From the NCBI GenBank assembly GCA_020627945.1, contig JAHDFW010000003.1, positions 7,599 to 71,598 of the forward strand: DNA of 64,000 nucleotides. Direction: 5' to 3'. Source of the stretch: Cytophagales bacterium. GTDB taxonomy: Bacteria; Bacteroidota; Bacteroidia; Cytophagales; JAHDFW01. Both the position numbers and the translations under genes were made by a program. How positions within the stretch are numbered: position 1 is the stretch's first letter; the number at the start of each line of letters is the position of its first letter. Below, piece by piece: positions 1 through 64,000 of this stretch. Under the pieces are notes generated by a model. It saw only the letters and a list, made by a program, of their open reading frames with translations, was not told where the DNA came from and did not search any database.

Positions 1-31
1 AGATATTAAACAAAGCTCGGCTTAGCAATAT

Positions 32-748
32 TTATTTTCTTTTCAGCACCTCTATCTCCTTTTCAGTAAGCATTCTGTATTTTCCACGTGGTAGATTCTT
101 TTTAGTTAGTCCAGCAAAAGTAACTCGATCCAGCCCTTTTACTTCGTAACCAAAGTGCTCAAATATTCTACGAACAATTCTGTTTCTACCACTGTGAATT
201 TCAATTCCAGCTATCCTTTTGTCCTGAGGATCCATAGCTAGATCATCAGACTTAATGAAACCATCCTCCAATTCTACTCCTATCGATATTTTCTCGGCAT
301 CCTCCTTAAAGAGTGGCTTATCCAAAGTCACTTTATATATCTTTGGAATGTTTGTGGACGGATGTGTAAGTCGATTAGCCAAATCTCCATCATTCGTAAA
401 TAACAAAAGCCCCGAGGTATTCCTATCCAATCTCCCAACTGGAAAAATACGTTCAGGTGTTGCTCTTTTAACCAAATCCATTACCGTCTTACGTCCTTCT
501 GGATCTTTCAGAGTTGTTATAAAGCCCTTTGGTTTATTCAACAGTACATAAACGGGTTTTTGCCCTTTTAGAGGTTTACCATCCAGTGTGACTTTATCTT
601 GATGCGAAACTTTAACACCCAGTTCGGTTACTACCTTACCATTAATTTTTATTCTTCCGCTTGCAATAATGTTGTCAGCCTCTCTTCGAGAACAAACACC
701 AGAATTAGCAATAAATTTATTCAGGCGAACGCCGTTTGAGTCTGACAT
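32..748 (-). CDS. Pseudouridine synthase, RsuA/RluB/RluF family, with N-terminal S4 RNA-binding domain
   Basis: 238-aa ORF. It has an S4-like N-terminus (RLNKFIANSGVCSRREAD) and the catalytic-loop motif GRLDRNTSGLLLFTNDG typical of this family. Confidence 0.85.
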   Translation of the reverse strand: MSDSNGVRLNKFIANSGVCSRREADNIIASGRIKINGKVVTELGVKVSHQDKVTLDGKPLKGQKPVYVLLNKPKGFITTLKDPEGRKTVMDLVKRATPERIFPVGRLDRNTSGLLLFTNDGDLANRLTHPSTNIPKIYKVTLDKPLFKEDAEKISIGVELEDGFIKSDDLAMDPQDKRIAGIEIHSGRNRIVRRIFEHFGYEVKGLDRVTFAGLTKKNLPRGKYRMLTEKEIEVLKRK

Positions 749-780
749 GATTATTTAATAAGTAAGATAATTAGGAAAAC

Positions 781-1344
781 TTAAGCTTCGTTCTCCTTTC
801 CAATTTGATTCTCCTCAACTATGAAGTCTTTCAACTGTGGTAATTCCTCCAGACTATTTATGCCGAAGTAATCCATAAACTTCTCGTTGGTTCCATATAA
901 CATTGGGCGTCCGATCGAATCTGATTTTCCTTTTATCTCGACCAAATCCTTTTCGAGAAGCTTTTGTACTGCATAATCGCAATTTACACCTCGAATTTGT
1001 TCAATCTGCCCCTTTGTTACTGGTTGTTTGTAGGCAATAATTGCCAATGTTTCTAAGGCAGAAGTGGATAATTTCTTTTTGGATCTCTGTTTTAAGAGTA
1101 CACTTATACTAGCCTGATAGGCTGGCTTGGTCAAAAATTGGTATCCACCTCCACTTTCAACTACCTCAAATGGGTAGTTATCATCTTTGTATTTCTCTAA
1201 AATAGAAGCAACAGCCTCTTCAATATCTTTATTTTTCACTTCAGATTCTATAGTTTCCATCATGCAATCCTGAAGTTCCTTAATCGAAACAGGCTCTTGA
1301 TTGCAAAAGATAAGGGCTTCTATATGTGACTGTAAATGATCCAA
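781..1344 (-). CDS. scpB: Segregation and condensation protein B (SMC-ScpAB complex)
   Basis: 187-aa ORF. The pattern IEALIFCNQEPVSIKEL ... LSTSALETLAIIAYKQPVTKGQIEQIRGV ... GRP is the tandem winged-helix ScpB signature. Confidence 0.85.
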   Translation of the reverse strand: MDHLQSHIEALIFCNQEPVSIKELQDCMMETIESEVKNKDIEEAVASILEKYKDDNYPFEVVESGGGYQFLTKPAYQASISVLLKQRSKKKLSTSALETLAIIAYKQPVTKGQIEQIRGVNCDYAVQKLLEKDLVEIKGKSDSIGRPMLYGTNEKFMDYFGINSLEELPQLKDFIVEENQIGKENEA

Positions 1345-1359
1345 AGATATTAACGGTTA

Positions 1360-1722
1360 TTAACCTCTATTTTGTTTAGCTTCAATACTGTGCTGCGTGT
1401 GAGGCACAGCTTTAAGTCTTTCTTTTTGGATCAACTTACCCGTATCGATACATACTCCGTAAGTTCCATTTTTAATTCTCAACAAAGCATTTTCCAAGTT
1501 TCTTACGAATTTTGCTTGACGCTCCATTAATTGAATTAAACGTTGCTTTTCCAAAGTTGCAGCACCATCCTCCAATACTTTGGCATTCTGTTTTACAGAA
1601 TCACCTTCTAAAGAATTTCTAGCACTTTTTAGCTCTTTTTGAGCAACCTCAAGCTTTGCTAAAATCATTTCTTCGAATTCTTTTAACTCGCTTTCTGAAT
1701 ATCGTTTCTTTTCACTCATCAC
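1360..1722 (-). CDS. DksA/TraR-family regulator-like protein (coiled coil plus degenerate zinc-finger region)
   Basis: 120-aa ORF. It has a long N-terminal coiled coil and a C-terminal GTYGVCIDTGKLIQKERLKAVPHT segment that resembles DksA/TraR. Only one Cys of the C4 finger is present, as in many Bacteroidota homologs. Confidence 0.65.
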   Translation of the reverse strand: MMSEKKRYSESELKEFEEMILAKLEVAQKELKSARNSLEGDSVKQNAKVLEDGAATLEKQRLIQLMERQAKFVRNLENALLRIKNGTYGVCIDTGKLIQKERLKAVPHTQHSIEAKQNRG

Positions 1723-1775
1723 ATTAATAAATTATATATATTATCACACTATACTGTGCTTGTGAATTTTTGTTG

Positions 1776-1783
1776 CAAAAATA
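1776..1783 (-). promoter_or_regulatory. Candidate Bacteroidota -7 box (TATTTTTG on the - strand) upstream of the dksA-like/scpB/pseudouridine synthase unit
   Basis: The + strand reads CAAAAATA, which is TAnnTTTG on the - strand. It lies 54 nt upstream of the 1722 start. Confidence 0.3.
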
Positions 1784-1797
1784 ACGGAAATTTTTTC

Positions 1798-4011
1798 TTA
1801 ATCAAGTAACACTAGTTTTCTACTTATACTGGTTTCCAACTCATTAAATATCTTAATAACGTAGATTCCAGCAGGTTGGTTTACTAAATCCAACTGATTA
1901 CTACCTGTTTGTAATTCTTTAGTAAGAATAATTTTACCTACAGCATCATATAAAACCACTTTCCCAAAAGCAGAATTAGCTAACTCAATATTTACAAAGC
2001 CATGCGAAGGATTAGGATAAATCTGAACTTGACGATCATATAAAGTTTCGGCTACATTCAAATTAGAATCTGATTCGTTCTTACAGAAGATTAGTCCTCC
2101 TCGATACATTCCACAAACAATATCTACAAAACTGTCGCCATCAAGATCATGCATTGCTGGTACAATTCGTCGTCCAAAATTCATGTCCCCTAACGCATTG
2201 GTTTTATCGTTATAAAAAGCATCATCTATTGCATAGATTGTATCATTGCTCCAGGTGTTTTCGAAATCCGAATAAAACTTCACCCCTTCTGAATAGGTAC
2301 CAAGCACCAAATCCATTTTACCATCGCGAGTAAAATCAATGATCCTTGGCACCGTATACCCAGCATTAATGGTTGGATCCGAAATATAAACACCTGCCAG
2401 TGTATCGGTAATAAGTGCAAAACTTGGAAAACTCGAATCCCCTTGATTTTCAAAATAATTGAGGTTCCCGTTTCTTTCACCTGCAATTAAATCAAGATCT
2501 CCATCGCGATCCAAATCATACAGGCATGGGGCAGCATTAGAGCCAACATCCAACCCTCCAAAATTTAAAGAGTCTAAAACGAAATCCGCCGGTTGCCCAG
2601 CAGCAGCCTGATTGATAAACAAGATGAATTTTCCAGATTGTTCTCCCACCAGCATGTCTAGGTCACCATCGCCATCTAAATCTCCAAAAGATGGTATCGC
2701 ATTAGTTATTTCATGTTGTGCAGTAGAAGCAAAATCACGGTTCTTTAATTCAAACTCTGGATTAGTAGATGTGCCTATGTTTTCTACAAGACCCAAGCTT
2801 ATTTGAGAGACGTCTGAGCTTGTTCTATATTCGAAGTTACCAACCACCAGATCTAGATCACCGTCAAGATCATAATCAATAAATTCAGGAGCCGCTCCTG
2901 CACCAAATTCAAACGTTTCACCAATTAAAAACTGATTGGTTTGATAACTGAATGTAGGGTTATCATCTTCTCCTGTATTTTTATACCAAAGAATATGTTC
3001 GAAATTCTTTCCTCCAACCTCGGCTCCCTCATTTGGAGCAACTACCAAATCACGTTTTTGATCGAAATCAACATCTATATAGTAGGAAGCATCATAAATG
3101 TACATATTAACTGGCTTAGAGCTTGGAAACGAATCCGTAACAAGATCCATGATAGCATTAGACGTATCGTTCCCATTTCTTAAAAAAACGAGATTAGAAG
3201 CAGAAATATCTCCTAAAACCAAATCCATATCATTGTCTCCATCATCATCATATATCATCAATGAAGAACCGGCATGTACACCAGATCTATTCTCGAATAC
3301 TACGTCATCAAACGGATTTGCAATTTGACCTCCACAATCGTCACCAAGAGTAATATCATTACTTAACCCTCCTTCTTTAAAGTCACCCCAACATTTGGTA
3401 TCCAAGATGAATGATAATTCGTCGCAATCCAATCCGTTTTCAACCCTCTGGTTTCTATAATAAATTACATAAGAACCTCCTGCGTCAAAAGTTAAAATAT
3501 CTAGGTCTCCATCCTGATCTACATCATCAATTGCAGGTACATCAGAAAATGGAATTAAAATGCTTGAACCTTCCGCTGTCAATGCTGCTGATACTTTTTC
3601 AAAACTAATATTGGATCCATTTGAGGTGTTTTTATATAAAGCTACGCTAGATAAACTATAGGTGAAAATATCATTCTTGCCATCACAGTTATAATCCCTC
3701 AATACAACCCAACCAATTAAATCAGGAAATAAATCCTGATATCCATGAGCATAGGTCCACTTATTATTATCATCTATGAAAATAGAAATGGTATTATCAT
3801 ACTTGTCAAATACAAACAAATCCTTCTTACCATCTCCATTTACATCAATTCTACCAAACTGAGGTGCTTGAAAGGCTCCAAACCATGGATTATCATACGA
3901 GTTGTTGATTTCTTTAACTGGAATAGACCCATCGTATACGAAACCAAGTTTTTGTGCTGATGCGAATAGGGAAATTATCAGTCCACAAATAACCAGAGTA
4001 AACTTTTTCAT
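1798..4011 (-). CDS. FG-GAP/VCBS-repeat (beta-propeller) secreted protein with T9SS type A C-terminal sorting domain
   Basis: Signal peptide MKKFTLVICGLIISLFASAQ; I chose the start at 4011, although the ORF track extends to 4026. The protein has many DxDGDGxxDL calcium-loop-like repeats. The C-terminus is IYPNPSHGFVNIEL...GIYVIKIF...KLVLLD. Confidence 0.8.
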   Translation of the reverse strand: MKKFTLVICGLIISLFASAQKLGFVYDGSIPVKEINNSYDNPWFGAFQAPQFGRIDVNGDGKKDLFVFDKYDNTISIFIDDNNKWTYAHGYQDLFPDLIGWVVLRDYNCDGKNDIFTYSLSSVALYKNTSNGSNISFEKVSAALTAEGSSILIPFSDVPAIDDVDQDGDLDILTFDAGGSYVIYYRNQRVENGLDCDELSFILDTKCWGDFKEGGLSNDITLGDDCGGQIANPFDDVVFENRSGVHAGSSLMIYDDDGDNDMDLVLGDISASNLVFLRNGNDTSNAIMDLVTDSFPSSKPVNMYIYDASYYIDVDFDQKRDLVVAPNEGAEVGGKNFEHILWYKNTGEDDNPTFSYQTNQFLIGETFEFGAGAAPEFIDYDLDGDLDLVVGNFEYRTSSDVSQISLGLVENIGTSTNPEFELKNRDFASTAQHEITNAIPSFGDLDGDGDLDMLVGEQSGKFILFINQAAAGQPADFVLDSLNFGGLDVGSNAAPCLYDLDRDGDLDLIAGERNGNLNYFENQGDSSFPSFALITDTLAGVYISDPTINAGYTVPRIIDFTRDGKMDLVLGTYSEGVKFYSDFENTWSNDTIYAIDDAFYNDKTNALGDMNFGRRIVPAMHDLDGDSFVDIVCGMYRGGLIFCKNESDSNLNVAETLYDRQVQIYPNPSHGFVNIELANSAFGKVVLYDAVGKIILTKELQTGSNQLDLVNQPAGIYVIKIFNELETSISRKLVLLD

Positions 4012-4024
4012 AACATAAATATAC

Positions 4025-4056
4025 AAAAAAAGGGAGTAAGAAAACTCTTACTCCCT
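4025..4056 (-). terminator. Rho-independent terminator downstream of sucD
   Basis: Perfect 10-bp stem agggagtaag / cttactccct (4031-4040 / 4047-4056) with a 6-nt loop. An A-run at 4025-4030 gives a U-run on the - strand transcript. Confidence 0.6.
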
Positions 4057-4091
4057 TTCAACGATTTTTTATTCGTATTAGTTTATTACGA

Positions 4092-4961
4092 CTAACCCAA
4101 TACTTTGGCCATAGTTTCACCAATCTCAGCTGGTGACTCTACTACATGAATACCACACTCTGCCATAATCTTCATCTTAGCTTCTGCAGTATCATCTGCT
4201 CCACCAATAATTGCTCCTGCATGTCCCATACGCTTTCCAGCTGGTGCAGTTTGCCCCGCGATAAATCCAACTACAGGCTTTGTTCCATTTTCTTTAATCC
4301 AATGAGCAGCATCTGCTTCCATTTGACCTCCAATTTCACCAATCATAACGATTGCATCAGTATCAGGGTCATTCATGAATAACTCGACTGCATCTTTAGT
4401 ACTTGTTCCAATAATTGGATCTCCTCCAATTCCGATAGCAGTACTTTGTCCTAATCCGGCTTTAGTCAATTGATCCACAGCCTCGTAAGTAAGTGTACCA
4501 GACTTAGAAACAATACCAACTCGTCCTTCCTTGAAGATAAATGCTGGCATAATTCCAACTTTAGCACCACCTGGAGTCATTACACCTGGGCAGTTAGGAC
4601 CGATTAGACGACAATCTCTATCAGTAATAAATTCCTTTACAGCGATCATATCCTTGGTAGGAATACCTTCAGTAATACAAACGATTACTTTAATTCCACC
4701 ATCTGCTGCCTCCATGATAGCGTCTGCTGCAAATGCAGGTGGCACAAAGATGATAGACACATCTGCACCAGTTTCCGCTACTGCTTCTTTTACTGTGTTA
4801 AAAACTGGTTTACCAAGGTGATCCTTACCGCCTTTACCTGGAGTAACTCCCCCTACTACATTTGATCCGTAATCAATCATTTGTCCGGCATGAAAACTTC
4901 CTTCAGAACCAGTAAAACCTTGTACTATAATCTTTGAATTCTTATCAACTAAAACGCTCAT
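4092..4961 (-). CDS. sucD: Succinate--CoA ligase (ADP-forming) subunit alpha
   Basis: 289-aa ORF. Motifs [27 protein letters not shown] and the overall length match SucD. No sucC is adjacent. Confidence 0.93.
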
Positions 4962-4983
4962 GGTATCTTATTTAATTTTTCCA

Positions 4984-4991
4984 CAAATGTA
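4984..4991 (-). promoter_or_regulatory. Candidate -7 box (TACATTTG on the - strand) for sucD
   Basis: The + strand reads CAAATGTA, 23 nt upstream of the sucD start codon at 4961. Confidence 0.35.
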
Positions 4992-5310
4992 ATTTTTTTT
5001 ATGACTTTCGCAAAGCATTTCAGTCGAACCTTAAGTTAGATCTACCCGAAAATCTAGGGAAGAAGGTCATTGTTCTTTTATTTTATGGTCTAATATTAAA
5101 AGAGAAAATTGAAATCAAAAACCTGAAAACGATCTGAATATATATTAAGACCCATTTTTCAGGTTTCTGGTTAAAGATTTCACATTTTATCGATTGCTCT
5201 TATAATGAAGAAAAAGTACTGAAATGTGGTTTCTCCGTAAAAATTATAGTTACCCCTTTAAGTTCTACTCAGGAAAAAATATAAATTCAAGATCATCCAC
5301 CAATTTCTTG

Positions 5311-5318
5311 TATTTTTG
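5311..5318 (+). promoter_or_regulatory. Candidate -7 box (TATTTTTG) for uvrA
   Basis: Exact TAnnTTTG match 20 nt upstream of the ATG at 5338. It lies inside the 5224 ORF-track extension and so argues against that extension. Confidence 0.35.
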
Positions 5319-5337
5319 CGAGCTAGATTTCTGCTTT

Positions 5338-8145
5338 ATGGGAAGAAAAAATAAGGATATTGATCAACTTGATGCCAGAGAGTTCATTGTGGTAAAAAAT
5401 GCCCGTGTAAACAACCTGAAAAACTTATCGGTTGCCATTCCTCGAAATAAACTTGTGGTAGTAACTGGAGTGTCCGGATCTGGAAAATCTTCACTTGCTT
5501 TTGACACCTTGTTCGCTGAAGGACAACGGATGTATGTTGAAAGTCTAAGTTCATATGCACGTCAGTTTCTTAGTCGAATGGACAAGCCTGAAGTGGATTA
5601 TATCAAAGGTATTTCTCCAGCAATTGCCATCGAACAGAAAGTTAACACCTCTAACTCTCGTTCAACCGTTGGGACTTCTACAGAAATTTACGATTATTTA
5701 AAACTTCTTTTTGCCCGAGTAGGTAAAACATATTCACCAATATCTGGCAACGAGGTCAAAAAAAATAGTGTAAGCGATGTTGTCGATTTCATATTTGATC
5801 AAAAACCAGGAGGTAAAGCTTTTATAGTGGCTCCATTAGTTCAGACCGAAAAGCGACCTATTCGGAAGGAACTGGAAATTCTAATGCAAAAAGGTTTTGC
5901 TAGGATTTACCACAAGGGATCAATGGAGTTTATTGAAGATTTTCAACCAAAAGGTGTAAATATTGAAGATATCGAGGTACTTATTGATCGGGTAATTATT
6001 CCAGAAGAAAGAAGTGAGGAAATGGAATTCAGGCTTTCCGATTCCGTTCAAACAGCACTCATTGAAGGCTTAGGTACTTGTGTTCTTATTTTAGACGGTA
6101 ACAAAAGAACAAATTTTACAGATCGGTTCGAATTGGATGATATGGAATTCGAAGAACCTACCGTAAACTTCTTTACTTTCAACAATCCTTACGGAGCATG
6201 TAAAACTTGTGAAGGTTTTGGTCAGGTCTTAGGGTTGGATTATGATCTTATATTTCCGGACCATTCTTTATCGGTATATGAAGGAGCTATTGCACCTTGG
6301 CGCACTGAAAAAATGAATGCTTGGCTTCAGCCATTACTGAAAAATGGAATTAAATTCGATTTCCCAATCCATCGTGCGTATATGGATCTAACGGATCAAG
6401 AAAAGCAAATTCTATGGGAAGGAAACGAATACTTTGAAGGTTTAAATGCATTCTTCAAAGAAGTTGAAGCCAATTTGTACAAAATTCAATATCGGGTAAT
6501 GTACTCTCGTTATCGTGGACGTACTGTTTGTCATGATTGCAAAGGAAGTCGACTTAGAAAAGATGCCCAATACGTTAAAGTTGGTGAGAAAACAATTACT
6601 GATATAGTATTAATGCCAATATCAGAATCATTGGGATTCTTCGAAAACCTAAAACTTAAGTCAAATGAACTTAAAATTGCTGATCGTATTTTAGCAGAAT
6701 TAAGGATGAGACTAAGTTATCTAAATCGTGTAGGATTGGGGTATCTAACACTTAATAGATTATCTAATACTCTATCTGGAGGTGAAACTCAGAGAATCAA
6801 CCTGGCTACTTCTCTTGGGAGTGCCCTTGTAGGCTCTATGTACATCCTAGATGAACCTAGTATTGGGTTGCATCCAAAAGATGCTAAAACACTCGTAGGA
6901 GTGCTTAGATCACTTCAAAAATTAGGTAACACCGTAGTAGTTGTTGAGCATGACGAGGAAACAATGCAAGCCGCTGATGAAATCATAGATATTGGTCCCG
7001 AAGCAGGCATGTTAGGAGGAACATTGAATTTTCAAGGAACATTTGACCAACTTGTCAAGAATGATAAAGAAACACTAACTGGAAAGTATTTACGAGGGGA
7101 ATTAAAGATCGAAGTACCTGAGCATCGTAGAAAACCTATCAACTTTATTGAAATTCTAGGAGCTTCTGAGAATAACCTTAGAAACATAGATGTCAAAATC
7201 CCGTTAAATGCTCTTACATTAGTAACTGGTGTAAGTGGCTCTGGTAAGTCATCACTAATTAAAAAAATTCTTTATCCTCATCTTGCTAAAAGTTTTGGAT
7301 TGGGGTCAAATGATAGCCCTGGCAAGCACAAAGAAATAAAGGGTAGCCTAAACCTTATTGAGCATGTTGAGTTTATTGATCAGAACCCCATAGGAAAATC
7401 TTCTAGATCCAATCCTGTAACTTACACGAAAGCATATGATGAAATTCGGAGCTTAATGGTAGCGCAACCAGTTGCAAAAGCTCAGAGTTATAAATCATCC
7501 CATTTTTCATTTAACGTTGAGGGAGGACGTTGTGAAGTTTGCAAAGGAGAAGGAGTAACCACTGTGGAGATGCAATTTATGGCGGATATTCAACTGCAAT
7601 GCGAAGCATGTTTAGGCAAACGTTTTAAAGACAACATCCTTGAGGTAACCTATAAAGGAAAGAACATCGCGGATATACTTGACATGACTGTAAATCAAAG
7701 TCTAGAGTTCTTCGAGGGTAAAAAGAAAATTTGTGACAAACTACAGCCTCTTAGTGATGTGGGGTTGGGCTATATAAAACTAGGACAAGCTTCATCTACA
7801 TTAAGCGGAGGGGAAGCGCAGAGAGTAAAACTTGCGACTTTTTTAAATAAGAAAAACTCTGATAAGAAAATCCTCTTCCTTTTTGATGAACCATCTACAG
7901 GGTTACACTTCCATGATATCGCAAAACTTATGATATCTATCAATTCGTTGGTTGCTTTAGGGCACACCGTAGTTATTATCGAACATAACCTTGATATAAT
8001 TAAATGTGCGGATTACATTATAGACCTAGGGCCTGATGGTGGTACTGGAGGTGGTCAACTAATTTTTCAAGGAACTCCTGAAGATTTAATTGCGAATCAT
8101 ATAAAAGACAGCTATACAGCTCAATTTTTGCAAGATAAAATCTAA
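5338..8145 (+). CDS. uvrA: Excinuclease ABC subunit A
   Basis: Two ABC ATPase modules with Walker [13 protein letters not shown] and [15 protein letters not shown] signatures and zinc modules ([24 protein letters not shown]). I moved the start to M39 of the track ORF (MGRKNKD...), because the 38 upstream residues are low-complexity and overlap the -7 box. Confidence 0.93.
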
Positions 8146-8168
8146 ATATACTTTATATTGATAGGCAC

Positions 8169-8204
8169 AAAAAAAAGCCAGCTAAGTTTCTTAGCTGGCT
8201 TTTT
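8169..8204. terminator. Bidirectional rho-independent terminator between convergent uvrA and the ppiD-like gene
   Basis: 11-bp perfect stem agccagctaag / cttagctggct with a 3-nt loop. It is flanked by an A-run on the 5' side and a T-run on the 3' side. Confidence 0.7.
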
Positions 8205-8223
8205 ACCTTTAATATATTTAACA

Positions 8224-10368
8224 CTAATAGTGCTTATATCTTGTATCTTCAATATCCATTAAGTCATTTAAGGTTTGGAATGCTACACCAGTAGAACGCC
8301 CCTCAACAGCACTCAACACAGAAGATTTTTCAATAGTATAATCTTCTTTTTCAGCTGCTTCAGTTAAGGCAATCATCTCAACCACAAGAATTCCATTATC
8401 AGTCTCAATAGTACCAGATCTTTCACCGTTACCTAGACCAAACAATGCACCAACACCTTCAGGTGCTAATCCAGCATCTTTAATACTAGAACTGTTCAAC
8501 TTAAGTGCGTTTGTAGTTCCTGTTTTTGCGTTTGCTCCAAACTGAGATACTATTGATCCGAAATCAGCATTAGCATCTAATTTTTCTTTGATGTATTTAG
8601 CCTTTTCAATATTTGTCACTTTGCTTGTTACTTCCTGTCTAACCATATCCAGATTAGGCATATTCTCTTCAGAGCTTCCTGTAACCGTTGCTACCACATA
8701 AGCATCTTCCAAACTCATAATATTAGAAATTTCGTTTTCCATTCCATTTCTAAATGCCCATTGAACTACAGTTCTTCCATCTTTCAATCCAACCAAACGA
8801 CTATCCATAGCTGTTAATGGTTGTGAAGTAAACTTTTTTGCAGCATTGGAAGAATCGGCCTTAGCAATAAACGCATCACGTGTGCTTGCATCCGCCAAAA
8901 AGTCTCCTACTTTGCGATATGCATCATCCTTAGTATCCTCTCCAGCGAAAATCGCACGTTGTATCTTACCAATTACAAAACTATTGTTGTTTTTAGGTTC
9001 TGTTACATTAATTAAGTGATATCCAAATCTTGTTTCAATGATATCATTCACCAAACCTGTTCCATTCTTTGCAAAAACAGCTTCGTTGAATGCAGGAACC
9101 ATACGTCCTTCTGAGAACCACCCCAAATCACCACCGTTCCCAGCATTAGATTTATCTGTACTATGTACCTTGGCCATCTCACCAAAATCCTCACCTCTTT
9201 TAATACTATCTAAGATGGATCTAGCTTTAGACTTAGCAGAAGCCTTATCCTCATCACTTTCAGTATCCCATTTAATCAAAATATGACTGGCCTTAACCGA
9301 ATAGATTGTATCCTCAAAAGAATCAACTACCTTATATACAACGTAATTTCCTCCTTCCAAAATAGGGTCTGTTACATATCCTTTTTCAACACTTGCTAAA
9401 CTCTTTAATGCTAAAGGCAATTCATCAGCTCTACGCTTAGTAGGAATTTCACTTTCATCAGAATACTGATCTATAAACATAGTGTCCTTATCGCTTTCCT
9501 GAAATTCTCCTTTAAGTTCTTCCATTTCTTCCTTTGCAGCTAACGTATCTTGTGCAGATGGCAACACATCGAATACTACATAGTCAATTGTACGTGTTGC
9601 AGGCTTCTCGTAACGCTTTAAGTTCTTTGCAAGATAATCAGACAACATATTATCATTAACTTCTACTAAAGAATCTGCAATTGCGTAATAAGGAACGTAA
9701 GCATATTTAATATTTGCTTGAGAAGAAGTTGCTACATGATTACGCTTTGCCTCAGCTGACGTAACATAAGTAGATTTACCAATTAGACCGGTGAACTTCT
9801 CTTGAAGTCTCATATCTTCTAACTGCTTCTTAAATCCAATCCACATATTTTTACGTGATTCAAACTCTTGATCACTGATATTCTGTCCTTGTGGTTTTTC
9901 ATCGCTTTCTACAGCAGTAATGTATGATAATAATTGATTCTTATCGAATTGCTGCGTTGTAGGATTTACGAAAGACTGCATAATCGAAGAGTGGATATTA
10001 TTACCCGCTATCATATCATCTTTTTCCTCCTTAGAGATTGATAATCCTAAGTCACCCATTGCAGGCTTATAAGCATGCTTATACAACAATCTGTTCCAAG
10101 CTTCATCTTGCAGTTGCTTAACTTGATCTTCTTTTACCTCTAATCCCGTACGATCGAAGTATTGCTGTGAAAGCATGTTAATTTCATCTTGCATTTCGTA
10201 TTGCGGAACTGCTCTACCATTAATTTCACCGACATTATTGTCAGATAAATCTGGTCCTCCAGAACATTGAGTTAGCATTTTATCTCCTGCAATGAACGCT
10301 ACCATACTTATACCTACGAATGCTATTGCAATCCAGGACTTTTGACGTATTGTATTTATTAGTGCCAT
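8224..10368 (-). CDS. Periplasmic chaperone / peptidyl-prolyl isomerase, PpiD/SurA-like
   Basis: 714 aa. N-terminal membrane anchor (WIAIAFVGISMVAFIAG), a SurA_N-like region and a parvulin rotamase core (ASHILIKW ... GGDLGWFSEGRMVPAFNEAVF). Confidence 0.8.
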   Translation of the reverse strand: MALINTIRQKSWIAIAFVGISMVAFIAGDKMLTQCSGGPDLSDNNVGEINGRAVPQYEMQDEINMLSQQYFDRTGLEVKEDQVKQLQDEAWNRLLYKHAYKPAMGDLGLSISKEEKDDMIAGNNIHSSIMQSFVNPTTQQFDKNQLLSYITAVESDEKPQGQNISDQEFESRKNMWIGFKKQLEDMRLQEKFTGLIGKSTYVTSAEAKRNHVATSSQANIKYAYVPYYAIADSLVEVNDNMLSDYLAKNLKRYEKPATRTIDYVVFDVLPSAQDTLAAKEEMEELKGEFQESDKDTMFIDQYSDESEIPTKRRADELPLALKSLASVEKGYVTDPILEGGNYVVYKVVDSFEDTIYSVKASHILIKWDTESDEDKASAKSKARSILDSIKRGEDFGEMAKVHSTDKSNAGNGGDLGWFSEGRMVPAFNEAVFAKNGTGLVNDIIETRFGYHLINVTEPKNNNSFVIGKIQRAIFAGEDTKDDAYRKVGDFLADASTRDAFIAKADSSNAAKKFTSQPLTAMDSRLVGLKDGRTVVQWAFRNGMENEISNIMSLEDAYVVATVTGSSEENMPNLDMVRQEVTSKVTNIEKAKYIKEKLDANADFGSIVSQFGANAKTGTTNALKLNSSSIKDAGLAPEGVGALFGLGNGERSGTIETDNGILVVEMIALTEAAEKEDYTIEKSSVLSAVEGRSTGVAFQTLNDLMDIEDTRYKHY

Positions 10369-10388
10369 ATTCTAATTTTTCAAGTCTG

Positions 10389-10396
10389 CAAAAATA
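10389..10396 (-). promoter_or_regulatory. Candidate -7 box (TATTTTTG on the - strand) for the ppiD-like gene
   Basis: The + strand reads CAAAAATA, 21 nt upstream of the start at 10368. Confidence 0.35.
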
Positions 10397-10470
10397 CTTT
10401 AATGAATCATATATCCAAAAGATTAAGGGACTAAAGTGGGGTAAAAAATCACCACAATATATCTAAAAAC

Positions 10471-10498
10471 AAAAAAGGAGCGGTAAACCGCTCCTTTT
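10471..10498 (-). terminator. Rho-independent terminator ending the 20.4-10.5 kb - strand secreted-protein unit
   Basis: Stem ggagcgg / ccgctcc (10477-10483 / 10488-10494) with a 4-nt loop taaa. An A-run at 10471-10476 gives a U-run on the - strand. Confidence 0.6.
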
Positions 10499-10527
10499 AA
10501 ATTCTAAGATTTACTTAATTACTTAAG

Positions 10528-13500
10528 TTACTCCTTAATAAAGCTTACGTTCTTAGTAGAATTATCGTTCTTCAATTGTAAGTGATAAACACCAGAAGCT
10601 AAACCTGCAAGGTCAATTCTATAATTATTAGTTCCTTCGTTCATTACTTGTCTATCAGAATATACTAGTTTACCTAATGCATTGAAGACCATGATCGAAC
10701 TATTGCTACCTTTCTTAGCCGCGATATTCAACTCTACATAATTACGTGCAGGGTTAGGGAATAACTCAACTTCGAACTCCTTAGTTAATCTAACTTCGAT
10801 AACGTTAGTTGGGTAACCAACTCCATCCTCGTTAACTACAGTTAATCTATAGTAAGAAACTCCAGAGTAAGGTTTAGAATCGATGTAGTCATAATCATAA
10901 GTAGTAAGAGTAGTACCATGACCATCTACTTTACCAATATCCTCCCAATCCTTGTTGTTCTTAGAACGTTGAACGATAAAGTGATCATTCTCATTCTCTG
11001 TTACAGTTCTCCAATCAAGGAATACCGCTTCATTTCTAGTTACACCATTGAATGATAACATATCAACAGCAAGTGGCAATACTGGACCAGTTGCAATTGC
11101 GAACTGAGAGAATCCAGAATAACCAGTTCTACTCGCCACTGCTAAAGTTCCCATAATACCAGCACCTGGTTGATCTAAACTTGATTCAATTACCCATGGC
11201 GCAGCTGTAGGATATGGTGAACTTCCATCTCCGAAAGTGAACACCTTATCACGCTTAACTGCTGTAATAAATGGAGCATCTGGTTCATTATAGTAACGCC
11301 CTTGCAACACTACATTATAAGTTGCTGTACCTGCATCAGGCACTACTGTCCAACTACCATCCTCAGTACTAGAAGTGTGATTAAGCCCATCTCCTGTATT
11401 AGAACCATTATCTAAAATATTTGTTAAACCAAGACCAATTAAAGCTCCAAGCCCTGCAGAATCTTGAGCCGTATTTACATCAAATCTTGCAGTAATATCG
11501 GTCATACCTCCAGATACAGCAGACAAATCCTGTATCGTAAGTATTTGCATAGAAGTATCATATCCTCCAGGCATGTTACCTACTGGATAATCATATGAGT
11601 TACCTGCAACCACAGCTCTTTTAAGGTTACCATTAATATAACAACCTGGGTTAGCTGCGCTGTACTCAATTGCATTTGCATCTGAGTTTCTTACATCAAC
11701 AGTTTTAGTGTTAGTAGCACCCCATTCCATATCAAGTATACCGTTTATCAATCTAAGGCGATCCAATACAACTATGTCTTGATCAGTTGCCGCAGCTGCA
11801 GCAACATATACACGAGCGTCAGCGGCAAATTCATTATCAATTCCTAAATCCCAGAAGAAACCTTCAGCAGCCGCTCTAATACGAACTAATTGCGGAGATG
11901 CAGTTCCCACAAAATTAACTCTACCATGGTTTGTAGCAGCGTAATCATACATCTCTAGTCTACCAGCTTGAATCCAGTTACCACATACATCAAGTGTTGA
12001 TTTAGCATCCATAAATTTCAAGATAGCTGGACCTCCTGCATTTCTCAATATAGAGATTTGTCTACAAGAAGCATTTCTTAATCCATTATAGAACGCTATT
12101 TCACAAGTATTACCTGCAACGATTACTGCATTAGTGTTACATGAAGGTACACAATTTGCAGGAACAACACTCGCTGCTGTTTCAGTCCAGTTTGCTCCAT
12201 CAAACCAATCATGATTACCTGTTAAATCTTTAAAGTACAGGATAGACGTTGAACTAGTTACACAAGCTTCCACTCTAGTAGCTGGTAATGTTTCATCACA
12301 AGATCCAACTTGTGCTGTTACATAATAATCCAAACAAGTACCAGCTGTATCCAAACATGCATCATAAGTAACACCAAGACCAGATTGTGCTAAAGAATCA
12401 TCACTCGTCGCAGCATCATGATACCAATTATAAGTAGTTCCAAATACTGGCTCACTAATACCCAGCGTAATACAACCACTTGCACAAGCCGCAATGTCTG
12501 GTACAACAGGTGTATAATATAAACCATGGTGTTCAACAGAATCTCTAGTTAAACTTGGGCAACCATTTACATCAATTGCTTGAACGTAATACCAAGTATC
12601 TCCTAACAATGTGCTATCTACCTGATAAGAACCAGTCCCAGAACCTAAAAGAGTTCCTCCTGTATTAGCATCATACCATTCATACGTAAACCCAGGTTGA
12701 GGAGTTGCTACATATAGTGTATCAATACCTCCTACACAGTTTGTATCAACTGGTATCGTAGGTGGTGCAACAGGGTTAGCAAAGATGTCTGAGTTGAAGA
12801 ACACAGTATCTAACGGACCACAACATTCTGAAGTAATAACCAACTTAATTGTAAAACGTAAAGTAGTTGTTGTTGAATTAACAAAACTGATATCAGTAGT
12901 AGATGCAGTATCAAACGCAATTGTTGAAGTACCTCCAGTTGGGTCTTGAACGAACCACATGTAAGTATAACCTGGAGTACCTGCGTCAGAAGATGCAAAA
13001 GAGTAAGTACCAGGACAAACATCAGAAGAACCTAAGATTGGTCCAGCAACAGATGCATCTACCTGCATATTAATGAACCCACAGTAATCTACATCTGAAG
13101 TAAGAGTCTTTCTTCCTAAATCACCTAAAGTATAATCAATTTCAATTGGGCTACCAGATAAACTTCCTGATACAATGTTAGCACCATCTAAGTTAGTCCA
13201 GTTAGCACCAGCATTAGTTAAAGTAATATCAGTTGTTGTACATGAGAAGTTATCTACAGTTACAAGCGCGTAACCACTAATTGCATCACTTGACCCTGAT
13301 TCAGAAGAACCACCGTCTTGTGTAAACAGCATACCTGCTCCACCACCAGTACCACCTGTTGCATACATTTCACTACAATCTACAGTACCTCCACCATTAT
13401 CTGGCGCGTAAACCGAGAATGCATCACCAGGACCTCCACAACCAGAAAACACTGTTGCTGAACATGGCGAACCTTCTCCAATACAAATACTAAAAGTTTC

Positions 13501-14583
13501 TGTACAGAATGAACTACCTGCATCATCCGTTTCAGAACCAAAGTATAAAATACCACCACCTGTCAAATCTACTGAAGCAGCTGGTAAAACATAGTTATAT
13601 GGCGGTGTATCATCCGCTGTACCACAAAATAACTCTACAGGTGATGTACAAGTAAGGTTCGTTACTAAAATATCTGGATTACTTTCTAAACCTATCCATC
13701 TATCAATTTCAATATACACATCTTCAGTTGTAGCTGGTAAAACATATGAAGAACGATAAGTAATACCTAAACACGTTCCTGCACCACCAGTTACAGTATA
13801 CATAGTAGAATAAAAACAGTTATCAGGATACATTTGACCATAATTAACTACGGCATCAGTTGTAGAACAAGCTCCAGTACCTCCATTGTTACCGTTAACT
13901 GTTGGGAAAGCCCAGTTAGCTTGATCAGATACTGGAGGAGCACAATCCCACTCAGTAACACTCCATAAATCCAACCAACATTCTCCAGAAGTAGGTCCCC
14001 CTGCAACAATACCTGTTTCATGTAAACCAACGAATCTAGTTTGAGTTGCTCCACCACCTAAATCAGCAGCAGTTGGTGCCCAAACAGCTTGCCATAAACC
14101 ATAAGCATCTGGCTCAATATTAGTAGTCTGCATATGAACCACAGCTGTACCTGTTCCCGGAGTATCAAACTCATCCCAATCTCCATCTGGGTTATTACCT
14201 GTAGCAGGAATAGATGACATTGTAAAATCCGCAGCTGCCGAGTTATCAGATGCATAAATCTCAAACAAGTAAAATTTACCTGCTGTGAATGTTACTGCAG
14301 GTGATGTCGCGTTATACTCTAAATAACGATCACCTCCTTGTTTAACTGCAACACAATGCAAATTTTGCACTAACGAAAACGGGTTTGAGTTATCAATTGT
14401 AACTGTACCTCTGTTAACCGTGATTACTGGCAATGGACCGTTTAATGGTGCATTAGAGGTAGTTCCAGTTCCTTCACTGGCCTCAAAATCCGTTTTATAA
14501 ATAATGGTCTGAGACATTGCTGTCGTGGATGCTAAAGCGAATAGCATCAAACCACTTACTATTTTGGTAAAATTTATTTTCAT
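10528..14583 (-). CDS. Large secreted multidomain protein (Ig-like, Cys-containing repeats; FN3-like domain) with T9SS type A C-terminal sorting domain
   Basis: Start set at MKINFTKIVSGLMLFALASTTAMSQ, which is a signal peptide. The 23 upstream track residues begin with TTG and that frame hits a stop at 14665-14667. The C-terminus is LFPNPARNYVELNI ... GVYHLQLKN ... VSFIKE. Confidence 0.8.
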   Translation of the reverse strand: MKINFTKIVSGLMLFALASTTAMSQTIIYKTDFEASEGTGTTSNAPLNGPLPVITVNRGTVTIDNSNPFSLVQNLHCVAVKQGGDRYLEYNATSPAVTFTAGKFYLFEIYASDNSAAADFTMSSIPATGNNPDGDWDEFDTPGTGTAVVHMQTTNIEPDAYGLWQAVWAPTAADLGGGATQTRFVGLHETGIVAGGPTSGECWLDLWSVTEWDCAPPVSDQANWAFPTVNGNNGGTGACSTTDAVVNYGQMYPDNCFYSTMYTVTGGAGTCLGITYRSSYVLPATTEDVYIEIDRWIGLESNPDILVTNLTCTSPVELFCGTADDTPPYNYVLPAASVDLTGGGILYFGSETDDAGSSFCTETFSICIGEGSPCSATVFSGCGGPGDAFSVYAPDNGGGTVDCSEMYATGGTGGGAGMLFTQDGGSSESGSSDAISGYALVTVDNFSCTTTDITLTNAGANWTNLDGANIVSGSLSGSPIEIDYTLGDLGRKTLTSDVDYCGFINMQVDASVAGPILGSSDVCPGTYSFASSDAGTPGYTYMWFVQDPTGGTSTIAFDTASTTDISFVNSTTTTLRFTIKLVITSECCGPLDTVFFNSDIFANPVAPPTIPVDTNCVGGIDTLYVATPQPGFTYEWYDANTGGTLLGSGTGSYQVDSTLLGDTWYYVQAIDVNGCPSLTRDSVEHHGLYYTPVVPDIAACASGCITLGISEPVFGTTYNWYHDAATSDDSLAQSGLGVTYDACLDTAGTCLDYYVTAQVGSCDETLPATRVEACVTSSTSILYFKDLTGNHDWFDGANWTETAASVVPANCVPSCNTNAVIVAGNTCEIAFYNGLRNASCRQISILRNAGGPAILKFMDAKSTLDVCGNWIQAGRLEMYDYAATNHGRVNFVGTASPQLVRIRAAAEGFFWDLGIDNEFAADARVYVAAAAATDQDIVVLDRLRLINGILDMEWGATNTKTVDVRNSDANAIEYSAANPGCYINGNLKRAVVAGNSYDYPVGNMPGGYDTSMQILTIQDLSAVSGGMTDITARFDVNTAQDSAGLGALIGLGLTNILDNGSNTGDGLNHTSSTEDGSWTVVPDAGTATYNVVLQGRYYNEPDAPFITAVKRDKVFTFGDGSSPYPTAAPWVIESSLDQPGAGIMGTLAVASRTGYSGFSQFAIATGPVLPLAVDMLSFNGVTRNEAVFLDWRTVTENENDHFIVQRSKNNKDWEDIGKVDGHGTTLTTYDYDYIDSKPYSGVSYYRLTVVNEDGVGYPTNVIEVRLTKEFEVELFPNPARNYVELNIAAKKGSNSSIMVFNALGKLVYSDRQVMNEGTNNYRIDLAGLASGVYHLQLKNDNSTKNVSFIKE

Positions 14584-14613
14584 AATTCTATAAATTTCTA
14601 ACTTCTTAATAAT

Positions 14614-14621
14614 CAAACCTA
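14614..14621 (-). promoter_or_regulatory. Candidate internal -7 box (TAGGTTTG on the - strand) in the 40-nt gap between the two large - strand genes
   Basis: The + strand reads CAAACCTA, 31 nt upstream of the 14583 start and immediately after the upstream stop codon (14624-14626). Confidence 0.25.
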
Positions 14622-14623
14622 AT

Positions 14624-17600
14624 TTATTCTGCAGCTGCAACACCACCATCAATATAACAACGAATTATATCATAATTGGTACACCCCGAACCTAAGTTGA
14701 TACCATAGTTGTTCTTTTGTGAACTAACTGCGTGTCCAGCAGGAGCACCTGTTTCAGAACCACCAGGCATTACAATTTTCAAATCTTGGAATCTAAATGC
14801 TTCGGAACCACCAACTACTTTAAACATACTGTAATCAGTACCAGCAACATTTCCATCATCAGCAGTAACATTACTTCTTATAAATCTAGATCCATTACCA
14901 TCACTCATATCAGAAGACTTAGTAGTAAATGTAGCGTCATAACCACCTTCGATAGTTACAAAACCATTCACCCATAAGAACTTATCATAGTTGTAATCAC
15001 CAACCGCACACTTAATAACTGTACTCGTACAAAGAGCTCTTGCTAATGCACTATCTAAAGTAGTTGGTTGATCTTTAGTAAGACCACTGTTAGCACCAAC
15101 TCCAGAAGGAGACACATAAAGTACTTCACAAACTGTTGCAGTAGCTCCTCCAGCAATATTTATTGTAGCATTTGCAGTATTACCTAAACATCCTTCTGGA
15201 ACAGAAGCAACAACTGTGTAAGCTCCGTCAGGTAGATTAACTGTATCTTTCCAACCAAGTGATCCATCGTTTACTGAACCTGCACTCCAAGAGTGAGTAC
15301 ATGTTTGACAAGGCAATCCATTGATTGTTGTAGTTGCGATCAGATCAGTTGTACCTGAACAAATCGTTACGTTATTAGGATCAACAGACGTTACAATTTC
15401 CTCTACAACTTGTACACCAATCGAAGTCTCTCTTAAACATCCTGCGTAATCAGATGTGATAATGTATACTGTAGTCTCAGTTGGGTTTACTGTAAACACA
15501 CCTGTTGTATTTACCTGACCTCCAGGATTAAGTATATAAACCTCGTTTGCTGGCAAACCTGTAGCCGTAATTGTCACCTCTTCACCAGGAGTACAAGCAA
15601 ATGACTTACTAGTAGTTAACTGAAGCTTAGCAATTACGTACTCTATGTCAATATAACCTCCTTCACCAATTATATTACCACACTTATCTGCCAATACTGG
15701 AGATGGGTTAATTGTAACTCTATAATTACCAGATGGAAGAGAACCATCATGCCATAACCAAATTTCGTTAGTCGTTTGTCCAACTTCACCTGTACAACCT
15801 ACACCAGTAGCACTATCAAAAGCAGCTGTATAGTTAAGGTTATCATCATTGTTGAAGATATCAAAATCAGCTAAGTCAATAGATGCACACTGAATTGGCT
15901 CATCTGTGAAAACCACAATTGCATTTTGACCACAAGCAGACTCTCCTCTCCACAATAATGGAGGGATAGTATCAAATACCGATGCTCCAGTAAATGTAAT
16001 AGTAAATCCTTCGTTATCCGCTGTATAGTTATCAACGAATAGAGCAAATGTCTCACCAGCCGTAACATCAAGACCATTCATAATCTTGTTACATCCAGGT
16101 GTTCCTGGCTCTTCCTCAGGAATTGTAGCGTTTGAAGTAGCTACATCCATACCAGTGTTACCAGTAGTACCACAGAAGTTACAACGATCTGGAACAGCAC
16201 CAGGGATACCGTCACAACCATCTTGAGAAATGTTATACAATGCGAAGTCATAATCATTTGCAGTTGCAATATCAAATCCAAATGCACCTGAAGTTTGCAC
16301 CGTAAATATAAACCATAGTGAATTAGACTCATTTACACCGATACAAGTGTTACCAAGTAATTCTTGAGTAAGACCAGGACCTATGTAAGATTCTGTTTGA
16401 GTATACGTTGCGTTACAAATCGCAATACCACCAGAACAATCTTGCTCTGGTCCAGTCAATATACCTGGAGGAATATTACCCTCTTTTAAACAGATATCGA
16501 AATCACCTGTTTCAAGTGGATCTGAACCTACCGCTAAATAATAATTAAGTGTATCAGACAATCTGTCGAAAACATACGTTCCACTATCAGGGTGTTGACA
16601 TTCTGAACCATAAAGTAAACCATAAGTCAAGATAGAATCACATGATCCTGGAGCTGACTTAGGCACACCGATTAACATCAAGTCAACCTCACCAGTAAAT
16701 GTATGGTTACTTATGTTTATTTCCACCATGTTGTTTGCTGTAGAAGCAAGACCGAAACGATACCATACTGTACTGTTACCGGCATTGAAACATCCACCGA
16801 AGGTTTCCGCACGATTCGCACAATTGTTAGTCTGACTAGTTAAACACGTACTATCCGTAGGGATAATCTGAGAAGAACACAAGCTATCATTAGCAGGTGC
16901 ACCACCAGCAAAACATGGATCAACTGATTGATTTAAACAGATATCGAAGTTACCTTCATTACCTGCTTCTGTAGATACTAAGATATAGTACTTAGCAGTT
17001 GAATCTAAACCTCTTAAATTAATTGTATCATTTGTTGCGTTAATACATTCATTGTACACCCAAGCAACAAGCGTGTCACAAGCAGAACCTTCAATAATAC
17101 CAACTCTCAACGTATCATCAGTTACTGTAGTATTAGTAAAGATGATCTCAGCATCGGAAGCATTTCCTGTCAAATCAAACTCATACCATACAGAGTTAGA
17201 GTTTGCATCAATACAACCAATTGTATAATCAGGGAAAGAACATTGGTTCGTTTCACCAGTCAAACAAGCTTGATTAGTTCCTGCAAAGTCTAAAACAGTA
17301 GCATTACAAATACTATCATTAGAAGCTGGAGCTGCAACACATGGATCGAACGACTGCTCAATACATAATCTAAAATCTCCTTGGCTACCTGCAGGTGTAG
17401 AAACCATTAAGTAATAAGTAGTATCAGCTAACAACTGAGTTAAATTAAAAGTATCTGTGTTAGCATTTCCACAATCAGACCATACGAAAGTTGGGTTAGC
17501 GCAAACACTATCCAAAACCATCATTCCAACCTGACCACCTAAGAAAGTGTTTGTATCAAAGCTAATAGCAACTTGGTTGTTTGGTGCTGTTAATGTGAAT

Positions 17601-19942
17601 GTATACCATACTGACATAGAACCAGCAGCAATACAGTTTCCATCTGTATAATCTGCAGTTGCACAAGAGTCAGTTTGTAATGTCGCTTGACAAGCATCCA
17701 TAGTTAATGCAACTGCACTACAAATATCATCATTTGCAGGAGCACCACCTACACAAGCACTTCCAGTTGGAGTAAGACACACATCATAAGTTCCTACATC
17801 CAAAGTAGCTGATCCAATACCAATATAGTATACAGAATCAACTGGAAGGTTATTAAAGTTATATATACCAATAGCTCCACATTCTGCACCAAATGCAGTT
17901 GGATTATTAGGGTATTGACCTACAACAATAATTTCAAAATCACCTCCACTTGAAGAGTTACTTAATGTCAAATCAAAACCATCTTGAAGGTTAGTTAAGT
18001 CTACTGTGTACCACATCATGTGATCTCCTGTAACACATCCACTAGCATAAAAACCGTCTGCAGTAGAACAGGTATTATCTCCAGCTGTAATAGTAGGACA
18101 AGTTGTTAAAGAAACCGCAAATTGAATAGAGTCATTTGGAGGAGGTGTACAACAAGCGGTACAAGGACCACCACAATCTACACCCGTCTCAGCTCCATCC
18201 TGAACTCCGTTTGCACACTTAGTAGCACATGCTTGACATACACCACCACAGTCAATAGAAGTTTCATCTTGGTTTAATATACCATCAAAACAACTTGGAC
18301 CAGCAGTACAAGTATAAGGAATCATTGCTCCAGGACCACACTCGTTAGAAGCAAAACTACCTCCTGAATGACCTACATGAGCTACTTCATCATCCCAAGC
18401 TGCAGAACCAGGAGCAGTACCATTTCTATCCATAACGAATAAACCACCATTAGTAGCGTTCGCATCGATAGTTACATTCTGAAAACCATTTGTTAATGAC
18501 CAATACATGATATCAGATGTTAGAGCAAAGTGACCCAATTGGTGACCGTGTCCAACTTCGTGCATTGCTACACTCTTAAAATCATATTCTGCAGCAGCAG
18601 GAGGACCAGCTGTAAAGTTCCAGTTCTGTCCTGCATCAAATTTAATATCTAAATCACTTACATACCAAGAAAGTCCACTAGCACCGTAGCATCCTGAGTA
18701 ATAAGAATAACATGTTCCAAGCACACCACTTGGTAACGCACAAGTGTTATCAAAAGAAACAATATTTACACCATCTCCCGAAGCTTGACAAGCTACCGTA
18801 GATTGAGTAGCAGCAGTATCCCAGTTAATTCCAGTAGCAGCAGTCCACTCACAAAGTGATTCTCCAAATCTTGCTACAGCATCTTTATTCGAGTAAAAGT
18901 TTGTACTGTACGTCCAAGTATAACCACCAATAGAATTGGTATTCACCATATCAGCAGCATTCTCAACACCTCCACTACCAATGTTCGAAACATTATAAGG
19001 AACTATAATTGGCACAGTAGACGAACCTGTTGTTGCATGTCTTACCTGCACCTGACCAGTTGTTGCACCACTAGGAACCAAACAGATAATTTCTGTATCC
19101 GTCCAAGTAGTAATTAATCCAGCAGGACAGTTAATTGTAGTAGCACCACCATCATCAGCGTTAGGGAATCTTAACTCTCCTTGGTTGGCTCCAAAACCTG
19201 TACCAGTAATTCTAATTTCAGTATAAGTACCCGCAGAAGCAACATTACCACCACCTGCTGTATTAGTAAGCGCTGTAATATTAACTACTCTTTGACCTGC
19301 ACCAGTTTGCTTAATGTAATCGTCAGCAACAAAAGACTTAACTTCAAAGAACCCTCTGTTAGTTACGTTACTCACTTTAATATAAAGATCGTTCACTACA
19401 TCATTATAAGAATCAAACACTCCAACAGCTTTGCGTTGGTAACGATCGTAGTTTACGTATCCCTGAGCAGAACCGTACGCCTCGTATATTGTTTCATTCT
19501 TTGGAATTGGGTTGTAAACCGCCTTCCCTCCATAAATAGACTTAACAGCCTTAGCATGGAAGTTAGGATCGTAATCTTTCAACACAACACCTGACATTTT
19601 AGTAGAGAACATCCCTACTTCACCTGGAACTAATTCCAATGAAGGAGAAACTCTCATCATTTTGTCTCCTACAACACCACCTTGTGTAACAACACTTATG
19701 ACATTTGTATTCAACACTCCTTTAAACACTTTGTAAACTTCAATTTTGTTTACTGTGTAAATAACGCTCTTGTCATGATTCCAATAAGATTTCTGCGCTA
19801 GAATCTTACCTTCCACGACTAAGTCAGAATTAGACACCCTTTCTTGTAGTGAGACCGGGGTCATCATACAACTTTGTGCTTGAGCAATAATTGACATTGA
19901 TAGAATGGCACACCCCATCAATATAGCTTTCAACGATCTCAT
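14624..19942 (-). CDS. Very large secreted metzincin-like zinc metalloprotease with IPT/TIG-like domain, Cys-rich mini-modules, four tandem jelly-roll-like modules, Ig-like domains and a short beta-helix-like tail; no recognisable T9SS CTD
   Basis: Signal peptide MRSLKAILMGCAILSMSIIAQAQS; the start could be 19942 or 19966. It carries the zinc motif HEVGHGHQLGH followed by a Met-turn-like SDIMYW. The C-terminus ...IRCYIDGGVAAAE lacks the PNP-containing CTD seen in four other proteins in this window. Confidence 0.75.
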   Translation of the reverse strand: MRSLKAILMGCAILSMSIIAQAQSCMMTPVSLQERVSNSDLVVEGKILAQKSYWNHDKSVIYTVNKIEVYKVFKGVLNTNVISVVTQGGVVGDKMMRVSPSLELVPGEVGMFSTKMSGVVLKDYDPNFHAKAVKSIYGGKAVYNPIPKNETIYEAYGSAQGYVNYDRYQRKAVGVFDSYNDVVNDLYIKVSNVTNRGFFEVKSFVADDYIKQTGAGQRVVNITALTNTAGGGNVASAGTYTEIRITGTGFGANQGELRFPNADDGGATTINCPAGLITTWTDTEIICLVPSGATTGQVQVRHATTGSSTVPIIVPYNVSNIGSGGVENAADMVNTNSIGGYTWTYSTNFYSNKDAVARFGESLCEWTAATGINWDTAATQSTVACQASGDGVNIVSFDNTCALPSGVLGTCYSYYSGCYGASGLSWYVSDLDIKFDAGQNWNFTAGPPAAAEYDFKSVAMHEVGHGHQLGHFALTSDIMYWSLTNGFQNVTIDANATNGGLFVMDRNGTAPGSAAWDDEVAHVGHSGGSFASNECGPGAMIPYTCTAGPSCFDGILNQDETSIDCGGVCQACATKCANGVQDGAETGVDCGGPCTACCTPPPNDSIQFAVSLTTCPTITAGDNTCSTADGFYASGCVTGDHMMWYTVDLTNLQDGFDLTLSNSSSGGDFEIIVVGQYPNNPTAFGAECGAIGIYNFNNLPVDSVYYIGIGSATLDVGTYDVCLTPTGSACVGGAPANDDICSAVALTMDACQATLQTDSCATADYTDGNCIAAGSMSVWYTFTLTAPNNQVAISFDTNTFLGGQVGMMVLDSVCANPTFVWSDCGNANTDTFNLTQLLADTTYYLMVSTPAGSQGDFRLCIEQSFDPCVAAPASNDSICNATVLDFAGTNQACLTGETNQCSFPDYTIGCIDANSNSVWYEFDLTGNASDAEIIFTNTTVTDDTLRVGIIEGSACDTLVAWVYNECINATNDTINLRGLDSTAKYYILVSTEAGNEGNFDICLNQSVDPCFAGGAPANDSLCSSQIIPTDSTCLTSQTNNCANRAETFGGCFNAGNSTVWYRFGLASTANNMVEINISNHTFTGEVDLMLIGVPKSAPGSCDSILTYGLLYGSECQHPDSGTYVFDRLSDTLNYYLAVGSDPLETGDFDICLKEGNIPPGILTGPEQDCSGGIAICNATYTQTESYIGPGLTQELLGNTCIGVNESNSLWFIFTVQTSGAFGFDIATANDYDFALYNISQDGCDGIPGAVPDRCNFCGTTGNTGMDVATSNATIPEEEPGTPGCNKIMNGLDVTAGETFALFVDNYTADNEGFTITFTGASVFDTIPPLLWRGESACGQNAIVVFTDEPIQCASIDLADFDIFNNDDNLNYTAAFDSATGVGCTGEVGQTTNEIWLWHDGSLPSGNYRVTINPSPVLADKCGNIIGEGGYIDIEYVIAKLQLTTSKSFACTPGEEVTITATGLPANEVYILNPGGQVNTTGVFTVNPTETTVYIITSDYAGCLRETSIGVQVVEEIVTSVDPNNVTICSGTTDLIATTTINGLPCQTCTHSWSAGSVNDGSLGWKDTVNLPDGAYTVVASVPEGCLGNTANATINIAGGATATVCEVLYVSPSGVGANSGLTKDQPTTLDSALARALCTSTVIKCAVGDYNYDKFLWVNGFVTIEGGYDATFTTKSSDMSDGNGSRFIRSNVTADDGNVAGTDYSMFKVVGGSEAFRFQDLKIVMPGGSETGAPAGHAVSSQKNNYGINLGSGCTNYDIIRCYIDGGVAAAE
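16478..18145 (-). repeat. Four tandem coding modules of about 139 aa each (ND-x-C ... VWY-x-F ... YY-x-x-V ... G-x-F-x-x-C pattern)
   Basis: Module boundaries were read from the translation: PPPNDSIQF..., GAPANDDICSAV..., APASNDSICNAT..., GAPANDSLCSSQ.... Each module ends in Dx(C)L/I-x-Q/P. The Cys, Trp and Tyr positions are shared across modules. Confidence 0.7.
18530..18562 (-). other. Zinc-binding motif HEVGHGHQLGH (HExxHxxxxxH) of the 1772-aa protein
   Basis: Read directly from the reverse complement: cac gaa gtt gga cac ggt cac caa ttg ggt cac. These are residues 469-479 counted from the 19966 start. Confidence 0.8.
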
Positions 19943-20046
19943 AGTTTTAAAGTAATTATGATTCATATTATAGTTCGTAAATATTATATAAACTCGCTTT
20001 AAGTAAGCAAGTCAAAAAATCAGATTAATTTGTTTGTATTGTTATA

Positions 20047-20391
20047 CTAGTTCGTACCTAAAGTTGGGTCTGCAACCAATTGCTTATCTTCCTGCTTCAC
20101 AGGCTCCCCTACTGGAGAAAGATAAGAAATCTTACCTTGTGTAGTTCTCTTGTCGTTCTGAAACAGCATCCCCTCCTTAGAAGGTTGTGCTTGTTCCACA
20201 ACTACGGAACTTCCCACTTCGATAATCGAATAATTGGTATACTCTACTTTTTTCGATTCTTCTTGCATAGCATTCACTTCTGCAGCTCCAATCTTTTCAG
20301 GAGCCGAAGCAGCCTTATCAGATTGAGCATTCAAGTGCAACCCTAAGAGTAAGAATACAATACCAAACGTTAATTTTTTTAATGTAGCCAT
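20047..20391 (-). CDS. Small secreted protein of unknown function, first gene of the - strand secreted-protein unit
   Basis: Signal peptide MATLKKLTFGIVFLLLGLHLNAQS. Alternative starts are at 20400 and 20418. I recognised no motif. It ends 80-104 nt upstream of the metzincin gene. Confidence 0.5.
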   Translation of the reverse strand: MATLKKLTFGIVFLLLGLHLNAQSDKAASAPEKIGAAEVNAMQEESKKVEYTNYSIIEVGSSVVVEQAQPSKEGMLFQNDKRTTQGKISYLSPVGEPVKQEDKQLVADPTLGTN

Positions 20392-20442
20392 GTCGTCCAT
20401 TTTAAAACTGTTTTGCAATAAAATCTAAATTCAGGTCAATTA

Positions 20443-20450
20443 CAAATGTA
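20443..20450 (-). promoter_or_regulatory. Candidate -7 box (TACATTTG on the - strand) for the small secreted protein / metzincin unit
   Basis: The + strand reads CAAATGTA, 25 nt upstream of 20418. Confidence 0.35.
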
Positions 20451-20674
20451 TAAAGTCCTTTTTTTAAAGTCTTGGATTATTTAAATATTTAATTGAATTA
20501 TTGAGTGCTATTTTAGCATTAGCCGTTCGCTAATAAATACTTCCGTAATCCTTAACTTCTTGTTATTTGCCTTCGTATATACTGGGGGTCAGAAAAAGGT
20601 AACCCAATATTTCACATTTTTTCCAGATTTTTCAAAATTCAACCTTATCACCCTTTACATGTAATAAAAAATAG

Positions 20675-20682
20675 TACATTTG
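20675..20682 (+). promoter_or_regulatory. Candidate -7 box (TACATTTG) for the ion transporter gene
   Basis: Exact TAnnTTTG match 58 nt upstream of the ATG at 20740. Confidence 0.3.
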
Positions 20683-20739
20683 TCGGGTTAGTATAGAATG
20701 CATTTGTATTCGTTTTTTGTTATAACATAAGTTTAAACG

Positions 20740-22338
20740 ATGAATAAGTATATTTTACTTCTTTTCGGGGCTCTAGTACTATTTGCGAGTCCGGTATTTT
20801 CTAAATCCAATGCTATTAGTTCTGATCAACACGAGGTAGCAAACAACAATTCTGAAAATGTTTCTGGGGAGTTAATCGCCATGAATACATTACAGGATGA
20901 AGGGGGTGTTTCTGCTGGTGAGGAAGAAGCTGGTCATGATGCTGATCATGGTCACCACGCAGAACCAGCAATTTGGTCCATTATTCCTTTTGTACTGTTA
21001 TTATTGCTTATTGCAACTGGTCCACTATTCTTTGAGCATTTTTGGCATAAAAATTACCCAATAGTTGCCATCGCTTTAGGTGCATTGGTAGTAATATATT
21101 ATATCTTCTTCTTACATGACCTCCATCACCCTATCCACGCATTAGCAGAATACGTATCATTTATTGCATTGATATCTTCGTTGTTTATTGCGTCTGGAGG
21201 TATACTTATTAAGATTGATAAGGAAGGTAAACCTATGGTTAACTTTATTTTGCTTGTGTTCGGTGCGTTAATAGCAAACATAATTGGTACTACTGGTGCA
21301 TCCATGTTGCTTATTAGACCGTTTATCCGATTAAACGAAAATCGCGTAAAGCCTTACCACATTGTATTCTTTATTTTCATGGTAAGTAATGTAGGTGGGT
21401 GTCTTACTCCTATTGGTGATCCTCCATTATTCCTTGGATTCTTAAAAGGAGTTGAGTTTTTCTGGACTGTAGAGCACGTTTGGATGCATTGGATTGTGGG
21501 CATTGGACTTTTAGGTCTAATCTTCGTATTCATTGACCGTCGTAATAAAGCTGACTACGATGGTCCTGATTCTCAAATTCAATATTCTGGTAAAATCACC
21601 ATGAAAGGTGCAAGAAACATCCTTTGGTTAGCCGTTGTAATTGGATCTGTATTCCTTGATCCTAACAAGCTTGGTTGGTTGCCAGGAATTATTCAACTAG
21701 ATAATGGTGAAGTATTATTTGGTATTACTGACAACTTAACGGAAGCACAAAACCTTGGGGCAACCAAATTTAGTGTTGTTAGGGAAATAATAATGTTTAC
21801 CGTAGCTATTCTTGCATATAAAACTGCAGACAAAGAATGCTTAAAAGGAAACGAATTCGATTTTGAACCTGTAAAAGAAGTTGCATATATTTTCATCGGT
21901 ATTTTTGCCACCATGATGCCTGCACTTCAGTTGGTAGGAACTTTTGCTACAAACAATGGTTCAATGATTACTGTAGATACATTATACTGGGCTACAGGTG
22001 CTCTTTCTGGAGTTCTTGATAACGCTCCTACTTATTTGAATTTCCTTGCTGCAGGTATGGGTAAAGCTGGTTTAGATATTGGTATTCCTGCTGACGTACA
22101 GTCCTACATGACTGGTGATGGAACGAGTTGGGAATTATTAGCTATTTCGGTTGCTTCAGTATTCTTTGGTGCAATGACCTATATTGGTAATGCTCCAAAC
22201 TTTATGGTAAAATCTATTGCTGAACAAACTGGTATTAAAATGCCTGCATTTGTTAGCTATGTAGTTAAATATTCAGTTCCAATCCTATTGCCAGTTTTAG
22301 CAATTGTTTGGTTGATATTCTTTGTTCTTCTTCGATAG
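20740..22338 (+). CDS. Ion transporter of the ArsB/NhaD/CitMHS permease superfamily (putative sodium:proton antiporter)
   Basis: 532-aa polytopic membrane protein. An N-terminal signal-like segment is followed by an acidic, His-rich stretch. Hydrophobic repeats and the PIGDPPLFLGF and DNAPTYL motifs resemble NhaD-type permeases. Confidence 0.6.
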   Translation: MNKYILLLFGALVLFASPVFSKSNAISSDQHEVANNNSENVSGELIAMNTLQDEGGVSAGEEEAGHDADHGHHAEPAIWSIIPFVLLLLLIATGPLFFEHFWHKNYPIVAIALGALVVIYYIFFLHDLHHPIHALAEYVSFIALISSLFIASGGILIKIDKEGKPMVNFILLVFGALIANIIGTTGASMLLIRPFIRLNENRVKPYHIVFFIFMVSNVGGCLTPIGDPPLFLGFLKGVEFFWTVEHVWMHWIVGIGLLGLIFVFIDRRNKADYDGPDSQIQYSGKITMKGARNILWLAVVIGSVFLDPNKLGWLPGIIQLDNGEVLFGITDNLTEAQNLGATKFSVVREIIMFTVAILAYKTADKECLKGNEFDFEPVKEVAYIFIGIFATMMPALQLVGTFATNNGSMITVDTLYWATGALSGVLDNAPTYLNFLAAGMGKAGLDIGIPADVQSYMTGDGTSWELLAISVASVFFGAMTYIGNAPNFMVKSIAEQTGIKMPAFVSYVVKYSVPILLPVLAIVWLIFFVLLR

Positions 22339-22356
22339 AACACTAAAACAGAATTG

Positions 22357-22387
22357 AAAGCGAAGCTCAAAAGGCTTCGCTTTTTTT
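22357..22387 (+). terminator. Rho-independent terminator after the transporter gene
   Basis: Perfect 10-bp stem aaagcgaagc / gcttcgcttt with a 7-nt loop, then a T7 run (22381-22387). Confidence 0.75.
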
Positions 22388-22446
22388 ATGTCCATAGTGT
22401 AACAATTCTAAAACCTTGGAGTTATATAAGAAATAAGAAACGCCTC

Positions 22447-23346
22447 ATGAATAATAAATGCACTAAAACTTTGACTCTTGGTATCATTGCCTGTGTTTTT
22501 GGTTTATCAAGCTGTCAATCACAATCCCCTGCTAATTCAAAACCTGAATCGGTTCAAACTCATTCTGAAAATCCTAATCAAGAAAAATCAGTTATAATAG
22601 ATAACGAAAGTGGGTTAAAATTATCTACACGTTTCACCCCTCCAAAAGACTATGTTCGTACTAACATTAGTTCAGACGGATTTGGCAACTACCTAAGGCA
22701 TCTTCCTTTAAAACCATTCGGTGTTGAAGCAAAACTATACAATGGTTCTACTATTCCTATGTACGGATACATTGGTGTAGTGGATTTACCAATTGGCAAA
22801 AAAGATCTTCACCAGTGTGCAGATGCCGTAATGCATCTTAGAGCACGATATTTTTACGAAAAAGAGCAACACGACTCAATTCAGTTCAATTTCACCAATG
22901 GTATGGCTGTCAATTATGGTAAATGGAAACAAGGTTATAGAATAAAAATTTCAGGAAATAATACCAGTTGGGTCAAACGAGCTTCGGCCGAATCTAATGA
23001 ATCTGTTTTTTGGAATTATCTTGAAATGATTTTCATGTATGCGGGAACATTATCTCTGTCCAAAGAGTTAAAAGCGAGAGATCCTCAAAAGATGCAAATT
23101 GGGGACGTGTTTATTCAAGGAGGAAGTCCAGGGCATGCCATAATTGTCCTTGATATGGCTGTAAATCCAAAAACGGGTAATAAAGTGTTCATGCTTGGCC
23201 AAAGTTATATGCCTGCTCGAGAAATTCAGGTTTTAATCAACCCAAATAATGCTTTAATAAGTCCTTGGTATGAATTAAATTCGTCAGACGATTTGCTTGA
23301 TACTCCAGATTGGACTTTCGATTGGTCGGATCTTAAACATTTTTAA
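22447..23346 (+). CDS. Lipoprotein of unknown function (resembles the DUF4846 family from memory)
   Basis: Start moved to MNNKCTKTLTLGIIACVFGLSSCQ, which has a lipobox LSSC. The track start at 22354 is a TTG inside the upstream terminator. The family name is from recall only and is unverified. Confidence 0.55.
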   Translation: MNNKCTKTLTLGIIACVFGLSSCQSQSPANSKPESVQTHSENPNQEKSVIIDNESGLKLSTRFTPPKDYVRTNISSDGFGNYLRHLPLKPFGVEAKLYNGSTIPMYGYIGVVDLPIGKKDLHQCADAVMHLRARYFYEKEQHDSIQFNFTNGMAVNYGKWKQGYRIKISGNNTSWVKRASAESNESVFWNYLEMIFMYAGTLSLSKELKARDPQKMQIGDVFIQGGSPGHAIIVLDMAVNPKTGNKVFMLGQSYMPAREIQVLINPNNALISPWYELNSSDDLLDTPDWTFDWSDLKHF

Positions 23347-23352
23347 TGCACG

Positions 23353-24015
23353 ATGCTTAAAAAAATATTTAACGTTTTTAAAAAGATTGCTAAAAAGTCG
23401 TTTTTGGGACTTCTTATTTTAGTAAGCATGGTACTGATGTCCAACATTTGGATAACTCAAAGCACCAAAAAGCAAATATTTGATTCTGTAGAGGCAATTC
23501 CTATCAACGATGTTGGGTTAGTTCTTGGAACTAGTAAAAGAACCAGAAGAAACACAGTTAATTACTATTTTAAAAATCGCATGGAGGCTGCGGCTAAACT
23601 TTATCATGCAGGAAAAATTAAACACATTCTGGTAAGTGGAGATAATCATACGATTTACTATGATGAAGCTACTGACATGAAAAACTATCTGATTCAATTG
23701 GGAATACCTGCTAACAAAATCACCTTGGATTATGCTGGTTTTCGCACTTTAGATTCTGTTGTAAGAGCGAAAAAAGTTTTTGGACAGAAGAAGTTGACCA
23801 TTATTTCTCAGAATTTCCATAACCAACGAGCAGTATTTCTAGCCAATAAAAATAAAATAGACGCCATTGCCTTTGATGCAAAAGAGGTGTCATCGAATAT
23901 TGACAAAAAGACCAAATTTCGAGAGTATCTTGCTAAATTCAAGGCTGTATTAGACATTTACGTACTTTTCACAAAGCCAAAATTTCTTGGAAAGAAAATT
24001 GACATTACGGTCTGA
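23353..24015 (+). CDS. sanA: SanA/YdcF (DUF218) family envelope protein
   Basis: 220 aa with an N-terminal membrane anchor. Motifs GLVLGTSK, LVSGDNH..YYDE, DYAGFRTLDSVVRAKKVF and SQNFHNQRA match SanA. Confidence 0.8.
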   Translation: MLKKIFNVFKKIAKKSFLGLLILVSMVLMSNIWITQSTKKQIFDSVEAIPINDVGLVLGTSKRTRRNTVNYYFKNRMEAAAKLYHAGKIKHILVSGDNHTIYYDEATDMKNYLIQLGIPANKITLDYAGFRTLDSVVRAKKVFGQKKLTIISQNFHNQRAVFLANKNKIDAIAFDAKEVSSNIDKKTKFREYLAKFKAVLDIYVLFTKPKFLGKKIDITV

Positions 24016-24051
24016 TTTAAATTAGGAATCTAGCCAATCTTTGTTAATTCT

Positions 24052-24081
24052 TTTGTTATACCACAAATCCCCTTAAATTTG
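24052..24081 (+). promoter_or_regulatory. Candidate Bacteroidota sigma-A promoter for lpd: TTTG (-33) - 18 nt - TAAATTTG (-7)
   Basis: TTTG at 24052-24055 and TAAATTTG at 24074-24081, 63 nt upstream of the ATG at 24145. Confidence 0.4.
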
Positions 24082-24144
24082 TCTGCCCATCGGATAACCG
24101 TATGGGTTTCTAAATGAAGGTTTAACAAAAGAACAATAAATATT

Positions 24145-25539
24145 ATGTCTGCAAAATACGACTTAATGGTAGTAGGAAGTGGCCCTGGAGGATATGTGGC
24201 TGCTATCCGAGCTTCTCAATTGGGATTGAAAGTTGCGGTGGTTGAGAAAGCTGAATTAGGAGGAATTTGCCTTAACTGGGGATGTATTCCAACCAAAGCG
24301 CTTCTAAAAAGTGCACAGGTTTTCGAATATATGAGCCACGCTGAAGATTTCGGAATTTCTGTTTCTAACGCTAAAGTAGAATTTGATAAGGTTGTCAAAA
24401 GAAGCCGTGACGTTGCAGGTGGAATGAGTAACGGAATTCAGTACTTGTTCAAGAAAAACAAAATTGAGGTAGTCAAAGGTTTTGGTAAGGTGTTAGGTTC
24501 TAAGAAACTTGAAGTTACTGACGACAAGGGGAACAAAACTACCTATACTCCTGACCATATCATCCTTGCTACAGGTGCTCGTTCTAGAGAGTTGCCAAAT
24601 CTTCCTATTGATGGTAAGAAAATTATTGGTTACCGTGAGGCGATGTCTTTAGCTAAGCAACCAAAATCTATGATCGTAGTTGGATCAGGAGCTATTGGAG
24701 TTGAGTTTGCTTACTTTTACAATGCTATAGGTACAGATGTAACAATCGTAGAATATATGCCTAACATCGTTCCTGTTGAGGACGTAGATGTATCTAAACA
24801 ATTAGCTAGATCATTCAAAAAACAAGGAATCAATATAATGACTGATTCTTCTGTTGAGAAAGTAGATACTAAAGGAAGTAAATGCAAAGTAACTGTTAAA
24901 ACTAAGAAAGGAGAAGAGATTCTTGAGACTGACGTCGTACTTTCTGCAGTTGGAATCCAAACTAACCTTGAAGGAATAGGATTGGAAGAAGCTGGAATAA
25001 AACATGAAAAAGGTAAAGTTTTAGTTGACGAACACTACAAAACGAATGTACCGGGTGTGTATGCAATTGGAGATATTGTTCACGGACCTGCATTGGCTCA
25101 CGTAGCAAGTGCTGAAGGTATAATCTGTGTAGAACAAATTACGGGTCATAACCCAGAACCGTTAGATTACGGAAATATTCCTGGATGTACTTACTGTTCA
25201 CCAGAAGTTGCATCTGTTGGAATGACTGAGAAAGCTGCAAAAGAAGCTGGTTATGAAGTTAAGGTTGGTAAATTCCCATTCTCAGCATCTGGTAAAGCAA
25301 GTGCTGCAGGCCACAAAGATGGGTTTGTAAAAGTTATCTTTGATGCTAAATACGGTGAATGGTTAGGTTGCCACATGATTGGTTACAACGTAACTGAAAT
25401 GATTGCTGAAGCTGTTGTTGCTCGTAAACTAGAAACCACTGGACATGAAATAATTAAGTCTGTTCATCCTCACCCAACTATGAGTGAAGCTGTGATGGAA
25501 GCTGCCGCGGCTGCTTACGACGAAGTAATTCATATCTAG
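24145..25539 (+). CDS. lpdA: Dihydrolipoyl dehydrogenase (E3)
   Basis: 464 aa. FAD-binding motif GSGPGGY, redox-active disulfide GGICLNWGCIPTK, and C-terminal HPHPTMSE interface motif. Confidence 0.93.
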   Translation: MSAKYDLMVVGSGPGGYVAAIRASQLGLKVAVVEKAELGGICLNWGCIPTKALLKSAQVFEYMSHAEDFGISVSNAKVEFDKVVKRSRDVAGGMSNGIQYLFKKNKIEVVKGFGKVLGSKKLEVTDDKGNKTTYTPDHIILATGARSRELPNLPIDGKKIIGYREAMSLAKQPKSMIVVGSGAIGVEFAYFYNAIGTDVTIVEYMPNIVPVEDVDVSKQLARSFKKQGINIMTDSSVEKVDTKGSKCKVTVKTKKGEEILETDVVLSAVGIQTNLEGIGLEEAGIKHEKGKVLVDEHYKTNVPGVYAIGDIVHGPALAHVASAEGIICVEQITGHNPEPLDYGNIPGCTYCSPEVASVGMTEKAAKEAGYEVKVGKFPFSASGKASAAGHKDGFVKVIFDAKYGEWLGCHMIGYNVTEMIAEAVVARKLETTGHEIIKSVHPHPTMSEAVMEAAAAAYDEVIHI

Positions 25540-25565
25540 GGTACAGGTAAAATTATATACGTATT

Positions 25566-25601
25566 AAAAGGCTGATTCATTAAGAGTCAGCCTTTTCGTT
25601 T
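25566..25601. terminator. Rho-independent terminator between convergent lpd and the PrsW-like gene
   Basis: Stem ggctgattc / gagtcagcc (9 bp, one G-U pair) with a 5-nt loop. It has an A4 run on the 5' side and TTTTCGTTTTT on the 3' side. Confidence 0.65.
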
Positions 25602-25680
25602 TTAAAGCCTCAATTTATTTAACGTGATTTCGGGATAATAATTTTGTCAGAGTTCTTATTTCGAACTCACGTTATTTTAT

Positions 25681-27018
25681 CTAATAAGGCTTTATATACG
25701 CCCACTCTACAAAGGTAAATTTCTTCTTATCTTTTCGATTGTGCTTAACATCATAAGCCTTATCGTGCTTAAGAATAGCTACTATTGGATATTGCTCCTT
25801 ATACAAAATAGGCTTTCTTCTTTTAGGCTTTAACAGGATTCTAGCCGAAGGAGAGTCTTTGTTATCTTTGTATAGCCTAGTTTTATAAAACGACTGATCT
25901 CCTTGCAAAAATGCTTTACCATCGATAAAGGCTAATTTGTTCTTCTTAATCTTAGTTTTGGACATATTCATAGGAAGTAGATAGAAATACTCTTCGTAAT
26001 AACTACTTATATGAGCATCGTTATACGATTCCCCTTTAATCTTTATAAAAAACGAACCCGAACCTTCATCATAAGAGTCTTTTGATACAATGGAAAATGG
26101 AAGTTCTGGTACGAAAGGATTCCATCTTCCTTTAATAAGTTTAAATCTACTTAGTCGCAAACACACCACAACAATGATAAAGCCATTCATTAGCAGCCCG
26201 GATAAAAGCGTACCTATCGCTCTCATTTTACCTTCAGTGAACATAACCAATATCACTTGAGTCAGAAGTACTATCGCATAATACATCAACAACCTTTCAG
26301 AAACTCTCCTTGAGTTAATGACACGTTTATATGTGAAGTAATTGGAGTTATTTAGACAGTTGTTGAGGATTACCATAAAGAATGATAACGTAGCCATAAA
26401 GTAAACTAGCATCACCAAGTAACCCAAGATTCCAAACGCTTCGTGGATTAAAAGGAAATCGTAAATACCATGAGACAAACTAGCCAGAAAGAAGAACAGA
26501 GGTATTACCCAAATGCCATGTTGCTTGGATCGATACTTAAACAACACTATTCCGTAACCTATTAAGGCGGTATCGAACATATGTCCTACTGTAGATAGTA
26601 TCGCTCTACCTTCAATAATCTCAGCACCGTGTCTATCAAAATACATTACGTTTTCTATTGCTGAAAAGCCCAAAGCAGCTGTACAGAAAAATGAAACATA
26701 GTCGATAGGGTCCGTAAAAAGCTTTTTCCTAAAGAGAAGTACTAACAAGAACGGTGTCGATTTGGCAAATTCCTCTAACATTCCAATTCCGAAAGTGCAA
26801 TACAAAAAGTCATTAATAAAACCTCCGTTTATATCCCACCCTGTATCATCCAAAAACCAATCATGTATTCCGAGTACAAGTTGAGTGGAACACCCCCCTA
26901 AAGCAAAGGCAAGAATAAAAAACCAAACACTCTCTCGGTCATAAACATCAATTAGACGGTAATAATCTACCCAAATCCATGCAATGAAAAACGCAACTAC
27001 TATGTACACCAAAATCAT
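25681..27018 (-). CDS. PrsW-family intramembrane protease-like protein with a C-terminal Lys-rich soluble extension of about 190 aa
   Basis: Start moved to MILVYIVVAFF (27018). Motifs EEFAK, a His in GHMFD and HGIYDF lie within multiple TM segments, as in PrsW. The C-terminal extension has no motif I recognise. Confidence 0.6.
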   Translation of the reverse strand: MILVYIVVAFFIAWIWVDYYRLIDVYDRESVWFFILAFALGGCSTQLVLGIHDWFLDDTGWDINGGFINDFLYCTFGIGMLEEFAKSTPFLLVLLFRKKLFTDPIDYVSFFCTAALGFSAIENVMYFDRHGAEIIEGRAILSTVGHMFDTALIGYGIVLFKYRSKQHGIWVIPLFFFLASLSHGIYDFLLIHEAFGILGYLVMLVYFMATLSFFMVILNNCLNNSNYFTYKRVINSRRVSERLLMYYAIVLLTQVILVMFTEGKMRAIGTLLSGLLMNGFIIVVVCLRLSRFKLIKGRWNPFVPELPFSIVSKDSYDEGSGSFFIKIKGESYNDAHISSYYEEYFYLLPMNMSKTKIKKNKLAFIDGKAFLQGDQSFYKTRLYKDNKDSPSARILLKPKRRKPILYKEQYPIVAILKHDKAYDVKHNRKDKKKFTFVEWAYIKPY

Positions 27019-27104
27019 ATAAGGCACAATATAACAACTAAATTGAAAATAGTAGAGGTTGGACCCGAGCAATATACTTACTTGCAAATTTGCATTAGAT
27101 TGAA

Positions 27105-27112
27105 TACATTTG
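27105..27112 (+). promoter_or_regulatory. Candidate -7 box (TACATTTG) upstream of the ygiD-like gene
   Basis: Exact TAnnTTTG match 14 nt before the TTG at 27127 and 68 nt before the ATG at 27181. Confidence 0.3.
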
Positions 27113-27126
27113 TTTAAACAAATATT

Positions 27127-28008
27127 TTGAATAGAAGAAAAGCCATACAATTAATTACCTCTTTTACTGGAGGGTTATTCATGAATCAAATATCAGAAGC
27201 ATCTAACTTCCTCAATGGCCTACCAAAAATGGATTATACGTTTCCAATTCTTTTTATGGGGCATGGCAACCCTATGAATGCTGTCGAGGACAATAGTTTT
27301 ACCCGAGGTTGGGCAAATGCCGTGAAAAACCTACCAACACCAAAAGCAATCGTCTGTATTTCAGCACACTGGGAAACAAAAGGAACTAAGGTTACAGCAA
27401 TGGAGCAACCTAAGATGATTTATGATATGTATGGTTTTCCTCAACATCTCTATGAGGTAAAATATAATGCTCCTGGCCACCCTATGTTGGCACAAGAAAT
27501 TAAGAATAACGTCACTTCAACTAATATAAACTTAGATCATGATTGGGGGTTCGATCATGGAACTTGGTCTGTATTAGTCAAAATGTTCCCAGAAGCGAAT
27601 ATTCCATGTATTCAGTTAAGTTTAGATCGAACTAGGGATCTCAATTATCATTATCAGCTAGCTCAAGAGTTGCAAAAATTCCGCAACAAGGGAGTTTTGT
27701 TTGTCGCTAGTGGCAACATTGTCCATAACCTTCGAGTTATTATGCGTACTGGTAATAAATCTACCGATTGGGCACAGGAATTTGATCAAAAAATTGCTTC
27801 CTTAATCACTGACGGAAATCATACTCCAATTATAAATTATAAAAAACTAGGTCAAGCGGCTGAACTAAGTGTGAATTCGGCTGAGCATTACATACCTCTT
27901 ATTTATGCTCTTGGATTGAGGAAAAGGAACGAAGAGGCCTCCTTTTTCAACCATAATCAATATCAGGATTTGATGAGTATGGGAATGCGTTGCGTAAGAA
28001 TTGGTTAA
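27127..28008 (+). CDS. ygiD: Class III extradiol ring-cleavage dioxygenase (4,5-DOPA dioxygenase, YgiD-like)
   Basis: Motifs LFMGHGNPMNA, ISAHWET, DHGTWSVL and GNIVHNL. The start is uncertain. TTG at 27127 would give a Tat-like MNRRKAIQL leader, whereas ATG at 27181 gives a 275-aa protein. Confidence 0.8.
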   Translation: MNRRKAIQLITSFTGGLFMNQISEASNFLNGLPKMDYTFPILFMGHGNPMNAVEDNSFTRGWANAVKNLPTPKAIVCISAHWETKGTKVTAMEQPKMIYDMYGFPQHLYEVKYNAPGHPMLAQEIKNNVTSTNINLDHDWGFDHGTWSVLVKMFPEANIPCIQLSLDRTRDLNYHYQLAQELQKFRNKGVLFVASGNIVHNLRVIMRTGNKSTDWAQEFDQKIASLITDGNHTPIINYKKLGQAAELSVNSAEHYIPLIYALGLRKRNEEASFFNHNQYQDLMSMGMRCVRIG

Positions 28009-28652
28009 TTAAAAACTCGCTTTCTACATACGTCGCATAAATTCAAATTCACAGCATCGATAGTACTAATTTTCTCTGCGGCTGAACGCATAAAACAACT
28101 TTGATCATTTTCACAATGTGACAAACCTAAATTATGCCCTATTTCATGCAACGCAACTTTTTTAAGTCTAAGTATTGTTTGGGTTTCATTCTTCCCGTTT
28201 AATCTAAAATCCGAAATCACGCACGATGGGCCGGGTCTATATCCTAACCCAAAAATACCCCAATCCAAATACTTACTTTTAGGTTCTTTAACTTGACCTA
28301 ATGGACCACGTTTAGTGGATGATATATCGTGACTTGTATAGGCTAAAATCAAATCTACACTATCCGGCTTAATGGATTTTAAATGTTTAATAATTGAATC
28401 TGCTCTGTATCTAGGACTTTTAATGTTCACAAAAAATTCCTTAGGCATAGGTTTAGGTTCATAAACCTCTACTTCAACTCCGTAATATTGTATTATTGCT
28501 TCTTTAACTTGGTTCAAGCGATCAGCATTATACTTACCTAAGCATTGAATTGCAATTCGCTGAGGTTTGGTAACCCTGTAAAAATAATAGTAGGACACTG
28601 CTCCAATTCCGCAGAATATTAACAATGCTATAATGAATAATAAGCGTTTCAT
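28005..28652 (-). CDS. Archaemetzincin-like zinc metallopeptidase with N-terminal membrane anchor or signal
   Basis: HEIGHNLGLSHC ... CFM ... CDVC matches the archaemetzincin pattern HExxHxxGxxHC...CxM...CxxC. The N-terminus is MKRLLFIIALLIFCGIGAVSYYYF. Confidence 0.7.
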   Translation of the reverse strand: MKRLLFIIALLIFCGIGAVSYYYFYRVTKPQRIAIQCLGKYNADRLNQVKEAIIQYYGVEVEVYEPKPMPKEFFVNIKSPRYRADSIIKHLKSIKPDSVDLILAYTSHDISSTKRGPLGQVKEPKSKYLDWGIFGLGYRPGPSCVISDFRLNGKNETQTILRLKKVALHEIGHNLGLSHCENDQSCFMRSAAEKISTIDAVNLNLCDVCRKRVFN

Positions 28653-28661
28653 TTATTTAAA

Positions 28662-30545
28662 TCAGCGAACAATCTGAAGATAACCTCTAAACATTTTATC
28701 CTGATTTACGTTAGCAAGATCGAAAAAGTAAGTACCGTCTGGCAAATCGTCCCCTGACCAACGATTATTATATTGATCTGCATTAAAGACCATTTTCCCC
28801 CACCTGTTATAAACTCTAATGTTCCAACGATCTGGCTGAATTCCAGTTATTGCAAACTCATCGTTCATCATATCTCCGTTAGGAGTGATGATATTGGGTA
28901 AGTAGAATGGCTTTTCAATTCGAATAGTATCTAAATGTGAATTTTTACATCCTGTGATAGAATTGATTGCAATAAGTTCAACTTCGTATTCAACTTGATT
29001 ACCAAATTCGGGTAAATGATATACGTGCATGGGGTTAATAAGATTAGAACTGTCTCCATCACCAAAATCCCAATGAAATTCATTCGCATTGGAAGAGTAG
29101 TTTAGAAAAAACACATCCAAATTGGTATAATCATCGTCATTCATATAGCTAAAATCAACTATAGGCAATGGCTGAATAACCACATTTATACTCCCATCGG
29201 TAGAACAACCCGTAAATTTATCGGTAACCGTATAACTTACTGACATACTTGTATCTGGTGAGGCAAAAGGTGAAGTACAATTGGAGCAACTTAATATGTC
29301 TAAATCATCCCAAACAATATCATAACCTAGTGATCCCACCGGGTTGTTTAATTGTACTTCCTCCCCTTTACATACAGGTTGATCGGGTAAATTAAACTCA
29401 AATTCTTCCTCAATTACGTGCACTGCTTTGAAAATTGGTGGGAGAGCAGGACAATAGTTCAACACGAAAATCTCTACAGTTTCACCAGGGTCCACCAAAC
29501 TATCTTCAAATGGTTGAATAATAAGTACTGCGCTATCTTGAAAAGCAGGTATTACAATCGAATCAGGTATTAAAGCATAATCAACTCCATTTTTAGCTGA
29601 TCCACCAATTAAATAGTTTACCACAACTGGTTGAGACATATCTTGAGTTTCGAGGCCAATTCTGTGAAAAACAAAATAGCCGTCATTACACCCTTCTAAT
29701 GCATTACCATATTGCTCATGTTCTAATGATGTGGTAATTTTTTCATCCGATCCCTTAAAACTTCCTGCTTCAAGAAAAATTCCTGAATCAAAAATTCCAT
29801 CACCTTCATCAGCAATTATTAGTTTTATATGATATTTTTCACAAGGTTGAACCTCTATTCTTGCTTCCAAAAGTCTGGTAAAACCATCATATTGCATAGG
29901 ACCCACAAAAGGCGGCAATGCTCCGTTTCCATTAGCTACATAATAATTGGTGTTAGTTAGATGATTTACCGTAGATACTGAAACTGGGCTTGTAGTACCT
30001 GGTATTAATGCAATATTTGTTGTGTCTGGGATTCCTGGTCCACTAATAAAAAATCCAAATACATCATGATAGCTTCCGACAAATTCTGGATACTCTTCAG
30101 AACCAAAAACGTAATTAAAAGAGAGTTGATTAGAGTAAATGGCAATATCAAACTCAACTTTACACACGTCATAAAAGCGCCCATCTGACAACGTCGTATC
30201 TATTAATTTCATTAAGTCCGGATCAAATTGCTCCTCCTCAACATTGTTGACCCCTCTCCCGGTTCCATTATTTGGACCCACCGCAATATCTGCTGCACCA
30301 GTAGTAAGTAGAAGTCCTTCGTTAAGTCCAGTAACACCACTGGTATCCTGATATCTACCATAGGGAATATCAGCGTCTGAATTACAATCTGTTGTAATAT
30401 TCGAAATTTCAAGTCCAGTTCCTTCCAATTCCGCTACTAACTGTTCAAGACTAACGTTATTTTGAATAACGATCTGTCCATTAACATGGAGTACAGGAAA
30501 AAGAATTCCTAACAGCAAACAATATTTAATCCAGCGGAACAACAT
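28662..30545 (-). CDS. Choice-of-anchor L / Calx-beta / PKD protein with T9SS type B (gliding-motility-associated) C-terminal domain
   Basis: Signal peptide from M16 (MLFRWIKYCLLLGILFPVLHVNGQ). Domain motifs: the choice-of-anchor-L-like FGSEEYPEFVGSYHDVFGFFISGPG, the Calx-beta-like VNYLIGGSAKNGVDYALIPDS, and the PKD motif WDFGDGDSS. The C-terminus is PNIITPNGDMMNDEFAI...GTYFF.... Confidence 0.8.
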   Translation of the reverse strand: MLFRWIKYCLLLGILFPVLHVNGQIVIQNNVSLEQLVAELEGTGLEISNITTDCNSDADIPYGRYQDTSGVTGLNEGLLLTTGAADIAVGPNNGTGRGVNNVEEEQFDPDLMKLIDTTLSDGRFYDVCKVEFDIAIYSNQLSFNYVFGSEEYPEFVGSYHDVFGFFISGPGIPDTTNIALIPGTTSPVSVSTVNHLTNTNYYVANGNGALPPFVGPMQYDGFTRLLEARIEVQPCEKYHIKLIIADEGDGIFDSGIFLEAGSFKGSDEKITTSLEHEQYGNALEGCNDGYFVFHRIGLETQDMSQPVVVNYLIGGSAKNGVDYALIPDSIVIPAFQDSAVLIIQPFEDSLVDPGETVEIFVLNYCPALPPIFKAVHVIEEEFEFNLPDQPVCKGEEVQLNNPVGSLGYDIVWDDLDILSCSNCTSPFASPDTSMSVSYTVTDKFTGCSTDGSINVVIQPLPIVDFSYMNDDDYTNLDVFFLNYSSNANEFHWDFGDGDSSNLINPMHVYHLPEFGNQVEYEVELIAINSITGCKNSHLDTIRIEKPFYLPNIITPNGDMMNDEFAITGIQPDRWNIRVYNRWGKMVFNADQYNNRWSGDDLPDGTYFFDLANVNQDKMFRGYLQIVR

Positions 30546-30609
30546 CAATAATGTAGAATCAACGTAAAAATTTAGGATTATTATACGCAAACTTTGTTAT
30601 TTTGTTCGA

Positions 30610-31368
30610 ATGATTCAATTGTCGGTTGTAATAATTTCGTACAACGAAGAAAAAAACATTGGAAGATGTTTAGATTCGGTACTAGGCATTGCGGACGATA
30701 TTGTCGTGGTGGATTCTGGTTCAACCGATGCAACCATTGAAATTGCAACTCAAAAAGGAGCTCGAGTTATTCATCAGGATTTTCTTGGCCACATCGAACA
30801 AAAGAACTTTGCTATAACACACGCAAAATATCAACACATATTGTCATTGGATTCTGATGAAGCTCTTGACGAACAACTAAAAATCAGCATTTTAAAAGTA
30901 AAAAACAACTGGAATGCCGACGGTTATGTAATGAACAGGCTTACGAATTATTGTGGCAAATGGATCAGACATACAGGCTGGTATCCTGATAAAAAATTAC
31001 GTCTTTGGGACAGTAGCAAAGGTAAATGGACCGGAACTAATCCCCACGATAGATACGAAATGAAATCAGGAAGCTCAATCCAACACCTTAAAGGTGACCT
31101 TCTGCACTATTCATTTTATACCATTAATCAGCATTTGGAGCAAATTCGCTACTTCACAGATATCTCATCAAAGGCATTATTTGAAAAAGGTAAAAAAGCT
31201 ACGCTCCTTCATATTCTTTTTAGTCCTGTGGTCAAATTTATACGAGACTATATTATAAAAGCAGGTTTTTTAGATGGCTACTATGGTTTAATAATCAGTG
31301 TTAATTCTGCTCACGCCAAGTTTTTAAAGTACACGAAACTCCGCGCACTTTGGAAGGATGCGAAATAA
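30610..31368 (+). CDS. Family 2 glycosyltransferase (LPS core type, WaaE/KdtX-like)
   Basis: N-terminus LSVVIISYNEEKNIGRCLDSV ... VVDSGSTD ... SLDSDE (DxD) in a 252-aa protein. Confidence 0.8.
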   Translation: MIQLSVVIISYNEEKNIGRCLDSVLGIADDIVVVDSGSTDATIEIATQKGARVIHQDFLGHIEQKNFAITHAKYQHILSLDSDEALDEQLKISILKVKNNWNADGYVMNRLTNYCGKWIRHTGWYPDKKLRLWDSSKGKWTGTNPHDRYEMKSGSSIQHLKGDLLHYSFYTINQHLEQIRYFTDISSKALFEKGKKATLLHILFSPVVKFIRDYIIKAGFLDGYYGLIISVNSAHAKFLKYTKLRALWKDAK

Positions 31369-31369
31369 T

Positions 31370-32479
31370 ATGGCAGGCAAAATAAGAATATTACATCTTT
31401 CTTCGGAAAGATCTTGGCGGGGAGGAGAACAGCAAATCGCCTACTTAATTGATGAATTAACTGATAATCATAATGTTATCAATTTTGTAGCTTGCCGTAA
31501 GAAATCCGCGTTCGAGCAACATTGTAAGGACCACGGAATCAAAAATTTTACTCTTCCATTTGCCAACGAATTTGATATTTATACTGCTTGGAAAGTTCGA
31601 TCAATTTGTAAAAAAGAAAATATTGATATCGTACATATTCACAGTGGTCATTCCCATGCAATTGCTGTTTGGTCTTCCATTTTAGGTAATTCAAGCAAAC
31701 TCATTTTAAGCCGACGAGTGGATTTCCCGATAAAACGCAACTGGTTTTCTCGTTTCAAATACAACTATAGAGGTATTGCAAAAATCATTTGTGTTTCGGA
31801 AGCTATTCAGAAAATCATGGAGCAAGATTTAAAAGATCCTCGGAAGTGTCTAACGATTCACAGTGGGATTGACTTAAATCGATTTCAAAATATTGAAGTT
31901 AGTCCTGTTACTATTCAAGAGGAATTAAAAATACCTAAAGACCAAAAAATCGTTGCTAATATATCGGCAATTGCACCTCATAAAGATTACTTTACTTTTG
32001 TTGACACTGCCGAAAAAGTAATTAAAAAAAGAAAAAACACCACTTTTTTAATCGTTGGAGAAGGTCCTGAAAAAGCCTATATAGCTCGTTACATTTCAGA
32101 AAAAAAACTACAAAATAAGATTATATTAACAGGTTTTAGAAGAGATGTACCTAACTTATTTAGACAAATTGATGCCCTGCTGATTACTTCTAAAACCGAA
32201 GGGTTAGGAACCACAATCCTTGATGCATTTGCCAACAAAGTTCCAGTAATAGCAACCAATGCAGGAGGCATACCTGAAGCGATCGAGCATAAAATTACAG
32301 GTATGTTATCGGAAGTTGGAGATTCAGATAATTTAGCCCATAATATTATTGAAATTTTAGAAGACGAAACTTTAACAAAAGTGTTGACCGAAAATGGTTA
32401 TACAAAACTAAAAGAGCATTTTACTAAACAAACGACGGCTTTTAGAACTTTTCAGGTGTACCAAAAATGCCTTAAGTAA
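31370..32479 (+). CDS. Family 4 (GT-B, GT1-type) glycosyltransferase
   Basis: Start at MAGKIRILHL; the track start at 31358 overlaps the GT2 stop. The C-terminal half has the typical FLIVGEGPE ... SKTEGLGTTILDAFANKVPVIATNAGGIPE pattern. Confidence 0.8.
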   Translation: MAGKIRILHLSSERSWRGGEQQIAYLIDELTDNHNVINFVACRKKSAFEQHCKDHGIKNFTLPFANEFDIYTAWKVRSICKKENIDIVHIHSGHSHAIAVWSSILGNSSKLILSRRVDFPIKRNWFSRFKYNYRGIAKIICVSEAIQKIMEQDLKDPRKCLTIHSGIDLNRFQNIEVSPVTIQEELKIPKDQKIVANISAIAPHKDYFTFVDTAEKVIKKRKNTTFLIVGEGPEKAYIARYISEKKLQNKIILTGFRRDVPNLFRQIDALLITSKTEGLGTTILDAFANKVPVIATNAGGIPEAIEHKITGMLSEVGDSDNLAHNIIEILEDETLTKVLTENGYTKLKEHFTKQTTAFRTFQVYQKCLK

Positions 32480-32585
32480 GTCCACTCAAAGTCTGGAAGC
32501 ATTTTGACTAGAAAAAGTTCTATTTTTCATTAGTAAATGCCTATATTTACTCATTGTTTATTAGCCGAATTGCATTATCTTAAGA

Positions 32586-35500
32586 ATGGGTCTATTAAGA
32601 GCATTAAGCATTGAAAAAGGTGAGGGTACATCTGTAGCTCTCATGATGGCGCAGTCATTTTTTCTGGGAGCGTTCATTATGACATTTCAGATTAGTGCTA
32701 ACGCCATGTTCTTGAAAGAGGTAGGTGGAGATTCACTTACGCTCGCATATTTGATATCTGGGATAATGGGTATGACCCTAACCTTGATTTTTTCTTTCCT
32801 CCAAAAACGAATTCCGTTTAGAATCCTTGCAATTGCGACATATTTAATTGTTGCTGTGTCCACGATCGGGCTTTGGTGGAGTTTTCATTATCATATTTTT
32901 TCCGATTATCACCTGGTATACTTTGTGTTCTTGATTGTAGGACCATTTATAGCGTTGGTAGCCTATATCACCTTCTGGGGTGTAATGGGTAGGATTTTTA
33001 ACCTAAAACAAGCTAAACGATTATTTGGTTTAATTGACTCTGGACAGATTCTAGCGATGATTCTGGTCTCTTTCGCAATCCCATTTTTAACTAACATTCT
33101 TCCAAATACAAAAGATTTGGTTCTCATAAGTGGGGCAAGTCTAGCAGTTGCGTTTTTTATTCAAATCATAGTTTCGTTTAAATATGGTTCTGAATTCGAT
33201 GCGGCCGAAAAAGCTAGCTCCGATGATGGTGGTGGTAGTGCTTCCGAAGCTAAAATTTCAAAATATCTGAAGAACCCATACATCGTGATGATGGCGCTAT
33301 TCGTTTTTATTTCGATGCTAGTGCAGTTTTTTGTTGAGTTCTCCTTCATGAAAACTGTAAACAATCAATATCCGGGGGAGCATGAATTAACAAACTTTTT
33401 CGGTTTCTTCATGGGTACATTACTGATTTTCAGTTTTGTATTTAAATCTTTCCTTTATGGTAAACTAATCCAAATGTATGGATTGAAGGTGAACCTACTT
33501 ATTTTGCCGATTGTATTAGTTTTCTTTACCGTTATTGCTGCCATAATGGGAACTTTAGACAGTTACGAAGGAGCTCCAAATACTTTCGTACTCTTCTTTA
33601 TGTTCATAATCTCCAGTAAGTTATTCGCACAATCTCTTAGGGTTTCAATTGAGGTTCCTGCGTTCAAAACTTTCTACCAACCACTGGATCGCGGGATCCG
33701 ATTCGATGTACAATCGAGAATTGATGGGTTCGTAAATGAGTTGTCAGCAACACTTGGAGGAGCTATTTTATGGATACTAGAATTGGCTGGTTTCAAATTA
33801 ATTCACTTTTCATGGCTATTGATTCCAATTATTGGCCTTTGGGCATATCTGACATTTAGACTTTATGATCGTTACCAAATCACTCTACGTGAATCTCTTT
33901 CCAACATTAAATCTGGTTTAAACAATGCGGGGGCTAAAGTAGCCCAAATGTTAGGTATTTCATCACTTCTTCAAAATCAAATATCTGCCTCAGATAAAGG
34001 TGATGCAATAAATGCCATTAAAATATCGAATCAACTCTCACCTGTATTGTACCTAGAGGCCCTTACACAGTCTTTGGAATCAAACAACACTGAGATAAGA
34101 AGTTTTGCCGCACAACAGCTAAACGCTAATAACGAATTTAGAACACTAAATACCGTCAAGGACAAAGTAGAATCGGAAAATCAAGAAGGAATTCGTTCTG
34201 AACTTTTTCATTTGATGGAAGAAGCTAATCAATATTCGAATAACAAAATCGATGACACCAGATTAATCAGAATGGCTCGCTCAAAGAAGAAGCAGGACAG
34301 AATTAATCTTTGCAAAATTTTAACTCTAGAGGCTTATAAAGAAAATAGAGGGATTTTGGCAGAACTGTTGCGTGACGTAGATCCGAAAGTACGTAAAGAG
34401 GCAATTATGTCTGTGGTTAAATTGAAAGAAGAAGAGTTATACCTTCCGATGATTGACAATTTGGCTAAAAATGAATACCGAAATAGTACTATTCATGCGA
34501 TTCTAGCACTGGGTAAAGATATATTAGAAGCACTTAACACCTCATTTTACAAAGCAGGTTTTAATGGTGATACACTAGTGTTAGTTGTCGATTTAATTGG
34601 AGAAATAAACGGAGAGAAGAGTCAGGATTATCTTGAAGAAAAACTTACCGTACCCGATATGCAAGTGGTAGATGCTGTAATGATTGCTCTACACAAATGT
34701 GGATATCAAGCTTCTGAAGAACAAAAAGGGAAAATTATTCAAGCTATTGATGACACAATTGGGGTAACCATGTGGAACTTCGCTTCATCAATTGAGGCAA
34801 AAAAACATAAATTAGGTCAGGATCTATCAGAAGCTATTAACCTTGAAATCAAGAGTAATTTTGATCATATATTTTTACTTCTGGGGTTAATCTATGATAC
34901 TCAGTCAATTAAACACATCAAGCAAAATATTGAAAGTGGAACAGCTGAGGGAATTAGTTTCGCCATTGAGTTGCTGGATATCTTTGTAGATGAACAATTA
35001 AAACAAAAGCTCTTCCCTATTTTAGATGATATTACGCCTGAAGAAAAGGTAAGTATACTGCAACCTTTTTATCCAAGGTTTGAATTAACTAAGGAAGAAT
35101 CCTTAAAAAGCATATTAAATCGAAGTTACACAGAAATTAACCGTTGGTCTCGAATTTGCGCGATCCAAAGTTATAAGGAGATGGAAAATGGAGCTATTTC
35201 CGACGATTTAGTGGCTCATATTTTCAACCCTGATTATGGTATCAGAGAAGCTGCAGGTTTAGCATTAAGGAAAATAGATCTTAAAAAATATCGCGAAGTA
35301 AGCTATAGATTAGAAGATCATGAAAGAGTTGAATTGAATGAAAAAGTTAATGACATTGAGCAGGGGAATGCATTAAGTATTTTTGAATTGGTGAAGATGC
35401 TTTTAGAAATTCCGGCACTATCTAACTGCTCGGGAAATCATTTGGTAGATCTAGCTGAACATATGAATCAGATGATTTATTTAGAAGGAGATGCAGTTCT

Positions 35501-35828
35501 AAGTTTGACCGAAAATGACAACAAGGATTTCTTAAAGGTAATCTGGAAAGGAAAAGTAAGCATTAAAGATACAGAAGGCAACCTGTTGAATTCATTCAAA
35601 CAGGGGGAAATATTCAGTAGCTATCAATTACAAGATTACCAAGGTAAGGGAGAGCTAAAAATGATTTGTGAACAAAACACCTCCGTTTATTCTTTAGATG
35701 GAGCTTATTTGTACCAACTACTAGTCGAAAATGACAAGTTAGCCAACGCAGTTCTACAAGTGTTAAACGGAAATGGGAAACTGGACAGCGACATAAAGAA
35801 TAATAATTTAGAATCAGTAGTCAGTTAA
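32586..35828 (+). CDS. Polytopic MFS-fold (ATP/ADP-translocase/TLC-like) membrane domain fused to HEAT repeats and a C-terminal cyclic-nucleotide-binding-like domain
   Basis: 1080 aa.
- The first 430 aa or so hold about a dozen hydrophobic segments, with an N-terminus like TLC/MFS-HEAT proteins.
- HEAT-like units include LLRDVDPKVRKEAIMSVVKL and NPDYGIREAAGLALRKI.
- The C-terminal beta-roll is IPALSNCSGNHLVDLAEHMNQMIYLEGDAVL...KGKVSIKD...FKQGEIFS.
- It lacks the R-[ST]-A phosphate-binding motif. Confidence 0.6.
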   Translation: MGLLRALSIEKGEGTSVALMMAQSFFLGAFIMTFQISANAMFLKEVGGDSLTLAYLISGIMGMTLTLIFSFLQKRIPFRILAIATYLIVAVSTIGLWWSFHYHIFSDYHLVYFVFLIVGPFIALVAYITFWGVMGRIFNLKQAKRLFGLIDSGQILAMILVSFAIPFLTNILPNTKDLVLISGASLAVAFFIQIIVSFKYGSEFDAAEKASSDDGGGSASEAKISKYLKNPYIVMMALFVFISMLVQFFVEFSFMKTVNNQYPGEHELTNFFGFFMGTLLIFSFVFKSFLYGKLIQMYGLKVNLLILPIVLVFFTVIAAIMGTLDSYEGAPNTFVLFFMFIISSKLFAQSLRVSIEVPAFKTFYQPLDRGIRFDVQSRIDGFVNELSATLGGAILWILELAGFKLIHFSWLLIPIIGLWAYLTFRLYDRYQITLRESLSNIKSGLNNAGAKVAQMLGISSLLQNQISASDKGDAINAIKISNQLSPVLYLEALTQSLESNNTEIRSFAAQQLNANNEFRTLNTVKDKVESENQEGIRSELFHLMEEANQYSNNKIDDTRLIRMARSKKKQDRINLCKILTLEAYKENRGILAELLRDVDPKVRKEAIMSVVKLKEEELYLPMIDNLAKNEYRNSTIHAILALGKDILEALNTSFYKAGFNGDTLVLVVDLIGEINGEKSQDYLEEKLTVPDMQVVDAVMIALHKCGYQASEEQKGKIIQAIDDTIGVTMWNFASSIEAKKHKLGQDLSEAINLEIKSNFDHIFLLLGLIYDTQSIKHIKQNIESGTAEGISFAIELLDIFVDEQLKQKLFPILDDITPEEKVSILQPFYPRFELTKEESLKSILNRSYTEINRWSRICAIQSYKEMENGAISDDLVAHIFNPDYGIREAAGLALRKIDLKKYREVSYRLEDHERVELNEKVNDIEQGNALSIFELVKMLLEIPALSNCSGNHLVDLAEHMNQMIYLEGDAVLSLTENDNKDFLKVIWKGKVSIKDTEGNLLNSFKQGEIFSSYQLQDYQGKGELKMICEQNTSVYSLDGAYLYQLLVENDKLANAVLQVLNGNGKLDSDIKNNNLESVVS

Positions 35829-35836
35829 GAAGTAAG

Positions 35837-37789
35837 ATGAAAAGAACTACCATATTTAGTCAGCTGATTGTAAATATCATTATTCCAGTAACGATAGCTT
35901 TAGTAATCCTTGCTGTATTCTTTTTCCTGACGATTAAGTCCTTTATGCAGGCTAAAAATGTCACCAATAATAAGAATATCTCCAAGGAAATAAAAACGGT
36001 AATGAGATTCCAGGATTTATCGTTAAGTATGGTTGAAGAGGAACTAGGAGAAAAAATGCTTAGTGTAACTTCTCGATTGGTTAACGATTATTTTCTTATC
36101 ACGGATAGCATCGAACATGCTGATTTGAAAAAACTACAAAAGGAATTGAATATGGTTCCTGGACAGGAAGACATATATATCATTAATTTAGATGGTAAAA
36201 TTGTCAATTCTACTTTCGAAGATGACATTGGTTTTGAGTTTTTCAGTCTTGGAGAGAAGTATAAGCAATTTTTGCTTAATGTATTTAATGATGGACGATT
36301 TCATATGGATCGATTCTCACCTGAGGCTAAAACTAACAAACTTAAAAAATACTCATATAGGGCCACACAGGATGGGAAATACATTATTGAACTTGGCTTT
36401 TATTCTGAAAGTGCAAATCATGTGGTCAATCAAGCACGACGGGAAATAAACGGGTTGGATAGTGGGCATGCAAGTATTGAAAAAGTTGACCTGTTTTTTG
36501 GTAGTGAAAACCCTGTTTGTTTTAGTAATCCAGATGAAAAAATTAACGAAGAAAACATAAAAATATATCAAAGGGCATTGGAGAAAAAATCCAATATGGA
36601 ATTTGATAGGAACGACCTTCATTACGAATTCATTTATTTCTACCAGAGTAAATCTGAACTTTTCAAGCATGGAGTAATTCGTATTGTGTCTGATCGTAGC
36701 GCTGATAAAAAATCCTTAATCAGTCAATTAACATTGCTCTTAGTGATATTTGGTGCAGTTGTTATGATAGTATTCTTCCTTATTATTCGACGCTCAAAAG
36801 CGATTAGTAACCCTATCAAAAACCTGGCTACTAGCGTTACAAACATTTCTGATGGAGACCTAAGTGCTCGTACTGAAGTAGTAGGTAACAATGAGATCAC
36901 TACCCTATCTGAACAGTTTAACGAAATGCTTGAACGACTTCAGAAATCACATGATAGTCTAGAGCAAAAAGTAATAGAAAGAACAGCAGAAATCTTTACA
37001 CAAAAAGAGAAGATCGAAGCTCAAAACCATCAGATTACAGATAGTATAAGATATGCGAAACGTATTCAAACCGCTATCCTACCTTCCGATGAAGTACTAG
37101 AAAACAATATCAAGCAACACTTTGTTCTATTTAAACCTAGAGACATTGTAAGTGGTGATTTTTATTGGACTGGAAAACGTGATGGATTAGCCATTATTGT
37201 AGCTGCTGATTGTACTGGACACGGAGTCCCTGGAGCATTTATGAGTATGATTGGTAATACACTTCTAAATCAGATCGTAAACGAAAGAGGAATTACTAAA
37301 CCAAGTGATATCCTTTGGAATATGAGAAAGGAAATTCTTAACCTTCTTTCTCAAAAAGGAAGTAAAGCAGTAACAAAAAATAAAGATGGAATGGATATGT
37401 CCATCTGTACCATCAATTACGATACCCTAGAGGTGCAATATTCTGGTGCGAATAATCCTTTGTTCTACATAAGAGATGAAAAACTTACCGTAATTAAAGG
37501 AAGTCGCCAACCTGTAGGATCTCATATACTGGAAAATGAACCATTCGAAAACCACGAGCTTCAAATGAAGCCTGGAGATCGTATGTATATTTTCAGTGAT
37601 GGTTACCAAGACCAATACGGTGGAGATGAAAATAGGAAATTCATGGTAGGTCGTTTAAAGCGATTCTTCGTGGAAATCCATAAAAAGCCATTAGGTACTC
37701 AAAAAGAAATAATGAATCAGACCATCGAAGAATGGATGGCTGATAAAAAACAAATTGACGATATTCTAGTAATAGGAATTAAACTTTAG
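35837..37789 (+). CDS. Membrane sensor phosphatase: TM - Cache-like periplasmic domain - TM - HAMP - coiled coil - PP2C/SpoIIE phosphatase
   Basis: 650 aa. Two TM helices (IVNIIIPVTIALVILAVFFFL and LTLLLVIFGAVVMIVFFLII). HAMP segment PIKNLATSVTNISDGDLSARTEV...LSEQFNEMLERL. SpoIIE core SGDFYW ... AADCTGHGVPGAFMSM ... DGMDM ... SDGYQDQ ... DDILVIGIKL. Confidence 0.8.
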   Translation: MKRTTIFSQLIVNIIIPVTIALVILAVFFFLTIKSFMQAKNVTNNKNISKEIKTVMRFQDLSLSMVEEELGEKMLSVTSRLVNDYFLITDSIEHADLKKLQKELNMVPGQEDIYIINLDGKIVNSTFEDDIGFEFFSLGEKYKQFLLNVFNDGRFHMDRFSPEAKTNKLKKYSYRATQDGKYIIELGFYSESANHVVNQARREINGLDSGHASIEKVDLFFGSENPVCFSNPDEKINEENIKIYQRALEKKSNMEFDRNDLHYEFIYFYQSKSELFKHGVIRIVSDRSADKKSLISQLTLLLVIFGAVVMIVFFLIIRRSKAISNPIKNLATSVTNISDGDLSARTEVVGNNEITTLSEQFNEMLERLQKSHDSLEQKVIERTAEIFTQKEKIEAQNHQITDSIRYAKRIQTAILPSDEVLENNIKQHFVLFKPRDIVSGDFYWTGKRDGLAIIVAADCTGHGVPGAFMSMIGNTLLNQIVNERGITKPSDILWNMRKEILNLLSQKGSKAVTKNKDGMDMSICTINYDTLEVQYSGANNPLFYIRDEKLTVIKGSRQPVGSHILENEPFENHELQMKPGDRMYIFSDGYQDQYGGDENRKFMVGRLKRFFVEIHKKPLGTQKEIMNQTIEEWMADKKQIDDILVIGIKL

Positions 37790-37792
37790 CGG

Positions 37793-39280
37793 ATGAAATA
37801 TCAATACGACGCGTATATAAGTTTCTCAGATCGAGATAACATCGAATCCGAAGGATATGAAGGCTGGGTAACCAACTTCAATAAATTCTTAACCTCGGTG
37901 CTTACTCAGTTATTAAATAGAGAACCTAAAATAGTTCTTTCTTCGGAAAGAGAAGCGGCTAAGAAAGAACATGGTTATACAACTGAAGAACTGTTGAAAA
38001 ACACAGGAGCATTTGTTTCGGTTCTTTCAGACAATTACATACAAGACGAAAAATCACTAGATGAATTAGAATTATTTAATAAGCATCACCAGGAAAAAAT
38101 TAGGTTTTTCGAAGAAAGTGAACAACAAGAAGGTACTGGTTTATTTAAAGCCGTGAAAAGCCCTATTGATAGAGCTCAGCAACCCGATGCTATTAAGTCT
38201 CTATTGTCTTTCGATTTTTTTAGGTTTGATTCGGAGCAAAACACATTTGAAGAACTTGTTTCATATTTCGACTCATCAGCAAAGAAAACTTACTGGCTCA
38301 GTTTGGTTGATCTTGCTTACCACATATATTATGTAGTAAGTGATCAAGAAAGAGTTGTAGACTCAGGTCGAACTGTTTACTTGGCCGAAACCACACCTGA
38401 CCAATCACCATATCGTAACATTATAAAGCGTGAATTAGAAAGTCATGGGTTTAAGGTCCTACCAAGTTCCCCGCTTAATGTTAACTCCAATGAAATTGAA
38501 AACGAAATTAAGAATTATCTTAAGCAAAGCTCGTTAGCGATTCACATTATGGGAGAGCAATATGGAAATCACATTGGGGTTTCTGAGTATTCACTTCCTG
38601 AAATTCAAAATATGGTCGCAGCTGAATATTGCGAAGAAAATAATAAAAAAGAGGCGTTCATACCTTTCGAAAGATTGATTTGGATTTCACCAATTCTTAA
38701 TGTGCAAGATGAAAAACAAAAGGTATACCTAAGCCAATTGAAAAAGGATATTGATAGCCTTTCGGACGCCGAAATCGTTCAGACTCCTTTGGCTGTTTTT
38801 AAATCAATCGCATATAATAAGGCTAATCAGGATATAAATAACCTGAAAAGAAAACTGGCCCAAAAAGCAAATAACCAGAAAAAGTCGGTGTATCTGGTAC
38901 ACGGTAAGGAAGATTTACAAGCTGTAGCACCGCTAAAAGATTGGGTAACCAAAAATGGACTAGATCTTATTCCTTCAATTTTTGAAGGAGACCAATTTGA
39001 TCTTGTTCATAAACATCGTAATAACCTAGCCCAATGTGATGGTGTAATCATCTATTACGCTCATTACAATGAACAATGGGTTAGAATTAAACTAAGGGAT
39101 TTAATTAAAGCACCTGGATTTGGTAGAAAGAGTCCATTGGATACAACCGCTATTTACATGGGATTAGAAGATTCTAATGTAAAAGAACTGAGTGTAGACC
39201 AAGGATTGATCGTAATTGAAAATGAAGGTGATTTTAAATCTCATTTGATGGAAGAATTCCTTAACGACTTACTGAACTGA
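37793..39280 (+). CDS. Cytoplasmic protein with an N-terminal TIR-like domain and two further TIR/flavodoxin-like (DUF4062-like) modules
   Basis: 495 aa with no signal peptide or TM segment.
- Module 1: YDAYISFSDRDN ... GAFVSVLSDNYIQDEKSLDELELF, a TIR beta-A / beta-D-alpha pattern with E91 in the position of the conserved TIR glutamate.
- Module 2: TVYLAETTPDQSPYRNIIKRELESHGFKVLP ... LAIHIMG.
- Module 3: SVYLVHGKEDLQAVAPLKDWVTKNGLDLIP ... CDGVIIYYA. Confidence 0.6.
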   Translation: MKYQYDAYISFSDRDNIESEGYEGWVTNFNKFLTSVLTQLLNREPKIVLSSEREAAKKEHGYTTEELLKNTGAFVSVLSDNYIQDEKSLDELELFNKHHQEKIRFFEESEQQEGTGLFKAVKSPIDRAQQPDAIKSLLSFDFFRFDSEQNTFEELVSYFDSSAKKTYWLSLVDLAYHIYYVVSDQERVVDSGRTVYLAETTPDQSPYRNIIKRELESHGFKVLPSSPLNVNSNEIENEIKNYLKQSSLAIHIMGEQYGNHIGVSEYSLPEIQNMVAAEYCEENNKKEAFIPFERLIWISPILNVQDEKQKVYLSQLKKDIDSLSDAEIVQTPLAVFKSIAYNKANQDINNLKRKLAQKANNQKKSVYLVHGKEDLQAVAPLKDWVTKNGLDLIPSIFEGDQFDLVHKHRNNLAQCDGVIIYYAHYNEQWVRIKLRDLIKAPGFGRKSPLDTTAIYMGLEDSNVKELSVDQGLIVIENEGDFKSHLMEEFLNDLLN

Positions 39281-39290
39281 TAACAATACT

Positions 39291-42200
39291 ATGGCTGAAG
39301 CAACTCAAATAAGGCAAAAAAGTCGCAAGCGTGTAAAGTTTAATCCGTTTCCAGGGTTACGCCCATTTACCGTAAATGAAAGTCACTTGTTTTTTGGAAG
39401 AGAAGGACAGAGTGATGAGGTACTTAAAAAGCTTGCTGAAAATAAATTTACTGCTGTAATTGGAGCATCTGGATCTGGTAAATCTTCGCTTATGTACTGT
39501 GGAGTGATACCTACGGTATATGGAGGTTTTATTTCTAAAGCTGGTGATAGTTGGAGAATGGTTGTAACACGACCAGGTAATGCTCCTATTGACAATCTAG
39601 CTAAGGCAATTGTGGAAAGTGAACCAGATCATGAAGGTGGTTCAGAAGAAAAGCTTCGAATTCAACGTACTATGAACTCCGCAATTTTGCGTTCTAGTTC
39701 AAAAGGTTTGGTAGAAGCACTACGTCAAGTAAACCAGAAGCGAAAGCAAAACATATTACTTCTTATAGATCAGTTCGAGGAGTTATTTCGTTTTAAGAAA
39801 AGTGCGGAAAATGTAGATTCTGCCAATGAATCAGCGGAATTTGTTCGCTTATTTTTAGAAGCAGCCAACCAAAGTGAAGTGCCTATTTATGTGGTACTAA
39901 CAATGCGTTCAGATTTTATTGGGGACTGTGCTCAATTCCCTAGTCTTACGGAAAAAATTAATGACAGTCACTACTTGATTCCGCAGATGACCCGTAACGA
40001 TATGCAAAATGCTATTGAAGGGCCTGTCGCAGTAGGTGGTGGTAAAATTTCTCCTCATTTGGTTCAGCAATTGCTCAATGAGGTCGGAGATAACCCAGAT
40101 CAACTTCCCATTCTTCAGCATGCCCTTATGAGAACATGGGATGCTTGGGAAAATTCTATCGAAGATGAAGCCATGATCAATATTGATCATTATGACTCCA
40201 TTGGTAGAATGGAAAAAGCACTTTCCAATCACGCCAACGAAGCATATGACGAACTAAGTGAAGGTGGTAAACGAATTTGCGAAAACCTCTTTAAGACACT
40301 AACTGAAAAAGGTGGTGATAATAGAGGGATTCGTAGACCAACTGCCCTTCTCACCGTTGCGGACATTTGTCATGCACCAATGGACGAGGTGAAAGAAGTA
40401 GTTGAAAAATTTAGAGTTGCTGGAAGATCATTCTTAGCACCATCTTCAAGTGTAAAACTTGAATCTGATACTATAGTCGATATTTCTCACGAAAGTTTGA
40501 TGAGAATTTGGGATCGTCTTATTGTTTGGGTAGATGAGGAAGCAACGGCAGTAAATACATACGTTAGAATTGCCGACGCAGCTGCACTCTATCAAGTCGG
40601 AAAAGCAAGCTTATGGAGACCACCAGATTTGCAGCTTGCACTGAATTGGAAAGAAAAGAAAGAGCCTACCTTAAAATGGGCCGAACGGTATGATCCGTCT
40701 TTTGAAAGAGCAATGGTATTCCTTCAAACCAGTAAGGATACTTATGAAGCTGAAGAAAGGAATAAAATTTTACAACAAAAACGAGCTCTAAAACGCTCCA
40801 GAATTGTTGCAATTGTACTTGGTACAGCCGCAGTAATAGCACTTTTCCTTACACTTTGGGCTTTTATACAACAGCAAAAAGCCGAGGAAAAAGAGAAAGA
40901 AGCTCTTGAAGCAAAAGCTAATGCCGAGGTAAAAGAAAAAGAAGCAAACCTTGCTAAGGAAGACGCTCTTAAGCAAAAAGCTATTGCAGAGGAAAAGGAG
41001 CAAGAAGCTCTTGTACAAAAAGCTTTAGCGGATTCTGCTAAAGTGTTGGCCGAATTATCTGCCGCTGAAGCACTTCGACAAAAAGGGATTGCACTTCAAA
41101 AAGAGAAAGAAGCGAATCGTCAGAAAGTTATTGCTGAGGAAAAAGAGGCGGAAGCACAAAAACAGAAAACCTTAGCGGAGCAAAAGGAGAAAGAGGCAAT
41201 TGCGGCACAGTTAGAAGCGGATAAACTGCGAATGCTTTCGATTTCTAAAGCGATGGCTATTAAATCTGCTCAAATGCGAAGAGATACCACTCGTAAAGCA
41301 TTATTGGCTTACCAATCTTACATATTTAATGATGAATATAAAGGTGAAGAACACAATGCCGATGTTTATGATGGTCTTTATTCAACTCTTAAATCTTTGA
41401 ATCAAGAAGAATACAATAGTCTGGAGGGACATACGGATGCTATTCGTGCTTTGAACTTTTCAAATGAAGGTACTTTGTATTCAACTGGTAGTGATGGTAA
41501 AATTATGGCTTGGGATACGGAGTCATCAACTTCTCCATTTAAAACAGTTTATAGTGATGATAAAATCAAAAGAACTATGGTTGTGAGCCCAGACAACAAA
41601 AGTCTGGCAGTTGGTGATGAAAGTTCAAATATTAAGTTAGTGAACATTGCAAGTGGTGACGCTTCTGAATTAAAAGACCACACTAAAGCAGTTTGGGCAT
41701 TAACTTACGACAAAGAAGGGAACCTATATAGTACCTCTGCAGATTCAACTTTGAGAGTATGGAACAATGGAACTTCTAAAATTCTTACCAACGGTCAGTT
41801 GATTAGAACCGTATCAGTGTATGGAGATAATATCGCTTGTGGACAAATGAACTCCAAATTAACTATTTGGAACAAGAGCAACGGTTCTCTGGTTAAGAGT
41901 TTAGACGAGGCTTCACCTGTATATTCTGTGGCTTACAGCCCAGATGGGAAATTACTCGCTTGTGGAGATCTTCAAGGTAATATTAAAATTTACGACTCTA
42001 AATCGTATGAGTTAATAACTAGTTTACGTGGACACACTGCAAGGGTACATGAGATTGAGTTTAGCCAAGATGGATCTCAAATGGCAACTGCTAGTTTCGA
42101 CAAAACGGTATTACTTTGGAAAACTGCCGACTTCAACGTGACTCCAATAAGTATGAGAGATCATGAAGGTTGGGTAGTAACAATGGCTTTTAGTCCTGAT

Positions 42201-42407
42201 GGCACTAAACTTATCGCAGGTTGTATTGACAATGTAATTCGAGTTTGGCCTACTGATATTAAGAGTATGGCAGAACAAATTTGCGAAAAACTTAAGAGAA
42301 ACATGACTCAGAAGGAATGGGAAAAATATGTAGCTAAAGATATTCCTTACGAAAAAACATGTGACGCTCTTCCTGTAGGTGAAGGAGTAAAACCAGAAAA
42401 CGAATAA
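39291..42407 (+). CDS. STAND-type P-loop NTPase (nSTAND1-like) - single TM helix - ~120-residue coiled coil - seven WD40 repeats
   Basis: 1038 aa.
- N-terminus FNPFPGLRPFTVNESHLFFGREGQSDEVLKKL.
- Walker A GASGSGKSS (39462-39488) and Walker B-like LLLIDQFEELF.
- TM helix IVAIVLGTAAVIALFLTLWAFI (40803-40868), preceded by KRALKRSR.
- KEKEA-rich heptad region at about 40869-41250.
- Seven GH/WD-type blades at 41424-42251.
- C-terminal tail RNMTQKEWEKYV..PYEKTC, typical of STAND-WD40 proteins. Confidence 0.75.
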   Translation: MAEATQIRQKSRKRVKFNPFPGLRPFTVNESHLFFGREGQSDEVLKKLAENKFTAVIGASGSGKSSLMYCGVIPTVYGGFISKAGDSWRMVVTRPGNAPIDNLAKAIVESEPDHEGGSEEKLRIQRTMNSAILRSSSKGLVEALRQVNQKRKQNILLLIDQFEELFRFKKSAENVDSANESAEFVRLFLEAANQSEVPIYVVLTMRSDFIGDCAQFPSLTEKINDSHYLIPQMTRNDMQNAIEGPVAVGGGKISPHLVQQLLNEVGDNPDQLPILQHALMRTWDAWENSIEDEAMINIDHYDSIGRMEKALSNHANEAYDELSEGGKRICENLFKTLTEKGGDNRGIRRPTALLTVADICHAPMDEVKEVVEKFRVAGRSFLAPSSSVKLESDTIVDISHESLMRIWDRLIVWVDEEATAVNTYVRIADAAALYQVGKASLWRPPDLQLALNWKEKKEPTLKWAERYDPSFERAMVFLQTSKDTYEAEERNKILQQKRALKRSRIVAIVLGTAAVIALFLTLWAFIQQQKAEEKEKEALEAKANAEVKEKEANLAKEDALKQKAIAEEKEQEALVQKALADSAKVLAELSAAEALRQKGIALQKEKEANRQKVIAEEKEAEAQKQKTLAEQKEKEAIAAQLEADKLRMLSISKAMAIKSAQMRRDTTRKALLAYQSYIFNDEYKGEEHNADVYDGLYSTLKSLNQEEYNSLEGHTDAIRALNFSNEGTLYSTGSDGKIMAWDTESSTSPFKTVYSDDKIKRTMVVSPDNKSLAVGDESSNIKLVNIASGDASELKDHTKAVWALTYDKEGNLYSTSADSTLRVWNNGTSKILTNGQLIRTVSVYGDNIACGQMNSKLTIWNKSNGSLVKSLDEASPVYSVAYSPDGKLLACGDLQGNIKIYDSKSYELITSLRGHTARVHEIEFSQDGSQMATASFDKTVLLWKTADFNVTPISMRDHEGWVVTMAFSPDGTKLIAGCIDNVIRVWPTDIKSMAEQICEKLKRNMTQKEWEKYVAKDIPYEKTCDALPVGEGVKPENE

Positions 42408-42489
42408 AGAAATTTTGATCCACAATGTAATGTATTCCAACATGTGTAGAACAATTCGAAATATTAATCCAATTCCATCATTAAAAAGA

Positions 42490-43542
42490 ATGGTAATACT
42501 TGTGTTTTTATGCACAACAGGATTCTTGTTTTCGTTGCAAACTTCAGCTCAAGAAGATTGCTCTGAAAAACTAAAAAATGCAGAAGCTAGTTACGAAGGA
42601 GGAAACATTGAAAATGTTGAATCTATTGTAACAGGGTGTCTAGATAATGGCGGGTTCAGTAAGGCAGAAAGAGAAGAAGCTTATAAACTACTTACTCTTG
42701 TTGGTCTTTTTGAAGATGATTTCCCAAAGGCTGAGTCCAACATGACTAAACTCCTTAACTCAAATCCGGATTTTAAACCTAAACCATCGGACCCTATTGA
42801 GTTAAAGAAATTGTATGATCTATTTAGAATTGACCCGGTATTAACATTTGGACTACGCTTAGGATTAAATAGTAGTTACACTACACTTCTAAGATACTAT
42901 TCCGTTGAAAATTCAACCGATTTAAGTGATGGATTTATTTCTTCTGGATTAGGATTTCAAATTTCTGGAGCATTAAATGTTCGTATTGCTGGAGGTCTTT
43001 ATGCAACGTTAGAGCCTGGCTATACGTCAGTTAACTTTGTAGACCTAGGTACTAGTTTATATGACAGTGCCAACATTGTGGGCTTTACTGAAACTATGAC
43101 CAAAATGGGACTTTCAGGTGGTTTTAGTAATGAATTTAACAGATACAAGTCTATAAAACCTACTTTGGAAGCAGGTGCAGGGATTTTCAGACTTATTAGT
43201 TCGGACACGAAAATTACTCGAGATTATTTAGATGAAAGTGGAAGTGCTAGTGTTCAAGAGTCGGAAATCAACCTAAATGCGAATCGTGCAAACACCATGT
43301 TTAACCTATACTATGGTGCTGAGGTGAAATTCAAAGCAGGAAGTAGAGGAAACATTGTGATTGGAGTAAGACATAATATCGGATTGACCAACATTACCTC
43401 ATCAAGGTACAACGACAATCTAATGTATAGATACTATCATATACTGGATGACATGACTCAAAACTCCATAATGTTCAGAGTTGGGTACTTGCAATCAGTG
43501 TATAGACCAAAAATATTGAAAAGAAAATTAAAGCAACAATAA
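42490..43542 (+). CDS. Outer-membrane beta-barrel protein (OMP_b-brl_2/PorT-like pattern) with an N-terminal TPR-like helical segment
   Basis: Start chosen at MVILVFLCTTGFLFSLQTSAQE, a signal peptide; the track start is a TTG at 42415. Helical region AEREEAYKLLTLVGLFEDDFPKAESNMTKLL. After that come alternating-hydrophobic beta strands, ending in an aromatic-rich C-terminal strand region FRVGYLQSVY. Confidence 0.55.
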   Translation: MVILVFLCTTGFLFSLQTSAQEDCSEKLKNAEASYEGGNIENVESIVTGCLDNGGFSKAEREEAYKLLTLVGLFEDDFPKAESNMTKLLNSNPDFKPKPSDPIELKKLYDLFRIDPVLTFGLRLGLNSSYTTLLRYYSVENSTDLSDGFISSGLGFQISGALNVRIAGGLYATLEPGYTSVNFVDLGTSLYDSANIVGFTETMTKMGLSGGFSNEFNRYKSIKPTLEAGAGIFRLISSDTKITRDYLDESGSASVQESEINLNANRANTMFNLYYGAEVKFKAGSRGNIVIGVRHNIGLTNITSSRYNDNLMYRYYHILDDMTQNSIMFRVGYLQSVYRPKILKRKLKQQ

Positions 43543-44819
43543 TGAAAAAATACTTAGTAATTACAGTATTAGCCATTAGCATTTTTGCATGCCGTGAAAA
43601 AGGTGATCCTTTTGAGCCAGTAAGTTCTAAAAAGTTTGTGAAGTTATATGGAAAATCAAAGGTGGATGTAGCCTATGACCTCTTGCAAACCTCAGATGGA
43701 GGTTACATTATGGCAGGAGGTGTAATGGATTTCTATGGAGCTAAATATACAGGAGACCACCAGTTTTACGTAGTAAAAACAAGCCCATATGGAAACATTG
43801 AATGGGAAGTATCTCTTGGGGATAGTCTAATGAATGATACCGCCAAAGCCATTCATATTACTCCAGAAGGAGATTATATTGTTGCAGGTACTAAATCAAT
43901 TAATGACACAATAAATGGTGTACATAGTAACATGTACGTTGTCAAAATCGACCAAAGTGGCAATATAATATGGGAAAATGATCAAATTGGAAGTGCAGGG
44001 ATTAATGAAACATGTAATGCTTTTACCGCTATTGCCGATGGATATGTGTTGGTTGGAAGTACAGATGCTGCCAGCACTACAGTGGATAGTACAGTTATTG
44101 TCAACCAGTCAGGGACTAAAGATCAGTATTTGATAAGAATTGATTTAGATGGCCAAGTGGTCCCTTTTGGTACTGCACAACATGGAGGTTTTGCTAATGA
44201 TGAGTATGTAGATTGCCTCTTGAGATTTACGGCTGGAGAATATAGAGTGATTCTATTAGGCAGTGGAGTTTCTAATTTTGGAGATGAGGATATTACCATT
44301 ACAACTAAGAAAGTATCGGATTTAGCGGGACCAACGGATTTTGATGTTCCCACTAATGACGAACACAACGATATTCCAGGTAAACTTTACGATGCTGGAG
44401 ATTTCATTATGATGATAGGTACTGATGGACTAGGAGGCTCTTCAGCATCCAAGCTAGTTAACTATCAATTTAATGGTAAAGATTTGATCACTGCAGGGTT
44501 TGATACCATTATTACTTCCAATAATTGGACGAGTACATTTGGTAACTCTGTAGTAAAAGCTTGGGACAACTCAAGTTATATAATGCTAAGTACAGGAGTA
44601 CAAGGCGATAATTCTGGGATTCTCGCAAATATAGTGAGTATCAATGGAGCAGAACTTGATCCATATTTCCAAAATCAGGAATATGGATTAGGTGTAAATG
44701 AAGGTGTTAAAATCATCCGTACTTCAGACTTTGGATATGCTATTTTAGGCAATACCAGGTTTGGAGCTGATCAGAAGTTTCTGTTTATAAAAATGGATGA
44801 ATTTGGAAACATTGAATAA
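43542..44819 (+). CDS. Lipoprotein with repeated beta-propeller-like units
   Basis: Lipobox LAISIFAC. The repeated unit is (S/P/A)DGGYI..G.....(hydrophobic)VVK(I/T)...G.I.WE. The start codon overlaps the upstream stop (TAATG at 43540-43544). Confidence 0.6.
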   Translation: MKKYLVITVLAISIFACREKGDPFEPVSSKKFVKLYGKSKVDVAYDLLQTSDGGYIMAGGVMDFYGAKYTGDHQFYVVKTSPYGNIEWEVSLGDSLMNDTAKAIHITPEGDYIVAGTKSINDTINGVHSNMYVVKIDQSGNIIWENDQIGSAGINETCNAFTAIADGYVLVGSTDAASTTVDSTVIVNQSGTKDQYLIRIDLDGQVVPFGTAQHGGFANDEYVDCLLRFTAGEYRVILLGSGVSNFGDEDITITTKKVSDLAGPTDFDVPTNDEHNDIPGKLYDAGDFIMMIGTDGLGGSSASKLVNYQFNGKDLITAGFDTIITSNNWTSTFGNSVVKAWDNSSYIMLSTGVQGDNSGILANIVSINGAELDPYFQNQEYGLGVNEGVKIIRTSDFGYAILGNTRFGADQKFLFIKMDEFGNIE

Positions 44820-44883
44820 TAACTGGTAGAAGGTATATTCTTTTTACCTAAAATATAATCAACAAGTTGAAAACGTGTCAGTT

Positions 44884-47800
44884 ATGGGGATATTTAGAAA
44901 AATCGTAACGGGTGTAACTATGGCTTTAGCAGCCTTTCAGTTTACTCAAGCTCAAACTTATGCTACCCTACCATATCAAGATGATTTTGAATCAGGTCTT
45001 GGTACAGAGTGGACTACAACTGTTCCAGCATCAGCCAACGTGATTACTACCGGAATGGGTACACCATACGAAGGTTTGAATCATTTATTAATTGATGATG
45101 GAACTGCAGGTGGAACTAACACTAAAATAGCAGCCCTACATGTAAACCTTTCCAATGGTTCAGAATACACATTATCCTTCTTCATGAAGGATTTTGGAGA
45201 TGAAGATGATCTAGTTGACGGTATATACTTTTCAGACTCTGCTTCAAAAGCAGCGATTAAAGTACACTCCTTTACTCCTTCCACAATCACAGACAATGTT
45301 TGGCAAGAGGTAGTTATTGATATTGACGAATTAGCAGCCGCAAATGGTCTTAATTTAACCGATAGCTTTAGAATCGAGTTTCATGAATCTGATGACAGGG
45401 AGTGGAATAATTCTACCCCAGGAGACCCAGATGGTTTCGCATTTGACCTAATGGAAATCTACCCTACACCTACTATGACTTCTGGCTCGATTAGCGGAAC
45501 AGATACAATATGCTTCGACAGTACAGGAACTTCTACTATCACATTGACGGAAGCAAGTCCTTCATTATATGGGGAAGGGAATATAGTTTACGAGTGGCAA
45601 AGCACTTCTAATCTCTTTACCTGGGATTCAGTAACAACTTCTTCTGGCACAGACACAACTTGGCCTGCACCATTAGTTACAACTCTATATAGACGTTGTG
45701 CAATAACCGACCAAGGACAAGGTCCAGCCTGTAGTACTCCAATCTTAATTACCGTAACTCCTGAAGAAAATGCGCAAATACTTGGTTTAGCCGCTTCTTA
45801 TGCAAATACAGATGGTGCTCAAACAATTTTTGGTAGTCCAATAATAGGGCTTTTCACAGGTACAGGAATATTAGATAATGCCGATGGAACTGCGACCCTA
45901 GATGTTTCTTCTGGAGGTTTAGGCAACCGAACTATCACATATACATACACAGATCCATTTGGCTGTCCTTATACTAAAGACAGTGTAACTAATATTATTC
46001 TTGGAAACTCAGTAATCTATAAACCAGCACCTTACACCATGGATTTCGAATCGTTCCCAGGTTGGACTGGTGCCACTGAATGGCGTAGAGATAACACTAA
46101 TCCACGCGTAGAAGTAAATGCTGATGCAACACCTTATGAAGGAGCTGCTTGTTTAATTATGGACGATGATAATACGGGAAGCACAACAGAATTTACGCGT
46201 TCAGCGACTCTTCATGTTGATCTTTCTTTATTCTCCGATTACACACTGGAGTTCTATATGAAAGACTTTCAAGATGAAGACCATCCCGAAGACGGAGTTT
46301 TTATTTCTACTAAAACTAGTGGTGGATTTCAAAAGATTTTTGATTTTGCACCTACAACTAGAGCAGACGGTGCATGGGCAAAATATTCCATTGATCTAGA
46401 TGTAGCTGCAGCTACCGTAGGTACAACTTTGGATGATAGTGTACAGATCATGTTTCAAGAAAAAGATCAATTTAGATTCGATGAAAGTACTACTGATGGT
46501 ATTGCTTTGGATTCAATAGTTATTTTTACTTCCCTTCCATTAACGGCAGGAAGTATTAATGGTAGTGATACCCTTTGTTTCGCAACAACAGATACAGGCT
46601 CTGTCGTAATTACAAACAGTGCTTCTCCAACGAATGGTGAACCACCTTATTCTTATACATGGGAAAGCTCACAAGATTTATTAAGCTGGTCAAACGTTGG
46701 AAGCTCCTCTACACCAGATACAACCATTGATGCTCCTTCGGCAAGCACTTATTACAGAAGATGCGTTAGCACCTCAAGCGAAGGTCCTATTTGTACTTCA
46801 CCGATCTTCATTCGTGTGGAACAAGAACCAACCGTATTCTTAAACATTGTGGATACTGCTCTTTGCGAAAATGAACCTTCTGCTTTAATTACAGGTATTC
46901 CTACCAGTCCAGATGGTACATTTAATTCGTATACGGGATTGACTGACAATAATAATGGTACAGCTTCCTTAGATCCTGTTGTATCTGGCACTGGCTCTTT
47001 CCAAACTATTTATAGTTATACCAATTATTTTGGCTGTACTGCAAGTGATACTATTACCATGGAGGTCCTAGGCACACCTACGGTTTCATTTTCAGGTCTC
47101 TCTGCTACTTCTGCGACAACAGATCCTCCACAAACTTTAACGGGTTCTCCACCTGGAGGAGTATTCGAAGGTTTGGGAGTCTCTGGTAATGCGTTCTATC
47201 CAGCTATTGCTCCTACCGATACGTCCTTTAATATTACATATACTTATTCAGATGCTAACGGATGTACCAATACATCTAGCCCTCAAACAGTCGTTGTTAC
47301 CACTGGTAGTTCAGGAGCTATTTCTTCTAGCTTATTAAACAGTTATTGTGCTGACTTCCCTAATGAAGTGGAATTTAAGGGTACAGCACCTCCTGGTTGG
47401 TCTGCTGTTGGATTTACTTTACGATCAAATGGTGTAGCTTCGACTAACGGATTCACACCTAACGGGCTTGATTCCGCGGTATTTGAGCCTAATTTAGCTG
47501 ATCTTGGTACTACAATTGAAATTGTATTCAAGTATAGCCAAACCTATGACTGTAATCCATTCCCGTGTAACCCTTATAGCTGTAACCCTTATATATGTAA
47601 TCCATACCAATGTAATCCATACCCTTGTATTACAGGTTTTACCCCAATAGGTCTTCCAATATTTGGAACCTGCTACAGTACTTGTTGGAATTTGTGTTTC
47701 AAAACTTGCTATAACACTTGCTATAACACCTGTACCAGATATGATTCTACAGTTGTTACAACTACGGTTTACGATCTTCCAAATGTAAACTTCACAAATC

Positions 47801-50800
47801 TTTCGGGTCAATATTGCAAAAATGATGCTCCTTTCGCACTTGAAGGAAACTTTAGCAACACAGGGTTTGCTAGCTCGGTTCCTTCTGCATTAACTGGAAG
47901 TACGTTTGATCCAGGTGATTTAAGTATTGGTAGTTCAGTAGACCTTTCTTATACGTTTACTGATGGAAATTCTTGTACAAACTCTGATACCGTTACAGTC
48001 ACGATTGACTCTGTGCCAGTAGTGAATTTTAGTGGCATGACGGCCGTAGATTCTACTTGTCCTAACAAAGCTAAAAATGTATTCATAGGAAACATCCCTT
48101 CAAGCGGTGCTTTTAATACTACTACAGGATTGGTTAATACTACTCCAGGTCAAGCGGAATTTGATCCTTCTACTCCAAGCCTTCCTGCTACAACCAATAT
48201 TGAATATTATTATATCGATGGTAATGGATGTCGTGGTAGTATTACCAAGCAAATGAAGTTACATCCTTTACCAGTAATTCAATTCTTCGGCCTTAACCCT
48301 CAACGGTCGTATTGTGTAGATGCAACTAGCGTGCTTCTCTCTGGTAGTGAATCTCCCCAAGGAACTTTCTTTGGAGAGGGAATTGGTGTTGTTGATTTAG
48401 GTAATGGTACGGCAAACTTTATTCCTAGTAGTTATCAGGCAGATAGCTCGTATACCATTTCATATGAATACACAGATGGTAACACTTGTACGGATACTGC
48501 TTCTTCTACTGTTTACATTAGACCTCTCCCAACAGTTGAAATTCTAGGCTTACCAGATTATGTTTGTGAGTCAGATGCACCTTTATCTCTGAATGCCACT
48601 CCAGCTTCTGGTCAAGTAACTACATTCTCAGGCCCTGGAGTAAGTGGAACAACATTTACACCTGCAAATGCCAATGTTGGAACTATAGACACAATCCAAT
48701 ACGATTATACTGAATTTGGAATTATTGGTGTGACAGCTTGTTCGAATACGGCTATTGATACTATTGAAATTAAGGCATTACCAGTTGTTACCATTTCAAG
48801 TTTAGATACAGCGTATTGTACCGATGAACCAGCTGATACTATTTTTGGAACACCAGCAAATGGAACCTTCTCTGGAGCAAGTATCATTGACTTCCTAGAT
48901 GGTTCGGCTACAATCAGCCCAATCCCACTTACCGAACGAAATACTTACGAAATCATTTACAAATATTCGGATGGATTTGGTTGTACAAACTGGGATACTG
49001 GATATACTTACATCGACACTTTACCCGTAGTATCATTTACTGGATTGGTAAATAACGTCTTAACAAATTCAAACTATTATTGTGAGGATCATGCCATATC
49101 TAATTTAGTGGGAAGCCCAGCAGGAGCTGCAGGTGTATTCACCAGTGGATCTTTGGGTCTTATAGATGATGGTGGCGGAAATGCTAGATTTGATCCTACT
49201 TTACCAGTTACAAATGTTTGGGATACGATAAGATATCGTTTCACTGATGGACAAACTTGTACCAGTTTCCAAGATCAATTGGTATACGTACAAAGTTTGC
49301 CAGTAGTTGATATGCTTGGATTAGATTCAGCGTATTGTTCTTCCGATGGACCAGATCCTCTATCAGGAGTACCTGGTGGAGGTGTATTTACAGGTCCTGG
49401 AATTGTATTTAATACTTTTGATCCTGATCCTTCTATCGTAGGTATTGATACCATTGTCTACACGTTCACCGATGCACAAGGATGTGTAAATGATACGTTT
49501 GATGTTACCATTGTGAATGCATTACCTGCAATTCAAATTGATAGTTTAATGGCAGAATATTGTGAAGATGATGAAGTAGACACAATATATTCGAATAAAA
49601 TTGGTGAGACTACTGGTCAATTTACACCTCCAAGTTTGATCTCGGATCAGGGAGATGGTACAGCCATATTTGACCCTTCAATTATTGCTCAAGATAGTAT
49701 TACAATTACATTCACCTATACCGATACAAATTCTTGTGTTAATAGTGTAGACCAAGATGTAGTAATCAATAGACTTCCTACCGTGTTCTTTAATGGTATT
49801 ACCGATGGACAAGTATTGTGTGCTGATCAATCTTTACCTGTTTTACTAATAGGAAATCAAGCGCCTCTAGGAGAGTTCTTAGGAGATTCTCTAATTGAAG
49901 GAATTATAGATAGCACCAATGGTAAAGCTATTTTGAGACCTGATCTTGGTTTAGAAGATACTTTGCTTGATATTACCTATGCTTACATGGATGCTAAAGG
50001 ATGTGTAGACACTTCTACTCTGCAAATTATGTATCGTAGTTTACCTGTTATTAGTTATTCTGGTTTAGATACGGTTTACTGCTATGATGATGCTTTCTCT
50101 CCTTTAGTAGTTACTTCCAACCAATTAGGAACTACTCTTTTTGAAGGAGAAGGTGTTGCTGCACTAACATATAATCCTGCTCTGGTAGAAACTAAAAACT
50201 TATTGGATCCAATAACAAGATCGTATTACGATACCGTGACACTTACATTTACCAATTCAGATGGCTGTTATACTATAGATACTCAGTATACTAGAGTATT
50301 GGATTTACCTACCGCAAGTTTTGGCATCTCTGGATACTGTAATAATGATACGATATACTTCTCCGATTCTTCCACCGTTTCGATTTACGATTCTATTGTT
50401 GCGTGGGAATGGAATTATGACAATGGAGACCCTGTAAATGACTTTATTCAGAATGGACAAGAATGGTATGAAAACCCAGGAGAATATAGAATTGAACTTA
50501 CAGTTTACACTCATGAAGGGTGTACGCATACTGGAATTGTGGATACCGTGATAGGCGCTCCTCCTATTGTTGATTTTGCTTGGGATAACATCTGCTTTGG
50601 AGATACCATTCAATTCTCTGATTCTTCCATGGATGTATCAGTAGATACTATGGTTGCATGGAATTGGAATTTTGGCGATGGAAATATTTCTAATTTACAA
50701 AACCCAACGCACCAATATGATTCTTTGCTAAGTTACCCAGTTACACTAGTGGTTACTACAAACCATAACTGTGTAGATTCTCTTACCAGAATATTAGATA

Positions 50801-52359
50801 TCAGACCTGTGGTAAATACGTTCCCTTACTTAGAGGAGTTTGAACAAAGTAATGGAGGTTGGTTTTCTTTTGGAAGTATCGCGGGAGTTGAAGATTCAAC
50901 AAGCTGGGAAAGAGCAATAGCTGCCGGAAACTACATTAATGATTCTGCGACTGGAAATTACTCGTACGTAACTGAAGCCGCTGGTAACTACGCATTAGAT
51001 GAACAATCTTACGTAGATGGTCCATGTTTCGACTTCTCATCACTAGAACGTCCGATGATAGCGTTTAGAAAAAATGCACATTTAAATGTTGGACAGGATG
51101 GTGTAAACTTCCAATACTCGATTGATAATGGCAGTACTTGGCACAATGTAGGGAGCTTCGATGGAGATGAAAGCTCTGGAATCAACTGGTTCGATGACAT
51201 TGCTATTGCGGCAGACCCAGGAGGATCGGATCAAGGATGGTCTACTAACATCGATTCAGGATGGGTTGAATCTCGTCATGACCTTGACACATTAATTGGA
51301 AGATCCGCAGTTAAATTACGTTTCACATTTGGATCTACCCCTACTACATTCCCTAAAGAAGGATTTGCTTTCGATAGTATTTGGATTGGGGAAAGATCTC
51401 GACTAGTTTTATTTGAACATTTTACTAGTACTGCAGATCAAAATTCTGCCGGGGTTGATGATTATGTAGATAATCTAGTGGCTAATAACCCTGGAGATGT
51501 TGTTGACATTCAGTATCACACAGCTTTTGATGGGCTAGATGACATGAACCTACGTAATCAAGCAGATCCAAGTGCAAGAAGTCTTTACTATGGAGTATTC
51601 TCTAATGGACGAGGAATTCTTGATGGTAATGTATTCTACGATAGATCCACACAATTATCAGAACGCGATATCAAATTGAGAATGCTTGAAAGCGCTGATT
51701 TCGAAATTAACATAACAGCCGATATCAATTCAGGAGCAAGTATCAATGTACATCCTGAAATCACTTCTGTTAACGATATTGAAGAAAGAGAAATTACTAC
51801 TCATATCGTAATTGTAGAGAAAGACGTATCTCAAAATACACAGACTATTAATGGAGATCAAAACTTCAAAAGTGTAATGAGACAAATGTTACCTGATGCT
51901 ACTGGAAACAAGCTCTTGAAGCCTTGGACTGCAGGTGAAACGACGTCATTCACACAAGGATGGGCATTCGGAAATAACGTTGATGATCAAAGTCAACTTA
52001 GAGTTGTTGTATATGTTCAGGATGTTGCAACAAAAGAAGTATTGCAAACTGCCTACATTGATACCATTGGAATTTCCGATAATATAGCTGAGGATTTGAA
52101 TGATTATAAATTTGGATTTGTTGTATATCCAAACCCTGCTAATGGAAGAGCAAGTGTGTTGTTAAGTCAGCCTGCTAGAGTGGATATGAATATGATTATT
52201 TATGATCAATTTGGTAAGGCTGTAAAATCCAAACAATTATATAAAGGGGTAAATAAATTTGGCTTCGAAACGCATGATTTAGCAAATGGAATGTATTATG
52301 TACAGATCATTGAAGAAAATCAAATAGTTGCCGTTAAGAAATTTAATGTTCAGCATTAA
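44884..52359 (+). CDS. Giant (about 2491 aa) T9SS type A cargo: two N-terminal jelly-roll (MAM/CBM-like) plus Ig-like modules, 15 or more ~80-aa Cys-containing Ig-like repeats, two PKD domains, a MAM-like domain, an Omp28-like domain and the CTD
   Basis: Signal peptide MGIFRKIVTGVTMALAAFQFTQAQ; ATG at 44884, with a GTG alternative at 44875. The repeat pattern is YC..D.P..L.G.P.GG.F.G.G....F.P...G.G...I.Y.Y.D.NGC. PKD motifs WNWNFGDG. The CTD is VVYPNPANGRASVLL ... GMYYVQIIE ... KKFNVQH. Confidence 0.85.
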   Translation: MGIFRKIVTGVTMALAAFQFTQAQTYATLPYQDDFESGLGTEWTTTVPASANVITTGMGTPYEGLNHLLIDDGTAGGTNTKIAALHVNLSNGSEYTLSFFMKDFGDEDDLVDGIYFSDSASKAAIKVHSFTPSTITDNVWQEVVIDIDELAAANGLNLTDSFRIEFHESDDREWNNSTPGDPDGFAFDLMEIYPTPTMTSGSISGTDTICFDSTGTSTITLTEASPSLYGEGNIVYEWQSTSNLFTWDSVTTSSGTDTTWPAPLVTTLYRRCAITDQGQGPACSTPILITVTPEENAQILGLAASYANTDGAQTIFGSPIIGLFTGTGILDNADGTATLDVSSGGLGNRTITYTYTDPFGCPYTKDSVTNIILGNSVIYKPAPYTMDFESFPGWTGATEWRRDNTNPRVEVNADATPYEGAACLIMDDDNTGSTTEFTRSATLHVDLSLFSDYTLEFYMKDFQDEDHPEDGVFISTKTSGGFQKIFDFAPTTRADGAWAKYSIDLDVAAATVGTTLDDSVQIMFQEKDQFRFDESTTDGIALDSIVIFTSLPLTAGSINGSDTLCFATTDTGSVVITNSASPTNGEPPYSYTWESSQDLLSWSNVGSSSTPDTTIDAPSASTYYRRCVSTSSEGPICTSPIFIRVEQEPTVFLNIVDTALCENEPSALITGIPTSPDGTFNSYTGLTDNNNGTASLDPVVSGTGSFQTIYSYTNYFGCTASDTITMEVLGTPTVSFSGLSATSATTDPPQTLTGSPPGGVFEGLGVSGNAFYPAIAPTDTSFNITYTYSDANGCTNTSSPQTVVVTTGSSGAISSSLLNSYCADFPNEVEFKGTAPPGWSAVGFTLRSNGVASTNGFTPNGLDSAVFEPNLADLGTTIEIVFKYSQTYDCNPFPCNPYSCNPYICNPYQCNPYPCITGFTPIGLPIFGTCYSTCWNLCFKTCYNTCYNTCTRYDSTVVTTTVYDLPNVNFTNLSGQYCKNDAPFALEGNFSNTGFASSVPSALTGSTFDPGDLSIGSSVDLSYTFTDGNSCTNSDTVTVTIDSVPVVNFSGMTAVDSTCPNKAKNVFIGNIPSSGAFNTTTGLVNTTPGQAEFDPSTPSLPATTNIEYYYIDGNGCRGSITKQMKLHPLPVIQFFGLNPQRSYCVDATSVLLSGSESPQGTFFGEGIGVVDLGNGTANFIPSSYQADSSYTISYEYTDGNTCTDTASSTVYIRPLPTVEILGLPDYVCESDAPLSLNATPASGQVTTFSGPGVSGTTFTPANANVGTIDTIQYDYTEFGIIGVTACSNTAIDTIEIKALPVVTISSLDTAYCTDEPADTIFGTPANGTFSGASIIDFLDGSATISPIPLTERNTYEIIYKYSDGFGCTNWDTGYTYIDTLPVVSFTGLVNNVLTNSNYYCEDHAISNLVGSPAGAAGVFTSGSLGLIDDGGGNARFDPTLPVTNVWDTIRYRFTDGQTCTSFQDQLVYVQSLPVVDMLGLDSAYCSSDGPDPLSGVPGGGVFTGPGIVFNTFDPDPSIVGIDTIVYTFTDAQGCVNDTFDVTIVNALPAIQIDSLMAEYCEDDEVDTIYSNKIGETTGQFTPPSLISDQGDGTAIFDPSIIAQDSITITFTYTDTNSCVNSVDQDVVINRLPTVFFNGITDGQVLCADQSLPVLLIGNQAPLGEFLGDSLIEGIIDSTNGKAILRPDLGLEDTLLDITYAYMDAKGCVDTSTLQIMYRSLPVISYSGLDTVYCYDDAFSPLVVTSNQLGTTLFEGEGVAALTYNPALVETKNLLDPITRSYYDTVTLTFTNSDGCYTIDTQYTRVLDLPTASFGISGYCNNDTIYFSDSSTVSIYDSIVAWEWNYDNGDPVNDFIQNGQEWYENPGEYRIELTVYTHEGCTHTGIVDTVIGAPPIVDFAWDNICFGDTIQFSDSSMDVSVDTMVAWNWNFGDGNISNLQNPTHQYDSLLSYPVTLVVTTNHNCVDSLTRILDIRPVVNTFPYLEEFEQSNGGWFSFGSIAGVEDSTSWERAIAAGNYINDSATGNYSYVTEAAGNYALDEQSYVDGPCFDFSSLERPMIAFRKNAHLNVGQDGVNFQYSIDNGSTWHNVGSFDGDESSGINWFDDIAIAADPGGSDQGWSTNIDSGWVESRHDLDTLIGRSAVKLRFTFGSTPTTFPKEGFAFDSIWIGERSRLVLFEHFTSTADQNSAGVDDYVDNLVANNPGDVVDIQYHTAFDGLDDMNLRNQADPSARSLYYGVFSNGRGILDGNVFYDRSTQLSERDIKLRMLESADFEINITADINSGASINVHPEITSVNDIEEREITTHIVIVEKDVSQNTQTINGDQNFKSVMRQMLPDATGNKLLKPWTAGETTSFTQGWAFGNNVDDQSQLRVVVYVQDVATKEVLQTAYIDTIGISDNIAEDLNDYKFGFVVYPNPANGRASVLLSQPARVDMNMIIYDQFGKAVKSKQLYKGVNKFGFETHDLANGMYYVQIIEENQIVAVKKFNVQH
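47551..47628 (+). repeat. In-frame tandem 15-bp repeat, 5 copies plus a terminal TGT, encoding C-N-P-[FY]-x pentapeptides
   Basis: tgtaatccattcccg / tgtaacccttatagc / tgtaacccttatata / tgtaatccataccaa / tgtaatccataccct / tgt. This translates to CNPFP CNPYS CNPYI CNPYQ CNPYP C. Confidence 0.9.
47671..47733 (+). repeat. In-frame 12-bp periodic C-x3-C ladder (6 Cys), including a near-identical tandem copy tgctataacact / tgctataacacc
   Basis: Translation is C YST C WNL C FKT C YNT C YNT C, read directly from the sequence. Confidence 0.85.
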
Positions 52360-52402
52360 TAAAAACTTACGGCTATAGAAGAAGACCTAAGCAAGACATA
52401 TT

Positions 52403-55400
52403 ATGATACGAAACAAGTTACTAATAGTAACGTTGTTGGTGACACTTTTCAGCGTTATAACACGTGGTCAAACTCACGTTTCTATCCCATACTTTGAAGG
52501 TTGGGAAGGAAGTACTTTTCCAGCTTGGACCATAACTTCCTCAGATCCAGGTGAGGCACTTTTAGGATTAACTACAACTGGTGGTCCAAACAGTGGAAAT
52601 GTACACCTTGTGATGTCTGTTAATAACGATAATAACATCAATACAAATGAGGCTTGGATGCACTTGGATTTAACTGGTGATACTGCGGTAAATCTTGAGT
52701 TTTGGTGGAAAGATATAGGTGACGACGACAACGCAACAGATGGTATCTATTTCTCAGATAATGCCGGAGCAAGCTTTCAAAAAGTTTATGATTTAGTGCC
52801 CGAATCCTTTTCTGACGATGTATACAGACAAGTTGTTTTGAACTTAGACTCCTTAGCAGCAGATGCAGGACTTACATTAAACGATCAATTTGTAGTTAAG
52901 TTCCAACAAACAGATGATGATAACTTAACGGGAGGAAGTAGTGACGGTTTCTATTTCGATGATATTTTTACGTATCGAAGATCAGGGTCACTTTCACCAG
53001 GTGGTATTATGGTTTCCGCTGGTGACTCTATCTGTTCAGGTATTTCTACAAGTATTGTAATTGATGAACTTTTTCCAGTTACAGGAGGTGCAGGAACCGT
53101 TTATACGTATTTCTGGCAATCTTCAGAAGACTTACTTAATTGGTCAAATTTTGGAGGAACATCTCCAAACCCAGATACTACCTTTAACGCTTCTCTTACA
53201 ACCACTACATATTATAGAAGGGGCATAACAACAGATGCTGGAGAAGGTCCGTCCTACAGTTCGCCTATTGCGATCCATGTTGATCAAGGGAGTCTAGTAA
53301 CGGTATTCACGGCCGACACTCAAATATGTGCTAATAATGTAGTCGACATTTTTGGTTTCCCGCAAGATGCGAATGGAACATTCACCGGCTCACCTGATAT
53401 AACGGATAACGGTGATGGTACTGCTACTTTTAGTCCAAGTGGGTCTGGAATGACCACCATATATTATACGTATACAAATGCATCAGGGTGTGATGCAACG
53501 GACTCCGTTATTTTCAATATAAGTAGTCTTCCTATTGTAAGTTTTACTGGGTTACCATCATCCACTTTCACAACTAGTTCGGCCAGCCAATTATCCGGGG
53601 TGCCAAGTGGAGGTGTTTTTCTTGGATCTGGTATTTCGGATACTGCTTTTTATCCCCAAATTGCTGGTGAAGGATCACATGATATCAGCTATACATATAC
53701 CGATCCGGTAACTGGATGTTCTGATACTACTGGCGACGAAACTATTAATGTTATTAATGGTCTAAGCGAAAGTATTGTAGGGCTTGCTACTTCTTATTGT
53801 ATAGATAATAATGATACTATTGCCTTGGTTGGAGTACCAAAATCTGGATGGGCAACGGTCGGCTTTGTAGCTTACCCAAACATGACACCAATAATTTCTC
53901 AATCTGGAAACAACGCCGAGTTTGTTCCGTCCCGAGCCAACGTTAATACACCATATGAAGTTTATTTCAAATTTTCGCAAGTACAGCCACAACTTTGTGG
54001 ATTGAGTCTTTGCCTAGTAACAGTATACGACAGTGTACTTGCAACCACTTTTGTGCATTCACTTCCTGTTCTTAATGTTCCAGGTTTAGCCTCAAAATAT
54101 TGCCAAAACGATGCCCCTATTAGCCTTGAAGGAATTTACTCGACTTCTACAAGTTTCATAGATACAACAACCACCGGATTCACCAACAATGATGCTGGTG
54201 CGTTTAGTGGAGTGGACAACAATATCCTTACTCCTGCAAACGCATCACCAGGTGTTCTTACAGTCACCTATTCAATTACCGATGCTAATTCTTGTTCAAA
54301 TAGTGTCCAGCGATTTGTTCAAATTGATACCGTGCCTGTTGTCCAACTCGTCGCACAAGATTCCACGTTATGTGGGGATGCACCATTTGATACACTTGTA
54401 GGTACACCAGCTCCATCTGCAGGGTTCACAGCGTTTTTTAACGGAGTATCATTATTTAATACTGGAGCACCTCTAAACAATACTGTTTATTTCAACCCAA
54501 ATAATGTAATTACCGACTCTATCTATCCAATAAGATATACGTTCATTGATGGAAACGGATGTCGAAATTCTGATACTGTAGATATTTTGGTAAACTCGCT
54601 ACCTATACCATCTTTTGTTGGACTCAACGATGACGTAATCTGCGGAGATGAAGCCGCAATAACCTTAACAGGTAATTTTGCAACAGGTGTTTTTAGTACG
54701 GGAAATTTAGCCGATGATAGTGCAAAAGGATTAATAGATAACGGTGATGGGACTGCATTATTAGATCCTTCATTCGCGTTGCAAGATTCAACCCATAGTT
54801 TGACCTTCTATTATTTTGACCCAGTTACGGGGTGCGATAATGATACAACTAAATTTGTTACATACAGTAGCTTGCCTATTCTAACTTTTGTGAATGGTTT
54901 AGATTCAATTTATTGTGTTGAAGATCCAAAAGTAAGCCTTAAAACCAGTACTAATCAAAATAATGGGAACACGTGGTTTAACGGTGTTGGTGCCTCAAAA
55001 ATAGATTTTACCACCGGTGAATTTGTCCCTAGTTCTGCAGATACTGGGCTGCATATTGTTGAATTCGAACAAATAAATAAAGATGGTTGCCAAGCTTTTG
55101 TCTATGATACAACTCTTGTAATTAGTATGCCCGAAGTAGGATTTACAGTGTCCGGTTTTTGTAATAATGACACGGTCCGTTTTACCGATACCACTTACAC
55201 CAATATTCATGACACCATTACTAGCTGGGTCTGGAATTATGGAAATGGAATTAGTGGAGATTCGGTTCAAAATGGTGCAACATGGTATATCAATGGTAAT
55301 AGATATGACATTACCTTAAGCGTAAATACCGTACAAGGATGTGCTAAATCATATACGCTTCAGGATACAATTGGGTCACCACCAATAATGGACTTTGTCT

Positions 55401-57184
55401 GGGATAATATTTGTTTTGGAGATACCATACAATTTGCTGATTCTTCATCTAAGGCCGAAAACGACACTACTTTAGATCCAATGGTTTCATGGCATTGGGA
55501 CTTTGGAGATGGGCAAACTTCAACGTTGAGAAACCCGCTACATACATATGCTATTCTAGGGTCTTACAATGTTCAACTAACTATTGCAACCAATAAAAAT
55601 TGTATTGACTCATTAACCAGAGTGCTAAATATTCGACCAGTGATAAGTTCTTATCCTTATTTCGAAGATTTTGAAAATGGAGACGGAAACTGGGTGCCTG
55701 GTATTGTACCCGAATCTTTCGCAGATACTTCTACTTGGATTATGGGGATTCAAGACGCTCCTTATTTTAGTGATGTTGCTACTGGTAACCACTCCTACTA
55801 TACTTCAGCGGACACTAATGTAGCTGGTGAACATTCGTACGTGGATGGTGTATGTTTTGATCTCAGTTCTCTGCAACGCCCCATGATTGTGTTTGATATA
55901 AAAACAAATATGAGTGCAGGTGTAGATGGAGCAAATCTTCAATATTCCATTGACAATGCTGTAACATGGCAAAACTTGGGTGAATTAGAAACAGGAATCA
56001 ATTGGTATGATCATGAAGCAATTGGTGGTCAACCTGGCGGCGAACTTAAAGGATGGTCTCTTGAATCAGATTCTTCATGGAGAGAAGCAAGGCATAGTCT
56101 TGATTCTGTAGCAGGTTTAACGGATGTTAAATTCAGGTTTGCTTTTAGTACCTCTCCTAACTCTGTATCTCTTGGAGAAGGTTTTGCCTTTGATAACATT
56201 TGGATCGGAGAAAGAACCAGAATGGTGCTCTATGAACACTTTACTAACTCATCAAGTTCTGCATCTACTTTAAGTGATGATGTAGTTGATAACGTTGTTA
56301 GTAATAATCCACTGGATGTTGTTGATGTGCAATATCACATTTCTAGTGCACTTGGTCCAGATCCTATGTATGAGGACAATTCAGCCGACGCAAGTGCGAG
56401 AAATTTATATTATGGGATACTTGAACCTTCCTTAGGAGTTATGGATGGTAATCAATATCAAGCGTTAAGTGCACAATGGAACGAAAAAATCATGACGAGA
56501 CGGTCATTGGCAGATGCTGAATTTGACATTGCTATTCTAGCCGATATCAATGGTGAGCAAAGCGTGAATGTTACCCCAACTATAACATCTCGTTTTGACC
56601 AACCCGAAAGGAACTTAACGGTACACATAATGGTGGTGGAAAAAGAAATTACTGAGCTTACAGGTCTTAATGGTGATAACAGCTTCAGAAGTGTAATGAA
56701 ACAAATGCTGCCTGATGCAACGGGAACCAAGTTTATCAAATCCTGGAATCAAGATGAATCAACTTCTTTTACTGAAGGATGGACTTATAATCAGTCGTTC
56801 TATGGTGATCAGTCGCAAATGAGAGTAATCGTATGCATTCAAGATAACGACACAAAAGAAATTCTTCAAACCAATTTTACTGAGAGCTTTGTTAACTCTA
56901 CAGGAGTTTCTTCCAATCTTGAAGACAAGTTAGTTTTTGGTTGGTTTCCTAACCCTGCACAACAAAACGCTACTTTGTTATTCGGAGAACCAGTAAAAAC
57001 CAATGACTTATTGGTAGAAGTCTATTCGTTACAAGGTCAAAGAGTTCATGTAGAGAATATCTTGAAAGGTGCTAACAAAATCCCAATTAACGTTGGCAAC
57101 TGGAGTAATGGTTTGTACGTGGTTCGTGTTCGAAATACTTCTGGTAACAACCTTGGCCAAAAACAAATTGTTGTGAGTCATTAA
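52403..57184 (+). CDS. Giant (1593 aa) T9SS type A cargo, paralog of the upstream gene (same N-terminal module and same ~685-aa C-terminal block, fewer Ig-like repeats)
   Basis: Signal peptide MIRNKLLIVTLLVTLFSVITRGQ. The N-terminal module is PYFEGWEGSTFPAWT ... FWWKDIGDDDNATDGIYFSDN. The C-terminal PKD x2 / MAM-like / Omp28-like / CTD block aligns with the upstream protein. The CTD is WFPNPAQQNATLLF ... GLYVVRVRN ... QIVVSH. Confidence 0.85.
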   Translation: MIRNKLLIVTLLVTLFSVITRGQTHVSIPYFEGWEGSTFPAWTITSSDPGEALLGLTTTGGPNSGNVHLVMSVNNDNNINTNEAWMHLDLTGDTAVNLEFWWKDIGDDDNATDGIYFSDNAGASFQKVYDLVPESFSDDVYRQVVLNLDSLAADAGLTLNDQFVVKFQQTDDDNLTGGSSDGFYFDDIFTYRRSGSLSPGGIMVSAGDSICSGISTSIVIDELFPVTGGAGTVYTYFWQSSEDLLNWSNFGGTSPNPDTTFNASLTTTTYYRRGITTDAGEGPSYSSPIAIHVDQGSLVTVFTADTQICANNVVDIFGFPQDANGTFTGSPDITDNGDGTATFSPSGSGMTTIYYTYTNASGCDATDSVIFNISSLPIVSFTGLPSSTFTTSSASQLSGVPSGGVFLGSGISDTAFYPQIAGEGSHDISYTYTDPVTGCSDTTGDETINVINGLSESIVGLATSYCIDNNDTIALVGVPKSGWATVGFVAYPNMTPIISQSGNNAEFVPSRANVNTPYEVYFKFSQVQPQLCGLSLCLVTVYDSVLATTFVHSLPVLNVPGLASKYCQNDAPISLEGIYSTSTSFIDTTTTGFTNNDAGAFSGVDNNILTPANASPGVLTVTYSITDANSCSNSVQRFVQIDTVPVVQLVAQDSTLCGDAPFDTLVGTPAPSAGFTAFFNGVSLFNTGAPLNNTVYFNPNNVITDSIYPIRYTFIDGNGCRNSDTVDILVNSLPIPSFVGLNDDVICGDEAAITLTGNFATGVFSTGNLADDSAKGLIDNGDGTALLDPSFALQDSTHSLTFYYFDPVTGCDNDTTKFVTYSSLPILTFVNGLDSIYCVEDPKVSLKTSTNQNNGNTWFNGVGASKIDFTTGEFVPSSADTGLHIVEFEQINKDGCQAFVYDTTLVISMPEVGFTVSGFCNNDTVRFTDTTYTNIHDTITSWVWNYGNGISGDSVQNGATWYINGNRYDITLSVNTVQGCAKSYTLQDTIGSPPIMDFVWDNICFGDTIQFADSSSKAENDTTLDPMVSWHWDFGDGQTSTLRNPLHTYAILGSYNVQLTIATNKNCIDSLTRVLNIRPVISSYPYFEDFENGDGNWVPGIVPESFADTSTWIMGIQDAPYFSDVATGNHSYYTSADTNVAGEHSYVDGVCFDLSSLQRPMIVFDIKTNMSAGVDGANLQYSIDNAVTWQNLGELETGINWYDHEAIGGQPGGELKGWSLESDSSWREARHSLDSVAGLTDVKFRFAFSTSPNSVSLGEGFAFDNIWIGERTRMVLYEHFTNSSSSASTLSDDVVDNVVSNNPLDVVDVQYHISSALGPDPMYEDNSADASARNLYYGILEPSLGVMDGNQYQALSAQWNEKIMTRRSLADAEFDIAILADINGEQSVNVTPTITSRFDQPERNLTVHIMVVEKEITELTGLNGDNSFRSVMKQMLPDATGTKFIKSWNQDESTSFTEGWTYNQSFYGDQSQMRVIVCIQDNDTKEILQTNFTESFVNSTGVSSNLEDKLVFGWFPNPAQQNATLLFGEPVKTNDLLVEVYSLQGQRVHVENILKGANKIPINVGNWSNGLYVVRVRNTSGNNLGQKQIVVSH

Positions 57185-57221
57185 TTAGAACTTTGTCCAA
57201 CACTGACTTCTTGTTTTGTTT

Positions 57222-57242
57222 TAATATTATTAAATAATATTA
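57222..57242. repeat. Perfect 21-bp AT-only palindrome (10-bp arms around a central A)
   Basis: taatattatt a aataatatta, read directly. It lies 38 nt after the stop of the second giant gene. Confidence 0.8.
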
Positions 57243-57397
57243 AACAAAGTGAACCTATTAGTTGATTTTAGGGTTTTATCCTGAAACAATCATACAAAGG
57301 TGTTTTGGCGTATTATATTTATTGTTATTTTTACAATAAGTGTCGCATTACAGTGTCCTTATTGGTGTGGATTGTTTTTTAAATGGAAATTAAACCT

Positions 57398-57405
57398 TAC
57401 TTTTG
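57398..57405 (+). promoter_or_regulatory. Candidate -7 box (TACTTTTG) for korA
   Basis: Exact TAnnTTTG match 33 nt upstream of the ATG at 57439. Confidence 0.35.
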
Positions 57406-57438
57406 CACCCGAAAAAATCGGTCTAAACCGTTTAAATA

Positions 57439-59271
57439 ATGACAAACAGTACAAAAGAATTAGATAAAGTTGTAATCAAGTTCGTTGGAGATTCCGGAGA
57501 CGGGATGCAACTTACTGGTTCACAATTTACCGATACGTCTGCTTTATTTGGCAACGACCTTGCGACTTATCCTGACTACCCTGCAGAAATCAGAGCTCCT
57601 CAAGGAACTGTAGCTGGAGTATCTGGATTTCAAGTTCACATTGGGCATACCAGAATTCATAATCCAGGGGACAACCCAGATGTTCTGGTTTGTATGAATG
57701 CAGCCGCACTTCTGGCTAACCTTAGCTTAATAGAAGCCGGTAAAACAATTATCGTAGATACGGACAGTTTTAAACAGAGAGACTGCGAAAAAGCAGGTTG
57801 GGAAGGAAACCCTCTTGAAGATGGAACTTTAGATTCATACAACCTAGTTGAAGCGCCAATTACTTCTCTTACCAGAGAAGCCTTAAAAGAAACTGGAATG
57901 GAACGTAAACATGTGGAGCGTTCCAAAAACATGTTTGCTTTGGGAATGGTATATTTCATGTTCAACCGTCCTATGAAATATACGGAGTCGTTCCTTGAGC
58001 AAAAGTTTGCATCAAAACCGGATTTAATCAATGCTAATAAATTGGCTTTGAGAGCTGGATATAACTTTGCAATTACCATTGAGGCTATTTCCTCGACTTA
58101 CTCTGTAGCTCCAGCGAAAATGGAACCAGGTGTTTATAGAAACATCATGGGTAACGTCGCAACGGCATGGGGCTTCTTAGCTGCCTCAGAAAAATCTGGA
58201 AGAAAGTTATTTTTGGGTTCCTACCCTATTACACCTGCTTCTGATATTCTTCATGAATTAGCCAAGTACAAACATTTCGGGTGCAGAGCATTTCAAGCAG
58301 AAGATGAAATTGCCAGTGTATGTGCCGCTATTGGGGCAAGTTATGCTGGTAATCTAGCCATTACTACTACTTCTGGACCTGGGCTTGCACTTAAAGGCGA
58401 AGCTATTGGACTAGCAGTTTCAACAGAGTTGCCACTTGTAATTGTTAATGTTCAGCGTGGTGGACCTTCTACAGGTTTACCTACAAAAACCGAACAATCA
58501 GATTTATTACAGGCTCTTTACGGACGTAATGGAGAGAGCCCTGTTCCGGTAATTGCTCCTAGCACACCTAATAATTGCTTTGACTATGCGTTTCAGGCAT
58601 CTAAAATTGCCCTAGAACATATGACTCCTGTGCTTTTGTTATCTGATGGATATTTGGGTAATGGGGCTGGACCATGGAAAATTAAATCCACAGCGGAACT
58701 TGCAGATATTAACCCTCCTATTGTAGAAGAAGGAACGGAAAACTGGATGCCTTTCGAAAGAGATGAAAAAGGCGTACGTGGTTGGGCAGTTCCAGGAACA
58801 CCAGGACTTGAACACCGTGTGGGTGGATTGGAAAAACAAAATATCACTGGAAACGTTTCCTACGATCCAGAAAATCATGAACTGATGTGTCAGTTACGTG
58901 CAGATAAAATTGAAAAAATCGCTGACTTTATTCCAGAACAAACGATCCATGGTAATCAAAAAGGAAAACTACTGGTTGTAGGTTGGGGAGGAACGTATGG
59001 AAGTTTATTGGATGCAGTAGATTCGGTATTACTAGAAGGAGAAAGTATTGGTCTAGCACACTTCAATTACATCAATCCGTTACCAAAAAACACTAGAGAA
59101 ATATTCGAGCAATTCGAACATGTACTAGTTTGTGAATTGAACTTAGGGCAGTTCGTAAAATATCTTGGTGGAACATTCCAAGACCTTACGTTTGAGCAAT
59201 ACAACAAAGTGAAAGGTAAACCTTTCGGAGTTGGTGAACTAACTGAGGAATTTAGAAAGTACTTAAAATAA
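57439..59271 (+). CDS. korA: 2-oxoglutarate:ferredoxin (2-oxoacid:acceptor) oxidoreductase subunit alpha
   Basis: 610 aa. N-terminus VIKFVGDSGDGMQLTG, with the fused gamma/alpha-type architecture and the GSYPITPASD, TTSGPGL and QRGGPSTGLPTK motifs. Confidence 0.88.
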   Translation: MTNSTKELDKVVIKFVGDSGDGMQLTGSQFTDTSALFGNDLATYPDYPAEIRAPQGTVAGVSGFQVHIGHTRIHNPGDNPDVLVCMNAAALLANLSLIEAGKTIIVDTDSFKQRDCEKAGWEGNPLEDGTLDSYNLVEAPITSLTREALKETGMERKHVERSKNMFALGMVYFMFNRPMKYTESFLEQKFASKPDLINANKLALRAGYNFAITIEAISSTYSVAPAKMEPGVYRNIMGNVATAWGFLAASEKSGRKLFLGSYPITPASDILHELAKYKHFGCRAFQAEDEIASVCAAIGASYAGNLAITTTSGPGLALKGEAIGLAVSTELPLVIVNVQRGGPSTGLPTKTEQSDLLQALYGRNGESPVPVIAPSTPNNCFDYAFQASKIALEHMTPVLLLSDGYLGNGAGPWKIKSTAELADINPPIVEEGTENWMPFERDEKGVRGWAVPGTPGLEHRVGGLEKQNITGNVSYDPENHELMCQLRADKIEKIADFIPEQTIHGNQKGKLLVVGWGGTYGSLLDAVDSVLLEGESIGLAHFNYINPLPKNTREIFEQFEHVLVCELNLGQFVKYLGGTFQDLTFEQYNKVKGKPFGVGELTEEFRKYLK

Positions 59272-59282
59272 ATTGAACCATT

Positions 59283-60299
59283 ATGGCTGAAGTAGCTGAA
59301 TATACATACAAAGATTTTGCTAGCGATCAGGAGGTTCGTTGGTGCCCAGGATGTGGTGATTACGCCATTCTAAGAGCCATTCAAAAAGCTCTTCCAGAAC
59401 TTGGTAGGAAAAAAGAAGATTTTCTATTCATTTCTGGAATTGGATGCTCGTCACGTTTTCCTTATTACATGAATACCTATGGAATGCACTCTTTACATGG
59501 AAGAGCTCCTGCATTCGCTACGGGTATGAAAATAGCTAACCCTGAATTAAGCGTTTGGCAAATTACTGGAGATGGTGACGCTTTAGCAATAGGGGGAAAT
59601 CACTTCATACATGCACTTAGAAGAAACATTGACATTAACATTCTGCTTTTCAACAACGAAATTTACGGTCTTACGAAAGGTCAATTTTCTCCAACAAGTG
59701 AGCAAGGAATTAAAACCAAGTCATCTCCTCAAGGATCTTTGGACACTCCTTTTATTCCAGGTGAACTAGTTCTTGGTGCAAGAGGAAGATTTTTCGCTCG
59801 TGTAGTTGACACCGATCCTAAGCACATGACTCAAATATTCATTGAATCAGAACAATTTCGAGGCACTTCCATGATTGAAATCCTACAAAACTGTGTGATA
59901 TTCAATGACAAAACTCATGCAGCAATTACTGCAAGAGACACTCGTGATGAATTCCAACTTCACCTTGAACATGGTAAGCCAATGATCTTTGGAAAAGAAA
60001 AAAACAAAGGTCTTGTTCTTAATGGGTTTAAATTAGAAGTAGTTACCATAGGAGAAAATGGAATTACTGAAGAAGATATTTTGGTTCACGATGCACATGA
60101 AGAGGACACTACTTTACATTCGATGTTAATTCGAATGAAAGCTCCAGAATTCCCTGTTGCTTTGGGAGTTATAAGAGCGGTTAAGGGTGAAACTTACAAT
60201 AACCTTGTAGAGGAACAAGTGGAGCAAGTTCGTGCCGCATCAAAATTTAATAACGTAGATGATCTACTTTTTAGTGGAGAAACGTGGGAAATTAGTTAA
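59283..60299 (+). CDS. korB: 2-oxoglutarate:ferredoxin oxidoreductase subunit beta (TPP-binding)
   Basis: 338 aa. Motifs WCPGCGDY, GIGCSSR, and the TPP motif GDGDALAIGGNH ... NNEIYGLTKGQ. Confidence 0.88.
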   Translation: MAEVAEYTYKDFASDQEVRWCPGCGDYAILRAIQKALPELGRKKEDFLFISGIGCSSRFPYYMNTYGMHSLHGRAPAFATGMKIANPELSVWQITGDGDALAIGGNHFIHALRRNIDINILLFNNEIYGLTKGQFSPTSEQGIKTKSSPQGSLDTPFIPGELVLGARGRFFARVVDTDPKHMTQIFIESEQFRGTSMIEILQNCVIFNDKTHAAITARDTRDEFQLHLEHGKPMIFGKEKNKGLVLNGFKLEVVTIGENGITEEDILVHDAHEEDTTLHSMLIRMKAPEFPVALGVIRAVKGETYNNLVEEQVEQVRAASKFNNVDDLLFSGETWEIS

Positions 60300-60389
60300 A
60301 TTTGAGGCCTAATTTGTCTAAATCGTTTAAAAACGAGTATTCAAAGCGGGTTTTAGCAAGAGATTACAAACAATATTGCGCAATACATT

Positions 60390-61391
60390 ATGGCTGCAAA
60401 AACTAAATACAGTAAAAAAACGTATATCGACTGGTACAAAATGATGCTTTTGGCCAGAAGATTTGAAGAAAAATGTGGTCACTTATATGTTCAGCAAAAA
60501 TTTGGAGGTTTCTGTCACTTATACATAGGGCAAGAAGCTATTCTAGCTGGATTGATGAGTGGTATCGAAAAAGACGACAAGGTAGTAAGTGCGTATAGAT
60601 GTCACGTACAACCTATGGCACTTGGTACTGATCCAAAACGAATCATGGCTGAACTTTACGGAAAAACTACAGGAGTAGTGAAAGGTAAAGGTGGTTCCAT
60701 GCACATGTTCGACAAAGAAGTAGGCTACTTTGGTGGTCACGGAATTGTTGGTGGACAAATCGGATTAGGAGCTGGAATCGGTTTCGCTGAGAAGTATAAG
60801 GGAACAAAAAACGTATGTCTTTGTTTCATGGGTGACGGTGCTACACGTCAGGGAATGTTACATGAAGTATTCAATATGTCGATGCTTTGGAAAATCCCTA
60901 CTATTTTCATCGTAGAAAACAACCGTTATTCAATGGGTACTTCTGTTGAAAGAACAACTAATGTTCATGACCTATCTAAGTTAGGCTTATCTTATGACAT
61001 GCCTTCTGAAACAGTTGATGGAATGGATCCTGAAGCAGTTACAGATGCTTTCAAAAAATGGGCAAAACACTGTAGAGCTGGAAAAGGACCTGTTCTTCTT
61101 AACGTTGAAACGTATAGATACAAAGGACATTCAATGTCTGACCCTCAAAAATATCGTACTAAAGACGAAGTTGAGAAGATGAAGAAGGAGGATCCGATTG
61201 AGCAAGTATTGAGTATTATTCGTAAGAATAAATTCATGACAGAAAAGCAAATTGAGCAAGTAGAAGCTGACGTGAAACAAGAAGTAGCAGAATGCGTGAA
61301 ATTTGCTGAAGATTCACCTCTTCCAAATGCAGAAACGGATTTGCACGAAGACGTGTACACACAAGAAGATTATCCATTTATCATAGAATAA
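60390..61391 (+). CDS. pdhA: Pyruvate dehydrogenase E1 component subunit alpha
   Basis: 333 aa. Motifs GFCHLYIGQEA, YRCH, GKGGSMH, the TPP motif GDGATRQG ... ENNRYSMGT, and YRYKGHSMSDP. Confidence 0.88.
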   Translation: MAAKTKYSKKTYIDWYKMMLLARRFEEKCGHLYVQQKFGGFCHLYIGQEAILAGLMSGIEKDDKVVSAYRCHVQPMALGTDPKRIMAELYGKTTGVVKGKGGSMHMFDKEVGYFGGHGIVGGQIGLGAGIGFAEKYKGTKNVCLCFMGDGATRQGMLHEVFNMSMLWKIPTIFIVENNRYSMGTSVERTTNVHDLSKLGLSYDMPSETVDGMDPEAVTDAFKKWAKHCRAGKGPVLLNVETYRYKGHSMSDPQKYRTKDEVEKMKKEDPIEQVLSIIRKNKFMTEKQIEQVEADVKQEVAECVKFAEDSPLPNAETDLHEDVYTQEDYPFIIE

Positions 61392-61402
61392 GAAATTAGA
61401 AA

Positions 61403-62638
61403 ATGGCTGAAATTATAAGAATGCCTAAACTAAGTGATACTATGACCGAAGGTGTAGTATCAGAATGGCATAAAAATGTAGGAGATAGCGTTAAAACGGG
61501 AGATCTCCTAGCTGAAATTGAAACAGACAAAGCGAACATGGAGTTTGAATCTCCTGAAGAAGGAGTTTTGCTTTACGTTGGTTTAGAAGCTGGTGCTGCT
61601 GCTCCAGTTAACTCTGTTTTAGCAATATTAGGAAAGAAAGGAGAAGATGTAGAAGCAATCCTTGCTGCTGAAGGAAATGGAGGCGGTTCAAGTGAAGCTG
61701 CTCCTGCTCCAGAAGAAAAGAAAGAAGAAGCTCCTGCTGCGGCTCCAGTTGCAACTAGCGCACCTGTAGCTAGCGATGGAAGTGTAAAGGCTTCTCCTCT
61801 TGCTAAGAAAATGGCTGCTGAAAAAGGCATCGACCTTTCTGCGGTGCAAGGAACTGGACCTGAGGGTAGAGTAGTTAAAAAGGACATAGAGTCATTTAAA
61901 GGATCTGCTGGAGGTGCAAGAACTGTTGTTCAAGGAAACAGACAAGATGAATCTGTTCCTCACTCAATGATGCGTAAAACTATTGCTAGAAGACTTTCTG
62001 AAAGTAAGTTTACTGCGCCTCACTTCTATTTGACGATGGACATCGACATGGACAATGCTATTCGCGATAGAAAAGCGCTTAATGCTGCATTAGAAGAAGA
62101 TGGTAGAAAAGTATCTTTCAATGACCTTGTGATGAAAGCTTGTGCATTGGCGCTTGTGAAGCATCCTAAAGTGAACTCACAATGGACGGACACGCACATT
62201 GTTTACAAAGGAGATATCAACGTAGGTATGGCTGTAGCTGTTCAGGATGGGCTTGTAGTACCAGTGATTAACCACGCAGACATACTGTCTATTTCAGACA
62301 TGTCTGCTGAATCTAAACAACTTGCTGGTAAAGCTAAAGAAGGTAAGCTTCAACCTGCTGAGATGGATGGAAATACGTTTACGGTTTCTAATCTTGGTAT
62401 GGCAGGAATAGAAAGTTTCACCTCCATTATAAACTCGCCAAGTTCTTGCATCATGGCCGTTGGCGCTATTCGTAACGAACCTGTAGTTAAGAACGGAGAA
62501 ATAGTAGTGGGTAACAAAATGAAAGTAACTCTTTCTTGTGATCACAGAGCCGTTGACGGAGCTGTTGGTTCTGACTTCCTTGGAACCTTTAAGAAAATAA
62601 TGGAAAATCCATTGGTGTATTTCGCAACCATTAACTAA
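61403..62638 (+). CDS. pdhC: Dihydrolipoamide acetyltransferase (E2) of the pyruvate dehydrogenase complex
   Basis: Single lipoyl domain (EIETDKANMEFES), an Ala/Pro linker, a peripheral subunit-binding domain (ASPLAKKMAAEKGIDLSAVQGTGPEGRV) and the catalytic DHRAVDGA motif. Confidence 0.88.
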   Translation: MAEIIRMPKLSDTMTEGVVSEWHKNVGDSVKTGDLLAEIETDKANMEFESPEEGVLLYVGLEAGAAAPVNSVLAILGKKGEDVEAILAAEGNGGGSSEAAPAPEEKKEEAPAAAPVATSAPVASDGSVKASPLAKKMAAEKGIDLSAVQGTGPEGRVVKKDIESFKGSAGGARTVVQGNRQDESVPHSMMRKTIARRLSESKFTAPHFYLTMDIDMDNAIRDRKALNAALEEDGRKVSFNDLVMKACALALVKHPKVNSQWTDTHIVYKGDINVGMAVAVQDGLVVPVINHADILSISDMSAESKQLAGKAKEGKLQPAEMDGNTFTVSNLGMAGIESFTSIINSPSSCIMAVGAIRNEPVVKNGEIVVGNKMKVTLSCDHRAVDGAVGSDFLGTFKKIMENPLVYFATIN

Positions 62639-62645
62639 TAAAACC

Positions 62646-63623
62646 ATGAGAGAAATAGCATTCAGACAAGCACTTAATGAAGCAATGTCCGAGGAGATGC
62701 GGACTGACAAAAATATTTACCTCATGGGAGAAGAGGTAGCAGAATACAATGGAGCATACAAAGTTAGTAAAGGCATGTTGGACGAATTTGGTCCAGAACG
62801 TGTGATTGACTCTCCTATTTCTGAGTTAGGTTTTGCAGGTATCGCTGTTGGAGCTTCAATGAACGGACTAAGACCAATCGTTGAGTTCATGACATGGAAC
62901 TTTGCAATTCTTGCAGCTGACCAAATCATTAACCATGCAGCAAAGATGTTGCAAATGTCAGGTGGACAATTCAATTGCCCAATTGTATTTAGAGGTGGTA
63001 ATGGTACTGCTGGACAATTAGCAGCAACTCACTCGCAAAGTTTTGAGCAAATGTACTCTCACATCCCAGGTTTGAAGGTAATTACTCCTTCGAATCCTTA
63101 CGATGCAAAGGGGCTTTTAAAATCTGCAATCCGTGATAATGACCCTGTATTATTTATGGAGTCTGAAAAAATGTACGGGGACAAAGGAGAAGTACCTGAA
63201 GAAGAGTATTTAATTCCAATTGGTAAAGCCAACATCGTTAAAGAAGGTACTGACTGTACAATTGTAACTTTTGGTAAGATTCTTAAAGTAGCTCAAGCTG
63301 CTGCAGAAGAAATGGAAAAAGAAGGACACTCTATTGAGGTGATCGATCTTAGAACTATTCGCCCGATGGATGTTGAGAGTATTGTTAACTCTGTTAAAAA
63401 GACCAACAGACTAGTAGTAGTTGAAGAATCTTTCCCATTTGGTTCAATTTCTACAGAGATCACTTACAATGTGCAAAAGCATGCGTTCGATTATTTAGAT
63501 GCACCAGTAAGAAGAGTAACACAAAGTGACACGCCTTTCCCATTTAGCCCAACTTTATTGGAAGAAGCTGCACCTAATGTTAAGAATGTGATAAGAGCGA
63601 TTAAAGAGGTGATGTACCTATAA
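62646..63623 (+). CDS. pdhB: Pyruvate dehydrogenase E1 component subunit beta
   Basis: 325 aa. Motifs LMGEEVAEYNGAYKVSKG, DSPISELGF, and a transketolase C-terminal-like end. Confidence 0.88.
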   Translation: MREIAFRQALNEAMSEEMRTDKNIYLMGEEVAEYNGAYKVSKGMLDEFGPERVIDSPISELGFAGIAVGASMNGLRPIVEFMTWNFAILAADQIINHAAKMLQMSGGQFNCPIVFRGGNGTAGQLAATHSQSFEQMYSHIPGLKVITPSNPYDAKGLLKSAIRDNDPVLFMESEKMYGDKGEVPEEEYLIPIGKANIVKEGTDCTIVTFGKILKVAQAAAEEMEKEGHSIEVIDLRTIRPMDVESIVNSVKKTNRLVVVEESFPFGSISTEITYNVQKHAFDYLDAPVRRVTQSDTPFPFSPTLLEEAAPNVKNVIRAIKEVMYL

Positions 63624-63645
63624 AATTTTATAAATCAATTAAGTA

Positions 63646-63683
63646 ATGCCACGTTGAGGAAAATCAGCGTGGCATTTTTGTTT
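63646..63683 (+). terminator. Rho-independent terminator after pdhB
   Basis: 12-bp stem atgccacgttga / tcagcgtggcat (one G-U pair) with a 6-nt loop, followed by TTTTTGTTT. Confidence 0.75.
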
Positions 63684-64000
63684 GGTGCAATTTACCACAC
63701 ATGTAAAAATACCAACCATTTATCCAATAAAACCTACCACTTATAAAGTTGCGGTAACTTTATTCATAATCTCTGCGTAAATTCGAGTAATCTAGAATCA
63801 AACGTCGCTGCGATATAGTTTAGCTTAGGTGGTGGTTTGGTAATTTTTACCCCGGCTTCATTCCAAGCCACCAGGGTTTTGAGCAATCAAAACCCCGCAG
63901 TGTACGTTGATTATTTAACTCCCATTCTAGAACTCCCACAGTATTTTTTGTAAACTAATAAGCATTCCTTATCGACTGCCCTAGAAATTCTCCTTCTTCT

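What the first reader, a model, noticed from the sequence alone, without database searches (positions are those of the whole stretch)
37793..39280. Stand-alone protein built from three TIR/flavodoxin-like modules, placed 10 nt upstream of the STAND NTPase
SEEN:
- Three segments each start with a hydrophobic beta-strand followed by an acidic or Ser turn: YDAYISFSDRD at residue 5, TVYLAETTPD near 194, SVYLVHGKED near 365.
- Each is followed by an amphipathic helix and later a second buried strand (AFVSVLSD, LAIHIMGE, GVIIYYAH).
- The first module has SLDELELF, with E91 (nt 38063-38065) aligned to the WCxxEL glutamate position of canonical TIRs.

ESTABLISHED:
- That glutamate is required for NAD+ cleavage in SARM1, plant TIRs and bacterial TIRs.
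- In many conflict systems an effector is encoded next to, or fused to, the STAND NTPase.

INFERENCE:
- The protein could be the effector or an oligomerisation scaffold of the adjacent NTPase.
- Modules 2 and 3 may be degenerate or regulatory copies.
Basis: partly seen in the sequence, partly recalled or inferred. Interest (0 to 1): 0.65.

Follow-up and report, generated by a model that had tools for sequence, protein, structure and literature searches.

The report
TIR–pseudo-NIR–NIR partner of membrane STAND NTPase
The gene encodes a real three-domain protein (a TIR domain followed by two domains like the newly described NAD-cleaving "NIR" domain, one with its catalytic residue naturally swapped out). 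It always sits directly upstream of a membrane-spanning STAND NTPase in a vertically inherited Cytophagales operon, so it looks like a signalling partner and not a typical mobile phage-defence toxin.

Summary
ORF 37793-39280 (495 aa) is real and ends 10 nt before an nSTAND1-WD40 gene. It folds as three five-stranded alpha/beta modules (AlphaFold2 pLDDT 84; module 3 alone 95).

- **Module 1** is a TIR_2-type TIR domain. E91 does sit on the canonical catalytic Glu column. The Trp/Cys of the WCxxE motif are missing, and the Glu is kept in only about half of the family.
- **Module 2** is DUF4062/NIR-like. Its catalytic Glu is replaced by an invariant Gln (Q272), the same change that kills NIR NADases experimentally.
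- **Module 3** is a more derived NIR-like domain with invariant W429 and KAPGFGR.

The family is large (over 2,300 clusters at 50% identity). In 83 of 84 fetched loci, and in 5 of 5 divergent ones, nSTAND1 follows directly. In 82 of 84, an NTT(TLC)-HEAT membrane protein lies upstream.

The NTPase has a conserved transmembrane helix, so its WD40 propeller is predicted to be periplasmic. An outer-membrane barrel, a lipoprotein and giant T9SS cargo genes follow. The context is housekeeping, single-copy and syntenic.

Best reading: a cytoplasmic TIR/NIR adaptor or regulated effector of a trans-envelope NLR-like signalling system. NADase activity is plausible for module 1 here but unproven. I rate it a new variant of a known kind.

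The parts
37793..39280 (+). Gene for the 495-aa three-module TIR / NIR-like / NIR-like protein (stop included)
   Evidence: ORF list and translation. Over 1,000 homologues. AF2 pLDDT 84.
37793..38350 (+). Module 1 (aa 1-186): TIR_2-type TIR domain with a beta-hairpin insert (aa 138-154) and a long C-terminal helix (161-182)
   Evidence: Pfam TIR/TIR_2. In the module-1 profile search of PDB, 18 of 19 hits are TIR domains. Divergent members reach TIR_2 58.8 bits. Weak full-length match to the NCBIfam FxsC_Nterm TIR-like model.
38063..38065 (+). Codon E91, on the canonical TIR catalytic Glu column (motif here is K-S-L-D-E, not W-C-x-x-E)
   Evidence: Column composition.
38351..38872 (+). Module 2 (aa 187-360): DUF4062/NIR-like domain plus linker helix
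   Evidence: Pfam DUF4062 over 195-262. 58 of 59 homologues hit it. hhalign to a bona fide DUF4062-NB-ARC protein gives prob 72%, E 3.4e-5.
38606..38608 (+). Codon Q272 (with N273): replaces the catalytic Glu-Tyr of DUF4062/NIR
   Evidence: S-L-P-E-I-Q-N aligns with S-I-T-E-L-E-Y. Q in 59/59 close homologues; Q152/E10/A1 among 163 representative domains.
38873..39277 (+). Module 3 (aa 361-495): compact flavodoxin-fold domain, a derived NIR-like copy
   Evidence: AF2 pLDDT 95, pTM 0.90. Foldseek hits to TIR, NDT, CMP N-glycosidase and CheY folds at TM 0.55-0.7. hhalign to module 2 E 1.8e-4 and to DUF4062 E 0.003.
39068..39127 (+). Module 3 signature N426-E-Q-W429 ... K439-A-P-G-F-G-R445 (start of helix C and the following loop)
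   Evidence: In the 59-sequence alignment N426, Q428, W429, K439, P441, G442, F443, G444 and R445 are invariant and A440 is 58/59. W429 is 135/135 in representatives.
39291..42407 (+). Partner gene: nSTAND1 NTPase (aa 19-436, Walker A GASGSGKS at 58), TM helix, charged coiled coil, WD40 propeller (aa ~700-1038)
   Evidence: Pfam. Walker A and sequence. Directly downstream in 83/84 loci and 5/5 divergent loci.
40803..40859 (+). Predicted transmembrane helix of the NTPase (aa 505-523), preceded by KRALKRSR
   Evidence: Present in 70/70 full-length orthologues.
32586..35828 (+). Upstream NTT(TLC)-HEAT membrane protein (11 TM-like helices plus HEAT repeats)
   Evidence: Pfam TLC 27.6 bits (cut-off 21) and HEAT_2. 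TM scan. Directly upstream in 82/84 loci. Family described in PMC5381601.
35837..37789 (+). HAMP-PP2C (SpoIIE/SiaA-like) membrane phosphatase, inserted between NTT-HEAT and the TIR gene only in this clade
   Evidence: Pfam and NCBIfam. Present in 3/84 loci. Its stop lies 3 nt before the TIR gene's ATG.
42415..43542 (+). Putative outer-membrane beta-barrel protein (OMP_b-brl_2 in orthologues)
   Evidence: Homologue present in 69/84 loci.
43542..44819 (+). Putative lipoprotein (MKKYLVITVLAISIFAC...), function unknown
   Evidence: Homologue detected in 24/84 loci and in L087.
44875..57184 (+). Two giant T9SS cargo proteins (PKD domain plus Por_Secre_tail)
   Evidence: Similar giants flank the cluster in Ohtaekwangia and in the four-module variant locus L087.

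Best explanation
**What it is (shown).** A cytoplasmic 495-aa protein made of three flavodoxin-fold domains of the TIR/NIR lineage.

1. A TIR_2-type TIR domain. It keeps the canonical Glu (E91) but has lost the Trp/Cys of WCxxE.
2. A DUF4062/NIR-like domain in which the catalytic Glu-Tyr is replaced by invariant Gln-Asn (Q272-N273).
3. A shorter, derived NIR-like domain with an invariant W...KAPGFGR signature.

It is the fixed operon partner of a membrane-spanning nSTAND1 NTPase. That NTPase has a cytoplasmic ATPase domain, one TM helix, a coiled-coil stalk and a WD40 propeller predicted to be periplasmic. In Cytophagales an NTT(TLC)-HEAT membrane protein also lies directly upstream. The cluster continues with an outer-membrane barrel, a lipoprotein and giant T9SS-secreted surface proteins.

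**How it most likely works (inferred).** The WD40 propeller senses something in the envelope. The STAND NTPase oligomerises on the cytoplasmic face and recruits or clusters the three-module protein, which supplies in trans the N-terminal signalling domain that the NTPase lacks.

- In members that keep the TIR Glu, such as this one, clustering could switch on NAD+ cleavage or NAD-derived nucleotide production by module 1.
- Modules 2 and 3 keep much of the NIR pocket but not the catalytic Glu. I propose they act as non-catalytic nucleotide-binding or assembly modules.
- In the many lineages that have lost the Glu in module 1 as well, the protein would act purely as an adaptor or sensor.

The output is more likely regulation than suicide. 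Possible targets are the adjacent NTT-HEAT transporter-like protein or envelope/T9SS functions.
For: **Domain identity**
- Pfam, and Pfam on homologues.
- AF2 models and Foldseek.
- PDB profile hits for module 1 are almost exclusively TIRs.
- hhalign of module 2 to a bona fide DUF4062-NB-ARC protein.

**Q272 at the catalytic position**
- One search gives the alignment.
- The spacing from the strand-A aromatic residue to the catalytic position is 76 residues here (Y196 to Q272), the same as F11 to E87 in Eva01 (10.64898/2026.06.25.731849).
- E-to-Q mutants of four NIR proteins lose NADase activity and defence (10.64898/2026.09.04.749371).

**Obligate partnership**
- nSTAND1 lies directly downstream in 83/84 loci and NTT-HEAT directly upstream in 82/84.
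- nSTAND1 also follows in five divergent loci at 26-33% identity.
- Gene gaps are 3 and 10 nt.
- The NTPase starts directly with the nSTAND1 domain at residue 19, with no fused effector or EAD.

**Membrane topology**
- A TM helix is present in 70/70 orthologues, with a positively charged N-side flank.

**Non-island character**
- Relatives were found at 386 places in a collection of one genome per species. The 80 best loci are almost all from Cytophagales-type Bacteroidota, with one locus per assembly in all but one case.
- The NTPase domain is 87% identical across main-clade orthologues.
- Flanks are housekeeping genes and GC is flat. No viral relatives were found.

**Precedent for a nucleotide-binding regulator next to NTT-HEAT**
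- In other bacteria NTT-HEAT is followed by, or fused to, a cNMP-binding domain (PMC5381601).
Against: - No biochemical or structural evidence for any interaction. Co-folding could not be run.
- Module 1 lacks the Trp of WxxxE, and its Glu is lost in about half the family. Catalysis is therefore not a family-wide requirement and may be absent here too.
- Ligand binding by modules 2 and 3 is inferred only from conserved residues.
- Foldseek cannot separate module 3 from CheY-like receivers or other flavodoxin folds.
- STAND-plus-TIR pairs are classically immune or abortive-infection systems, and vertical inheritance does not exclude immunity.
- The periplasmic location of the WD40 rests on a hydropathy scan and the positive-inside rule only.
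Confidence: 0.55

Rival explanations
1. Classical abortive-infection effector. The protein is the NAD+-depleting toxin of a two-gene NLR-like anti-phage system. The WD40 senses a phage component, the NTPase oligomerises, the TIR domains assemble, and E91-dependent NAD+ hydrolysis kills or arrests the cell.
For: - nSTAND1 was defined in predicted conflict systems with TIR and other effectors (PMC8195603).
- TIR and NIR domains are proven NADase effectors of Avs/NLR-like defence proteins.
- E91 sits on the catalytic column.
- Ten representatives keep a full SxWCxxE motif.
- One relative carries an additional canonical TIR_2 domain (P0131).
Against: - The Glu column is non-acidic in 51 of 59 close homologues and the Trp is lost in 115 of 125 representatives.
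- Module 2 carries the inactivating E-to-Q change in 152 of 163 domains.
- The operon is single-copy, syntenic and vertically inherited. Its NTPase is 87% conserved and its WD40 54% conserved, not hypervariable.
- There are no defence-island neighbours, mobile-element genes or GC anomaly.
- A periplasmic sensor would not meet cytoplasmic phage proteins.
Confidence: 0.2
2. Regulatory subunit of the upstream NTT-HEAT nucleotide-transporter-like protein. The three TIR/NIR-derived modules bind NAD+, ADP-ribose or another nucleotide and gate transport, analogous to the cNMP-binding domain found next to or fused to NTT-HEAT in other bacteria. Under this reading the link to the NTPase is secondary.
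For: - NTT-HEAT lies directly upstream in 82/84 loci.
- NTT-HEAT-cNBD operons and fusions are described in PMC5381601.
- NTT-family carriers include an NAD transporter (Chlamydia Npt1, cited in PMC5381601).
- The catalytic Glu is lost while other NIR pocket motifs are kept.
Against: - In the divergent loci that could be inspected, nSTAND1 is retained but no NTT-HEAT is seen nearby (L085, L087, L089). The NTPase link is therefore the more universal one.
- In this window a HAMP-PP2C gene separates the two genes.
- No evidence for ligand binding.
Confidence: 0.15
3. The modules are generic flavodoxin-fold or CheY-like receiver domains unrelated to TIR/NIR chemistry, for example phospho-relay or cofactor-binding domains.
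For: The top Foldseek hits for module 3 include response-regulator receivers (2qxy, E 9.4e-5), flavodoxin-like and B12-binding domains, with TM-scores equal to those of the TIR hits.
Against: - Sequence profiles point to TIR_2 and DUF4062, not Response_reg.
- Module 3 has no Asp at the end of strand 3, where receivers are phosphorylated. Residues 422-424 are Y-A-H here and mostly K-G-K in the family.
- Module 3 shares the C-D-hydrophobic strand-C motif with DUF4062 and aligns with module 2.
Confidence: 0.05

Closest known systems
DUF4062 / NIR TIR-like NADase domains (Swarozyc, Evangelion, Vulcan, Vesta, NIR-Avs2; human TEP1, NWD1/2). 2026 preprints 10.64898/2026.05.01.722283, 10.64898/2026.06.25.731849 and 10.64898/2026.09.04.749371.
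   Same: - Module 2, and more distantly module 3, match PF13271.
- They share the strand-A aromatic residue, D203, R208, the x-Y-G loop and the S-x-x-acidic helix-C cap.
- Like NIR in NWD1/TEP1/Avs, the domain is functionally paired with a STAND NTPase that carries WD40 repeats.
   Different: - The catalytic Glu-Tyr is Gln-Asn, invariant among close homologues.
- The domain is on a separate polypeptide, embedded between a TIR domain and a second NIR-like domain.
- The locus is not in a defence island and is vertically inherited.
- The window protein scores just below the Pfam cut-off (23.2-24.2 bits against 24.7).
Canonical TIR domains (Pfam TIR_2 PF13676; SARM1, plant TNL TIRs, AbTir, ThsB)
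   Same: - Module 1 has the fold and the Y-D-x-[FY]-I-S-[FY] strand A.
- It also has the I-L-S-x-[DN]-[FY] strand C followed by a helix carrying E91 on the catalytic column.
   Different: - The Trp at -4 and the Cys at -3 are missing here (K87, S88).
- The Glu is not conserved in the family.
- There is a beta-hairpin insert and a long extra helix, with family-invariant W25, F118-K119, W168, D173 and Y176 outside the canonical active site.
nSTAND1-centred predicted conflict systems (Kaur, Iyer, Burroughs & Aravind 2021, PMC8195603)
   Same: An nSTAND1 NTPase with C-terminal repeats is associated with a TIR-type domain.
   Different: - The effector or adaptor is a separate three-domain protein, with no recognisable effector-associated domain (EAD) pairing.
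- The NTPase is membrane-spanning.
- The cluster is conserved and syntenic with NTT-HEAT, outer-membrane and T9SS genes, and is not patchy.
NTT-HEAT(-cNBD) fusion family (Major, Embley & Williams 2017, PMC5381601)
   Same: The upstream gene is an NTT(TLC)-HEAT fusion, followed in the same operon by a predicted nucleotide-related regulatory protein.
   Different: The downstream partner here is a TIR/NIR triple domain, not a cyclic-nucleotide-binding domain. The function of NTT-HEAT itself is unknown.

Membership tests
TIR domain (Pfam TIR_2 / STIR clan) | Significant profile match | tested here: met
   TIR_2 scores 31.5 bits whole-protein against a cut-off of 28, though summed over weak stretches in modules 1 and 2. 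Module 1 of relatives reaches 58.8 and 53.9 bits. 18 of 19 PDB profile hits are TIRs.
TIR domain (Pfam TIR_2 / STIR clan) | Five-stranded parallel beta-sheet flavodoxin-like fold | tested here: met
   AF2 secondary structure. Foldseek local hits to SPARTA TIR-APAZ, RUN1, RPS4/RRS1 and SARM1 TIRs with prob 1.0.
TIR domain (catalytic NADase subclass) | Catalytic Glu within a W-x-x-x-E motif at the start of helix C | tested here: inconclusive
   E91 is on the Glu column, but the Trp is K87. In the family the Glu is kept in 59/125 representatives and the full WCxxE motif in 10/125.
TIR domain (catalytic NADase subclass) | NAD+ cleavage activity | not testable with these tools
   Needs an enzyme assay with an E91A control.
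DUF4062 / NIR | Match to PF13271 above the gathering score | tested here: inconclusive
   Window protein scores 23.2 bits, or 24.2 bits for module 2 alone, against a cut-off of 24.7. 58 of 59 homologues match at E<=0.01. P0124 and P0126 score 44-47 bits. hhalign to a bona fide member gives E 3.4e-5.
DUF4062 / NIR | Conserved catalytic Glu (E-Y motif) required for NADase activity and defence | tested here: not met
   Q272-N273 aligns with E-Y. Q is present in 59/59 close homologues and 152/163 representative domains.
DUF4062 / NIR | Enrichment near defence genes and patchy, horizontally transferred distribution | tested here: not met
   Housekeeping neighbours and flat GC. No PADLOC hit for the protein. 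Conserved synteny in 80 species-level genomes.
nSTAND1 conflict system | nSTAND1 NTPase with C-terminal repeat sensor | tested here: met
   PF20703 E 1.9e-97 plus WD40 in the adjacent gene.
nSTAND1 conflict system | Effector fused to the NTPase, or coupled through a shared effector-associated domain (EAD) | tested here: not met
   The NTPase begins with the nSTAND1 domain at residue 19. No shared adaptor domain was detected in either protein. The coupling is by gene adjacency only.
Avs / bacterial NLR antiviral STAND | Cytosolic sensor repeats that bind phage proteins, with rapid sensor diversification | tested here: not met
   A TM helix separates the NTPase and the WD40 in 70/70 orthologues. 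The WD40 is 54% identical among main-clade orthologues.
CheY-like receiver | Phospho-acceptor Asp at the C-terminal end of strand 3 | tested here: not met
   Module 3 residues 422-424 are Y-A-H (K-G-K in most of the family). Modules 1 and 2 have S-D and G-E/S there, with no receiver profile hit.

The most novel reading that the evidence does not exclude
A vertically inherited, trans-envelope NLR-like signalling machine in Cytophagales. A periplasmic WD40 propeller on a membrane-spanning STAND NTPase reports on the envelope or cell surface (outer-membrane barrel, lipoprotein, giant T9SS adhesin-like cargo). It signals to a cytoplasmic TIR / pseudo-NIR / NIR protein. That protein's catalytically dead NIR modules have been repurposed as NAD(-derived) nucleotide sensors or assembly scaffolds, possibly controlling the adjacent NTT-HEAT nucleotide carrier. 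This would be a housekeeping use of the TIR/NIR-STAND logic, not an abortive-infection one.
Probability: 0.3. Interest if true: 0.8.

Novelty: new variant of a known kind. Interest (0 to 1): 0.6.

Why it matters
TIR domains, and since 2026 DUF4062/NIR domains, are known as NAD+-destroying effectors of NLR-like immune proteins from bacteria to humans (TEP1, NWD1/2). This family shows the same building blocks in a different arrangement.

- It is a stand-alone TIR-NIR-NIR protein whose central NIR domain carries, invariantly, the very Glu-to-Gln change used in the laboratory to kill the enzyme.
- It is coupled to a STAND NTPase that spans the membrane.
- The operon behaves like a lineage-wide housekeeping cluster linked to an uncharacterised NTT-HEAT nucleotide carrier and to T9SS surface proteins.

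If the reading is right, it offers three things:

- a natural example of NIR pseudoenzymes;
- a handle on the long-unexplained NTT-HEAT family;
- a tractable bacterial model for non-lethal, receptor-like STAND/TIR signalling across the cell envelope.

Tried and rejected
- Single-sequence and full-profile searches of PDB sequences gave only weak hits (E >= 0.02). The module 2 profile found no solved DUF4062 structure.
- hhalign of module 1 against modules 2 and 3 was not significant. "Three copies of one module" is therefore not supported for module 1, which is a TIR_2 domain, while modules 2 and 3 are DUF4062-like.
- The exhaustive representative search with the module 2 profile returned only members of this same family in its top 150. 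It gave no canonical NIR sequences.
- A bona fide DUF4062 sequence was obtained instead through a lenient tblastn hit on a Paraburkholderia plasmid.
- The supplement of the Swarozyc preprint held accession numbers but no sequences.
- PADLOC models gave no hit for the protein. NCBIfam gave only a weak FxsC_Nterm hit.
- An IMG/VR scan found no viral relatives.
The nearest named relative is a Cytophagales MAG at 71% identity.
- The CheY-receiver reading of module 3 was considered and rejected because there is no acceptor Asp and there are sequence links to DUF4062.
- A SLOG-like ligand sensor was considered for the KAPGFGR loop. It is not supported by any Foldseek or profile hit.
Full report
**Observation.** The ORF 37793-39280 (+) is real.

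- SLDELELF is nt 38054-38077, so E91 is 38063-38065.
- The upstream gene stops 3 nt before the ATG.
- The gene's own stop is followed by a 10-nt spacer and the ATG of ORF 39291-42407.
- That next ORF is an nSTAND1 NTPase (PF20703, E 1.9e-97) with C-terminal WD40 repeats.

**Three modules.** AlphaFold2, run on a 59-sequence alignment, gives mean pLDDT 84 and pTM 0.47. It shows three consecutive units, each with five beta-strands alternating with helices: 1-186, 187-360 and 361-495. The low pTM means the relative placement of the domains is not determined. Module 3 predicted alone gives pLDDT 95 and pTM 0.90. The repeated "hydrophobic strand, acidic/Ser turn, helix" pattern is therefore a genuine structural feature.

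**Module 1 is a TIR domain.**

- Pfam gives weak TIR/TIR_2 matches in the window protein. The same module in divergent relatives scores 58.8 and 53.9 bits on TIR_2.
- A profile of module 1 searched against all PDB sequences returns 19 hits, 18 of them TIR domains (SIGIRR, TLR2, TLR6, SNC1, RUN1, MyD88, plant TIRs). Each hit is individually weak, with E 0.02-0.75.
- In those alignments the family motif I-L-S-x-D-F-I-x-S-x-x-C-L-D-x-L lies on the canonical xLSxxYxxSxWCxxEL motif. Column 91 falls on the catalytic Glu.

However:

- In 59 homologues at >=34% identity the column reads N19 H16 Y6 E5 T5 D3.
- In 125 representative domains drawn from clusters at 50% identity it reads E59 D13, the rest other residues.
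- The Trp four residues upstream, part of the WxxxE motif of NADase TIRs by established knowledge, is present in only 10 of 125. It is Lys in the window protein.
- Those ten keep a perfect S-E-W-C-T-K-E motif.

The ancestor was probably a catalytic TIR. Constraint on the active site has been relaxed in most lineages. The window protein keeps the Glu but not the Trp or Cys.

**Module 2 is a DUF4062/NIR-like domain with the catalytic Glu replaced.**

- The window protein scores 23-24 bits on PF13271, just under the 24.7 cut-off.
- 58 of 59 homologues match it, and some score 44-47 bits over the whole model.
- Three 2026 preprints show that DUF4062 (renamed NIR) is a TIR-like NADase whose activity and anti-phage function need one Glu in an E-Y motif. 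The residues are E97 in KpSwz, E108 in PsAvs2, E98 in Vulcan, E103 in VstA, E1008 in TEP1 and E87-Y88 in Eva01. E-to-Q or E-to-A mutants are dead.
- To locate that residue I recovered a bona fide DUF4062-NB-ARC gene from a Paraburkholderia plasmid. It scores 85 bits on PF13271.
- hhalign of the module 2 alignment against it gives prob 72% and E 3.4e-5 over 86 columns. S-i-v-d-i-Q-N-x-i-A lies on S-I-T-E-L-E-Y-R-E-A.

The invariant Q272-N273 (nt 38606-38611) therefore occupies the catalytic E-Y position. The spacing from the strand-A aromatic residue is 76 residues (Y196 to Q272), the same as F11 to E87 in Eva01.

Q272 is present in 59/59 close homologues. Among 163 representative domains the column reads Q152, E10, A1. 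The neighbouring motifs are kept: strand-A Tyr/Phe, D203, R208, Y257-G258, S267 and an acidic residue at 270. A retained pocket with the nucleophile or acid removed is what one expects of a binding-only pseudoenzyme. That last step is inference.

**Module 3.**

- No Pfam family matches it.
- It aligns with module 2 over strands A-C (hhalign E 1.8e-4) and weakly with canonical DUF4062 (E 0.003), sharing the C-D-hydrophobic strand C.
- Foldseek against PDB gives TM 0.55-0.7 to response-regulator receivers, several TIRs, nucleoside 2-deoxyribosyltransferase, CMP N-glycosidase, flavodoxins and Ras. This is the generic flavodoxin-like fold. It overlaps the hit spectrum reported for NIR but does not discriminate between families.
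- It lacks a receiver-type acceptor Asp.
- Its signature is W429 (135/135 representatives) and K439-A-P-G-F-G-R445.

What this signature does is unknown.

**The family.** More than 1,000 clusters at 90% identity match the whole protein. A full HMMER scan with the module 2 profile finds 2,323 clusters at 50% identity, 443 of them at E<=1e-30.

| Architecture among the 147 new top hits plus 4 known family members | Count |
|---|---|
| m1-m2-m3 | 113 of 151 |
| m1-m2-m2-m3 | 11 of 151 |

One member has an extra canonical TIR_2 at the C-terminus and one has a 540-aa N-terminal extension. A pattern scan of one genome per species found relatives at 386 places. The 80 best loci are nearly all from Cytophagales-type Bacteroidota (Ohtaekwangia, Chryseolinea, Cyclobacteriaceae, Roseivirgaceae, Flammeovirgaceae), with one locus per assembly in all but one case. 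No relative was found in IMG/VR.

**Gene neighbourhood.** I ran tblastn with the window's proteins against 84 fetched loci.

| Neighbour | Position | Loci with it |
|---|---|---|
| nSTAND1-WD40 | immediately downstream | 83 of 84 |
| NTT(TLC)-HEAT, about 1,070 aa | immediately upstream | 82 of 84 |
| Homologue of ORF 42415-43542 | next downstream | 69 of 84 |
| HAMP-PP2C gene of the window | between NTT-HEAT and the TIR gene | 3 of 84 |

- ORF 42415-43542 is annotated OMP_b-brl_2 in orthologues.
- Then come a lipoprotein-like gene and giant PKD/Por_Secre_tail T9SS cargo genes.
- Five divergent loci, with 26-33% identity in the three-module protein, also have nSTAND1 directly downstream.
- One of these, L087, keeps the barrel, the lipoprotein-like gene and a giant T9SS protein but shows no NTT-HEAT in the sequence available.

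The NTPase link is therefore the universal one.

**The partner NTPase is membrane-spanning.**

- The nSTAND1 domain starts at residue 19, with no N-terminal effector or adaptor domain.
- Residues 505-523 form a strongly hydrophobic helix (nt 40803-40859). It is preceded by KRALKRSR and followed by about 165 residues of Glu/Lys-rich coiled coil and then the WD40 propeller.
- An equivalent helix is present in 70 of 70 full-length orthologues.

By the positive-inside rule the ATPase is cytoplasmic and the WD40 periplasmic. This is an inference from sequence, not shown experimentally.

| Region | Identity among main-clade orthologues | Identity to the window |
|---|---|---|
| NTPase domain | 87% | 61% |
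| WD40 region | 54% | 30% |

The sensor is not hypervariable.

**Wider context.** The window carries housekeeping genes (succinyl-CoA ligase, UvrA, SurA-like PPIase, dihydrolipoyl dehydrogenase, 2-oxoacid:ferredoxin oxidoreductase). There are no mobile-element genes, and GC is flat at 0.355-0.393. PADLOC has no model matching the protein.

**Interpretation.** Shown:

- the domain composition;
- the natural E-to-Q replacement in module 2;
- the partial decay of the TIR motif in module 1;
- the near-obligate adjacency to nSTAND1;
- the conserved TM helix in the partner;
- the vertically conserved, envelope-related operon.

Inferred: the protein supplies in trans the N-terminal signalling module of an NLR-like receptor. 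NTPase oligomerisation would cluster it. Module 1 may cleave or convert NAD+ in Glu-retaining members such as this one. Modules 2 and 3 act as non-catalytic nucleotide-binding or assembly domains. The upstream NTT-HEAT family is uncharacterised, and in other bacteria it is followed by or fused to a cNMP-binding domain (PMC5381601). That makes a nucleotide-sensing regulator next to it plausible, and NTT carriers can transport NAD.

The classical rival is an abortive-infection NADase toxin. It remains possible, given the history of TIR/NIR-STAND systems (PMC8195603). It is weakened by four things:

- the loss of catalytic residues across the family;
- the conserved synteny and vertical inheritance;
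- the very strong conservation of the NTPase;
- the predicted extracytoplasmic sensor.

**Novelty.** TIR, NIR/DUF4062 and nSTAND1 are all known, and public records label homologues "DUF4062 domain-containing protein" or "hypothetical". I found no description of any of the following in the searchable literature:

- the TIR / pseudo-NIR / NIR architecture;
- its invariant Gln;
- its obligate pairing with a TM-containing nSTAND1-WD40;
- the NTT-HEAT/T9SS-linked operon.

I therefore rate it a new variant of a known kind, of moderate to high interest.

Noticed in passing
window 39291-42407 (TM helix at 40803-40859): The nSTAND1 NTPase has a single strongly hydrophobic helix (aa 505-523) between the ATPase domain and a long Glu/Lys-rich coiled coil plus WD40 propeller. 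It is conserved in 70/70 orthologues. This predicts a transmembrane STAND protein with a periplasmic WD40 sensor, which is unusual for NLR-like proteins.
   Followed up: partly
window 32586-35828: An NTT(TLC)-HEAT fusion protein (11 TM-like helices, HEAT repeats) sits directly upstream of the TIR/NIR gene in 82/84 loci. This family is widespread and functionally uncharacterised (PMC5381601). Here it has a fixed TIR/NIR neighbour, where other bacteria have a cNMP-binding domain.
   Followed up: partly
window 35837-37789: A membrane HAMP-PP2C phosphatase (SpoIIE domain; SiaA-like, 252 bits on NCBIfam but below the equivalog cut-off) is inserted into the operon only in this clade and one other lineage (3/84 loci). 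The lineages that have it also keep an acidic residue at TIR position 91.
   Followed up: no
window 42415-44819: Two conserved downstream genes. One is a putative outer-membrane beta-barrel (OMP_b-brl_2 in orthologues). The other is a 425-aa protein with a lipoprotein-type signal (…AISIFAC) and no informative family hit.
   Followed up: partly
window 44875-57184; also 1798-4026, 10528-14652 and 28662-30590: The window is rich in very large T9SS cargo genes (Por_Secre_tail or CHU_C sorting domains; PKD, FG-GAP and Ig_7 repeats). Homologues of the two giants after the operon are also next to the cluster in the divergent four-module locus L087.
   Followed up: partly
P0213 (locus L085 1799-4897): A relative carries the m1-m2-m3 unit behind a 540-aa N-terminal extension with no Pfam hit. 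It is followed by a short (610 aa) nSTAND1 protein with no WD40 Pfam match. By eye the extension contains a protease-like G-T-G-W motif.
   Followed up: no
P0131 (locus L088 8001-10379 and 10398-14173): A relative with m1-m2-m2-m3 plus an extra canonical C-terminal TIR_2 domain (110 bits). The nSTAND1-WD40 reading frame after it was not called as one gene, so it may be disrupted.
   Followed up: no
window 37793-38350 (module 1): Module 1 gives a weak match (E 0.005) covering nearly the whole NCBIfam model for the TIR-like N-terminal domain of FxsC. The TIR core plus hairpin and long-helix extension may therefore be shared with that actinobacterial family.
   Followed up: no
window 5224-8145: A UvrA-type ABC ATPase gives a spurious partial nSTAND1 hit (34.6 bits on the P-loop only). 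This is not a second STAND gene.
   Followed up: yes

Follow-up and report, generated by a model that had tools for sequence, protein, structure and literature searches.

A putative trans-envelope nSTAND1 NTPase with a conserved membrane helix, a heptad-quantised stalk and a WD40 propeller in Cytophagales

Can a STAND NTPase carry its WD40 propeller on the opposite side of the membrane from its ATPase? The question is raised by a gene located in a stretch of 64,000 nucleotides from a Cytophagales bacterium (GCA_020627945.1, JAHDFW010000003.1:7599-71598; hereafter the window), for which a preliminary description made from the sequence alone had proposed such an arrangement. The open reading frame given there (positions 39291-42407, plus strand, ATG start, 1038 aa) is present, and its parts and neighbours are listed in Table 1.

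Table 1. Coordinates of the NTPase gene, its parts and the neighbouring genes, counted from the first nucleotide of the window.
Feature	Position	Strand	Basis
1080-aa membrane protein, TLC/MFS-like transporter domain and HEAT repeats; first gene of the block	32586..35828	+	Pfam TLC (E 1.7e-6), HEAT_2 (E 4.6e-11); 11 hydrophobic helices
HAMP and PP2C (SpoIIE/SiaA-like) sensor phosphatase, two TM; accessory operon member	35837..37789	+	Pfam, NCBIfam; two hydrophobic helices
495-aa TIR-like protein: N-terminal TIR, DUF4062, third flavodoxin-like domain; cytoplasmic	37793..39280	+	Pfam TIR_2 (E 2.8e-7), DUF4062
nSTAND1-membrane helix-stalk-WD40 gene	39291..42407	+	1038 aa, ATG start; Pfam nSTAND1 (E 1.9e-97), WD40 (E 1.4e-41); best Foldseek match full-length Apaf-1
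nSTAND1 NTPase module, residues 19-436, predicted cytoplasmic	39345..40598	+	Pfam; invariant columns; pLDDT 80-94
Cytoplasmic juxtamembrane helix, residues 471-504, ending in KRALKRSR	40701..40802	+	AlphaFold helix 471-535; 7 K/R and 0 D/E in last 15 residues; family mean 6.5 K/R
Single transmembrane helix, residues 505-526	40803..40868	+	Kyte-Doolittle 2.56; Hessa-type sum -2.74 kcal/mol; family conservation
Stalk, residues 527-647; Ala at a in 17 heptads; predicted to form a ~18-nm coiled-coil rod across the periplasm	40869..41231	+	Heptad register; family profile; quantised length; low Pro/Gly; AlphaFold
Conserved helical pre-propeller linker, residues 648-712	41232..41426	+	HMM; AlphaFold
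Seven-repeat WD40 beta-propeller, residues 713-985, predicted periplasmic	41427..42245	+	Pfam WD40 and beta-propeller families; AlphaFold strands 718-979
C-terminal helical tail, motif C-x5-RNMT-x2-EW...TC (Cys998, Cys1024)	42246..42407	+	Homologue motif
P375, exported outer-membrane beta-barrel with N-terminal five-helix periplasmic domain and two invariant Cys	42490..43542	+	PF13568/PF13505 homologues; AlphaFold; Foldseek
P425, lipoprotein beta-propeller	43542..44819	+	Lipobox with invariant Cys17
Pair of giant surface proteins (2494 aa, 1593 aa): PKD domains, C-terminal sorting domains for type IX secretion	44875..57184	+	Pfam PKD_4, Por_Secre_tail

The N-terminal part of the protein matches the nSTAND1 family (PF20703) over residues 19-436 with a score of 327.8 bits, against a cut-off of 27.1. 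The Walker A motif GASGSGKSS was found where it had been reported, at residues 58-66 (nt 39462-39488); the Walker B motif LLLIDQFEE occupies residues 156-164, and the module also has a conserved R206 and an ISHESL motif containing His400. G58, K64, S65, D160, E163, E164, R206 and H400 are invariant columns in both homologue alignments (A1 and A2), and the two P-loop NTPase motifs are intact. AlphaFold modelled residues 40-470 confidently, and the top Foldseek matches of the model were full-length Apaf-1 chains (E 1.5e-16). The model is that of an Apaf-1-like NOD architecture, with an NTPase core followed by helical and winged-helix domains, as judged without domain-by-domain superposition. Only 18 residues precede the module, leaving no fused N-terminal effector or adaptor. 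By its family model, its motifs, its NOD and its C-terminal repeats the protein qualifies as an nSTAND1/STAND NTPase; a nucleotide-dependent oligomerisation switch is inferred from this membership, without biochemistry.

Exactly one segment of the protein is hydrophobic enough to insert into a membrane. This 22-residue helix, IVAIVLGTAAVIALFLTLWAFI, had been noticed in the preliminary description, and its limits and its Kyte-Doolittle maximum were recovered as given in Table 1. Windows of 19 residues with a Kyte-Doolittle mean of at least 1.4 occur only at 499-510, and the Hessa-type insertion free energy sum, which reaches its negative value at the best 19-mer of the helix, is at least +7.3 kcal/mol anywhere else. 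The N-terminus is hydrophilic and has no signal peptide, as previously stated, and the basic cluster KRALKRSR does lie directly before the helix (residues 497-504). The 15 residues C-terminal of the helix contain 3 K/R and 5 D/E. Across 244 homologues, the N-terminal flank contains on average 6.5 K+R and the C-terminal flank 2.7, the former being richer in 234 of them, and the mean net charge is +4.8 before the helix and +0.1 after it. The positive-inside bias is a property of the family and not of the 1038-aa protein alone.

The helix itself is equally general. The Hessa-type sum is negative at this point in 273 of 299 homologues; the helix stands at a constant distance from Walker A in all 149 representatives of 50% clusters, and was found in all 85 loci that were fetched, with GC contents of 30-70%. 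It was also found in nine out of ten distant plasmid homologues (23-37% identity) from Streptomyces, Rhodococcus, Nostoc, Microchaete, Gloeothece, Acaryochloris and Caballeronia. The tenth plasmid homologue, without the helix, is cut by an IS element. In all examined homologues of sufficient length the position of the helix is kept, and its conservation across the aligned sequences is far above the level expected by chance. The membrane helix, called an insertion in the preliminary description, is not one special to the Cytophagales protein; the counts above make it the norm for nSTAND1 proteins across phyla. The contrast drawn with the usual all-cytoplasmic STAND/Avs model accordingly stands when the comparison is with characterised cytosolic sensors, but disappears within the nSTAND1 family.

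Hydrophobicity and insertion free energy indicate a single membrane helix, and all in silico checks favour the proposed placing of the NTPase inside and of the C-terminal part outside, including the charge bias in 234 of 244 homologues and the domain found after the helix in one Streptomyces protein. In this member, Pfam identifies a caspase domain, nSTAND1, the membrane helix and SBP_bac_3, an extracellular solute-binding domain (E 4e-11). A cyanobacterial family member carries a PPC domain, which we counted as another extracytoplasmic-type domain after the helix. Domains of this type are thus found, by sequence match, after the helix within the family, although the WD40 repeats of the 1038-aa protein are not diagnostic in this respect. 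The usual modules after the helix are WD40 and TPR arrays. Such arrays are typical cytosolic STAND sensor modules and in themselves bear no mark of an exported domain, which counts against the periplasmic reading. In canonical STAND proteins, autoinhibition relies on direct contacts between sensor and NOD; the membrane would forbid these contacts, so that a different activation logic must be assumed. No experimental topology was found for any nSTAND1 protein. That the N-terminus is cytoplasmic and the C-terminus periplasmic is a prediction, and the periplasmic location is inferred only.

The stalk of about 120 residues announced in the preliminary description was recovered as 121 residues rich in A, E, K and Q, without any Pfam match. 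One position is Ala in each of 17 heptads in a row (531-643), a register shared with A517 and A524 of the membrane helix. In the family profile, position a is Ala in 89% of cases, d is Gln, Ala or Asn, e is Arg or Lys, and g is Glu, Leu or Ile. Counted from the last juxtamembrane K/R, the pre-propeller motif lies 137 residues away in 91 proteins, 144 in 34, including the 1038-aa protein, and 151 in 12, so that stalk length is quantised in whole heptads in the sequences aligned here. Family stalks contain on average 0.01 Pro and 0.77 Gly+Pro, no conserved turn was found within them, and outside the Ala position they share only about 15% identity. The Ala at every seventh residue, the heptad-quantised length, the near absence of Pro and Gly and the low identity elsewhere are described here for the first time. 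A pattern with Ala at a, Gln/Ala/Asn at d, Glu at g and Arg/Lys at e is that of a parallel homo-oligomeric coiled coil; the oligomeric state is inferred from heptad statistics only, and an Ala/Gln core would be weak. AlphaFold produced a helix that runs unbroken from residue 471 across the membrane segment to residue 661, with low confidence at residues 520-590 (pLDDT 44-56). The uninterrupted heptads, the conserved length and this helical model support the earlier estimate of a rod of about 18 nm. Such a rod carrying a propeller would have the right size, since in Bacteroidota the periplasmic GldM dimer, with a length of about 180 Å, crosses most of the periplasm (PMC5790014).

An HMM built from A1 columns detected the pre-propeller linker in 175 homologues, and the motif also follows the membrane helix in homologues from Streptomyces and Rhodococcus. 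Its helices 666-682 and 690-703 were modelled with pLDDT 86-94. The seven WD40 blades previously reported can be read as seven repeats in the sequence, of which Pfam scores five stretches (E 1.4e-41); in the AlphaFold propeller six to seven blades can be made out and confidence is low in two stretches, and its Foldseek matches include WDR5 and the WD40 domain of PkwA. WD40 repeats are therefore present, but the term sensor applied to them remains an assumption, the direction of signalling not having been shown. Both Cys residues of the C-terminal tail occur in 96 of the 109 homologues that bear the tail motif.

In Cytophagales, the NTPase gene is embedded in a conserved gene order: TLC/HEAT protein, HAMP-PP2C, TIR-like protein, NTPase, outer-membrane beta-barrel, lipoprotein propeller and giant T9SS proteins. 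Synteny of these seven genes persists down to about 50% identity. Gaps between genes of the operon measure 3-10 nt, and no intergenic terminator above chance was detected in it. The TLC/HEAT gene is found in about 45 of 85 loci, its orthologue in locus L005 carrying a cNMP-binding domain, and the HAMP-PP2C gene is found in only a subset of the orthologous operons. The TIR-like gene ends 10 nt upstream of the NTPase gene. It lies immediately upstream of the NTPase in 51 out of 80 loci, with a gap of -3 to +7 nt in most. Its family profile matches solved TIR domains of plants, animals and bacteria (best E 5e-5), and the window protein, which has no hydrophobic segment, carries the sequence signature of a TIR domain. 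The window protein has the catalytic Glu of NAD-cleaving TIRs (SLDEL), as do 14/14 high-GC partners. Among the 28 partners of Cytophagales type, only 10 keep it and 18 have lost it, the closest orthologue having Asp, and the TIR-like gene is missing from some operons; these losses leave the output unclear.

Downstream of the NTPase gene, the P375 reading frame is open from a TTG at 42415, with a likely start at ATG 42490. P375 homologues contain PF13568/PF13505 and are annotated as PorT, porin or OmpW family; the AlphaFold model (pLDDT 89.7) matches OmpA, NspA, OmpT, Ail, OmpX and OmpW in Foldseek, with E values of 1e-7 to 1e-5 for OmpA, NspA, OmpX and OmpW. P375 meets the description of an outer-membrane beta-barrel with a signal peptide, and C24 and C50 are invariant in its family. 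The barrel gene lies immediately downstream of the NTPase gene in 61 of 75 loci, and a neighbouring barrel with a periplasmic N-terminal domain supports the proposed topology independently. The P425 family profile matches the beta-propeller of CylK (E 1e-33), and 9 of its 37 members carry DUF5122. In most loci with enough downstream sequence, P425 is succeeded by a giant ORF; in L005 its product reaches 6122 aa. The surrounding genes encode UvrA, a SurA-like protein, lipoamide dehydrogenase, POR, glycosyltransferases and T9SS substrates. No defence island was recognised at the locus, whose neighbours are housekeeping and not defence genes.

The analysis shows in silico which domains are present, that one membrane helix is conserved with a charge bias around it, that the stalk is quantised in heptads and that gene order is conserved. 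We consider it probable that the protein is an inner-membrane-anchored, Apaf-1-like nSTAND1 NTPase acting as a trans-envelope signalling switch, a proposal in which periplasmic location, stalk oligomerisation, physical contacts, signalling direction and output are inferred only. The ATP-binding oligomerisation module (residues 19-470) would reside in the cytoplasm; a continuous helix would leave it, cross the membrane once and run on as the 17-heptad stalk, holding the helical linker and the seven-bladed propeller near the outer membrane. There the propeller may meet the periplasmic helical domain of the barrel and the lipoprotein propeller, themselves putatively linked to the giant type-IX-secreted proteins. 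A change in this outer complex could alter the association or the register of the weakly packed stalks, which would drive or release the nucleotide-dependent assembly of the NTPase modules in the cytoplasm. Once assembled, the modules might engage the TIR-like protein, with which they are co-translated, and, in the Cytophagales lineage, also the PP2C phosphatase and the TLC/HEAT protein.

The same architecture and topology could also serve signalling from the inside out, in which the TLC/HEAT, HAMP-PP2C or TIR-like protein sets the nucleotide state of the NTPase, and this state repositions the propeller and so acts through the barrel and the lipoprotein on the display, anchoring or release of the giant T9SS proteins. 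This logic resembles the control of the LapA adhesin by LapD. It agrees with the conserved synteny of the block among housekeeping neighbours, with the giant proteins encoded downstream in most sufficiently long loci, with the input-type cytoplasmic or inner-membrane proteins encoded upstream (HAMP-PP2C, and the cNMP-binding domain of the L005 TLC/HEAT orthologue), and with the degenerate TIR catalytic residue of the Cytophagales lineage. However, what stays together across the wider family is only the TIR-like gene and the NTPase, with the TIR Glu kept in 14/14 cases, and other members have caspase or trypsin N-terminal domains which, with the TIR pairing, form the classic sensor-to-effector layout. 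Moreover, we know of no STAND protein that uses its repeat domain as an output. We hold the inside-out direction to be rather unlikely.

Transmembrane helices are effectors in several bacterial defence systems, and cytosolic STAND sensors typically have WD40 or TPR repeats. The protein might accordingly be cytosolic at rest, with its helix buried until activation inserts it as a membrane-damaging effector, the WD40 domain being an ordinary cytoplasmic sensor. The helix, however, is located between NTPase and sensor and not at the N-terminal effector position, and a canonical signal-anchor charge pattern surrounds it in 234/244 homologues. A Pro-free rod varying only by whole heptads would have no role, and neither the extracellular solute-binding domain after the helix of one member nor the envelope proteins encoded downstream would be expected. 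We find inducible insertion very hard to credit. The architecture could finally be an artefact, a fusion, frameshift or mis-called ORF having merged two genes, one for a cytoplasmic NTPase and one for an exported WD40 protein, as the orthologue L005/P0036, called as two genes, might suggest. The two parts of this orthologue are separated by a single in-frame stop and its stalk continues in the same frame, while hundreds of independent assemblies contain a full-length single ORF. The homologue survey contradicts the artefact, which can practically be disregarded.

If the trans-envelope switch is confirmed, bacterial NLR-like switches could signal across the envelope and not only sense the cytoplasm. 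More tentatively, it is possible, though we would not presume it, that the whole nSTAND1 class consists of transmembrane receptors whose WD40, TPR or solute-binding modules read the periplasm or the surface and, by way of one helix, switch the NTPase and a partner of TIR, caspase or trypsin type. The Cytophagales version would be a trans-envelope device, its stalk serving as a molecular ruler to the barrel/lipoprotein complex tied to giant T9SS proteins. The class comprises tens of thousands of database clusters in Bacteroidota, Cyanobacteria, Actinobacteria and Proteobacteria. Were this broader proposal true, such surface events as phage adsorption, contact or damage would be signalled to the cytoplasm ahead of any entry into the cell, a bacterial counterpart of the logic of Toll-like receptors.

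The Avs proteins that have been characterised detect phage proteins within the cytoplasm. The 1038-aa protein shares with Avs and bNACHT proteins a STAND NTPase, a C-terminal repeat sensor and an effector-type TIR encoded alongside, but is predicted to span the membrane. None of the PADLOC Avs/bNACHT models matched, the only hits being the WD40 region to HEAT-ARM_XIII and P-loop noise. Like Apaf-1 and the bacterial Apaf-1-like STAND-WD40 proteins, it has an NTPase oligomerisation module followed by a WD40 propeller. Apaf-1, in contrast, is soluble and its propellers touch the NOD directly, whereas here a membrane helix and a rod of about 120 residues intervene, with a single propeller and no CARD.

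The nSTAND1 family was defined by Kaur, Iyer, Burroughs and Aravind in 2021 (PMC8195603), in a text that makes no mention of a membrane helix between NTPase and repeats. The NTPase module, the C-terminal repeat arrays and the genetic coupling to a TIR protein are common to that description and to the present subfamily, which adds the length-quantised stalk and the outer-membrane partners and lacks a fused N-terminal effector or adaptor. In the EACC1-caspase "membrane-associated two-gene system", at least 33% of caspase-bearing proteins have TM helices, some instances have a downstream extracellular periplasmic-binding domain, and STAND NTPases occur in the equivalent position (Kaur et al. 2020, PMC7159879). 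The Streptomyces caspase-nSTAND1-helix-SBP_bac_3 protein is exactly of this type. The window contains neither an EACC1 gene nor a caspase; it has instead a TIR/DUF4062 partner, a stalk and WD40 repeats after the helix, and outer-membrane proteins in the operon.

With domain II of E. coli TolA, which is alpha-helical (PMC12204202), and with GldM/PorM, of which the GldM dimer reaches outer-membrane partners (PMC5790014), the protein has in common a single N-in membrane helix that leads into an elongated structure. The stalk is similar in length to these rods and A/K/E-rich, without sequence relationship. Unlike TolA and GldM, it follows a large cytoplasmic NTPase, and no motor partner of TolQR/ExbBD type is encoded nearby.

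A functional parallel, by analogy and not by homology, may be found in signalling receptors. In Toll-like receptors and in bacterial receptor kinases with extracellular propellers such as PknD, a single membrane helix likewise joins a repeat or propeller domain outside the cytoplasm to a signalling module inside it, and TIR is involved. In the Cytophagales system the cytoplasmic module would be a STAND NTPase, and the TIR domain is provided by a separate protein.

The open reading frame of the NTPase gene is genuine and its product has 1038 aa. The preliminary description had taken this protein for a transmembrane STAND switch with a stalk-mounted periplasmic beta-propeller, and the features on which it relied were all recovered at their positions: the Walker A motif GASGSGKSS (residues 58–66), the basic cluster KRALKRSR (residues 497–504), the 22-residue hydrophobic helix IVAIVLGTAAVIALFLTLWAFI (residues 505–526, nt 40803–40868), the A/E/K/Q-rich run behind it and the seven WD40 repeats, with no N-terminal signal peptide. 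Pfam assigned residues 19–436 to nSTAND1 (PF20703, E 1.9e-97) and the C-terminal third to WD40 and beta-propeller families. Walker A, Walker B (LLLIDQFEE), Arg206 and His400 in the ISHESL motif are invariant in two alignments of homologues. The AlphaFold model (mean pLDDT 75.7, 80–94 in the NTPase module) shows a single helix from 471 to 661 running through the membrane segment, then two short helices and the propeller; in Foldseek its top PDB matches were Apaf-1 chains of full length, with WD40 propellers ranking next. It follows that the protein is an Apaf-1-like STAND NTPase in which a membrane helix and a rod separate the NOD from the propeller. It is a bona fide nSTAND1 member, and none of the known defence-system models of PADLOC matched it. 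A weak NCBIfam match to GltJ (residues 482–706, E 0.0028) was set aside as low-complexity similarity.

Nowhere but in the membrane helix does the Kyte-Doolittle mean over 19 residues exceed 1.4 (peak 2.56). For the best 19-mer of this helix, the Hessa-type free energies of insertion sum to -2.74 kcal/mol, against +7.3 or more in the rest of the protein. When residues 1–480 were searched exhaustively with HMMER, 42,248 cluster representatives matched at E ≤ 1e-3 and, at E ≤ 1e-30, 9,490. All 149 top representatives retrieved (at least 50% identity in the NTPase) harbour one hydrophobic helix, 440–460 residues after Walker A; it is also present in essentially all sufficiently long members of the 120 closest proteins and in 85 of the 85 genomic and metagenomic loci fetched, with GC contents of 30–70%. 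For the metagenomic loci, GC content is the only indication of taxonomy. This breadth came from a metagenome scan with an alignment, the scan of the genome collection with a single-protein query having produced only 4 loci, all close orthologues. As a distant sample, ten plasmid-borne homologues (23–37% identity) were taken from Streptomyces, Rhodococcus, Nostoc, Microchaete, Gloeothece, Acaryochloris, Planktothrix and Caballeronia. In nine of them the helix lies at the corresponding position, always behind an Arg/Lys-rich cluster; the tenth is cut off by an IS element. The notion of a special insertion in one protein was thus not borne out, the helix being a hallmark of the family. The modules behind it vary among homologues: one to three WD40 propellers, TPR arrays, a PPC domain, an RDD membrane domain or DUF4350.

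P0121, a homologous protein of 1138 aa from a Logan contig, contains two complete nSTAND1 modules in tandem, with four hydrophobic helices between them and a fifth at the end. The even number between the modules fits real membrane helices; no weight was given to it, since it comes from a single short contig and the C-terminus is odd. P0036, the orthologue in locus L005 (11400–12100 of a 4.8-Mb contig), is called as two genes owing to one in-frame stop 7 codons past the membrane helix, beyond which the stalk resumes in the same frame. This stop could reflect a pseudogene, a sequencing error or read-through. Many database homologues of ~520–590 aa also terminate just past the helix, mostly in partial assemblies.

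In the stalk, Ala occupies one position of 17 consecutive heptads (531–643), in register with Ala517 and Ala524 of the membrane helix, and an Ala at every seventh residue is also found in the consensus of both family alignments. Stalk length was taken, in 175 homologues, as the distance from the last juxtamembrane K/R to the conserved pre-propeller motif (located by HMM). It is 137 residues in 91 sequences, 144 in 34 (including the protein studied here) and 151 in 12, with small groups near 123, 130 and 158; stalks therefore differ by whole heptads. Among the 91 rods of equal length, position a is Ala in 89%, d is Gln (32%), Ala (24%) or Asn (14%), e is Arg/Lys and g is Glu/Leu/Ile. K+R is balanced by D+E, Pro occurs 0.01 times and Gly+Pro 0.77 times per stalk, no column attains 9% Gly/Pro, and identity is only 15% outside the Ala position. 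Such fixed heptad lengths, scarce Pro and Gly and low identity indicate selection on length, phase and helicity rather than on sequence. The profile fits a straight parallel coiled coil with a small polar core, the oligomeric state of which is predicted. An antiparallel helical hairpin (Alacoil) is less likely in view of the single-heptad length steps, the lack of a conserved Gly/Pro turn and the g/e charges, which suit parallel packing. With 121 residues from the helix end to the linker and ~0.15 nm per residue, the extent of ~18 nm initially estimated holds; it equals that of the GldM periplasmic dimer (~18 nm), which spans most of the Flavobacterium periplasm (PMC5790014). AlphaFold confidence is low in the membrane-proximal stalk, and the stalk alone gave nothing meaningful in Pfam. 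Distant actinobacterial members have merely a short linker after the helix.

Hydropathy and charge statistics were used in place of dedicated topology predictors. In 244 homologues, the 15 residues before the helix contain on average 6.5 K+R (net charge +4.8) and the 15 residues after it 2.7 (net +0.1), the N-flank being the richer in K/R in 234. Because of this bias, the single span and an ATP-dependent N-terminal module without signal peptide, we predict a single-pass inner-membrane protein with its N-terminus in the cytoplasm and its C-terminus in the periplasm. The strongest independent support for this topology is the Streptomyces protein WP_266773705.1, found among plasmid records. It consists of a caspase domain, nSTAND1 (E 2e-121), a membrane helix and SBP_bac_3, whose match (E 4e-11) passes the Pfam cut-off and whose members are extracellular solute-binding domains. 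The positive-inside placement proposed at the outset, NTPase in the cytoplasm and C-terminal part outside, is thus favoured in silico by charge bias, single span and the SBP_bac_3 member, as a prediction only. In the EACC1 system, at least a third of the caspase-bearing proteins have TM helices, and some a downstream extracellular periplasmic-binding domain (Kaur et al. 2020, PMC7159879). Weaker support comes from a tail motif conserved after the propeller, C-x5-RN(M/L)(T/S)-x2-EW-x2-(Y/F)...TC (window 42246–42404; C-x5-RNMT-x2-EW...TC in this protein). Both of its Cys are kept in 96 of the 109 homologues that have the motif, and the pair would suit a periplasmic disulfide. Ten divergent loci checked for extracytoplasm-specific domains after the helix contained only WD40 and TPR, which are uninformative on compartment. 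The homologue P0109 combines nSTAND1 with a weak match to a T9SS sorting domain, which was not counted as evidence.

The NTPase gene lies in a co-directional, tightly spaced block (gaps 3–10 nt), the members of which are listed in the table.

Genes of the conserved block around the nSTAND1 NTPase
Product	Position	Strand	Basis
TLC/MFS-like membrane protein with HEAT repeats, 1080 aa	32586-35828	+	Pfam
Two-TM HAMP-PP2C phosphatase	35837-37789	+	Pfam/NCBIfam
Cytoplasmic TIR + DUF4062 + third-domain protein	37793-39280	+	
nSTAND1 NTPase	39291-42407	+	
Exported outer-membrane beta-barrel	42490-43542	+	Homologue families, AlphaFold, Foldseek
Lipoprotein beta-propeller	43542-44819	+	Cys17, family profile
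Two giant PKD proteins with T9SS sorting domains	44875-57184 (44875-52359, 52403-57184)	+	Pfam

Terminators and sigma-70 promoters scanned for in the block were no better than in shuffled sequences. Synteny of the entire block extends to Cytophagales genomes with NTPases of only ~51% identity. The barrel gene is immediately downstream of the NTPase gene in 61/75 informative loci, and a TIR-like gene immediately upstream in 51/80, often overlapping or 3–7 nt off. Only the TIR-like gene and the NTPase remain linked in high-GC, more distant loci, and a TIR gene and a hypothetical gene precede the homologue of the Caballeronia plasmid. In the rest of the window the genes are those of an ordinary chromosome (UvrA, SurA-like, lipoamide dehydrogenase, POR, glycosyltransferases, other T9SS substrates) and do not form a defence island. 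No second nSTAND1 gene was found in the window, the match of the UvrA gene (5224–8145; E 2e-8) being spurious, of sub-threshold length and limited to the P-loop.

The TLC (ATP/ADP translocase-like)/MFS and HEAT protein starts the conserved block in ~45 of 85 loci, and its L005 orthologue has an additional cyclic-nucleotide-binding domain; a nucleotide transporter-like protein adjoining the TIR/STAND pair is suggestive. Type IX secretion substrates are unusually plentiful in the window: five ORFs carry Por_Secre_tail or CHU_C sorting domains, three of them at 1798–4026, 10528–14652 and 28662–30590 and the other two being the giant tandem genes directly after the operon. Distant nSTAND1–membrane-helix proteins that carry a caspase or trypsin domain at the N-terminus are encoded on plasmids of Microchaete (L092), Gloeothece (L091) and Streptomyces (L093); the small 'CU044_2847 family' genes in front of them may be the EACC1 component of Kaur et al. 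2020. On the Gloeothece plasmid there is in addition a distinct gene for an ABC substrate-binding protein, which overlaps at the 3' end.

The catalytic Glu column of the TIR domain holds Glu in 14/14 high-GC partners versus 10/28 Cytophagales-type partners; Glu is kept in the window protein and replaced by Asp in its closest orthologue. The third domain of the TIR-like partner is flavodoxin-like, and R213, G219, W297, Y367 and W429 are invariant in its alignment; the WC motif, like the catalytic Glu, is retained in distant high-GC partners and decayed in most Cytophagales ones. Homologues of the beta-barrel carry PF13568/PF13505; a single-sequence database search gave only 4 relatives and breadth came from a profile search. 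The barrel model (pLDDT 89.7) has a five-helix N-domain with two invariant Cys, followed by the barrel, and matches OmpA, NspA, OmpX and OmpW in Foldseek. The N-domain is TPR-like and its Cys (C24 and C50 of the model) presumably form a periplasmic disulfide; there is also a weak NCBIfam match to the TssQ lipoprotein family. The gene start is ambiguous, the ORF being open from TTG 42415, 8 nt past the NTPase stop, and the signal peptide beginning at ATG 42490. The lipoprotein propeller has an invariant Cys17, and its family profile matches the CylK propeller (E 1e-33).

The predicted protein is thus a single-pass, N-in/C-out inner-membrane protein with a STAND switch in the cytoplasm, a rigid rod whose length is fixed and a distal propeller. 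Conserved linkage, established in silico, connects it on one side with a lipoprotein propeller, giant surface proteins and an outer-membrane barrel that has a periplasmic domain, and on the other with a TIR-like protein. We infer that the propeller may dock on an outer-membrane complex, changes in which would alter the association or register of the weakly packed stalks, and that this would in turn govern whether the NTPase modules assemble and engage the TIR-like partner. Contact autoinhibition, usual in STAND proteins, cannot apply because the membrane lies between sensor and NOD, and the alternative that assumes least is induced proximity or coiled-coil zippering.

In the main rival explanation the architecture is unchanged but the direction is reversed, and the NTPase would control the surface proteins in the manner of LapD. 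In its favour are the conservation of the block, which resembles that of housekeeping genes, and a TIR active site that has decayed in the Cytophagales lineage. A latent effector helix that inserts into the membrane and an annotation artefact are both poorly supported: the former is disfavoured by the charge bias, the heptad-quantised lengths and the SBP_bac_3 member, the latter by the same-frame stalk of P0036. For inward signalling as for its reverse, the location, oligomeric state, contacts, ligand, direction and output of the NTPase protein are predictions throughout.

The paper that defined the nSTAND1 family (PMC8195603) started from conflict systems of multicellular bacteria, and its text makes no mention of a membrane helix between NTPase and repeats. 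The papers that come closest are the EACC1 passage of Kaur et al. 2020 (PMC7159879) and Dore et al. 2024 (PMC10907252), where different compartments, periplasm included, are predicted for some DGR-diversified NACHT/C-type-lectin targets. In the literature searched, coverage of which was incomplete so that absence is not proof, we came across no account of an nSTAND1–helix–WD40/TPR topology that holds throughout the family, of the heptad-quantised stalk or of the Cytophagales operon with its outer-membrane partners.

Bacterial NLR-like/STAND proteins are currently viewed as cytosolic receptors that bind invader proteins directly and whose repeat domain autoinhibits the NTPase by contact. If the predicted topology is true, a very large STAND family operates otherwise, with the repeat domain across the membrane from the NTPase, and activation must travel via one helix, for example by clustering, zippering or coiled-coil rotation. 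'Immune-type' switches would then extend to envelope or cell-surface surveillance and be tied to giant proteins secreted by the type IX system, about whose regulation little is understood. The Cytophagales version is unusually testable, owing to its whole-heptad stalk length and named candidate outer-membrane partners. The departure from the all-cytoplasmic STAND model announced in the preliminary description stands with respect to the current general picture, but not within nSTAND1, where the helix is the norm: the protein is ordinary in its own family and unusual among bacterial STAND proteins as they are presently understood.
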